DNA from: Acidimicrobiia bacterium
GTDB taxonomy: Bacteria > Actinomycetota > Acidimicrobiia > Acidimicrobiales > JANYDT01
DNA length: 24,606 nt
Assembly: GCA_044356125.1 (NCBI GenBank)
Contig: JBIKWW010000001.1
Location: 1-24,606 of the forward strand
Reading direction: 5' to 3'
A model generated the notes under the pieces. That model saw nothing but the letters and a program-made list of their open reading frames with translations, was not told where the DNA came from and made no database searches. Numbering within the stretch: position 1 is the stretch's first letter; every line of letters starts with the position of its first letter. Below, one piece after another: positions 1 through 24,606 of this stretch. Made by a program: the position numbers and the translations under genes.

Positions 1-1
1 G

Positions 2-667
2 CTCCACACGGTCGATCTCTGGACGAGCCACGAAGCGCTCCTGCTCGGCTACGAGGAGGCCCTCACCCGCCAGGACTCGCTCACCGGGGACTGGTACGAC
101 TGCTCGGCGCACATGCTGTGGATCGGGGAGCGCACCCGCCAACTCGACCACGCCCATGTCGAGTTCCTGCGCGGCGTGGGCAACCCGCTCGGGTGCAAGG
201 TCGGCCCCTCGGCGTCGGCCGACGACGTGATCGGTCTGTGCGAAGCGCTCAACCCGGCACGGGTCCCCGGTCGGCTCACGCTGATCAGCCGCATGGGGGC
301 GGGCAAGGTCCGGGCCGCGCTCCCGCCGCTGCTGGCGGCCGTGCGCGACAGCGGCCATCCGGTCGTGTGGGCCTGCGACCCCTGCCACGGGAACACCTTC
401 GCCGCCGCGTCCGGCCACAAGACCCGTCGGTTCGACGACGTGCTGGCCGAGGTGGAGGGGTTCTTCTCGGTGTGCCGGGCCGAGGGCGTGCACCCCGGCG
501 GCCTGCACCTCGAGCTGACCGGCGAGAACGTCACGGAGTGCCTGGGCGGGGCCGACGAGGTCACCGATGACGCCCTGGGATCGCGCTACGAGACGATCTG
601 CGACCCCCGTCTGAACGGCCGCCAGAGCCTCGATCTCGCCTTCCGGGCCTCCGAGCTCCTGCGCTGA
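2..667 (+). CDS. Class II 3-deoxy-D-arabino-heptulosonate 7-phosphate (DAHP) synthase, 5'-truncated by the window edge
   Basis: Frame is open from base 2 ([23 protein letters not shown]...[19 protein letters not shown]). Class II motifs: [42 protein letters not shown]. Confidence 0.95.
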
Positions 668-742
668 ACCGCCCGCCGGGACGGCGCCCCCCGTCACCGG
701 GTTGGCTTCAGATCAGGGGCGTTCCTGCCGAATGGTGGGTTC

Positions 743-2587
743 ATGTCGCCGCGCAACAGGGAACTGGGCAGCCAGGACACCCTCATCGCGGCGGCCTTCC
801 GCAGCGCCAGGATGGGCCTGGCCGTCGTGACCTCGGGTGGCCGTCTCGTGCTCGTGAACCCGGCGATGGCCGAAGTGGCCGGCCGCAGCGAGGACGAGCT
901 GGTCCGCATGCAGGTCCACGAGCTCTTCGAGGGCGCCAACCGCGACATCGTCAGCGACCGGCTGCGCCGGACGGCCCGCGGCGACCACGGTTTCGAGACC
1001 CGGGCCATGCTGCTACGAGCCGACGGGCAGGCCGTGCCCGTGTTCGTGGCCGTCGACGGCGTGCCGACCCGGGAGGGTTCGTTGCACTTCGCGGTGTGCC
1101 AGGTCGTGGACCTGAGCGCGACGGTGGCGCTCGAGGACGCGCTCGCCGACGCCGAGGCCCGCCACGTGAACGAGCTGCGGCGCCAGGCCACCACCGACGA
1201 GCTCACCGGCCTGCCCAACCGCACCGTCGCCCGCCACCGCCTGGAGGAGGCGCTGGAGGACGCCGCCGCCGGCCTCGGAGGTGTCGCCGTCGCCATGTGC
1301 GACATCGACCACTTCAAGGTCGTCAACGACTCCTACGGCCACAGCTTCGGCGACGACCTGCTGGCCGCCGTCGGCCGCTTCCTGGCCGAGGGACTGGCCG
1401 CCACCCGGGACGAGAACGCGAAGGGCCCCGCCGCGAACGTGGGCAGCAGCATCATCAGCAGCACCGCGGAGGATCGTCGCTCCGGGGCCTCCCGGCGCGG
1501 CGAGGAGATCGTGGCCCGGTTCGGCGGAGACGAGTTCGTCGTCGTGATGCGCGACGTCGACGACGCTCAGGTGGCCCGGCGGCGCCTGTCGGACATGGTC
1601 AAGCTGGCCGGCGGCCAGGTGCAGGTCCTCGACCGGTCGCTGGGGGTGACGGTGAGCGGCGGTCTGCTCCACGTGCCCTCCGGGTTCCGGATCGCCCCGG
1701 CCGACGCCGTCGCCGGAGCCGACGCTGCGCTCTACGAGGCCAAGCGCCGCGGCCGCGACCGGGTCGAGCTGTTCGACGTGCCCATGCGCGCCGCGGCGAT
1801 CACCGAGGCCGAGATGGCCGGAGCGCTGCGGGGAGCGCTCGAGCGCTCCGCCATCTCCTGCGCCTACCAGCCGATCGTCGACGCCGAGGGTCGCACGCAC
1901 CACGTCGAGGCGCTGGCCCGGTGGGTCAGCAACGGGATCAGCGTGCCGGCCATCGTGTTCATCTCCCTGGCCGAGCGGACCGGCCTGATCTCGCGCCTGG
2001 GCGACTCGGTGTTCGCCCGGGTGCTGTCCGACGTCGACGCCCTGCGCCGTCAGGGCCGCCGCATCCCGGTGGCCGTGAACGTGGCCGGGACCCAGCTCGA
2101 CGACGGGTTCGACGAGCGCCTCCTGGCCGGGCTGGAGGCCGCCGGGCTGCCTCCCGACCAGGTCCACCTGGAGATCACCGAGTCGAGCCTGGTCGACCTG
2201 GACCGGGCCCGGCGCCTGCTCGAGCGCCTGCGCGACGGTGGCATCGAACTGGCCATCGACGACTTCGGGACGGGCCACTCCTCCTTCGCCTACCTGCGCG
2301 ACCTCCCGGTGAGCACCGTCAAGCTCGACCGCAGCTTCATCGAGTCGATGGCCGAGCCCACGTCGAGGACCACCTCGGTCGTGGCCGGCATGATCGACCT
2401 GGTCCATCGGATGGGCCTGCAGGTCGTCGCCGAAGGGGTCGAACGTGCCGACCAGTTCGAGCTGCTGCGGTCCCTGGGCTGTGATCTGTTCCAGGGATAC
2501 CTGATCGCCCGGCCGGGCGCCCTGGCCGACGTCCCGGACCGCCTCACGGTACCCGGCTCGGCCGAACCCGCTCTCGCGCGGCCCTGA
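743..2587 (+). CDS. PAS-GGDEF-EAL cyclic di-GMP signalling protein (614 aa)
   Basis: N-terminal PAS (VNPAMAEVAGRSEDELV...RADG). GGDEF domain: DELTGLPNR, DIDHFKVVNDSYGH, ARFGGDEF. EAL domain: YQPIV, EALARW, LEITES, IDDFGTGHSS, KLDRSF, AEGVE, QGYL. No TM segment seen. Confidence 0.93.
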   Translation: MSPRNRELGSQDTLIAAAFRSARMGLAVVTSGGRLVLVNPAMAEVAGRSEDELVRMQVHELFEGANRDIVSDRLRRTARGDHGFETRAMLLRADGQAVPVFVAVDGVPTREGSLHFAVCQVVDLSATVALEDALADAEARHVNELRRQATTDELTGLPNRTVARHRLEEALEDAAAGLGGVAVAMCDIDHFKVVNDSYGHSFGDDLLAAVGRFLAEGLAATRDENAKGPAANVGSSIISSTAEDRRSGASRRGEEIVARFGGDEFVVVMRDVDDAQVARRRLSDMVKLAGGQVQVLDRSLGVTVSGGLLHVPSGFRIAPADAVAGADAALYEAKRRGRDRVELFDVPMRAAAITEAEMAGALRGALERSAISCAYQPIVDAEGRTHHVEALARWVSNGISVPAIVFISLAERTGLISRLGDSVFARVLSDVDALRRQGRRIPVAVNVAGTQLDDGFDERLLAGLEAAGLPPDQVHLEITESSLVDLDRARRLLERLRDGGIELAIDDFGTGHSSFAYLRDLPVSTVKLDRSFIESMAEPTSRTTSVVAGMIDLVHRMGLQVVAEGVERADQFELLRSLGCDLFQGYLIARPGALADVPDRLTVPGSAEPALARP

Positions 2588-2592
2588 CCCCC

Positions 2593-2620
2593 TGGCCGGG
2601 CCGGCCGTACCCGGCCCGGC
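2593..2620 (+). terminator. GC-rich inverted repeat just after the GGDEF-EAL stop codon, possible terminator
   Basis: GGCCGGGCCGG (2593-2603) / CCGGCCCGGCC (2610-2620), 11-bp stem with 6-nt loop. No U-tract. Confidence 0.45.
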
Positions 2621-2651
2621 CGGCCGTCACCTACCTGTCACCGGCGCTCCG

Positions 2652-2657
2652 TAGGGT
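2652..2657 (+). promoter_or_regulatory. Putative SigA-type -10 box (TAGGGT), leaderless promoter of the dGTPase gene
   Basis: TAGGGT lies 6 nt before ATG 2664 and matches the actinobacterial TANNNT consensus. Confidence 0.6.
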
Positions 2658-2663
2658 GGAGCC

Positions 2664-3854
2664 ATGTCCGCCGAGCCCAACCCGCCCCCGCTGGCCGACC
2701 CCGGCTGGCTCGACGCCTCGGAGCTCTCCGAGCGGGCCCGGGCGTGGGCGTCGACCATGCGGAGCCTGGCGGCGGGCGAGGGTCACGACCGCGTCGAGCA
2801 GGCCCATGCCGACACGCGGGCCCACCTGGGCCCCACCGGGGTGCGCCCCGTGCTGCGCGACGAGCGCGAGGCCGAGGAGGCCTCCTCCCTCGCTCCCGGC
2901 GCCACCCGGGCGGCCGGCGCCGGCCGCCGGGCCGTCGAGGAGCCGCCCGATCCGCTGCGCACCTGCTTCGAGCGCGACCGCGACCGGATCCTGCACTCGA
3001 CGGCATACCGGCGCCTGTCGGGCAAGACGCAGGTCTTCGTGTTCCCCACGGACCATCAACGGACCCGGCTCACCCACGCGCTCGAGGTGGCCCAGGTGGC
3101 GCGCTCGGTGGCCCAGAGCGTGCGGGCCAACGTGGCGCTGACCGAGGCCATCGCGCTCGGCCACGACTGCGGGCACGGCCCCGGGGGCCACGCCAGCGAG
3201 GATGCGCTGTCGCCCTTCGTCGACGGTGGGTACGACCATGCCGTGTGGGGCGCCGATGTGGTGCTGGCGCCGCTCAACCTCTGCACCGAGACGCTCGACG
3301 GCATCCGCAACCACTCGTGGTCGCGCCCGGCTCCGGCGACGGTCGAGGGCGAGATCGTGAGCTGGGCGGACCGCATCGCCTACGTCTGCCACGACTTCGA
3401 GGACGCCGTCTCGAGCGGGATCGTCGCCCCGCAGGACCTGCCTCCGCTGGTGGCCGAGCGGTGCGGCACCCGCCGTTCGCAGCAGCTCAACGCCTTCATC
3501 CGGGCCCTGGTGGCCACCGCGGCCCGCACGGGCCGGGTGGGGATGGACGCCGAGACGGCCGAGGCCCTGGCCGCCTTCCGCCGCTTCAACTACGAGCGCA
3601 TCTACCTGCGCCCGGAGTCGCGCGACCAGGCCCGGCTCGTCCACGAGGTCATCAGCGCCCTGGTGGAGCGCTACGCGGCGGAGCCGACCCTGGTCCCGGC
3701 GTCGCACGCCTCGGCCGATCTGCTCGCCCACTCGACCGCCAGCTACCGGGCGGCGGTCGTGTACGTCGGCGGCATGACCGACCGCTTCGCCTTCGACCAG
3801 GCGGCAGCGCTGCTCGGCTGGCCCGCCGAGCGCATCCCCCGGGGCGTGCGCTGA
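2664..3854 (+). CDS. dgt: HD-domain deoxyguanosinetriphosphate triphosphohydrolase-like protein (396 aa)
   Basis: FERDRDRILHS, RRLSGKTQVF, RTRLTHALEV, GHDCGHGPGGH, ADRIAYVCHDFEDA, and C-terminal YVGGMTDRFA. Confidence 0.88.
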   Translation: MSAEPNPPPLADPGWLDASELSERARAWASTMRSLAAGEGHDRVEQAHADTRAHLGPTGVRPVLRDEREAEEASSLAPGATRAAGAGRRAVEEPPDPLRTCFERDRDRILHSTAYRRLSGKTQVFVFPTDHQRTRLTHALEVAQVARSVAQSVRANVALTEAIALGHDCGHGPGGHASEDALSPFVDGGYDHAVWGADVVLAPLNLCTETLDGIRNHSWSRPAPATVEGEIVSWADRIAYVCHDFEDAVSSGIVAPQDLPPLVAERCGTRRSQQLNAFIRALVATAARTGRVGMDAETAEALAAFRRFNYERIYLRPESRDQARLVHEVISALVERYAAEPTLVPASHASADLLAHSTASYRAAVVYVGGMTDRFAFDQAAALLGWPAERIPRGVR

Positions 3855-3870
3855 GCCCACGGGCCGGGGG

Positions 3871-3876
3871 TAGGTT
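3871..3876 (+). promoter_or_regulatory. Putative -10 box (TAGGTT), leaderless promoter
   Basis: TAGGTT lies 6 nt before GTG 3883. Confidence 0.55.
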
Positions 3877-3882
3877 GCCGAC

Positions 3883-4368
3883 GTGTCGCGCATTGCCTTC
3901 TCCGACGCCGTCGTGGCGATCCGCTCCCTGCCCCGCCGGTTCAGCGAGGTGCTGAGCGGCCCACCCGGTGACGACGCCTGGGACCGCATCGTCCGGGCTG
4001 AGACGGGCACCCCGCCCCGGTCGGCCCTGGCCTGGGCGGCCGCCGCCGGCGCGCTGATGGCCGGGTTGGCCGACGTCCTCGAGGCGCTCCCCCACCGGTC
4101 GTCCCCGGCGCTCGACCTGCGCGACGAGGCCGCCTCCAGCTACCGCCAGGATCCGGCCACGACCGTGGCCGACGTGCTCGCCACCTTGCGGGCCGTCGCC
4201 ACCCGCGCTGCCGACGCGCTGGCTGCCCGGCGGCCCGAGGACGCCGAACGCATGGTGGTCGTCGACGACCGCCAGCAGCGGCTCGACGACGTGGTGTCGC
4301 AGCTCGTCACCGAAGCCACCGGGGCCATCCGCCGGGCCGCGGAGGCCGTGGAGGCCGCCACCCGCTGA
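3883..4368 (+). CDS. Small all-helical hypothetical protein, possibly DinB/YfiT-like fold (161 aa)
   Basis: Fills the gap between dgt and the convergent vWA gene and has its own -10 box. The helical amphipathic pattern recalls DinB-like proteins, but only one His is present. Fold call is weak. Confidence 0.6.
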   Translation: MSRIAFSDAVVAIRSLPRRFSEVLSGPPGDDAWDRIVRAETGTPPRSALAWAAAAGALMAGLADVLEALPHRSSPALDLRDEAASSYRQDPATTVADVLATLRAVATRAADALAARRPEDAERMVVVDDRQQRLDDVVSQLVTEATGAIRRAAEAVEAATR

Positions 4369-4384
4369 GGGTGGCGGTCCCGGC

Positions 4385-5815
4385 TCAGGCGAGCAGATCG
4401 ACGAAGCGCTCCAACTGGCGCAGGTTGCGGCACTCGTAGGCGCCGTCGGTGTGGGTCGCGTACTCGGTGAGGATGGAGTCGCCCGTGTCCCAGTAGCTGC
4501 GCGGCTCGGGGTTCAGCCAGTACACGTGGCGGGCCCGCTTGGCGATCTCCTTCACGACCCACGCCTGGGAGGCGTGGTAGTTGTTCCGGGCGTCGCCGAG
4601 CAGCAGCACGGTGGTCTTCGGGGTGATCTCCTTGCCCCACTTGGACCAGAACACCTCGAAGGCGTGGCCGTAGTCGGAGTGGCCGTCCACCCAGATCACG
4701 TCGGCCTCGGTGTTCACCTTGTGGATGGCCTCGGTGATGTCCTCGCAGTTCTCGAAGTACTTGGTGACCTCGTCGATGCCGTCGATGAACACGAAGCTGC
4801 GCACCTTCGAGAACTGGCCCTGGATGGCGTAGACGAGCTGCAGGGTGAAGCGGGCGAACGCCGCCACCGAACCCGAGATGTCGGCCACGACCATGATCTC
4901 GGGCTTGTTGGGACGGGGGTTCTTGAACACGGGCTCGGCGGGGACACCGCCGTAGCTGAGGGAGTGGCGGACGGTGCGGCGGAAGTCGAGCGGGCCCTTG
5001 CGCTTGTGACGGCGCTTGCGGGCCAGGCGCACGGCCAGCTTGCGCGTGAGGGGTTGGATGGCCTTGCGCAGCTGCACCATCTCCTCACGCGTGGCGTGCA
5101 TGAAGTCGACGTCTTCGGGCAGCGGCTTGCGCAGCGTCTTGGCCATGGCCTCGGCCCCGCGGTCGGCCACCAGCCGGCGACGGATCTCGGCCTCGATCTC
5201 CTGGCGCAGCTTCTGGATGCGGTCCTCGTACTCGTCGCGCTCGAGACGCTCCTCGAGCTCGGTGAGCTCGCCACCGGCCTGCTGCTTGGACGCGTCCATC
5301 AGCTTCTCGAGCATGCCCTCGAGATCGAGGTTGCGCAGCGTGCGGTACAGGTAGTAGGTGCCGCCGACGGGACGCCCCGGCTCCATGCCGCTGAAGCGCT
5401 TGACGGCTGCCTTGGCCAGGGCCTTCATCATCGCGTCGTCGGCGTTGAGGAGGGCCTGGTAGAGCATCTGGGCCAGCTCTTCGGGGGTGAGCCCTTCGAG
5501 CCCCCCGCCCTCGGCGGGCTGGCCTTCCTGGCCCTCGAGCATCATGGCCATCTCGCGGGCGGCGTCGTCGGCACCGTCCTCGCCGATGCGGTACTCGGCG
5601 CCGCGCATCGAGAAGTACACCTCGAAGACCGTGTCGAAGGCCTTCCAGTGCGCCTGGTTCTTGACGAGCGTGCAGGCCAGGGCCGCCTTGAAGGCGCCGC
5701 GGTCCTCGAGCGGGATCTCGCGGACGGCCGACATGGCGTCGAGGTTCTCGGTGAGCGAGACGGGGATCCCGGCGGCGCGCAGCTCGCCGATGAAGCCGTT
5801 GAGGAGCTTGAGCAT
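4385..5815 (-). CDS. CoxE-like vWA-domain protein, partner of the MoxR ATPase (476 aa)
   Basis: N-terminal FIGELRAAGIPVS, LDFRRTVRHSLSYGG, MIDAS-type ADISGSV, GHSDYG, LLLGDARNN, WLNPEP. Confidence 0.9.
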   Translation of the reverse strand: MLKLLNGFIGELRAAGIPVSLTENLDAMSAVREIPLEDRGAFKAALACTLVKNQAHWKAFDTVFEVYFSMRGAEYRIGEDGADDAAREMAMMLEGQEGQPAEGGGLEGLTPEELAQMLYQALLNADDAMMKALAKAAVKRFSGMEPGRPVGGTYYLYRTLRNLDLEGMLEKLMDASKQQAGGELTELEERLERDEYEDRIQKLRQEIEAEIRRRLVADRGAEAMAKTLRKPLPEDVDFMHATREEMVQLRKAIQPLTRKLAVRLARKRRHKRKGPLDFRRTVRHSLSYGGVPAEPVFKNPRPNKPEIMVVADISGSVAAFARFTLQLVYAIQGQFSKVRSFVFIDGIDEVTKYFENCEDITEAIHKVNTEADVIWVDGHSDYGHAFEVFWSKWGKEITPKTTVLLLGDARNNYHASQAWVVKEIAKRARHVYWLNPEPRSYWDTGDSILTEYATHTDGAYECRNLRQLERFVDLLA

Positions 5816-5828
5816 GGGCGGGCCCCGA

Positions 5829-6710
5829 CTACTTGTCGACGGCCAGTTCCTTGGCGGCCTTGGCGATGTCGGTCTGGTACTTCAGCAGGATGTGGAGCGT
5901 CTCCTTGGCGACCTGGGGGTCAATCTCGGACACGCCGAGCAGCACGAGCGTGCGGGCCCAGTCGAGGGTCTCGGAGACCGACGGGCTCTTCTTCAGCTCG
6001 ATCTGGCGGATGGAGCGGACGATGCGCACGATCTGGTCGGCGAGGTGCTCGTTCACGTCGGGCACCCGGGTGAGCACGATCTCCTTCTCGCGGTCCATCT
6101 GCGGGTAGTCGATGTGCAGGAACAGGCACCGGCGCTTGAGGGCCTCGGAGAGCTCCCGGGTGTTGTTGGAGGTGAGGAACACCAGCGGGATCTGCTTGGC
6201 CTGCACGGTGCCGAGCTCGGGGATCGAGACCTGGTAGTCGGAGAGGATCTCGAGGAGCAGGGCCTCGGTCTCCACCTCCACGCGGTCGACCTCGTCGATC
6301 AGCAGCACCACGGGCTCGTCGGAGCGGATGGCCTCGAGGAGGGGCCGGGTGAGGAGGAAGTCCTCGCTGAAGATGTCATCCTCGATCTGGGTCCAGGTCC
6401 CGGCCTGCTCGTCCATGACCCGCTGGGCCTGGATGCGCAGGAGCTGCTTCTTGTAGTTCCACTCGTAGAGGGCCTTGGCCTCGTCGAGCCCCTCGTAGCA
6501 CTGCAGGCGGATGAGCCGGGAGTTGGTCATCCGGGCGACGGACTTGGCCAGCTCGGTCTTGCCGGTGCCGGCCGGGCCCTCGACGAGGATGGGCTTGCCC
6601 AGGCGGTCGGCCAGGAACACGACCCCGGCGATGACGTCGTCGGCGAGGTAGTTGACCGACCGGAGCTGGTCCCTGACGACCTGCGGGCTGTCGAAGCGGG
6701 GGTTGGACAC
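5829..6710 (-). CDS. MoxR-family (CoxD-like) AAA+ ATPase (293 aa)
   Basis: True start GTG 6710 with AGGAG (6723-6719) 8 nt upstream; the 667-aa track ORF is an upstream artefact. Walker A GPAGTGKT, LQCYEGLD, ALYEWNY, Walker B LLIDEVD, TSNNTRELSEALKRRC. Confidence 0.93.
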   Translation of the reverse strand: MSNPRFDSPQVVRDQLRSVNYLADDVIAGVVFLADRLGKPILVEGPAGTGKTELAKSVARMTNSRLIRLQCYEGLDEAKALYEWNYKKQLLRIQAQRVMDEQAGTWTQIEDDIFSEDFLLTRPLLEAIRSDEPVVLLIDEVDRVEVETEALLLEILSDYQVSIPELGTVQAKQIPLVFLTSNNTRELSEALKRRCLFLHIDYPQMDREKEIVLTRVPDVNEHLADQIVRIVRSIRQIELKKSPSVSETLDWARTLVLLGVSEIDPQVAKETLHILLKYQTDIAKAAKELAVDK

Positions 6711-6781
6711 GGATGGGACTCCTGGATGGGCTGGCACGCACGCCGCTGCACGGGCGCCGGGTGGTGGGAACGGCTCCGAGC

Positions 6782-6787
6782 ACCCTA
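6782..6787 (-). promoter_or_regulatory. Putative -10 box (TAGGGT) for the moxR-vWA operon
   Basis: TAGGGT on the - strand about 70 nt upstream of GTG 6710, followed by a leader containing an SD. Confidence 0.5.
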
Positions 6788-6840
6788 GGCGCTGGCCGAC
6801 GGCGGGAAACAAGTGATCCCGGCCAGCCCGGTTCGACCGC

Positions 6841-6913
6841 AGCGACGGGAGCGACGGGAGTGACGGGAGTGCCGGGGAGCCCGGGGAGCCCGGGGAGCCC
6901 GGGGAGCCCGGGG
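6841..6913. repeat. Intergenic ~9-bp tandem repeat array (about 8 degenerate units)
   Basis: AGCGACGGG x2, AGTGACGGG, AGTGCCGGGG, then AGCCCGGGG x4. Confidence 0.9.
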
Positions 6914-6932
6914 AGAGCGGAGGCCACGCGGC

Positions 6933-6960
6933 GGAGCCCGCCCCCGAAGGGACGGGCTCC
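6933..6960. terminator. Inverted repeat downstream of the SBP gene
   Basis: GGAGCCCG (6933-6940) / CGGGCTCC (6953-6960), extendable with CCC/GGG. Confidence 0.4.
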
Positions 6961-6989
6961 GTGACCGGCTGATAGGGCCGGAGTGTGGT

Positions 6990-7015
6990 GAGGACGGGAC
7001 CGGGGCCCCGTCCTC
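6990..7015 (-). terminator. Likely terminator hairpin of the ABC operon
   Basis: GAGGACGGG (6990-6998) / CCCGTCCTC (7007-7015), 9 nt beyond the stop codon at 7025. Confidence 0.55.
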
Positions 7016-7024
7016 CCGCCAGGC

Positions 7025-8455
7025 TCAGCGCTTGTAGGCCTTGGCGGCGGCCGAGTTGTAGGGCTTGATGAGCAACAGGCCGCCGGGGGTGGCGATGTCG
7101 ACCTTCATGATGTAGGTGTCGGTCGGAGGGACCCGCTGGGCCGGGGTGACGTAGTTCCACTCCGGGTACATGCCGCCCAGACTGACCCGGCCGAGGTTGG
7201 CCATGGCCTTCTTCATGCCGTCGGGCGAGAGGTCGCCGAGGGAGACGGCCTTCTCCAGCAGCGCCACGACCGTCTTGGCCTGGGCCCAGCCCCACTCGGT
7301 GGCCGGGTTCACGTTGCCCAGGTACTCGGGGGCGTACTTCTTGATGTCGTCCATGTGCTCGCGCATGCCGGGGATCGACGTGTCGCCCCACTGGGCGCCG
7401 TCGATGGCCACGATGACCTGCTTGCCGAACAGCGCCGAGTTCTCCGGAGTGACGCGCCGGGAGGCGAACGACGGGGCCGCCGACAGCATGATCGGGTTGT
7501 ACCCGATCTTGTCCATCGACGTCAGCAGCGGCGGCATGTGCGCCTCGCCGGAGATGGTGTTGGACACGGCGTCGCACCCGGCGTTCTTCAGCTGCTGGGC
7601 CGTGGCGTCGGCGGTCGTGAAACGGATCTTGGGGCCGGCGTTGAACTTGAAGGTTGCCGCTGCGTAGTCGAAGCCCTCCTCGCCGGTCACGCCGTAGGGG
7701 TTGGGGGCGATGGACAGCGAGCAGATCCGCTTGCCGGCGCCGCCACCCTCCTTGATGTACCAGTCGATGGCGTTGATGATCTGCGTCTGGTACGTGGCCC
7801 CGACGGGCAGCCACTGCTCGCCCACGACCCACTCGAAGTCGAGCGAGATCGGGGAGGCGATGAGGTTGGCCTGCTTGAGCGGATCACGCAGGGCCTGGGC
7901 GACGGGCGTGCCGTACACCTGACCGACGAGGGCGATGTTGTCCTTCATCTCGGCGAGCGCCTTGGCCGCCTCGCCGGCGTCGTAGTAGGTCTCCTTGAAG
8001 ACCGTGTCGATCTTGTACTTGCCGGCGATGCCGCCGGCGTCGTTCACCCGCGAGATGAAGGAGTTGTAGCCCGCCGTCAGGGCCTTGCCGCCGTCGGCGA
8101 ACAGCGCGCTGGACGGGAACGAGGCGTTGGTCGACACGTTGCCGATGTAGCCGACCTTGATGGTCTTGCCGTCGAAGCCACGGGCCGGGGCGAGGGCGGC
8201 GGGAGCCGCGGGCGTGGCCGCCGCGCTGCCCGAGCCCGACGACGCCGCGGCCGTCGTGGGCGCCGCTGCCGCAGCGGCCTTGCGGTAGACGCGCTTGGCG
8301 CCTTCCCTGACGCAGGTGAGGCCGTCTTTGACCTCACCGAGTTTGGTGCAGCGCTGACCGGCCTTGACGGCCGCCGACGCCTGCAGCGTCGGGATGGCCA
8401 TCGTGGCGACGGCAACGGCGGCGGTGGCGCCGACGATGCGGATCGGACGAATCAT
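7025..8455 (-). CDS. LivK-like (type I PBP fold) ABC substrate-binding protein with an N-terminal two-Cys module (476 aa)
   Basis: Signal peptide ending ASA|A, no lipobox. Ala/Pro/Ser linker, then GFDGKTIKVG, VNDAGGIAG, GQVYGTP, EWGWAQA. Last gene of a livFGHM operon. Confidence 0.88.
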   Translation of the reverse strand: MIRPIRIVGATAAVAVATMAIPTLQASAAVKAGQRCTKLGEVKDGLTCVREGAKRVYRKAAAAAAPTTAAASSGSGSAAATPAAPAALAPARGFDGKTIKVGYIGNVSTNASFPSSALFADGGKALTAGYNSFISRVNDAGGIAGKYKIDTVFKETYYDAGEAAKALAEMKDNIALVGQVYGTPVAQALRDPLKQANLIASPISLDFEWVVGEQWLPVGATYQTQIINAIDWYIKEGGGAGKRICSLSIAPNPYGVTGEEGFDYAAATFKFNAGPKIRFTTADATAQQLKNAGCDAVSNTISGEAHMPPLLTSMDKIGYNPIMLSAAPSFASRRVTPENSALFGKQVIVAIDGAQWGDTSIPGMREHMDDIKKYAPEYLGNVNPATEWGWAQAKTVVALLEKAVSLGDLSPDGMKKAMANLGRVSLGGMYPEWNYVTPAQRVPPTDTYIMKVDIATPGGLLLIKPYNSAAAKAYKR

Positions 8456-8564
8456 GGAGATGCCCCCTGAAGGCTGGATGGGATTCGAGGTCCCGGGCTG
8501 GGCCCGGCCCGCCCGGGACCGGGCGGGTGTGGTCGGGACGGTCCCCGCTTGGTCGGGGCCAGCA

Positions 8565-8580
8565 CGTGACCGACGTCACG
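8565..8580. promoter_or_regulatory. Palindromic operator-like site CGTGA-N6-TCACG (CRP/GlxR-like box)
   Basis: CGTGACCGACGTCACG in the 181-nt livM-livK gap, about 110 nt upstream of the SBP start. Confidence 0.5.
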
Positions 8581-8636
8581 GGCTGCCGTGCATTCTGGCA
8601 CAGCGTCGGTCGGGTTCGACGATGAGGTCGGTTCAG

Positions 8637-9911
8637 TTACTTGCCGAGGGGCCAGGTGCGGAAGTACTGCCGCGCCCGGGCCCACATGCCGGCCAGGCCG
8701 GCGGGGTAGCGGATCAGGAAGATCACCGTGAAGAGCCCGAACAGCATCGGAGGAAGGTTCTCGGTGTTGAGGCCCTTCTTGCCGAGGTCGGTCTGGACCA
8801 GGGGCAGCTTCGACAGGAACTCCTGGTGGTAGCGGATCACCTCGAAGCTGAGGGCGTAGAGCATGGCCCCGAGGACCGAGCCCGACACGCTGCCGACGCC
8901 GCCGATCACGAGCATGGCGACGAAGGTGATGGACAGCGACACCCCGAAGCTGGTGGGGTTCACCCGGCCGAGGAAGCTGCCGTAGAGCGCCCCGGCCAGG
9001 GCGCCCATGCCCCCGGACACGGCGAACGCCCAGGTCTTGGTGTACATCTGGCGGACGCCGATCACCTCGGCGCTCAGGTCCCGGTCGCGCACCGACATCA
9101 TCGCCCGGCCCTGGCGGCTGCGCAGCAGGTTGCGGGCGAGCAGGGCGGTGATGCCCACGCAGAGCCAGATCACCCAGAAGTAGCCGACCTTGTCGGCGTA
9201 GTAGAGGCGGTCGAAGATCACCGTCGACCCGTCCTCGGCCGAGCGAAGCACCACGTTGTGGTCGGGCCAGATGGTGAACTGCAGCGGCGGAACCGCACGC
9301 GGGTTGCCCTCACCACCGGTGAGGGTGTCCCAGTTGCGCACCAGGTGCTCCACCCCGAAGACGAGGACCAGCGACACGATGGCCAGGTAGTTGCCCCGCA
9401 GCCGGAGGGCGAAGGGTCCGATGGCCGCCGCCACCAGAGCCCCGACCACGACGGCCAGCACGATGGCGACGATCGAGGGCAGGGGGCGGCCCCCGAGCTC
9501 GAAGTCGGCACCGAAGTAGGCCAGGGAGAACGTGCCGATGTAGAGGAAGGCGGTGTGGCCGAGCGAGATCTGGCCGGTGTTGCCGATCAGCAGGTTGAGG
9601 CCGATGGCGGCGATGGCGAACACGCCGGCCTGGCACATCACGAACAGCCACTTCTCGTTGAAGGGCATGCCGGGCATGAAGCCGTTCGGGAGGTGAACGC
9701 CCTTGATCCCGAGCCACGACCATCCGATGGGGATGCTGATCCACACGAACGCCGCCACCAGCAGGGCGATCTTGGTTCCGTTGCCCCGGAACTGGCGGAC
9801 GTCGGCGGCGTAGTCGGCGACGGTGCGGAGCCGGGCGTCGCGGCGCCCCAGCACCACCGTGGCGGCGATGACGGCGGCGACGCCGAGCATGACGAAGACG
9901 GAACCCGGCAT
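8637..9911 (-). CDS. livM: Branched-chain amino acid/fatty-acid-type ABC permease, LivM-like (424 aa)
   Basis: Start ATG 9911 (MPGSVFVML). GLNLLIGNTGQISLGH, LRLRGNYLAIVSL, TGGEG, SRQGRAMMSVRD, GGVGSVSGSVLG. Confidence 0.9.
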   Translation of the reverse strand: MPGSVFVMLGVAAVIAATVVLGRRDARLRTVADYAADVRQFRGNGTKIALLVAAFVWISIPIGWSWLGIKGVHLPNGFMPGMPFNEKWLFVMCQAGVFAIAAIGLNLLIGNTGQISLGHTAFLYIGTFSLAYFGADFELGGRPLPSIVAIVLAVVVGALVAAAIGPFALRLRGNYLAIVSLVLVFGVEHLVRNWDTLTGGEGNPRAVPPLQFTIWPDHNVVLRSAEDGSTVIFDRLYYADKVGYFWVIWLCVGITALLARNLLRSRQGRAMMSVRDRDLSAEVIGVRQMYTKTWAFAVSGGMGALAGALYGSFLGRVNPTSFGVSLSITFVAMLVIGGVGSVSGSVLGAMLYALSFEVIRYHQEFLSKLPLVQTDLGKKGLNTENLPPMLFGLFTVIFLIRYPAGLAGMWARARQYFRTWPLGK

Positions 9912-9913
9912 GG

Positions 9914-10855
9914 CTAGACCCTTCTGACCTCGCCGTGGCCGAACAGGCCCGACGGTCGCACGATCAGGATGATGAGCATGGCGATCCAGGGAACGAGGCT
10001 GAAGAAGCCGAACCCGAGGAAGTTCTCGTACTTCGGCGAGTAGCCGGCGAAGAGCTGCTCGAGGATGCCGATGACCATGCCGCCGACGATCGCTCCCTCG
10101 CTGGAGTCGATGCCGCCGAGCACCATGGCGGCGAAGCCGAACAGGGCGAACAGGGGGATCGAGGGGTCGACCGACCGGTCGGCCCCCGAGGACAGCATGA
10201 TGCCGGCCAGGGCTCCGAGGGCGGCGGCGAGCGCCCATGACAGGCCGAAGATGAAGTTGGCGCTGATGCCCTGGGCCATGGCCGCTTCCTGGTCGTGGGC
10301 GGTGGCCCGCATGGCCACACCCACCCGGCTGCGGTTGAACACGAAGAAGAACAGCACCGTGATGACGACGGAGATGATCAGCGTGACGAGGTCGACCAGG
10401 CGGATGGACACGTTCTCGATGCCGAGCCCGACGGTCCTGGTGCCGAACGGGCTGCGCAGGACCAGCGCGCCCGTGCCCCAGGCGGCGTGGGCACCGGTGT
10501 CGAGGATGATGTTGACCCCGAGGGTGGCCATGATCGCGGCGAACACCGGACGACCCCGGAATCGCCGCACGATCACCATCTCGATGAGCCAGCCCAGGGC
10601 ACCGGCGATGATCAGGGCGATGATCACCGCCAGCCAGTACGGGAGCTCGGCGATGTAGGCCGACGGCGTGAAGTTGATCCCCGGGTCGGGACCCGACACC
10701 CAGTACACGAGATAGCCGCCCAGCCCCATGACGGCACCTTGGGCGAAGTTCAGCACGTGCGTGGCCCGGTAGACGATGACGTAGCTGAGGGCGATGAGGG
10801 CGTAGATGGCGCCGCGGGCCACCCCGCCGACGAAGTAGTTGAGGAACTGGGTCAT
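9914..10855 (-). CDS. livH: ABC permease, LivH-like (313 aa)
   Basis: Start ATG 10855 (MTQFLNYFVGG). YALIALSYVIVYRATHVLNFAQG, SRVGVAMRATAHD, GGIDSSEGAIVGG. Confidence 0.92.
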   Translation of the reverse strand: MTQFLNYFVGGVARGAIYALIALSYVIVYRATHVLNFAQGAVMGLGGYLVYWVSGPDPGINFTPSAYIAELPYWLAVIIALIIAGALGWLIEMVIVRRFRGRPVFAAIMATLGVNIILDTGAHAAWGTGALVLRSPFGTRTVGLGIENVSIRLVDLVTLIISVVITVLFFFVFNRSRVGVAMRATAHDQEAAMAQGISANFIFGLSWALAAALGALAGIMLSSGADRSVDPSIPLFALFGFAAMVLGGIDSSEGAIVGGMVIGILEQLFAGYSPKYENFLGFGFFSLVPWIAMLIILIVRPSGLFGHGEVRRV

Positions 10856-12108
10856 GTCGTCACCTGCTTGGGGGTGGCGGAACGGTTGGCGTCGGCCCCC
10901 ACCGTCACGACGGGCAGGCCGAGCGCGCCGAGCACCTCGGACGCCTCGGGGCCGATGGGTTCGGAGACGACGACGGCCCGGGTGCGCGTGAGCCCGAGGC
11001 GGCGCCGCAGCGGCCCGGGCACGCTGATGCCCGAGAGCACGGCGAAGGACCCCGCACCCAGGGCCATGGCGATCGCCCCGAGGATCCTCAGGTAGTCGTT
11101 GGCCGACGGCGTGAGGGCGAACAGGACGAGGACCGCCGCGACGGTGACGATGCCGAGGGCCCGCAGGGGCGGGAAGCCCGGCGTCCTCGGGGTCGTGGCC
11201 GGAGTCCGCAGGCGGAAGCCCCGTCGCAGGGCCAGGCGCTTGAGGCCCCGGGTGGCCCGGACCCGACGATCGAGGTCCGTGGCCAGGGAGGCGGCCCAGG
11301 CTGGCGTGGCGTGGAGCAGGGTCGGCTGCACGGCCGTGATCTCGAGGGTGGCCAGCCGGTCGTCCTGACCGATGGCGAGCGACAGCCCGTGGCGCATGGC
11401 GCCGGTGATCGACAGTGCCCGCTCGGTGGGATCGGCGAAGCTGTGCTGGGGGTACAGCTCGTCGGTCGGCCCGAGCCCCACCGTCGCCCCGATCCGGTCC
11501 CCGGCGGCGAGCAGCGTGGCGTGGTCGGTGCGGTGCACCTCGGCGCCGTCGACCTCGACGACGGCCACGGTGTCGGGGGTGAGCGAGGCCAGCGCACGGC
11601 GCCAGGATCCATCGGAGCGAAGCGATTCGAGGGCGGCGAAGGACATCCGGCGGTCGGCGTCGGGACGACCGGCATCGTCGAGGTGGCGCAGGCCCCGGGT
11701 GTCCATGACGATCACCGGGGCATCTCCGATGGCACCGCCGTCGACCGCCTTGTCGTACTGCTCCTGATCGGAGACCACCACGACGGCCGGGGACGTGGCC
11801 TGCATCGCCCGGCTCACGGCCGACGGGCTCGCCGAGGTGGGGTCGAGGGCCAGGACGGCCGCGCCGAGACCCTGGGCGGCCAGGTCGGTCACGATCCACT
11901 CGACCCGGTTCGTCGCCACCAGGGCCACGACGGACCCGGCGGTGACGCCCAGCGAGGCCAGGCCGTCGCCCACCCGCTCGACCCGCTCGGCCAGGGCGGC
12001 CCAGGTCGTCGGCTGCCAGATGCCGAGCCCGTGGCTGCGCACGGCGACCTGCGTCCCGCGCTGGCGGGCCTGGTCGAGCAGCAGGCCCGGCAGGGTGCCC
12101 GCGCTCAC
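10852..12108 (-). CDS. Degenerate, C-terminally truncated AMP-binding (long-chain acyl-CoA ligase-like) protein with an inserted two-helix membrane segment (418 aa)
   Basis: GTG 12108 overlaps the livG stop; its TGA overlaps the livH ATG. Ligase-like N-terminus (TLPGLL, GIWQPTTW, NRVEW, DQEQYDK). No YTSGTTGxPKG P-loop, no YGxTE motif, no C-terminal domain. Confidence 0.8.
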   Translation of the reverse strand: MSAGTLPGLLLDQARQRGTQVAVRSHGLGIWQPTTWAALAERVERVGDGLASLGVTAGSVVALVATNRVEWIVTDLAAQGLGAAVLALDPTSASPSAVSRAMQATSPAVVVVSDQEQYDKAVDGGAIGDAPVIVMDTRGLRHLDDAGRPDADRRMSFAALESLRSDGSWRRALASLTPDTVAVVEVDGAEVHRTDHATLLAAGDRIGATVGLGPTDELYPQHSFADPTERALSITGAMRHGLSLAIGQDDRLATLEITAVQPTLLHATPAWAASLATDLDRRVRATRGLKRLALRRGFRLRTPATTPRTPGFPPLRALGIVTVAAVLVLFALTPSANDYLRILGAIAMALGAGSFAVLSGISVPGPLRRRLGLTRTRAVVVSEPIGPEASEVLGALGLPVVTVGADANRSATPKQVTT

Positions 12109-12923
12109 GCCCCCGCCCCCAGGTACGCCTCGATGACCCGCGGATCGGCGCGCACGTCGGCGGGCAGTCCCTCGCCGATCTTCTGGCCGAAGTCGATGAC
12201 GACGATGCGCTCGGCGACGTCCATCACCATGTGCATGTCGTGCTCGACGAGGATCATCGAGATGCCGAGCTCTCGCCGGGCCTCCAGGATGTAGCGGGCC
12301 ATGTCCTCGGTCTCGGTGGCGTTCATGCCGGCGACGGGCTCGTCGAGCAGGAGCAGCTTGGGGTCCATGCACAGGGCCCGGGCCAGCTCCATGCGCTTCT
12401 GCACGCCGTAGGGCAGCATGCCGACCGGCTGGCCCCGGTACACGTGCAGGTCGAGGAGCTCCATGACCTCCTCGACCCGGCGCCGGTGCAGGACCTCCTG
12501 GCGCTTGGTGGTTCCGGCGAAGGCGAGCCCGGCCAGGAAGCCGCCCTTCATGAGGTGGTGGCGCCCGAGCATCAGGTTGGCGACGACGTCGAGGCCCACG
12601 AACAGACCGATGTTCTGGAAGGTGCGGGCGATGCCCTGCTGCACGGTGAAGGGCGGGTTCGTGCCGATCAGCTCGACCCCGTCGAGCTTGATGGAACCCT
12701 CCTGGGGCCGGTACACGGCGTTGAGGCAGTTGAAGACCGACGTCTTCCCCGCCCCGTTCGGACCGATGATGGCGAACAGCTCGTTGCGACGGACGTCGAA
12801 GCTGAGGTCGTTGATCGCCGTCACACCGCCGAAGCGCAGGGTGACGTTGCGCACCTCGAGCAGGGGCTTCAGCTCGGCGCCCACCGCCGCGCCCACCCGC
12901 TGGGTGATTCCGGGGACGGTCAT
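12105..12923 (-). CDS. livG: ABC transporter ATP-binding protein, LivG-like (272 aa)
   Basis: Start ATG 12923. GPNGAGKT, ARTFQN, LPYGVQKRMELARAL, LLLDEPVAGM, LVEHDM, DPRVIEAYLG. Confidence 0.93.
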   Translation of the reverse strand: MTVPGITQRVGAAVGAELKPLLEVRNVTLRFGGVTAINDLSFDVRRNELFAIIGPNGAGKTSVFNCLNAVYRPQEGSIKLDGVELIGTNPPFTVQQGIARTFQNIGLFVGLDVVANLMLGRHHLMKGGFLAGLAFAGTTKRQEVLHRRRVEEVMELLDLHVYRGQPVGMLPYGVQKRMELARALCMDPKLLLLDEPVAGMNATETEDMARYILEARRELGISMILVEHDMHMVMDVAERIVVIDFGQKIGEGLPADVRADPRVIEAYLGAGA

Positions 12924-12936
12924 CGTGGCCTGCCCA

Positions 12937-13887
12937 TCACTCGGCCCACTCCTTGGGTCGGTACGTCTTGAGGTCCCGGTAGCTGGTGTGCTCGCTCTCA
13001 CCGCCGAGGTAGAGGGCCTTGATGTCGGGATCGTCGAGCAGTTCGGCGGCCGCCCCGTGCTTGGCGACACGTCCGGTCTCCATCACGTAGGCGTAGTCGC
13101 TGTTGCGCAGGGCCATGGCGGCGTTCTGCTCGACGAGCAGCACGCTCGTACCCTGCCGGTTGATCTCGCCGATGATCTCGAAGATCTGCTCGACGATCAG
13201 CGGGGCGAGGCCGAGCGAAGGCTCGTCCATCAGCAGCAGGCGGGGGTTGGCCATGAGGGCCCGGCCGATGGCGAGCATCTGCTGCTCGCCGCCCGAGAGG
13301 TAGCCGGCGATCTGGCGGCGACGCTCGAGCAGCCGGGGGAAGAGCGATATCACCCGCTCGTGGGACGCCTTCACCTCGGCCTTGTCCTTGCGCGTGTAGG
13401 CACCGGCCCGCAGGTTCTCCTCGACGGTGAGCTGGGCGAAGATCCGCCGGCCCTCCATGACCTGGGCCATGCCCCGACGTACGTTGGCGGCGGCGTCGCC
13501 ACCGGTGATGTCGGACCCGTCGAAGTGCACCGACCCGGCGGTCACCGCACCGCCCTGGTAGAGCAGCAGGCCCGAGATGGCCCGCAGGAGCGTGGTCTTC
13601 CCGGCGCCGTTGGCGCCCAGGATGGCCACGACCTTGCCGGTCGGCACGTCGAGCGACACGCCCCGTAGGACGTTGATGGCGCCGCCGTAGACGACCTCGA
13701 GCTCGCGCACGGTCAAGATGGCGGACGCGCCCGAAGAGGCGGGGGCGGACGCGCCCGAAGAGGCGGGGGCGGACGCGCCCGAAGAGGCGGGGGCGGACGC
13801 GCCCGAAGAGGCGGGGGTGGAGGGGCCGGTGGCGGCGGTGGCGGAGGCGTTGGATCCGGACATGGGGGGCTCGGTGACGGCAGTCAC
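12937..13887 (-). CDS. livF: ABC transporter ATP-binding protein, LivF-like, with a low-complexity N-terminal extension
   Basis: Start GTG 13887 (or ATG 13863). GANGAGKT, EGRRIF, LSGGEQQM, LLMDEPSLGLAP, VEQNA. C-terminal SYRDLKTYR tail typical of ligase-associated LivF proteins. Confidence 0.92.
   Translation of the reverse strand: MTAVTEPPMSGSNASATAATGPSTPASSGASAPASSGASAPASSGASAPASSGASAILTVRELEVVYGGAINVLRGVSLDVPTGKVVAILGANGAGKTTLLRAISGLLLYQGGAVTAGSVHFDGSDITGGDAAANVRRGMAQVMEGRRIFAQLTVEENLRAGAYTRKDKAEVKASHERVISLFPRLLERRRQIAGYLSGGEQQMLAIGRALMANPRLLLMDEPSLGLAPLIVEQIFEIIGEINRQGTSVLLVEQNAAMALRNSDYAYVMETGRVAKHGAAAELLDDPDIKALYLGGESEHTSYRDLKTYRPKEWAE
13721..13816 (-). repeat. Four perfect copies of a 24-bp unit encoding (PASSGASA)4 in the LivF N-terminus
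   Basis: GCGGACGCGCCCGAAGAGGCGGGG repeated at 13721, 13745, 13769 and 13793, with no spacers. Confidence 0.97.
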
Positions 13888-13888
13888 A
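13873..13888. promoter_or_regulatory. Second GTGA-N6-TCAC palindrome, overlapping the livF start
   Basis: GGTGACGGCAGTCACA has the same GTGAC-N4-GTCAC core as the site at 8565-8580. Confidence 0.45.
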
Positions 13889-13894
13889 GGGCCG

Positions 13895-13900
13895 ACACTA
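13895..13900 (-). promoter_or_regulatory. Putative -10 box (TAGTGT), leaderless promoter of the ABC operon
   Basis: TAGTGT on the - strand, 7 nt before GTG 13887. Confidence 0.5.
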
Positions 13901-14036
13901 TGGCACAGAATCCGACGCAGGCCGAGCACATACCGGAACCGATCTGCCGCCATCGGTGCCATTCCCGCCCGTCCCCTCCCGCCCTGCGGGGCCGCCATCT
14001 CCCCGGCGCAGGCGGCGCCGTGGCAGCATCGCCGCC

Positions 14037-15704
14037 GTGTTCGGCCGGGATCGTCGCAGTACCGCTGGAGGCGCCGCCCTCGACGAGGCCGTGCGGGCCT
14101 TCGTGGACGACCTCACGGTGATCCTGGAGGGGATGGTCGGGGAGCTCCCGGCTCCGCTCGCCTCCCGCCTGGCCGGCGACGTCGTGCTCGAGGCGCAGAA
14201 CCTCACGCTCGCCGTGATCGACGCCGACGGCCGCCACACCGACACCGAGCTGTGGTCCTACCTCGCCGCCTTCGCCCACCGCAGCGACGGGCAGCTCCAG
14301 CTCGCCACCCCAGCCGACGTCCGAGACGCCGGGCTGGCCGTCGACCGGCGCTCCTGGCTCACCACCGTGTCGGCCCTGTTCGATCTGGTCGTGACCGCCG
14401 ACGCCCGGAACCGGACCACGCACGCCTGGACGTACTACGACCGCGCCATGCGCCTGGCCCACACGGTCTGCGCCCTCGACGACCGCCCGTCCGACGACGA
14501 GCTGCGGGCCGTCGACGCGTTCCGGGCCCTGCTCGTCGACACCATGACGGCCCACGGCGTGGCCCGGCCGGGCTCGACGTCGACCTGGGTGCCCGGGCGT
14601 CTGCCCCAGGCGACGGGCCCGACCCCCGGGCCCCTCCCCTCCCCGGCGCGCCCGACATCGGGACCTGCGGGACCTGCGGGACCAGTCGAACCCGCCGGAC
14701 CCGCCGGACCCGCCGCCGTTCCAGCCGGTGCCCCGACCGTCGCCCCGACCGTCGCTGCCGCCGAGCAGCCCGGCCCGCCGGAGCCCATCGAGGAGCTCCT
14801 GGCCGAGCTCGACGACCTGGTGGGACTCGACGGCGTCAAGGCCGAGGTCCGGCTCGTCACCAACCTGCTCGAGATCGGACGGATCCGCGCCGAGCGCAAG
14901 CTGCCGACCGTCGAGGGTTCCCGGCACCTCGTCTTCACCGGAAACCCCGGGACCGGCAAGACCACCGTCGCCCGGCTGCTGGCGCGGATCTACCGGACCC
15001 TCGGTGTGGTCGAGCGCGGGCATCTGGTCGAGACCGATCGGGCCGGGCTCGTCGCCGGGTACGTCGGCCAGACGGCGATCCGGGTGACGGAGGCCTTCGA
15101 CCGGGCCGACCAGGGGGTCCTGCTGATCGACGAGGCCTATGCCCTGGCCCGGGGCGGCGAGCGCGACTTCGGCCGCGAGGCCATCGACACCATCGTCAAG
15201 CTGGTCGAGGATCGGCGTGACCGCGTGGTGGTGATCGCCGCCGGGTACCCGGCCGAGATGGCCGAGTTCATCGACGCCAACCCCGGCCTGCGGTCGCGGT
15301 TCCCCAAGACGATCCACTTCGAGGACTACTCCGACGATCAGCTCCTGGCGATCTTCGGGTCCCAGTGCCGCAAGGCCCACTACGAGCCCACGGATGAGGC
15401 GATCGAACGGGTCCGGGCCTACTTCCTGGCCGTCCCCCGCACGAAGGGCTTCGGCAACGCCCGGCTGTGCCGGAACCTCTTCGAGCAGGCCATCGCCAAC
15501 CAGGCCAGTCGTCTCATGGAGGCCCAGCGCACGCCCTCCGACGGGGCCCCCGCCCCGCTCCTCTCCGACGCCGACCTCGTCGCCCTCGTCGCCGCCGACA
15601 TCCCCGCCCCGCCGCCGGACTCCCCGCCGGACTTCCCGCAGGGTGCCCCTCCGTCGGATCGCCGGCGCCCGGATGTTCCCTTCGGGGAGACGGACGCCCC
15701 ATGA
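14037..15704 (+). CDS. SpoVK/CbbX-family AAA+ ATPase with an N-terminal TerB-like helical domain and Pro/Gly linker (about 555 aa; ORF open from 13956)
   Basis: LDDLVGLDGVK, HLVFTGNPGTGKTT, GYVGQTA, LLIDEAYAL, AGY, NPGLRSRF, FGNAR. Start 14037 is preferred because TGG-CAGCAT lies 7 nt upstream. Confidence 0.88.
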   Translation: MFGRDRRSTAGGAALDEAVRAFVDDLTVILEGMVGELPAPLASRLAGDVVLEAQNLTLAVIDADGRHTDTELWSYLAAFAHRSDGQLQLATPADVRDAGLAVDRRSWLTTVSALFDLVVTADARNRTTHAWTYYDRAMRLAHTVCALDDRPSDDELRAVDAFRALLVDTMTAHGVARPGSTSTWVPGRLPQATGPTPGPLPSPARPTSGPAGPAGPVEPAGPAGPAAVPAGAPTVAPTVAAAEQPGPPEPIEELLAELDDLVGLDGVKAEVRLVTNLLEIGRIRAERKLPTVEGSRHLVFTGNPGTGKTTVARLLARIYRTLGVVERGHLVETDRAGLVAGYVGQTAIRVTEAFDRADQGVLLIDEAYALARGGERDFGREAIDTIVKLVEDRRDRVVVIAAGYPAEMAEFIDANPGLRSRFPKTIHFEDYSDDQLLAIFGSQCRKAHYEPTDEAIERVRAYFLAVPRTKGFGNARLCRNLFEQAIANQASRLMEAQRTPSDGAPAPLLSDADLVALVAADIPAPPPDSPPDFPQGAPPSDRRRPDVPFGETDAP

Positions 15705-16597
15705 AGCGGGTGCTCGCCGCGATCGCCGCCGCCGCCATGATCGCCGGGGCGGTGCTCCTCCGGTCGCGGCTGGGCTCCGACGGCCCGTCGCCGGAAGCCG
15801 CCCGCCTGCGGATCGGCTGCGCCGTCGTGGTCGCCGAGCCGTGCCGGGAGTGGGCGACCAAGGCCGGGTTCGATGTCGTCGTGCTCGCCGACCCGCCCCC
15901 CGCCACGGGCTACGGCGCCGCCGTCGGAGCCCTCGACGCGGTGGTGGCCCCCGAGCCCTACGGTGCCCAGGCCCTCGCCCTGCCCGGCCCGGCCGCGGCC
16001 GTCGCCACCAGCCCGGTGGTGCTGGTGACCAGGGCCGACGACCAGGGCCGTCTGCGGGGGCCCGGCTCGGCCTGGTCCGACGCCATCGACGACGGGCAGC
16101 GGCTGTGGATCGAACCCGACGGGAGCTGGTTCGCGCCGGTGGTGCGCGCCGGGCTCGTCGCCGCCGCCCTCACCACCGATGCGCGGACGACCGGCACCTC
16201 CCCGCCCGCGCTCGCCGAGCTCGCCGCCCAGGACCTCCGCACCGACGCCGTGCTCGCCGCCGGCGACGACCTGGCCGCCGCCACCTCGGCCTCGAGCTCC
16301 CCGGATGCCCGTGACGCGATCAGTGCCATGGCCGCCCGGGAGCTCGACATCGTGGCCACGGTGGCCGCCGCCGCCGGGAAGCGGAGCAGCCAGAAGGTGA
16401 CGACCCCCGAACCCGAAGTGGCCGTCACCATCACCCTCACCCCCCGGGCCGACCTGGCCGAGCGGGGCCGGCTCGACGCCACCGCCGCCGCCCTCACCGC
16501 GGCGCTGCAGGCGGCTGGCTGGGCCGCCCCGGGCGGCGCCGGCAGCGGGATCGCCGAGGAGCTGCTCATCGGGATCGCCGCCGAGCTGCGAAGCTGA
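15701..16597 (+). CDS. Membrane-anchored/secreted Ala-rich protein, probable degenerate type II solute-binding fold (298 aa)
   Basis: ATGA overlap with the AAA stop. N-terminal MKR plus hydrophobic helix. Segments VATSPVVLV, AWSD and LQAAGW parallel FMRTPLVIA, GWTD and VLAFGF of the next gene. Confidence 0.7.
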   Translation: MKRVLAAIAAAAMIAGAVLLRSRLGSDGPSPEAARLRIGCAVVVAEPCREWATKAGFDVVVLADPPPATGYGAAVGALDAVVAPEPYGAQALALPGPAAAVATSPVVLVTRADDQGRLRGPGSAWSDAIDDGQRLWIEPDGSWFAPVVRAGLVAAALTTDARTTGTSPPALAELAAQDLRTDAVLAAGDDLAAATSASSSPDARDAISAMAARELDIVATVAAAAGKRSSQKVTTPEPEVAVTITLTPRADLAERGRLDATAAALTAALQAAGWAAPGGAGSGIAEELLIGIAAELRS

Positions 16598-16601
16598 CGG
16601 G

Positions 16602-18464
16602 GTGCAACACCGCAGCCGGCCGAGGTCCGTCCCCGCCGCACGCGCGCTGACGGTCGCGGCCCTGGCCGTGATCGCCGCTTCGTGCTCGTTCCCGGTGGAC
16701 GACTCCTCGTCCACCACGTCGGGGAACGGCCCCGCAGGGATCCCCGGCGACCGAATCCCGGTCGAGCTGGTCGTCTCCCCCGAGAAGATCACGCTGCTGA
16801 CCGAGCTGGCCGAGCAGTTCAACAACGACCGTGAGCTCTCCACCGTCGGCGGGGCCGACGGCAAGGAGATCGGCCGGGCCTTCGTCCGGGTCTCCCGCAA
16901 GGCCTCGGGTGGGGCCGCCGCCCTGCTCGCCCAGGACTGGCCCGACGAGGCCACGGACGGGCCCCGGCCCACCGTGTGGTCGCCCGCTGCGTCGTCGTGG
17001 GGAGCCGTCGTCGACCAGCGCCGCAGCGAGCAGGGCAAGGCCCCCATCGTCGGCCGCAGCCGTCCGTTCATGCGCACCCCGCTGGTGATCGCCATGCCCC
17101 GTCCGATGGCCCAGGCCCTGGGCTGGCCGTCGACGCCCATCGGATGGACCGACATCCTGGCCCTGGCCAAGGACCCGACCGGCTGGGCGTCCAAGGGCCA
17201 TCCCGAGTGGGGTCGGTTCCGCCTCGGCAAGACCAACCCGAACCTGTCGACCTCGGGCCTGTCGGCCACCGTCGCCCAGTACTACGCGGCCGCCGGCAGC
17301 ACGGGGAAGCTCGGCCTGGAGGATCTCCGCAACGACAAGGTCCTGCAGTTCGCCCGCGACCTGGAGTCCGCCGTCGTCCACTACGGCGACACCACCCTCA
17401 CCTTCCTCAACAACTGGGCCCGGGCCGACGCCCGCGGCAACGCCCTCGCGTACGCGTCCGCTGCCGCCGTCGAGGAGAAGTCGGTCATCGACTACAACAG
17501 CGGCGATCCCGACGGCGTGCTCGCCCCCGGCGAGACGCCCCGCAAGCCACGGCTGCCACTCGTGGCGATCTACCCGAAGGAGGGCACGCTCTTCTCGGAC
17601 AACCCCTTCATCGTGCTCGACGCCCCGTGGGTGAGCGCCGAGCAGAAGGCCGCTGCGGCGCGCTTCGAGGAGTTCGTGCAGCGTCCCGAGAACCAGCGGC
17701 GCGTGCTCGCCTTCGGCTTCCGTCCGGGCAACCCCGACGTCGCCATCGGCGACCCCATCAACGCCGCCAACGGCGTGGATCCCCAGCAGCCCAGGGCGAC
17801 ACTGGAGGTGCCCGAGCCCCGCGTGCTCACCGGCGTGCTCGACGCCTGGGCCCGGACGCGCAAGGGCGCCCGGGTGCTGCTCGTGCTCGACATCTCGGGC
17901 TCCATGGGGGATCCGGCCGTCGACGGCGGCAACGAGTCCAAGCTGGACCTGGCCAAGCGGGCCGCAGCCAGCGCCCTCGAGCAGTTCAAGGCCGACGACC
18001 TGGTGGGCCTGCGGGTGTTCTCCTCCGAGATCGGGCCCAACGCCGAGGACATCATCGATGTGCTCCCCGTGGCCGAGATCGGACCTGCCCGGGAGCAGAT
18101 GCGCTCCCGCATCAGCCAGTTGGTGCCGACCAACGGCACCCCCCTGTACACGGCCGCGCTCCAGTCGTTCCGGGACATGGAGGCGGCGCTCGATCCGGCC
18201 CGCATCAACGCCGTCGTGCTGCTCACCGACGGCCGCAACGAGGACCCCCGCAACGAGGACCTCCGGAGCCTGCTCACCGAGCTGCGCTCGGGGACCGAGG
18301 GGCAGCTGGTGTCGCCGGTGCGGATCTTCCCCATCGCCTACGGGGCCGACGCCGACCTCGACACCCTCAAGCGCATCGCCGAGGCCACCGACGCCGCCGC
18401 CTACAACGCCAAGGACCCCCGCACCATCGAGAAGGTCTTCGCCGACGTCATCGGCAACTTCTGA
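16602..18464 (+). CDS. Lipoprotein with extracellular solute-binding domain and C-terminal vWA domain (620 aa)
   Basis: Lipobox-like IAAS-C. SBP motifs PTVWSPA, TPLVIAMP, TNPNLSTSG, YPKEGT..SDNP, FGFRP. Complete MIDAS: LDISGSM, NGTPLY, LLTDG, plus IAYG. Confidence 0.9.
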   Translation: MQHRSRPRSVPAARALTVAALAVIAASCSFPVDDSSSTTSGNGPAGIPGDRIPVELVVSPEKITLLTELAEQFNNDRELSTVGGADGKEIGRAFVRVSRKASGGAAALLAQDWPDEATDGPRPTVWSPAASSWGAVVDQRRSEQGKAPIVGRSRPFMRTPLVIAMPRPMAQALGWPSTPIGWTDILALAKDPTGWASKGHPEWGRFRLGKTNPNLSTSGLSATVAQYYAAAGSTGKLGLEDLRNDKVLQFARDLESAVVHYGDTTLTFLNNWARADARGNALAYASAAAVEEKSVIDYNSGDPDGVLAPGETPRKPRLPLVAIYPKEGTLFSDNPFIVLDAPWVSAEQKAAAARFEEFVQRPENQRRVLAFGFRPGNPDVAIGDPINAANGVDPQQPRATLEVPEPRVLTGVLDAWARTRKGARVLLVLDISGSMGDPAVDGGNESKLDLAKRAAASALEQFKADDLVGLRVFSSEIGPNAEDIIDVLPVAEIGPAREQMRSRISQLVPTNGTPLYTAALQSFRDMEAALDPARINAVVLLTDGRNEDPRNEDLRSLLTELRSGTEGQLVSPVRIFPIAYGADADLDTLKRIAEATDAAAYNAKDPRTIEKVFADVIGNF

Positions 18465-18527
18465 GGCACCTGCACGGTCGAGGCGCCAGCGGCGGGCGAT
18501 CCAGGCGCGGCGCCGGGCCGCGCCGGC

Positions 18528-19508
18528 GTGGCGACCGTCCCTCACCGGGCCCGGCGGCCCTCGTCCGGTCCGCCCGTCGGGTCTGTCGTAGCCTCCCCTC
18601 CCGTGGCCCCAGACACCGACGACGCCATCGGCCGGGGCATCGCCCGCATCGGCCCGGGCCGCCTCGCCCGGGCGATCACGGCACCGTCGGGGATCCTGAC
18701 CTTCGGGGTCGTCACCGCCGCCGCCATCCTGGGTCTGGGCGTGTCGGCCGGAGCGTTGGCCGGGGCCGGGGTCCTCGGGACCGTGGCCTGGCTCGGCGGC
18801 ACCGCCTGGCGGATCGGCCGGGCCTCCCGGCAGGCCGATCGGAACGGCGGCCGGAACGGCGCAGGACCCCGGATCGACCCCTTCGCCGTGGGTGAGCCGT
18901 GGCGCCGCTTCGTCACCTCGGTCCTGCGCCAGCAGTCGCGCTACCGCGAGGTCGTGGCGGGCACGCAGGCGGGGCCCATCCGGGACCGCCTGGCCTCCAT
19001 CGGCGACCGCGTCGACGAGGTCGTGCGCGACGTGTGGGAGGTCGCCCAGCGGGGCAACACCCTCCACGACGCCCTGCGCCGTCTCGACCTGCGCAGCCTG
19101 GAGCGGGAGCTGGCCGACACCGAGCGCGAGCTGGCGACGGCCGGGCCGGACCGCCGGGCCGTCCTGACCGAGCTGGTCGAGACGCGTCGGGCCAGCCTGG
19201 CCGTCGCCCAGCGGCTCGCCTCGAGCACCCAGAGCGCCCTCGACCGCCTCCGCGCCCTCGATGCCGACCTCGAACGGCTGGTGGTGAACGCCGTGGAGGT
19301 GTCGGCCACCACCAGCACGAGCTCGGATCTCGACCAGCTCGACGAACTCGACCGCCAGTTCGACACGATGGTCGACGAGCTCGAGGGCCTGCGCCTGGCC
19401 CTCGACGAGACCCAGTCGGTCGAGCGGGGGGCCACCGGAGCTCCCGGCCCGACCGCGGCAGGCGGCACCCCGCTGCCCGGCTCGATGCCCGGCTCGATGC
19501 CCGGCTGA
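18528..19508 (+). CDS. Two-TM membrane protein with long cytoplasmic coiled-coil, PspM/XpaC-like (alternative start GTG 18603)
   Basis: Two hydrophobic helices (GILTFGVVTAAAILGLG; LAGAGVLGTVAWLGG), then heptad-rich helices ending DELEGLRLALDE. Directly upstream of pspA. Confidence 0.75.
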   Translation: MATVPHRARRPSSGPPVGSVVASPPVAPDTDDAIGRGIARIGPGRLARAITAPSGILTFGVVTAAAILGLGVSAGALAGAGVLGTVAWLGGTAWRIGRASRQADRNGGRNGAGPRIDPFAVGEPWRRFVTSVLRQQSRYREVVAGTQAGPIRDRLASIGDRVDEVVRDVWEVAQRGNTLHDALRRLDLRSLERELADTERELATAGPDRRAVLTELVETRRASLAVAQRLASSTQSALDRLRALDADLERLVVNAVEVSATTSTSSDLDQLDELDRQFDTMVDELEGLRLALDETQSVERGATGAPGPTAAGGTPLPGSMPGSMPG

Positions 19509-19555
19509 GCACGACGTTCGGCTCCCGCGGCCCCCCCGAAGCGGCGGGCCACCGG

Positions 19556-19561
19556 TACGAT
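19556..19561 (+). promoter_or_regulatory. Putative -10 box (TACGAT), leaderless promoter of pspA
   Basis: TACGAT lies 6 nt before ATG 19568, with no SD upstream. Confidence 0.6.
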
Positions 19562-19567
19562 TCCCGC

Positions 19568-20344
19568 ATGCTCAAGCTCGTCCGCCGTTCGTGGAAGTAC
19601 CTCACCGCGCTGCTCACCGGGAAGTTCAACGAGAAGGCGGACCCCAAGGTCCAGCTGGAGCAGGCCCTGGCCGAGGCGCAGGATCAGCACCGGCGCCTCA
19701 AGGAGCAGGCGGCCAACGTCATCGCCAACCAGAAGCAGACCGAGATGCAGCTCGAGCGCAAGCTCGACGAGTTGGAGAAGATCAACGCCTCGGCCCGCCA
19801 GGCCGTGCTCATGGCCGATGACGCCACCAAGAAGGGCGATCCGGCCAAGGCCGCCGAGTACACCCGCACGGCCGAGGCCTTCGCCAACCGGCTCATCGCC
19901 ATCGAGTCCGAGGTCGAGGGCCTGAAGAACCTGTCGCTGCAGGCCACGCAGGCGGCCGACCAGGCCAAGGCGGCCGTCGCCCAGAGCTCCACGCAGATCC
20001 AGAAGCGCCTGGCCGAGAAGCAGCGACTGCTGTCCCAGCTCGACCAGGCCAAGATGCAGGAGCAGATGAACACGACGATGGCGCAGCTCACCGAGCAGGT
20101 GGGCGGCGACGTCCCCTCGCTCGACGAGGTCCGCCAGAAGATCGAGGCCCGCTACGCCAAGGCCAGCGGCGCCGCCGAGCTCCAGAGCACGACCGTCGAG
20201 TCCCGCATGCTGGAGGTCGAGCAGGCCGCGGCCAACACCGAGGCCCAGGCCCGCCTCTCCCAGATCAAGGCCCAGCTCGGGCTCGGCGAGGCCGCCGCTC
20301 CGGCGTCGGCTCCTGCGCCCGGCACTCCCCAGCCGGGAGCCTGA
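19568..20344 (+). CDS. pspA: PspA/IM30-family protein (actinobacterial Rv2744c-like; ESCRT-III superfamily), 258 aa
   Basis: WKYLTALL, ADPKVQLEQA, LLSQLDQAKMQEQM, PSLDEVRQKIEARYA, SRMLEVEQA, as recalled for the mycobacterial PspA. Confidence 0.93.
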   Translation: MLKLVRRSWKYLTALLTGKFNEKADPKVQLEQALAEAQDQHRRLKEQAANVIANQKQTEMQLERKLDELEKINASARQAVLMADDATKKGDPAKAAEYTRTAEAFANRLIAIESEVEGLKNLSLQATQAADQAKAAVAQSSTQIQKRLAEKQRLLSQLDQAKMQEQMNTTMAQLTEQVGGDVPSLDEVRQKIEARYAKASGAAELQSTTVESRMLEVEQAAANTEAQARLSQIKAQLGLGEAAAPASAPAPGTPQPGA

Positions 20345-20353
20345 GCGGCCCGA

Positions 20354-20371
20354 TCGTCAGCGCGCTGACGA
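20354..20371. promoter_or_regulatory. Perfect 18-bp palindrome between pspA and the RNase gene
   Basis: TCGTCAGCGCGCTGACGA. The palindrome is seen directly; its function is unknown. Confidence 0.4.
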
Positions 20372-20389
20372 AGACCGACCGGAGATCCG

Positions 20390-21811
20390 ATGGTGCGGTC
20401 GCTGCGCGCCGACCGGGCCGTCGCCCGGCGCCTCGACGACGGCCTCCGGCTCATCAGGGAGCAGGCCGGGATCCCGGTCGCCTTTCCTGACGCGGTGACC
20501 CGCCTGGCCGCCGAACGGGTCGCCGCCGGCCCCCGCCCGGTGGACCGGGTCGACCTGACGGAGCTGGACTTCGTCACCCTCGACCCGGCGACGAGCACCG
20601 ACCTCGACCAGGCCTTCGTCGTCGGACGCGACGGTGGCACCGTGGTCGTCCACTACGCCATCGCCGATGTGGCCGCCTTCGTGGTGCCCGGCGACGCCAT
20701 CGATGCCGAGGCCTGGCGGCGGGCCGTCACCGTCTACGCCCCCGACGGCTCCACGCCGCTCTACCCCCGGGTCATCAGCTCGGGGGCGGCGTCGCTGCTG
20801 CCCGACGGTCCGCGTCCGGCGGTGGTGCTGGAGGTCGGTGTGGCCCCCGACGCCACCCCCACGCTGCGGCGCGTCCGCCGGGCCCTGGTCCGCAGCCGGG
20901 CCAAGCTCGCCTACGAGACCACCACCCCCGACGACCTCCCCGAGCCGGTCCGGGAACTGGCCCGGCGCATGCAGGACGGCGAGCGGCGTCGGGGAGCGTT
21001 CCGCATCGACACCCCGGAGCAGGAGGTCGTCGAGGATGCCGCCGTACCGGGCGGCATCCGCCTGCGCTTCGCCGCCCGGCAGGCCTCCGAGGAGGTCAAC
21101 GCGTCGATGTCGCTGGCGGTCAACCTGGCCGTGGCCTCGGCCATGATCGGGGCCGGGACCGGTCTGTTCCGCATGATGGCCGACCCGACCGACCGCGAGG
21201 TGGCGTCGCTGCGCCGGACCGCCGCCTCCTTCGGGATCGACTGGGCCCCCGACGAGTCCCTGCGCGACCTCGTCGCCCGCATCGATGCCACCGAGCCCCG
21301 GGCGGCCGCCCTGCTGATGGCGGCCCGTCGGGCCGGGGGCGGCGCATCGTATGCATACCTACGGACCGACGGCAGTGGCCCGGCACCCTGGCACGCTGCC
21401 ATGGCCGCGCCCTACGCACATGTCACGGCACCCATGCGCCGGCTGGCCGACCGCTTCGTGCTGGAGCTCGTCAGCGCGCAGATGAACGGCGAGCCCGTGC
21501 CCGACTTCGTGGACGAAGCTCTCCCCCGGCTCCCGCAGCTCATGGACGACGCCGACGGCCGTGCGGCCAGGATCGACCGCGCGGCCATCGACCTGGCCGA
21601 GTGCCTGATGCTCGAGCCCGCCATCGGGCGCCGCTTCGAGGCCGTGGTGGTGGAGACCGATCCGTCGGGACCGGCCACGGTGCACATCGACGATCCTGCC
21701 GTCGCCGTGCGCGTACGGCTGCGCGGCGTCGAGCCGGGTGACGTCGTCGAGCTGCGCCTGACCGGCGTCGACACCGCCCGGCGGCGCCTGGACTTCACCC
21801 GCACCCGCTGA
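20390..21811 (+). CDS. RNB-domain (RNase II/R family) 3'-5' exoribonuclease lacking obvious N-terminal cold-shock domains (473 aa)
   Basis: GGAG SD at 20381. FVTLDPATSTDLDQAF, HYAIADV, YAHVTAPMRRLADR, and a C-terminal S1-like beta region. Confidence 0.88.
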   Translation: MVRSLRADRAVARRLDDGLRLIREQAGIPVAFPDAVTRLAAERVAAGPRPVDRVDLTELDFVTLDPATSTDLDQAFVVGRDGGTVVVHYAIADVAAFVVPGDAIDAEAWRRAVTVYAPDGSTPLYPRVISSGAASLLPDGPRPAVVLEVGVAPDATPTLRRVRRALVRSRAKLAYETTTPDDLPEPVRELARRMQDGERRRGAFRIDTPEQEVVEDAAVPGGIRLRFAARQASEEVNASMSLAVNLAVASAMIGAGTGLFRMMADPTDREVASLRRTAASFGIDWAPDESLRDLVARIDATEPRAAALLMAARRAGGGASYAYLRTDGSGPAPWHAAMAAPYAHVTAPMRRLADRFVLELVSAQMNGEPVPDFVDEALPRLPQLMDDADGRAARIDRAAIDLAECLMLEPAIGRRFEAVVVETDPSGPATVHIDDPAVAVRVRLRGVEPGDVVELRLTGVDTARRRLDFTRTR

Positions 21812-21860
21812 GGGGCAGTTCACCCGCACCCGCTGAGCGGCACCGGCCGGCACCGGCCGG
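21794..21860. repeat. Duplicated gene end (19-bp direct repeat) plus a 10-bp tandem repeat
   Basis: TTCACCCGCACCCGCTGAG at 21794-21812 and 21819-21837; GGCACCGGCC x2 at 21839-21858. Confidence 0.9.
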
Positions 21861-21861
21861 C

Positions 21862-22953
21862 TCAGAGCAGCACGAGGTCGTCTCGGTGCACGAGCACGGT
21901 GGGGGCCTCCTCGGGCAGGTCGGCGGACCGACGGCCGGCCACGGCGCGGGCCCCCTCGGCGCTGTAGCGGGCCAGCCCCCGGGCGATCACGCGCCCGTCG
22001 CCGTCGGCGATCTCGATGGTGGCGCCCTCGTCGAAGTCGCCGACGACCCCCACGACGCCGGCGGGCAGCAGCGAGGTGCCCCGCTCGGTCAGCGCCCGTA
22101 CGGCTCCGCCGTCGATGACCACCCGGCCCTCGACCTCGCCGGCGAAGCCGATCCACAGCTTGCGGGCGCTGAGCGGCCGGGCGTGGGCGGCAACGACCGT
22201 ACCCACCCCGTCCACGTCGTCGGCTGCGTCGACCACCACCCGCGGGCGGGTGGCCGAGGCGATGACCGCCCGGACGCCCGACAGCGAGGCCATCCGGGCC
22301 GCCTGCAGCTTGGAGGTCATGCCCCCGCTGCCCCGGGCCGAACCGGTGCCGCCGGCCATGGCCAGAACCTCGGGGGTGACCGCCTCCAGCCGTCGCACCA
22401 AGGTGGCGGCCGGATCGGTGCGCGGATCGGCCGTGTACAGCCCGGCGATGTCGGTGAGCAGCACGAGCACGTCCGCGGCGATGAGGTGGCCGACGAGGGC
22501 GGCGATGCGGTCGTTGTCGCCGAAGCGCAGCTCGGCATCGGACACGGCGTCGTTCTCGTTCACCACGGGCACGACACCGAGCTCGAGCAGGCGCAGGAAC
22601 GTCTGGCGGGCGTGGAGGTACTGGGTCCGGTCGAAGAAGTTCCCGGGGACGAGCAGCATCTGGCCGCTCACGATGCCGAGCCGGGCGAAGGTGTCGTCCC
22701 AGGTGCGCATCAGGCGGCTCTGGCCGACCGACGAGACCGCCTGCTTGGTGAGCATGTCCGACGGCCGACGGTCCCCCATGCCGAGCGCCTCGAGGCCGGC
22801 GGCCACGGCTCCCGACGAGACCACCACCACCCGGTCACCCCGTCGGCGCAGCGCCGCGACCTCGTCGGCGACCCGCTCGATGGCGGCCCGCTGGATCAGG
22901 CCGCGCTCGTCCGTCAGCGATGAGGTCCCGATCTTGACGACGACGGTGGCCAC
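21862..22953 (-). CDS. proB: Glutamate 5-kinase with C-terminal PUA domain (363 aa)
   Basis: VVKIGTSSL, VSSGAVAAG, VGQSRLM, NENDAV, FGDNDRIAA, GSGGMTSKLQAA, SLLPAGV. Downstream of obgE. Confidence 0.97.
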   Translation of the reverse strand: MATVVVKIGTSSLTDERGLIQRAAIERVADEVAALRRRGDRVVVVSSGAVAAGLEALGMGDRRPSDMLTKQAVSSVGQSRLMRTWDDTFARLGIVSGQMLLVPGNFFDRTQYLHARQTFLRLLELGVVPVVNENDAVSDAELRFGDNDRIAALVGHLIAADVLVLLTDIAGLYTADPRTDPAATLVRRLEAVTPEVLAMAGGTGSARGSGGMTSKLQAARMASLSGVRAVIASATRPRVVVDAADDVDGVGTVVAAHARPLSARKLWIGFAGEVEGRVVIDGGAVRALTERGTSLLPAGVVGVVGDFDEGATIEIADGDGRVIARGLARYSAEGARAVAGRRSADLPEEAPTVLVHRDDLVLL

Positions 22954-22968
22954 GGCACGACGCTCCGG

Positions 22969-24258
22969 TCAGCCTTCGTAGTCGAAGGCGAAGGCACCGA
23001 TGCGGACCACGTCACCGGTGCGGGCCCCGGCCCGGGCCAGGGCACGGTCGATGCCCAATCGGCTGATGCGGCGCTGCAGCTCGGCGATGACCTGAGGGTT
23101 GGTCAGATCGGAGAGCGCCACCGCCCGCAGCGCCTCGCGGCCGAGCACGACCCACGCGCCGTCGTCGTCGCGTCGGATCTCGAGGGCGTCCTCGGCCGGG
23201 CGGTGCACCACGTAGAGCTCGCCGCGGGGCTCGCTGCGCCGGGCCGCCTGCACGAGCGGCACCAGGGCGCGCAGCAGTTCGGTCACCCCCGCTCCGGTGA
23301 CCGCCGAGATGCACAGGCCGGGGGCGTCGGGCACGAGGAGCTCGAGGTCCTCGCGGGGAGCGCCGAGGGCCCCGATGACGTCGAGCTTGGTGCCCACGAC
23401 CAGACGCGGGCGCTCGGCCAGCTCGGGGCGGTAGCGGCGCAACTCCTCGACGAGCACCTCCTCCTGACGGGAGGGGCTCTGGTCGGCGCTGAGGTCGACG
23501 AGCACGAGCAGCACCCGGGCCCGCTCGACGTGGCGGAGGAACTGGAACCCGAGCCCCCGGCCCTCGCTGGCCCCTTCGATGAGGCCGGGGATGTCGGCGA
23601 CGACGAACTCGACGTCGCCGCGGGGATCGGCGTCGGTCCCCCACCCGCCCAGCCGCACGACACCGAGGTTGGGCTCGAGGGTCGTGAACGGGTAGTCGGC
23701 GATCTTGGGCCGGGCCGCCGAGATCACCGAGATGAGCGTCGACTTGCCGGCGTTGGGGAAGCCGACGAGGGCGACGTCGGCCATCAGCTTGAGCTCGAGG
23801 TTGCACCAGCGCTCCTCGCCGACCTCGCCCTGCTCGGCGAAGTTGGGGGCGCGGCGTCGGTTGGACAGGAAGCTCTGGTTGCCCCGTCCTCCCCGACCGC
23901 CGCCGGCGGCCTTCCAGCGGTGGCCCTCGGCCGCCAGGTCGGCCACGACGTTGCCGTCGAGATCGCTGATGACGGTTCCGACCGGCACGTTCACCACCGT
24001 GTCGCCGCCGTTGCGGCCGTGACGGCCGTTGCCGCCGCCGTGGGTGCCGTCCTCGGCCCGCCGGAACGGGTGGTCCCGGAAGGCGAGCAGGGACGCGACG
24101 TTGCGGTCGGCGACGACCCAGACGTCACCCCCGTCGCCCCCGTTGCCGCCGTTGGGCCCGCCCTGGGGCACGAACGGCTCGCGGCGGAAGGCGACCGCCC
24201 CGGCCCCGCCGTCGCCGCCCTTGACGTGCAGTTGGGCCTCGTCGACGAACCCGCTCAT
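22969..24258 (-). CDS. obgE: GTPase ObgE/CgtA (429 aa)
   Basis: Start ATG 24258 (MSGFVDEA) with GAGGA SD. Gly-rich Obg fold, GFPNAGKS, DYPFTTLEPN, DIPGLIEGA, TKLD, ISA, C-terminal GDVVRIG domain. Confidence 0.97.
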   Translation of the reverse strand: MSGFVDEAQLHVKGGDGGAGAVAFRREPFVPQGGPNGGNGGDGGDVWVVADRNVASLLAFRDHPFRRAEDGTHGGGNGRHGRNGGDTVVNVPVGTVISDLDGNVVADLAAEGHRWKAAGGGRGGRGNQSFLSNRRRAPNFAEQGEVGEERWCNLELKLMADVALVGFPNAGKSTLISVISAARPKIADYPFTTLEPNLGVVRLGGWGTDADPRGDVEFVVADIPGLIEGASEGRGLGFQFLRHVERARVLLVLVDLSADQSPSRQEEVLVEELRRYRPELAERPRLVVGTKLDVIGALGAPREDLELLVPDAPGLCISAVTGAGVTELLRALVPLVQAARRSEPRGELYVVHRPAEDALEIRRDDDGAWVVLGREALRAVALSDLTNPQVIAELQRRISRLGIDRALARAGARTGDVVRIGAFAFDYEG

Positions 24259-24291
24259 CAGCCGTTCCTCGTGATCCGGGCCCGGACGCGC

Positions 24292-24318
24292 CACAGGCCG
24301 GCAGCGCGCCGGCCTGTG
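24292..24318 (-). terminator. Hairpin between rpmA and obgE
   Basis: CACAGGCCGG (24292-24301) / CCGGCCTGTG (24309-24318), 10-bp stem. Confidence 0.45.
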
Positions 24319-24361
24319 TGGTTCGGCGTCGCAGTGCGGACGCCCCGGGCTGTTGCGGCGA

Positions 24362-24606
24362 TCAGGCGCCGGCCTCGGCGGTGTCGGCGGCGTCGATCGA
24401 CACGTACTTGCGGCCCCGGCGGGAGCCGAAGCGCACCGACCCGTCGACCATGGCGAAGAGCGTGTCGTCGCCCCCTCGCCCGACGTTGGCCCCGGGGTGG
24501 ATCCCCGTGCCCCGCTGCCGCACGATGATCGACCCGGCGCTCACCGCGCCGCCGTCGCCCACCTTCACCCCGAGGCGCTTGGCCTGGGAGTCACGCCCGT
24601 TGCGGG
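24362..24606 (-). CDS. rpmA: 50S ribosomal protein L27, 5'-truncated by the window edge
   Basis: [36 protein letters not shown]. Confidence 0.97.

Follow-up and report, generated by a model that had tools for sequence, protein, structure and literature searches.

The window analysed here, a stretch of 24,606 nucleotides (24.6 kb), comes from a freshwater member of the Acidimicrobiia and carries a nutrient-importer operon, livF-livG-X-livH-livM, whose middle gene is called gene X below (Table 1). The livG-like ATPase is 74-91% identical across related loci, livH follows X immediately in every locus extending that far, and the ATG of livM lies 2 nt past the livH stop. For the substrate-binding protein, the Pfam assignment relies on precomputed matches of the homologues in L001, L003 and L005, which have Peripla_BP_6, and the sole PDB match was 4n03 (E 8e-16). 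In R. palustris, LivK-type binding proteins bind aromatic, fatty and dicarboxylic acids (PMC3223731).

Table 1. Features of the importer operon and of gene X (positions in the window).
Feature	Position	Strand	Evidence or remark
livF-like ATPase	12937..13863	-	NCBIfam LivF 4.4e-67; start uncertain; N-terminal Ser/Ala/Pro repeat
livG-like ATPase, 272 aa	12105..12923	-	NCBIfam LivG 4.7e-78, under equivalog cut-off
GTGA overlap, livG stop / X GTG start	12105..12108	-	4 nt; read directly from window
Gene X (P0002)	10852..12108	-	418-aa ANL-derived pseudo-ligase with predicted membrane hairpin; intact frame
DQEQYDK, residues 114-120	11749..11769	-	near-invariant hallmark of COG1022/FAA1-type ligase N-domains
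Former P-loop (A3), residues 181-196	11521..11568	-	alignment with TSGTTGxPK ligases; DSSP on model
ADPTER, residues 225-230	11419..11436	-	occupies site of A4 motif LPLxHxxE (alignment)
Predicted transmembrane hairpin	11032..11169	-	helix 314-332, short outer loop, helix 338-359; hydropathy, charge, AlphaFold
PLRRRLGL, residues 366-373	10990..11013	-	best conserved block past hairpin; region conservation 0.60, highest of all
ATGA overlap, X stop / livH ATG	10852..10855	-	4 nt; read directly from window
livH-like permease, 313 aa	9914..10855	-	NCBIfam UrtB/LivH about 1e-30
livM-like permease	8637..9911	-	NCBIfam LivM 3.4e-28
LivK-type (Peripla_BP_6) substrate-binding protein, 476 aa	7025..8455	-	Pfam matches of homologues

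The first-pass annotation had described the frame of X as intact and overlapping both livG and livH by 4 nt, which is what we read, and the two overlaps recur in L001, L003, L005 and L006. It had also reported that no leftover ligase sequence follows X; indeed there is no room for a remnant, because livH begins directly there. A longer frame starting at GTG-12372 was rejected as gene X, the homologues starting at 12108.

The protein is a homologue of the ANL enzymes, as it matched the Pfam AMP-binding model (PF00501) with 74 bits for a cut-off of 29.9 (E 9.8e-21). The best NCBIfam model was FadD11 (NF038343), of whose 585 positions only 17-282 were matched, and the score of 53.4 bits, for a cut-off of 950, is not that of a full-length member. 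An AlphaFold model was obtained with a pLDDT of 94.2 and a pTM of 0.91, the tail (residues 410-418) being below 50; such confidence from a 40-sequence alignment implies coevolving contacts. Compared by Foldseek, the model matched many ANL N-domains (E about 1e-14, over about 280-295 columns), among them ttLC-FACS (1ult) and, as one of the top structural matches, the FadD5 N-domain (8r2r). The ligase N-terminus proposed at first pass is therefore present. In the protein atlas, only generic AMP-binding clusters were retrieved. Signature blocks of the COG1022 N-domain are found in X (GxW..TW, DQEQxDK, RG, QPT and LRxxLGL), and Q117, D119 and K120 of DQEQYDK are invariant in 40 sequences. We considered DQEQxDK as a transporter-specific docking motif and rejected this, since the pattern also occurs in ordinary full-length ligases of many phyla.

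No part of the catalytic apparatus was recovered in this N-domain. The pattern [ST][ST]G[ST]TGxPK gave no match, and in an alignment with canonical operon ligases the TSGTTGxPK column reads VAVVEVDG--AEVHRTDH, in agreement with the replaced P-loop noticed earlier. According to DSSP on the model, two strands (181-187 and 190-195) joined by a turn of two residues now make a tight beta-hairpin at this site. The region differs among family members in both sequence and length, with a mean column conservation of 0.34, the lowest of the regions, and the ADPxE pattern at the A4 site is kept throughout. Past the YGQTE (A5) column only some 15 poorly conserved residues follow, so that the protein does stop at the YGxTE site and lack the C-terminal catalytic domain, as had been claimed. 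By alignment, A3, A5, A7 (TGD), the A8 hinge Arg, the A10 Lys and the entire C-domain are missing, and the P-loop and YGxTE patterns were absent from all 40 family sequences. With all catalytic motifs lost, the protein is predicted to be non-catalytic. A split enzyme, with its second half encoded elsewhere, was ruled out, the P-loop being missing within the retained half.

Two hydrophobic helices had been noted just before PLRRRLGL. Both were found again, as Kyte-Doolittle peaks of 2.32 (residues 315-333) and 1.87 (residues 340-358), and as AlphaFold helices of 19 and 22 residues. Strong hydropathy is seen in every member of the family (19-residue peaks of 1.9-3.1), the hairpin is gap-free in 40 sequences (21 + 4 + 23 columns), and R341 in the second helix is near-invariant. 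Mean K/R counts are 3.8 before the hairpin, 0.4 in the loop and 4.8 after it, which obeys the positive-inside rule. Aligned with full-length ligases, the hairpin occupies a gap of ~35 residues just ahead of PLRRRLGL. The latter corresponds by homology to LRxxLGL, which in ligases lies before the last N-domain strands. The segment thus has the properties of a transmembrane one, and from hydropathy, charge distribution and the model we predict that the gene X product is an integral membrane protein by virtue of its helical hairpin.

This architecture is not specific to one strain. The X family comprises about 40 clusters at the 50% identity level (403-457 aa), and truncation, lost motifs and hairpin are common to all, including relatives of as little as 24-33% identity. 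Of the 24 species genomes in which it was found, nearly all bear the label Acidimicrobiia or Acidimicrobiales, and at least 19 metagenome runs from lakes contain it free of indels. Within one Acidimicrobiales family, 23 of the 24 sampled genomes, from 7 genera, have X, often in two copies; the genome of the window has a single copy, plus weak matches to ordinary ligases. The order livF-livG-X-livH-livM was observed in 32 of 32 related loci, part of this synteny being shared ancestry and not independent evidence, because the family is almost wholly confined to one taxonomic family. A second, paralogous operon type (L005, L020, L024 and L031) was detected in other genomic surroundings, with a divergently oriented livK upstream; a histidine kinase and a LytTR regulator are additionally encoded in L005. 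The two types form separate clades in the tree. Natural X-LivG or X-LivH fusions were searched for and none was found. A 324-aa homologue, P0007, was considered as a decayed allele and rejected: on the same contig livH and livM are in pieces too, and its shortness is probably assembly frameshift noise rather than specific decay. Around the operon, genes for MoxR and VWA proteins and, on the other side, an AAA ATPase are syntenic in several loci, and PspA is present in L003 only.

Gene X is under purifying selection. Its dN/dS (NG86) was 0.41, 0.35 and 0.28 (YN00: 0.10 for the closest pair), that is two to four times higher than for its neighbours (livG 0.22 and 0.09, livH 0-0.17), and well below 1. 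No other gene of the operon evolves as fast as X, which has 33-40% identity versus 75-80% for livF/livG and 45-55% for livH/livM, and its C-terminal tail is very variable across the family. Taken with the conserved architecture, the synteny and the near-constant presence in the family, these values uphold the earlier view of a retained gene rather than a decaying pseudogene.

Few ABC systems are as numerous in bacteria of soil and freshwater as the liv-type (HAAT) importers, many of whose operons have a gene for a 'long-chain acyl-CoA ligase'. As the first-pass annotation had noted, the enzyme in such operons can be full-length: canonical ligases of 676 and 610 aa lie between livG and livH in L084 and L085 (P0015 and P0053, respectively). 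These full-length COG1022/FAA1-type (FadD11/FadD15-like) ligases share with X the operon slot, the 4-nt coupling and a homologous N-domain with DQEQxDK, RG, QPT and LRxxLGL. They differ from it by their length (580-680 aa), by the presence of TSGTTGxPK, YGxTE, TGD, the A8 Arg, the A10 Lys and a PF23562 C-domain, and by having no hairpin.

Full-length ligases are not the sole alternative in the slot. Soluble dead half-ligases (P0088, encoded in L090 between livG and livH, where starts and stops overlap, and P0117 of a Nocardia sp.) have, like X, no P-loop and are truncated right after the (F/W)xxxGVP strand, but lack the membrane hairpin. Degenerate full-length forms of 535-585 aa (P0016/P0143, P0017/P0151 and P0018/P0139/P0158; such a form occupies the slot in L083) resemble X in their eroded or lost P-loop and A5 and in an ADPxER-like A4 replacement, whereas they keep the C-terminal domain and have no hairpin; the operon of P0016 is ordered H-M-F-G-X-K. 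The occurrence of active (L084, L085), degenerate (L083) and soluble truncated (L090) forms in the slot argues that a non-catalytic role of the N-domain has been kept repeatedly. In trees, the hairpin family is a single clade (support 98-100), and the soluble half-ligases are dispersed on several branches, at least 4 changes of that label being needed. One tree placed the degenerate full-length forms as the sister group of the hairpin family (support 90), and the other did not. An order of events in which degenerate full-length forms preceded truncation and hairpin was dropped, as the sister group shifted once the soluble half-ligases were added.

Among known systems, FATP/SLC27 and vectorial acylation systems are also similar in kind, as they too link an ANL-fold protein with a membrane or with an importer of lipids or acids. 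FATP is membrane-anchored like X, but by an N-terminal anchor instead of an internal hairpin, and FadD5 of mycobacterial mce1 is, like X, encoded in an importer operon; both are active enzymes with complete motifs and C-domain, unlike X. As X has no adenylation ability, it would not carry out vectorial acylation by itself.

The explanation that we hold most likely, with reasonable though limited confidence, is that X serves a LivFGHMK-type (HAAT) importer as an accessory subunit, tethered to the membrane and devoid of catalytic activity. X would have descended from a COG1022/FAA1-type acyl-CoA ligase encoded between livG and livH of HAAT operons, and the ability to adenylate would have been lost in one Acidimicrobiales family. 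Of the ligase N-domain, the first two subdomains would have been kept as a folded cytoplasmic module, and a two-helix membrane hairpin gained, both of its ends being cytoplasmic. Made along with the transporter by translational coupling on both sides, X would be a stoichiometric subunit whose hairpin packs against LivH/LivM and thereby keeps the pseudo-ligase module next to the ATPases on the cytoplasmic side. In that position the module may accept or sense the imported substrate, which probably bears a carboxylate, or arrange its hand-over to soluble enzymes. We infer that X inserts into the membrane, associates physically with the transporter and may handle a ligand. A wider reading, put forward only tentatively, is that the ANL N-domain is a true structural part of a subclass of HAAT importers, on which the imported acid would be accepted or docked in the cytoplasm, and which would have been kept after the ligase chemistry was lost, and turned into an integral membrane subunit in these Acidimicrobiia via the newly evolved hairpin.

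Other explanations were weighed against an accessory subunit. X might be a membrane anchor for an active paralogue, binding no substrate itself: its dead N-domain would pair with a soluble full-length ligase and so localise catalysis at the transporter mouth. Dimerisation through the N-domains is known for ANL ligases such as ttLC-FACS, which is among the structural matches of X; the same genomes have full-length ligases, seen as weak N-domain matches in longer open frames, and L003 and L083 each have a gene with AMP-binding and AMP-binding_C some 3-4 kb away from the operon. However, no active ligase gene was found within the 24.6-kb window and no conserved partner gene beside the operon across loci, and we consider an anchor unlikely. 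A regulatory sensor, in which a putative remnant pocket binds a cytoplasmic metabolite (imported acid or CoA ester) and throttles the ATPases, in the manner of the regulatory domains of MalK and MetN, appears less likely again. X adjoins the ATPase gene livG in all loci, and the folded N-domain remnant is kept with its ADPxE and QPT blocks conserved near the former acyl pocket, but every known nucleotide- and CoA-contacting motif is gone and conservation is lowest in the loop of the former active site.

That X is a membrane protein with an unrelated job, for example in lipid or envelope metabolism, merely co-transcribed with the transporter, could be argued from the syntenic wider neighbourhood (MoxR, VWA, AAA ATPase). 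It is made very improbable by the 4-nt overlaps on both sides and by the fact that all 32 loci, those of the paralogous operon elsewhere included, have X in the livG-livH slot and nowhere else. Least probable is a decaying remnant that persists only since its frame carries the translational coupling of livG to livH. The substitution rate of X, the highest in the operon, and the very variable former P-loop region and C-terminal tail would fit decay, but the frames are intact and uniform in architecture, even in relatives of 24-33% identity and in both paralogous operon types, and dN/dS is well below 1. The gap-free hairpin, the conserved PLRRRxGL block, the high AlphaFold confidence from 40 sequences and the absence of indels in four independent runs speak in the same direction, and coupling needs no 1.25-kb spacer.

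A full-text literature search found no publication describing the gene X protein, nor any test of a transport role for the acyl-CoA ligases of HAAT operons. What is new here is the membrane hairpin on a dead half-ligase of a liv-type operon. Catalysis discarded, an N-domain under purifying selection and a predicted membrane tether argue for a non-enzymatic job in the transporter; X is in this respect a natural experiment, a subunit able to act only structurally or by binding. If the N-domain is a structural part of these importers, the 'ligase' genes of liv-type operons across bacteria would be transporter subunits first of all, the N-domain being so important to the transporter that lineages keep it without ligase chemistry. 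X is a further example of a pseudoenzyme made into a membrane protein by internal insertion of a hairpin, and it carries the warning that, in databases, hundreds of entries under the name 'long-chain acyl-CoA synthetase' are no enzymes.

Finally, population variants of X were examined in the four runs mentioned above, and two synonymous changes and T254A were detected. Metatranscriptome contigs span the operon, including positions 11520-12027 of X, DNA carry-over being possible in the RNA library. Their depth was uneven, about 30 on the substrate-binding protein gene (the operon maximum, run X20) versus 2-7 on X.

Gene X encodes a 418-aa protein (P0002) and lies in a compact operon of liv-type transporter genes. 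The features of the window are collected in the following table.

Features of the X operon and its surroundings in the window
Feature	Position	Strand	Remarks
livF-like ATPase	12937 to ~13863	-	compact operon
livF-like ATPase, N-terminus	~13690-13863	-	apparent Ser/Ala/Pro-rich tandem repeat, ~4 copies of SGASAPAS, before the ATPase core
livG-like ATPase	12105-12923	-	compact operon
gene X	10852-12108	-	compact operon
livH-like permease	9914-10855	-	compact operon
livM-like permease	8637-9911	-	compact operon
LivK-type binding protein	7025-8455	-	compact operon
MoxR-type AAA ATPase and VWA_CoxE protein	4385-6812	-	after the binding-protein gene
class-II DAHP synthase, PAS-GGDEF-EAL protein, RNase II-type exonuclease, glutamate 5-kinase (AA_kinase + PUA), Obg GTPase	2-667, 743-2587, 20390-24294		ordinary flanking genes

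The GTG start of X overlaps the livG stop (GTGA), and its stop overlaps the livH ATG (ATGA); read directly, these junctions bear out the intact frame with 4-nt overlaps on both sides described in the first-pass annotation. Long spurious frames are frequent in the window because of its G+C content of ~72%. A longer frame from 12372 was rejected as gene X: homologues start at the position of 12108. The true start codon of the livF-like ATPase is uncertain. The MoxR-type/VWA_CoxE pair is kept beside the X-type operon in several relatives, with 75-92% identity (loci L001, 11175-13245; L003, 11210-13224; L013; L015).

The ligase ancestry proposed for the N-terminus of X was confirmed by a Pfam AMP-binding match (E 9.8e-21), and the closest relatives were long-chain ligases of the FadD11 type, though the score is far below the family cut-off (53 against 950 bits). 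X was aligned with canonical ligases of the same operon kind, and the three alterations claimed earlier were all found. Residues 181-196 read VAVVEVDG-AEVHRTDH where canonical ligases have the P-loop TSGTTGxPK, an insert of ~35 extra residues with two hydrophobic helices precedes PLRRRLGL (366-373), and the protein ends ~15 residues past the YGQTE column. Neither a P-loop nor a YGxTE pattern was found in X, and the A7, A8 and A10 motifs are absent together with the entire C-terminal domain. Judged from these losses, X should be incapable of adenylation as known for the ANL superfamily.

A whole-library HMMER search returned 39 proteins at E < 1e-30. About 40 representatives (50%-identity level, 403-457 aa) could be aligned end to end; all lack the P-loop and A5, and each has two hydrophobic peaks at ~310-370, so that truncation and hairpin are shared throughout. 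X thus belongs to a conserved family and is not an allele. PLRRRxGL is the best-conserved block of the alignment; at the former P-loop the members differ in both sequence and length. Three longer-insert variants fall in the same clade: P0052 (L092, 5001-6497) has apparently four hydrophobic segments, possibly membrane segments, and P0059 and P0077 carry low-complexity Ser/Thr/Ala stretches and long tails.

An AlphaFold model of X, built with a family alignment of 40 sequences (A2), had a mean pLDDT of 94.2 and a pTM of 0.91, with disorder limited to the last nine residues; X is thus predicted to be a folded protein. In this model the former P-loop forms a tight beta-hairpin (strands 181-187 and 190-195), the hydrophobic hairpin consists of helices 314-332 and 338-359, and model confidence is also high for the segment following it (strand 378-381, helix 387-395, strand 400-402). 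Foldseek matches in the PDB were ANL N-terminal domains only, with E ~1e-14 over 280-295 columns, including the amide bond synthetase 8pyy, coronafacic acid ligase 7a9j, the FadD5 N-domain 8r2r and ttLC-FACS 1ult. The hairpin is free of gaps in 40/40 family sequences (21 + 4 + 23 columns). Lys/Arg counts average 3.8 ahead of it, 0.4 within the loop and 4.8 beyond it, a pattern compatible with a predicted hairpin having both ends in the cytoplasm. Position 341 is a near-invariant Arg in the 40 sequences. It lies in an ND..R context (window 11086-11100, - strand) at the outer end of the second predicted membrane helix, an odd site for a conserved charge, and could contact LivH/LivM or a carboxylate substrate.

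The gene order livF-livG-X-livH-livM was found in 32/32 related loci, usually with livK next, and the 4-nt overlaps on both sides of X recur in L001, L003, L005 and L006. A second, paralogous operon type has the same F-G-X-H-M core with livK divergent upstream (L005, L020, L024, L031), and its X proteins form a separate clade in the tree; the association of X with the transporter has therefore outlasted duplication and relocation. In L005 a histidine kinase and a LytTR regulator also adjoin the operon.

In one-genome-per-species collections, 24 loci carry the family, nearly all labelled Acidimicrobiia or Acidimicrobiales; the exceptions are one 'Actinomycetes' label and one 5-kb contig in a 'Betaproteobacteria' bin. 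The latter (L017, 5.4 kb) has a typical F-G-X-H-M operon whose proteins match the window's at about the identity seen for L018 and L022, both Acidimicrobiia loci, and is probably a mis-binned contig, not a gene transfer. The X family occurs in 23 of 24 sampled genomes of the window genome's own taxonomic family (7 genera), often in two copies; the window's genome has one. Of the 16 other families in the order, 13 yielded no member. Partial N-domain matches came from two more families and from several f1 genomes; the enclosing open frames are much longer (622-884 aa), so these matches look like full-length ligases. At least 19 metagenome runs, sampled from lakes or freshwater in many studies, contain almost identical DNA.

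Purifying selection acts on X, as dN/dS (NG86) was 0.41, 0.35 and 0.28 for pairs 87%, 61% and 50% identical, not near 1, and YN00 gave 0.10 for the closest pair. Constraint on X is nevertheless the weakest in the operon: livG gave 0.22 and 0.09, and livH 0 to 0.17. Identity of X falls to 33-40% where livF/livG hold 75-80% and livH/livM 45-55%. Across four public runs, no indels were found in the operon, and X showed three variants, two synonymous and T254A. In L093 (GCA_036704275.1 contig, 3001-6478) X is split into short called genes; as livH and livM are split along with it, this looks like assembly frameshift noise, not decay of X alone. A metatranscriptome run (X20) yielded contigs on the operon, including 11520-12027. 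Its depth was uneven (~30 on the binding-protein gene versus 2-7 on X), and the signal resembles RNA more than it does DNA carry-over, though this is no proof. Word depth was ~25-34x over 7000-8170, in the binding-protein gene, versus ~2-14x elsewhere in the operon (8170-13800); a separate or more stable transcript could account for this.

These data support the first-pass view of X as a retained, non-catalytic, membrane-tethered accessory protein, whose function we infer. We consider it fairly probable that X is a fifth, accessory subunit of the liv-type importer. The N-domain has lost all ligase chemistry and is still kept under selection; its translation is coupled to that of the transporter, and it is predicted to be anchored in the membrane. 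X could thus act by binding or structure alone. Its hairpin would pack against LivH/LivM, and the cytoplasmic module, beside the ATPases, would accept or sense the imported substrate, or organise its hand-over. Alternatively, X could serve as an anchor to which an active soluble ligase is recruited by N-domain pairing, which we regard as unlikely, and a metabolite sensor regulating the ATPases seems slightly less likely still. A membrane function unrelated to the transporter has the gene order of all 32 loci against it; we consider it very improbable. Least credible is a decaying remnant: looser constraint would suit it, and the intact frame and purifying selection speak against it.

As to the substrate of this importer, no operon subunit attains any NCBIfam equivalog cut-off. 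In the PDB the binding protein has a single relative, 4n03, presumably a fatty-acid-bound protein from Thermomonospora curvata. LivK-type binding proteins can take aromatic, fatty and dicarboxylic acids as ligands (PMC3223731).

The literature search found no publication on an X-type protein, and relatives are named 'long-chain acyl-CoA synthetase', 'AMP-binding enzyme' or 'hypothetical protein' in databases. On present sequences, X appears to be an ANL-superfamily protein turned membrane-anchored pseudoenzyme within a liv-type operon, the membrane-anchored form being new. Across organisms, four kinds of protein fill the livG-livH slot: the hairpin family, active full-length ligases (P0015 in L084, P0053 in L085), full-length ligase-like proteins whose motifs have eroded (P0016 in L083, 5001-6611; also P0017 and P0018), and soluble, P-loop-less proteins truncated where X ends (P0088 in L090 and ~20 more, including P0117 from Nocardia sp.). 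Two quick, midpoint-rooted N-domain trees both recover the hairpin family as a single clade (support 98-100); its sister group differs between them. The soluble truncated forms need at least 4 label changes, so truncation at A5 probably happened repeatedly. These soluble halves are scattered over several branches; P0088 (L090, 177-1427), between livG and livH, overlaps its neighbours at both start and stop. P0016, P0017, P0018, P0143, P0151, P0139 and P0158 (535-585 aa, in liv-type operons, with P-loop, A5, A7 and A10 eroded) look like a probable separate pseudo-ligase set that keeps the C-domain.

What the first reader, a model, noticed from the sequence alone, without database searches (positions are those of the whole stretch)
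14037..20344. Candidate uncharacterised envelope-stress / membrane-remodelling system: AAA+ ATPase, two SBP-fold surface proteins (one with vWA), PspM/XpaC-like protein and PspA
Seen: five co-oriented genes, tightly packed at the front (ATGA overlap at 15701-15704, 4-nt gap at 16598-16601). They supply a cytoplasmic ATPase, a membrane-anchored SBP-like protein, an SBP-vWA lipoprotein, a 2-TM coiled-coil protein and PspA. Known: PspA/IM30 belongs to the ESCRT-III superfamily. The mycobacterial locus is clgR-pspA-pspM-pspN, and SBP-vWA genes occur with XpaC/TelA in Ter-type stress neighbourhoods. Here there is no clgR or telA, the PspM-like gene precedes pspA, and an AAA+ leads the cluster. Inference: a hybrid module in which surface SBP/vWA proteins sense a ligand or damage, the 2-TM protein recruits PspA polymers to the membrane, and the ATPase remodels them. 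Novelty is not established without a search.
Basis: partly seen in the sequence, partly recalled or inferred. Interest (0 to 1): 0.82.

Follow-up and report, generated by a model that had tools for sequence, protein, structure and literature searches.

The report
Conserved PspA operon with dedicated AAA+
A lake actinobacterium keeps its only membrane-repair gene (pspA) in a conserved operon with an uncharacterised two-helix membrane partner, two cell-surface binding proteins and a dedicated AAA+ motor. This matters because bacteria are generally said to lack such a motor for PspA-type proteins.

Summary
Five co-oriented, tightly packed genes at 14037-20344 encode:
- a SpoVK/CbbX/EccA-clade AAA+ with a TerB-like N-domain
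- a membrane-anchored SBP-fold protein
- an SBP+vWA lipoprotein with an intact MIDAS site
- a 2-TM protein with a confidently modelled cytoplasmic helical bundle
- the genome's single detected PspA

The cluster is not chance. In 111 distinct loci that hold the 2-TM gene:
- PspA follows on the same strand in 87/90
- SBP-vWA lies immediately upstream in 70/96
- the AAA+ lies upstream in 56/77
- all four are present in 40/67

The invariant core is the 2-TM protein plus PspA. An SBP-vWA–2TM–PspA triad also occurs without the AAA+ in other Actinomycetota families. One Acidimicrobiales group has lost the SBP genes, and there the AAA+ stop overlaps the 2-TM start.

The 2-TM protein is not PspM, XpaC or TelA by HMM or profile comparison. 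It shows only weak fold resemblance to XpaC and SLATT.

The most likely function is an envelope-stress module. The 2-TM protein would anchor or regulate PspA, and the AAA+ would be its dedicated remodelling chaperone. That mechanism is inferred and untested.

I found no description of this partner set in the searchable literature. An analogous PspA/AAA+/SBP theme is known in other phyla.

The parts
14037..15704 (+). AAA+ ATPase, 555 aa. It has a TerB-like all-helical N-domain (aa ~7-172), a Pro/Ala-rich linker, then a SpoVK-EccA-like-clade AAA+ module (aa ~250-520).
   Evidence: - Pfam AAA and AAA_lid_6.
- NCBIfam SpoVK 277 bits, CbbX 216, EccA 198, all below cut-offs.
- Closest solved structures are CbbX 3SYK (E 7e-56) and EccA1 9LUR (E 1.6e-44).
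- Walker A GNPGTGKT at aa 302, Walker B VLLIDE at 361, pore-loop AGYVGQ at 340, NPGLRSRF with the Arg finger at 415-422, sensor-2 GNARLCRN at 473, and a GY sensor-1 signature.
- N-domain AF2 model pLDDT 89. TerB likeness is weak to moderate.
15701..16597 (+). Membrane-anchored, fast-evolving SBP-fold protein, 298 aa, with an N-terminal signal-anchor MKRVLAAIAAAAMIAGAVLL.
   Evidence: - No Pfam or NCBIfam hit.
- ESM-Atlas structure match to ModA/sulfate SBP_bac_11 clusters at TM 0.55-0.66.
- Start overlaps the AAA+ stop (ATGA).
- A positional orthologue with the same N-terminal anchor and weak similarity lies between AAA+ and SBP-vWA in 65 loci.
16602..18464 (+). Extracytoplasmic lipoprotein, 620 aa, with an SBP_bac_11 domain (aa 56-374) fused to a vWA domain (aa 425-613) whose MIDAS site is intact.
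   Evidence: - Pfam hits.
- Lipobox AASC at aa 25-28 and DxSxS (DISGS) at aa 430.
- 54-65% identical orthologues immediately upstream of the 2-TM gene in 70/96 loci.
- Pieces present in two lake metatranscriptome libraries.
18528..19508 (+). 2-TM hairpin protein of an unnamed family. Both ends are inferred to face the cytoplasm. A conserved RIDPFxVGEPWR...GPLRDRL motif follows TM2, then a ~190-aa helical bundle. The true start may be 18603.
   Evidence: - Alignment A1 of 34 sequences, with invariant P124, W125, G149, P150.
- AF2 pLDDT above 90 for most of aa ~115-305.
- No Pfam family.
- Structural neighbours are only unnamed actinobacterial clusters.
- Followed by pspA in 87/90 loci.
- The cytoplasmic placement of both ends rests on the Arg-rich flanks and is my inference.
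19568..20344 (+). PspA/IM30 (ESCRT-III superfamily), 258 aa. It is the only PspA detected in this 84%-complete genome.
   Evidence: - PF04012 at E 8e-31.
- Single hit in the whole genome.
- 63-79% identical orthologues (A5).
- Pieces present in lake metatranscriptome libraries.

Best explanation
This is a conserved, operon-organised envelope-maintenance module of Actinomycetota built around PspA.

Shown:
- The invariant core is a dyad of an uncharacterised 2-TM protein with a cytoplasmic helical bundle and PspA.
- An extracytoplasmic SBP+vWA lipoprotein usually precedes the dyad.
- Across Acidimicrobiales and some other lineages, the module is extended upstream by a second membrane-anchored SBP-fold protein and by a cytoplasmic AAA+ ATPase.
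- The ATPase belongs to the SpoVK-EccA-like clade of narrow-substrate chaperones and carries a TerB-like N-terminal domain.

Inferred mechanism:
- The 2-TM protein is the membrane anchor or regulator of PspA. It would be a functional analogue, not a homologue, of PspM, PspB/C or LiaI.
- The lipoprotein, together with the anchored SBP, reports a ligand or an envelope state at the outer face of the membrane, using its SBP cleft and MIDAS site.
- The AAA+ hexamer is brought to the membrane complex by its N-domain. It uses ATP and its aromatic pore loop to remodel, release or recycle PspA, or the PspA-adaptor complex. This role would be analogous to Vps4 on ESCRT-III, carried out by a different AAA+ lineage.
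For: Linkage:
- In 111 distinct loci holding the 2-TM gene, PspA follows on the same strand in 87/90, SBP-vWA is immediately upstream in 70/96, the AAA+ is upstream in 56/77, and all four occur in 40/67 (maps).
- The flanks differ between lineages while the triad stays together.

AAA+ tied to the dyad and not to the SBPs:
- In the loci that lack both SBP genes, AAA-2TM-PspA remains. The AAA+ stop then overlaps or abuts the 2-TM start: L033 7855-7858, L039 7694-7697, L054 8896-8899, L049, L051.
- The AAA+ N-domain is single-copy in each genome that has it (34/41 relatives). It lies within ~6.3 kb of the 2-TM gene on the same contig in 24 of them.
- The N-domain family is small: 334 cluster representatives among 1.84 billion proteins. 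Full-length members are ~440-570 aa.

AAA+ looks active and belongs to a clade of dedicated chaperones:
- Walker A and B, pore-loop Tyr/Phe, Arg finger and sensor-2 are conserved.
- The three clade signatures given in PMC11513918 are present: GY in sensor-1, Asn four residues before the Arg finger, and a sensor-2 Arg.
- That paper states that N-domains of this clade recruit specific substrates.

Topology:
- The 2-TM protein's confidently modelled bundle and both Arg-rich flanks point to the cytoplasm, where PspA and the AAA+ are.

PspA:
- It is the genome's only detected copy.

Expression:
- Pieces of SBP-vWA, the 2-TM gene and pspA occur at 99-100% identity in lake metatranscriptome libraries. 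This is weak evidence, because DNA carry-over is not excluded.
Against: - There is no direct evidence of any protein-protein contact.
- The AAA+ is missing from the triad in several Actinomycetota families and is unlinked in at least one relative (G038). It is therefore an accessory, not a requirement.
- The N-domain shows no supported likeness to the MIT domain that Vps4 uses. The only signal is a sub-threshold profile hit (E 0.05), and structure searches do not back it.
- The extracellular loop of the 2-TM protein is only a few residues long. It is unclear how surface SBP/vWA proteins could signal to it.
- Members of this AAA+ clade studied so far activate enzymes (Rubisco, MurG) and do not disassemble polymers.
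- AAA+ gene pieces were not seen in the small RNA libraries.
Confidence: 0.5

Rival explanations
1. The AAA+ is a dedicated activase or chaperone for an envelope-biosynthesis client at the inner face of the membrane, for example the lipid II pathway or MurJ. This would parallel SpoVK acting on MurG. PspA and its 2-TM partner would be co-regulated neighbours and not its substrates.
For: - SpoVK, of the same clade, promotes MurG activity, and EccA1 is linked to mycolic-acid enzymes (PMC11513918).
- In many Acidimicrobiales a MurJ lipid II flippase gene sits inside the cluster, between the 2-TM gene and pspA.
Against: - The window and its whole family have the AAA+ but no MurJ in the cluster.
- Where the cluster shrinks, the AAA+ stays translationally coupled to the 2-TM gene.
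- The cluster MurJ is one of two copies in the four genomes checked.
- No other enzyme gene is consistently linked.
Confidence: 0.2
2. The gene order is conserved only by synteny or shared regulation next to proB-obg. The AAA+ and SBP genes would have functions unrelated to PspA, for example orphan binding proteins for a transporter.
For: - The whole region MoxR-CoxE ... AAA ... PspA | proB obg is syntenic in Acidimicrobiales, so some linkage is inherited.
- The sampled genomes are kin and are not independent.
Against: - The SBP-vWA-2TM-PspA triad persists in distant families with entirely different flanks: an ECF sigma factor, an ABC1 kinase, ThiS/PALP.
- Stop/start overlaps are present.
- There are no permease or ABC ATPase genes in the cluster. 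The adjacent liv operon is divergent, has its own Peripla_BP_6 binding protein, and is absent from that position in most relatives.
Confidence: 0.12
3. It is a conflict or defence-type system. The vWA/SBP surface proteins would sense an invader, the 2-TM protein would be a SLATT-like membrane-perturbing effector, and PspA would limit self-damage.
For: - The 2-TM model's second-best AFDB cluster is a 'SMODS and SLOG-associating 2TM effector' protein (E 3.9e-8, TM 0.53/0.56).
- vWA plus AAA+ (MoxR) pairs are used in threat-sensing systems (10.64898/2026.09.08.750141).
- A MoxR-CoxE pair is the conserved divergent neighbour.
Against: - The cluster is single-copy and vertically inherited, and sits at a fixed housekeeping position beside proB-obg across an order.
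- No nucleotide-signalling, nuclease or toxin genes are present.
- No Pfam family, 2TM/SLATT or other, matches the 2-TM protein consistently.
- The fold hit aligns with rmsd 17.9 Å, so it reflects shared architecture more than a shared fold.
Confidence: 0.06

Closest known systems
Mycobacterial ClgR-PspA-PspM-PspN system (Rv2745c-Rv2742c)
   Same: Both are actinobacterial. In both, pspA lies next to a gene for a 2-TM membrane protein with a cytoplasmic helical region, which in mycobacteria is PspA's membrane partner.
   Different: - There is no clgR or pspN here.
- The 2-TM gene precedes pspA.
- It is not homologous to PspM by any test: PF25587 finds nothing in the window, and hhalign gives 1.3%.
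- PF25587 was found in only 6 of 201 sampled Actinomycetota genomes, all in one family.
- The SBP, vWA and AAA+ partners are absent from the mycobacterial locus.
PspA / TM-Snf7 / inactive-AAA+AAA / ABC / PBPB(+OmpA) operons described by comparative genomics (Ravi et al. 2024, PMC11237479)
   Same: The logic is the same: PspA is encoded with an AAA+ ATPase, a membrane coiled-coil protein and secreted solute-binding-fold proteins. The authors proposed ATP-dependent membrane remodelling.
   Different: - The parts differ. There the AAA+ is a tandem classical AAA with an inactive first domain. Here it is a single SpoVK-EccA-clade module with a TerB-like N-domain.
- There is no ABC transporter, no OmpA anchor and no Snf7 paralogue here.
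- The SBP is SBP_bac_11 fused to vWA.
- The lineage differs (Actinomycetota).
- vWA, MurJ and TerB do not occur in that paper's text or supplement.
SpoVK-EccA-like clade of AAA+ chaperones (CbbX, SpoVK, EccA; PMC11513918)
   Same: - The AAA+ module is a clear member: CbbX 3SYK at E 7e-56 and EccA1 at 1.6e-44.
- All three clade signatures are present.
- It has a variable N-domain, presumed to recruit a dedicated substrate.
   Different: - It is not an equivalog of SpoVK, CbbX or EccA. Every score is well below the curated cut-off.
- A TerB-like helical N-domain is not among the N-domains listed for the clade in that paper's main text.
- The operon partners (2-TM protein, PspA) are new for the clade.
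Vps4 / CdvC with ESCRT-III
   Same: An AAA+ ATPase is encoded with an ESCRT-III-superfamily protein. It has an all-helical N-domain before the ATPase and an aromatic pore loop.
   Different: - It is a different AAA+ lineage. No Vps4 appears among the PDB sequence hits at 1e-8.
- An MIT domain is not supported: only a profile E of 0.05-0.22, with no structural match.
- No MIM motif was identified in PspA's variable Pro/Ala-rich tail.
XpaC (PF10112) / TelA membrane-stress proteins and DjlA (TerB + J domain)
   Same: - XpaC also has a Gly/Ala-rich 2-TM hairpin followed by a helical domain. An XpaC cluster appears among the fold hits (E 6e-4).
- DjlA-type proteins couple a TerB domain to a chaperone-recruiting module at the membrane. 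TerB+DnaJ clusters appear among the fold neighbours of the AAA+ N-domain.
   Different: - There is no sequence or profile relationship to XpaC or to TelA.
- TerB likeness of the N-domain is weak: Pfam TerB hits 3 of 18 orthologues (best E 0.01), VIA Z is 5.2, and TM is 0.44-0.48.

Membership tests
PspA/IM30 (PF04012) | Match to the family HMM above the curated cut-off over the full length | tested here: met
   107.8 bits against a cut-off of 33.9, covering profile positions 4-218 of 220. It is the single copy in the genome.
PspM (Rv2743c, PF25587) | Sequence or profile similarity to Rv2743c-family proteins | tested here: not met
   PF25587 gives no hit in the window at E<=1 and does not appear in the per-member Pfam scan. 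hhalign of A1 against five PspM sequences gives probability 1.3%. The only signal is a language-model feature similarity of 0.94 to an Rv2743c cluster.
PspM (Rv2743c, PF25587) | 2-TM membrane protein encoded adjacent to pspA | tested here: met
   Hydrophobic hairpin at aa ~54-105. pspA lies downstream in 87/90 loci. This shows an analogous role, not homology.
XpaC (PF10112) / TelA (PF05816) | HMM or profile match | tested here: not met
   PF10112 gives no hit in the genome. PF05816 gives no hit in the window. hhalign of A1 against an XpaC alignment gives probability 5.6%. There is a weak fold hit only (E 6e-4, TM 0.34/0.48).
SpoVK-EccA-like clade of classical AAA+ (PMC11513918) | GY signature in sensor-1; Asn four residues before the first Arg finger; second Arg finger (sensor-2) present | tested here: met
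   AAGYP has G403 and Y404 invariant. NPGLRSRF has N415 and R419. GNARLCRN has R476 and R479 invariant.
SpoVK / CbbX / EccA equivalogs (TIGR02881, TIGR02880, TIGR03922) | Score above the NCBIfam equivalog cut-off | tested here: not met
   277 against 423, 216 against 459, and 198 against 467 bits. It is a separate family within the clade.
Vps4/CdvC-type ESCRT-III ATPase | N-terminal MIT domain and Vps4-lineage AAA module | tested here: not met
   The MIT hit is sub-threshold (E 0.05 and 0.22). No MIT appears in Foldseek or VIA searches of the N-domain model. The AAA module is closest to CbbX and EccA.
TerB (PF05099) for the AAA+ N-domain | HMM match, or clear fold match to TerB structures | tested here: inconclusive
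   - The window protein has no Pfam hit.
- 3 of 18 orthologues hit TerB, with best E 0.01.
- VIA gives Z 5.2 to TerB-family 2OU3, which has the highest ranking score in the list.
- Four TerB-containing Atlas clusters lie among the nearest models at TM 0.44-0.48.
- A DADGRHTDxE motif is conserved.
Solute-binding protein fold (SBP_bac_11) for gene 2 | HMM match or fold match | tested here: inconclusive
   There is no HMM hit. The predicted-structure match to ModA/sulfate SBP clusters is TM 0.55-0.66, and the feature score is 0.96.
vWA domain with functional MIDAS | VWA HMM match and a DxSxS metal-site motif | tested here: met
   PF00092 at E 1.1e-9 and PF13519 at 1.1e-8. DISGS at aa 430.

The most novel reading that the evidence does not exclude
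The TerB-like-AAA+ is a bacterial, non-orthologous counterpart of Vps4. It would be a dedicated ATPase, docked at the membrane through the 2-TM adaptor, that disassembles or recycles PspA (ESCRT-III-type) polymers. Acidimicrobiales would then have an ATP-driven PspA cycle of the kind thought to be missing from bacteria.
Probability: 0.3. Interest if true: 0.85.

Novelty: new variant of a known kind. Interest (0 to 1): 0.62.

Why it matters
PspA and Vipp1 are the bacterial members of the ESCRT-III superfamily. A 2025 review states that a Vps4-like ATPase 'appears absent in bacteria', which leaves open how PspA polymers are regulated (PMC7619361).

This locus offers a concrete set of parts to test:
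- a single-copy PspA
- an invariant, uncharacterised 2-TM partner family
- a single-copy AAA+ that is translationally coupled to that partner in minimal versions of the operon

It also adds a new N-domain and a new candidate client to the recently defined SpoVK-EccA-like clade of narrow-substrate chaperones. It links PspA to extracytoplasmic SBP/vWA proteins and, in many relatives, to a MurJ paralogue. The lineage includes abundant lake bacteria and the wastewater organism Candidatus Microthrix parvicella.

Tried and rejected
- **Co-folding.** I co-folded the 2-TM cytoplasmic domain (aa 108-306) with PspA. The score was 0.00, so the result is 'no support, and no evidence against'. I do not use it either way.
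- **MIT domain.** A profile-versus-PDB search of the AAA+ N-domain gave sub-threshold hits to the Sulfolobus Vps4 MIT domain (E 0.05) and to CdvC (E 0.22). Foldseek and VIA-align on the pLDDT-89 model found no MIT, so I dropped the idea.
- **Known families for the 2-TM protein.** PspM, XpaC and TelA were all rejected by HMM and hhalign.
- **Fold searches of the 2-TM model.** Foldseek against PDB and Swiss-Prot gave only generic helical-bundle, BAR and eisosome hits at E>=0.01.
- **Language-model search of the AAA+ N-domain.** Uninformative, with scores <=0.77.
- **Promoter and terminator scan of 13600-21900.** Nothing above the shuffled expectation.
- **Gene 2 orthologues.** phmmer of gene 2 against the positional orthologues found nothing. 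BLASTP found only weak similarity (E 1e-5 to 1e-2).
- **Gene 2 versus gene 3.** BLASTP of gene 2 against the SBP domain of gene 3 gave no significant similarity.
- **RNA evidence.** The libraries hold only short contigs, so no operon-spanning transcript could be shown.
- **Unavailable paper.** Ravi et al. 2018 (Antonie van Leeuwenhoek, PMC5916035) on Psp in Actinobacteria is not held and could not be read.

Full report
**Observation**

The window is about 72% G+C, so I used third-position GC to pick the real frames.

The flagged stretch holds five co-directional genes:
- 14037-15704
- 15701-16597
- 16602-18464
- 18528-19508 (a start at 18603 is equally possible; the database gene call is 301 aa)
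- 19568-20344

The ATGA overlap at 15701-15704 and the 4-nt gap at 16598-16601 are present.

Upstream, on the other strand, lies a liv-type ABC operon (7025-13998). Beyond it is a MoxR-type AAA and VWA_CoxE pair (4385-6998). Downstream are an RNase II-like gene (20390-21811), proB and obg.

**The parts**

*Gene 1 (AAA+).*
- It has Pfam AAA and AAA_lid_6.
- It scores best against SpoVK, CbbX and EccA, all far below their equivalog cut-offs.
- Its nearest solved relatives are CbbX (E 7e-56) and EccA1.
- Walker A and B, the aromatic pore loop (AGYVGQ), the Arg finger and sensor-2 are conserved in 21 orthologues.
- All three signatures that PMC11513918 gives for the 'SpoVK-EccA-like' clade are present. 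That paper describes the clade as chaperones with narrow, dedicated clients recruited by variable N-domains.

*Gene 1, N-domain (aa ~7-172).*
- It folds confidently (pLDDT 89).
- Its family is small: 334 representatives in 1.84 billion proteins.
- It is single-copy in each genome that has it.
- It resembles TerB only weakly: Pfam TerB in 3/18 orthologues, VIA Z 5.2 to 2OU3, and TerB and TerB+DnaJ clusters among the Atlas neighbours at TM 0.44-0.48.

*Gene 2.* It has no family hit. Its Atlas model matches ModA/sulfate-type binding proteins (TM 0.55-0.66), and it carries an N-terminal signal-anchor.

*Gene 3.* It is an SBP_bac_11+VWA lipoprotein with a lipobox and an intact MIDAS motif.

*Gene 4 (2-TM protein).*
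- It has a Gly/Ala-rich hydrophobic hairpin modelled as two helices.
- A strongly conserved RIDPFxVGEPWR...GPLRDRL motif follows.
- A cytoplasmic helical bundle then follows, modelled at pLDDT above 90 over most of its length.
- It belongs to no named family.

*Gene 5.* It is PspA, the only copy detected in this 84%-complete genome.

**Conservation**

The genome is a lake Acidimicrobiia MAG. Genomes that the tool places in its family carry that name in their record titles, and the best DNA holders are lake metagenomes.

The 2-TM protein was found in 36 of 41 relatives. A collection-wide scan found 407 relatives, and the best 80 were all Acidimicrobiia/Acidimicrobiales. They include Microthrixaceae with Ca. 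Microthrix parvicella, Ilumatobacteraceae and Iamiaceae.

I mapped the window's proteins onto 111 distinct loci:

| Feature | Loci with it / loci with room to see it |
|---|---|
| PspA downstream on the same strand | 87/90 |
| PspA directly adjacent (within 400 nt) | 38/90 |
| SBP-vWA immediately upstream | 70/96 |
| AAA+ upstream within 5.2 kb | 56/77 |
| All four genes | 40/67 |

- In the loci I checked where PspA is not directly adjacent, the intervening gene is a MurJ gene.
- A positional orthologue of gene 2 occupies the AAA/SBP-vWA gap in 65 loci. It has the same N-terminal anchor but only weak similarity.

Three variations are informative:
1. One genus-level group, some loci of a second genus and one further genome of the order lack both SBP genes. 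They keep AAA-2TM-PspA, and where I checked the coordinates the AAA+ stop overlaps or abuts the 2-TM start.
2. Several other Actinomycetota families keep SBP-vWA(x1-2)-2TM-PspA without the AAA+, and with unrelated flanks.
3. Some Ilumatobacteraceae-type loci have a second 2-TM paralogue right after the AAA+.

The 2TM-PspA dyad is therefore the core. SBP-vWA and the AAA+ are frequent accessories that can be gained or lost separately.

The sampled genomes are relatives of one another. The fractions describe linkage and are not independent trials.

**What it most likely does**

Shown:
- linkage and gene order
- stop/start coupling
- an AAA+ whose catalytic and pore-loop motifs are all conserved, belonging to a clade of dedicated chaperones
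- an extracytoplasmic lipoprotein with an SBP cleft and a MIDAS site

Inferred:
- The bundle of the 2-TM protein faces the cytoplasm. This rests on the Arg-rich flanks on both sides of the hairpin.
- The 2-TM protein anchors or regulates PspA at the membrane. This would be the role of PspM, PspB/C or LiaI, played by an unrelated protein.
- The surface proteins provide the input.
- The AAA+ is recruited by its N-domain and remodels or recycles PspA, or the PspA-adaptor complex.

I give the overall model 0.5. The specific 'Vps4-analogue' step gets about 0.3.

The main rival (0.2) is that the AAA+ serves an envelope-biosynthesis client, as SpoVK serves MurG. The MurJ gene embedded in many relatives' clusters makes this attractive. 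Against it, the AAA+ persists where MurJ is absent, and it is coupled to the 2-TM gene.

Two further rivals are less likely, for the reasons listed with them: pure synteny (0.12) and a conflict system with a SLATT-like 2-TM effector (0.06, from the fold hit).

**Comparison with what is known**

- *PspM.* The 2-TM protein is not PspM.
- *XpaC and TelA.* It is not XpaC or TelA. An XpaC cluster does appear weakly among fold hits, and XpaC has a similar Gly/Ala-rich hairpin-plus-helices layout.
- *Vps4.* The AAA+ is not Vps4-lineage, and an MIT domain is not supported.
- *Closest described theme.* This is the PspA / TM-Snf7 / tandem-AAA / ABC / PBPB-OmpA operon of other phyla in Ravi et al. 2024. 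It shares the logic but none of the specific accessory families.
- *Literature coverage.* Ravi et al. 2024 (text and supplement) does not mention vWA, MurJ or TerB. Popp et al. 2022 does not mention vWA or MurJ. The SpoVK clade paper does not mention TerB, vWA or PspA. I could not read Ravi et al. 2018.
- *Earlier notes of this scan.* They record what reads as the same partner set in a soil actinobacterium (e1-2440808), and the analogous cross-phylum modules. These are unchecked notes. My own cross-lineage survey agrees with the first.

**Verdict**

This is a real, widely conserved PspA operon with a partner set I did not find described. It is a new variant of the known 'PspA plus membrane partner plus AAA+' kind. 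The mechanism is plausible and directly testable, but unproven.

The co-folding test of the 2-TM domain with PspA gave no verdict. RNA data show only that pieces of three of the genes occur in lake metatranscriptome libraries.

Noticed in passing
L164:9717-11441, L101:9795-11528, L144:9623-11608, L163:9327-11915: In many Acidimicrobiales, including Ca. Microthrix parvicella, a MurJ (lipid II flippase, PF03023) gene sits co-directionally between the 2-TM gene and pspA. Four such genomes checked have a second MurJ elsewhere. The window's genome has MurJ only on another contig (C452).
   Followed up: partly
L115:3837-4514, L146:5698-6222, L155:5306-5989: Some Ilumatobacteraceae-type loci carry a second, divergent paralogue of the 2-TM protein directly after the AAA+ gene, in addition to the copy before pspA.
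   Followed up: no
window 4385-6998 (- strand): A VWA_CoxE plus MoxR-type AAA pair is the conserved divergent neighbour of the AAA+ gene in most Acidimicrobiales loci. In the window's family, the liv ABC operon (7025-13998) is inserted between them.
   Followed up: partly
window 20390-21811 (+): An RNB + S1 (RNase II/R-like, 473 aa) gene lies between pspA and proB. tblastn with its protein found no match in any of the relatives' fetched loci, where pspA is followed by proB-obg.
   Followed up: partly
window 20356-20369: A 14-nt perfect palindrome GTCAGCGCGCTGAC lies 12 nt after the pspA stop, in the 45-nt gap before the RNB gene. It could be a terminator stem or an operator.
   Followed up: no
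window 13864-14036: livF probably starts at the internal ATG near 13863 and not at 13998. That leaves a ~170-nt divergent intergenic region shared with the AAA+ operon.
   Followed up: partly
L047:7913-9489: One relative has a HipA-like gene, judged from the translated sequence by eye, plus a small HTH gene inserted between SBP-vWA and the 2-TM gene. This looks like a toxin-antitoxin pair. The cluster therefore tolerates insertions at that junction.
   Followed up: no
window 16628-20295: Two lake metatranscriptome libraries hold short contigs at 99-100% identity to parts of SBP-vWA, the 2-TM gene and pspA. One contig (18222-18505) runs 41 nt past the SBP-vWA stop. No long matching piece covers the AAA+ gene or gene 2. 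DNA carry-over is not excluded.
   Followed up: partly
G029 (same order, 2.0 Mb, 100% complete): This streamlined relative has no detectable PspA, 2-TM protein or AAA+ N-domain, so the whole module is missing together. G030 and G034 have PspA, but the single-protein query found no 2-TM homologue.
   Followed up: partly
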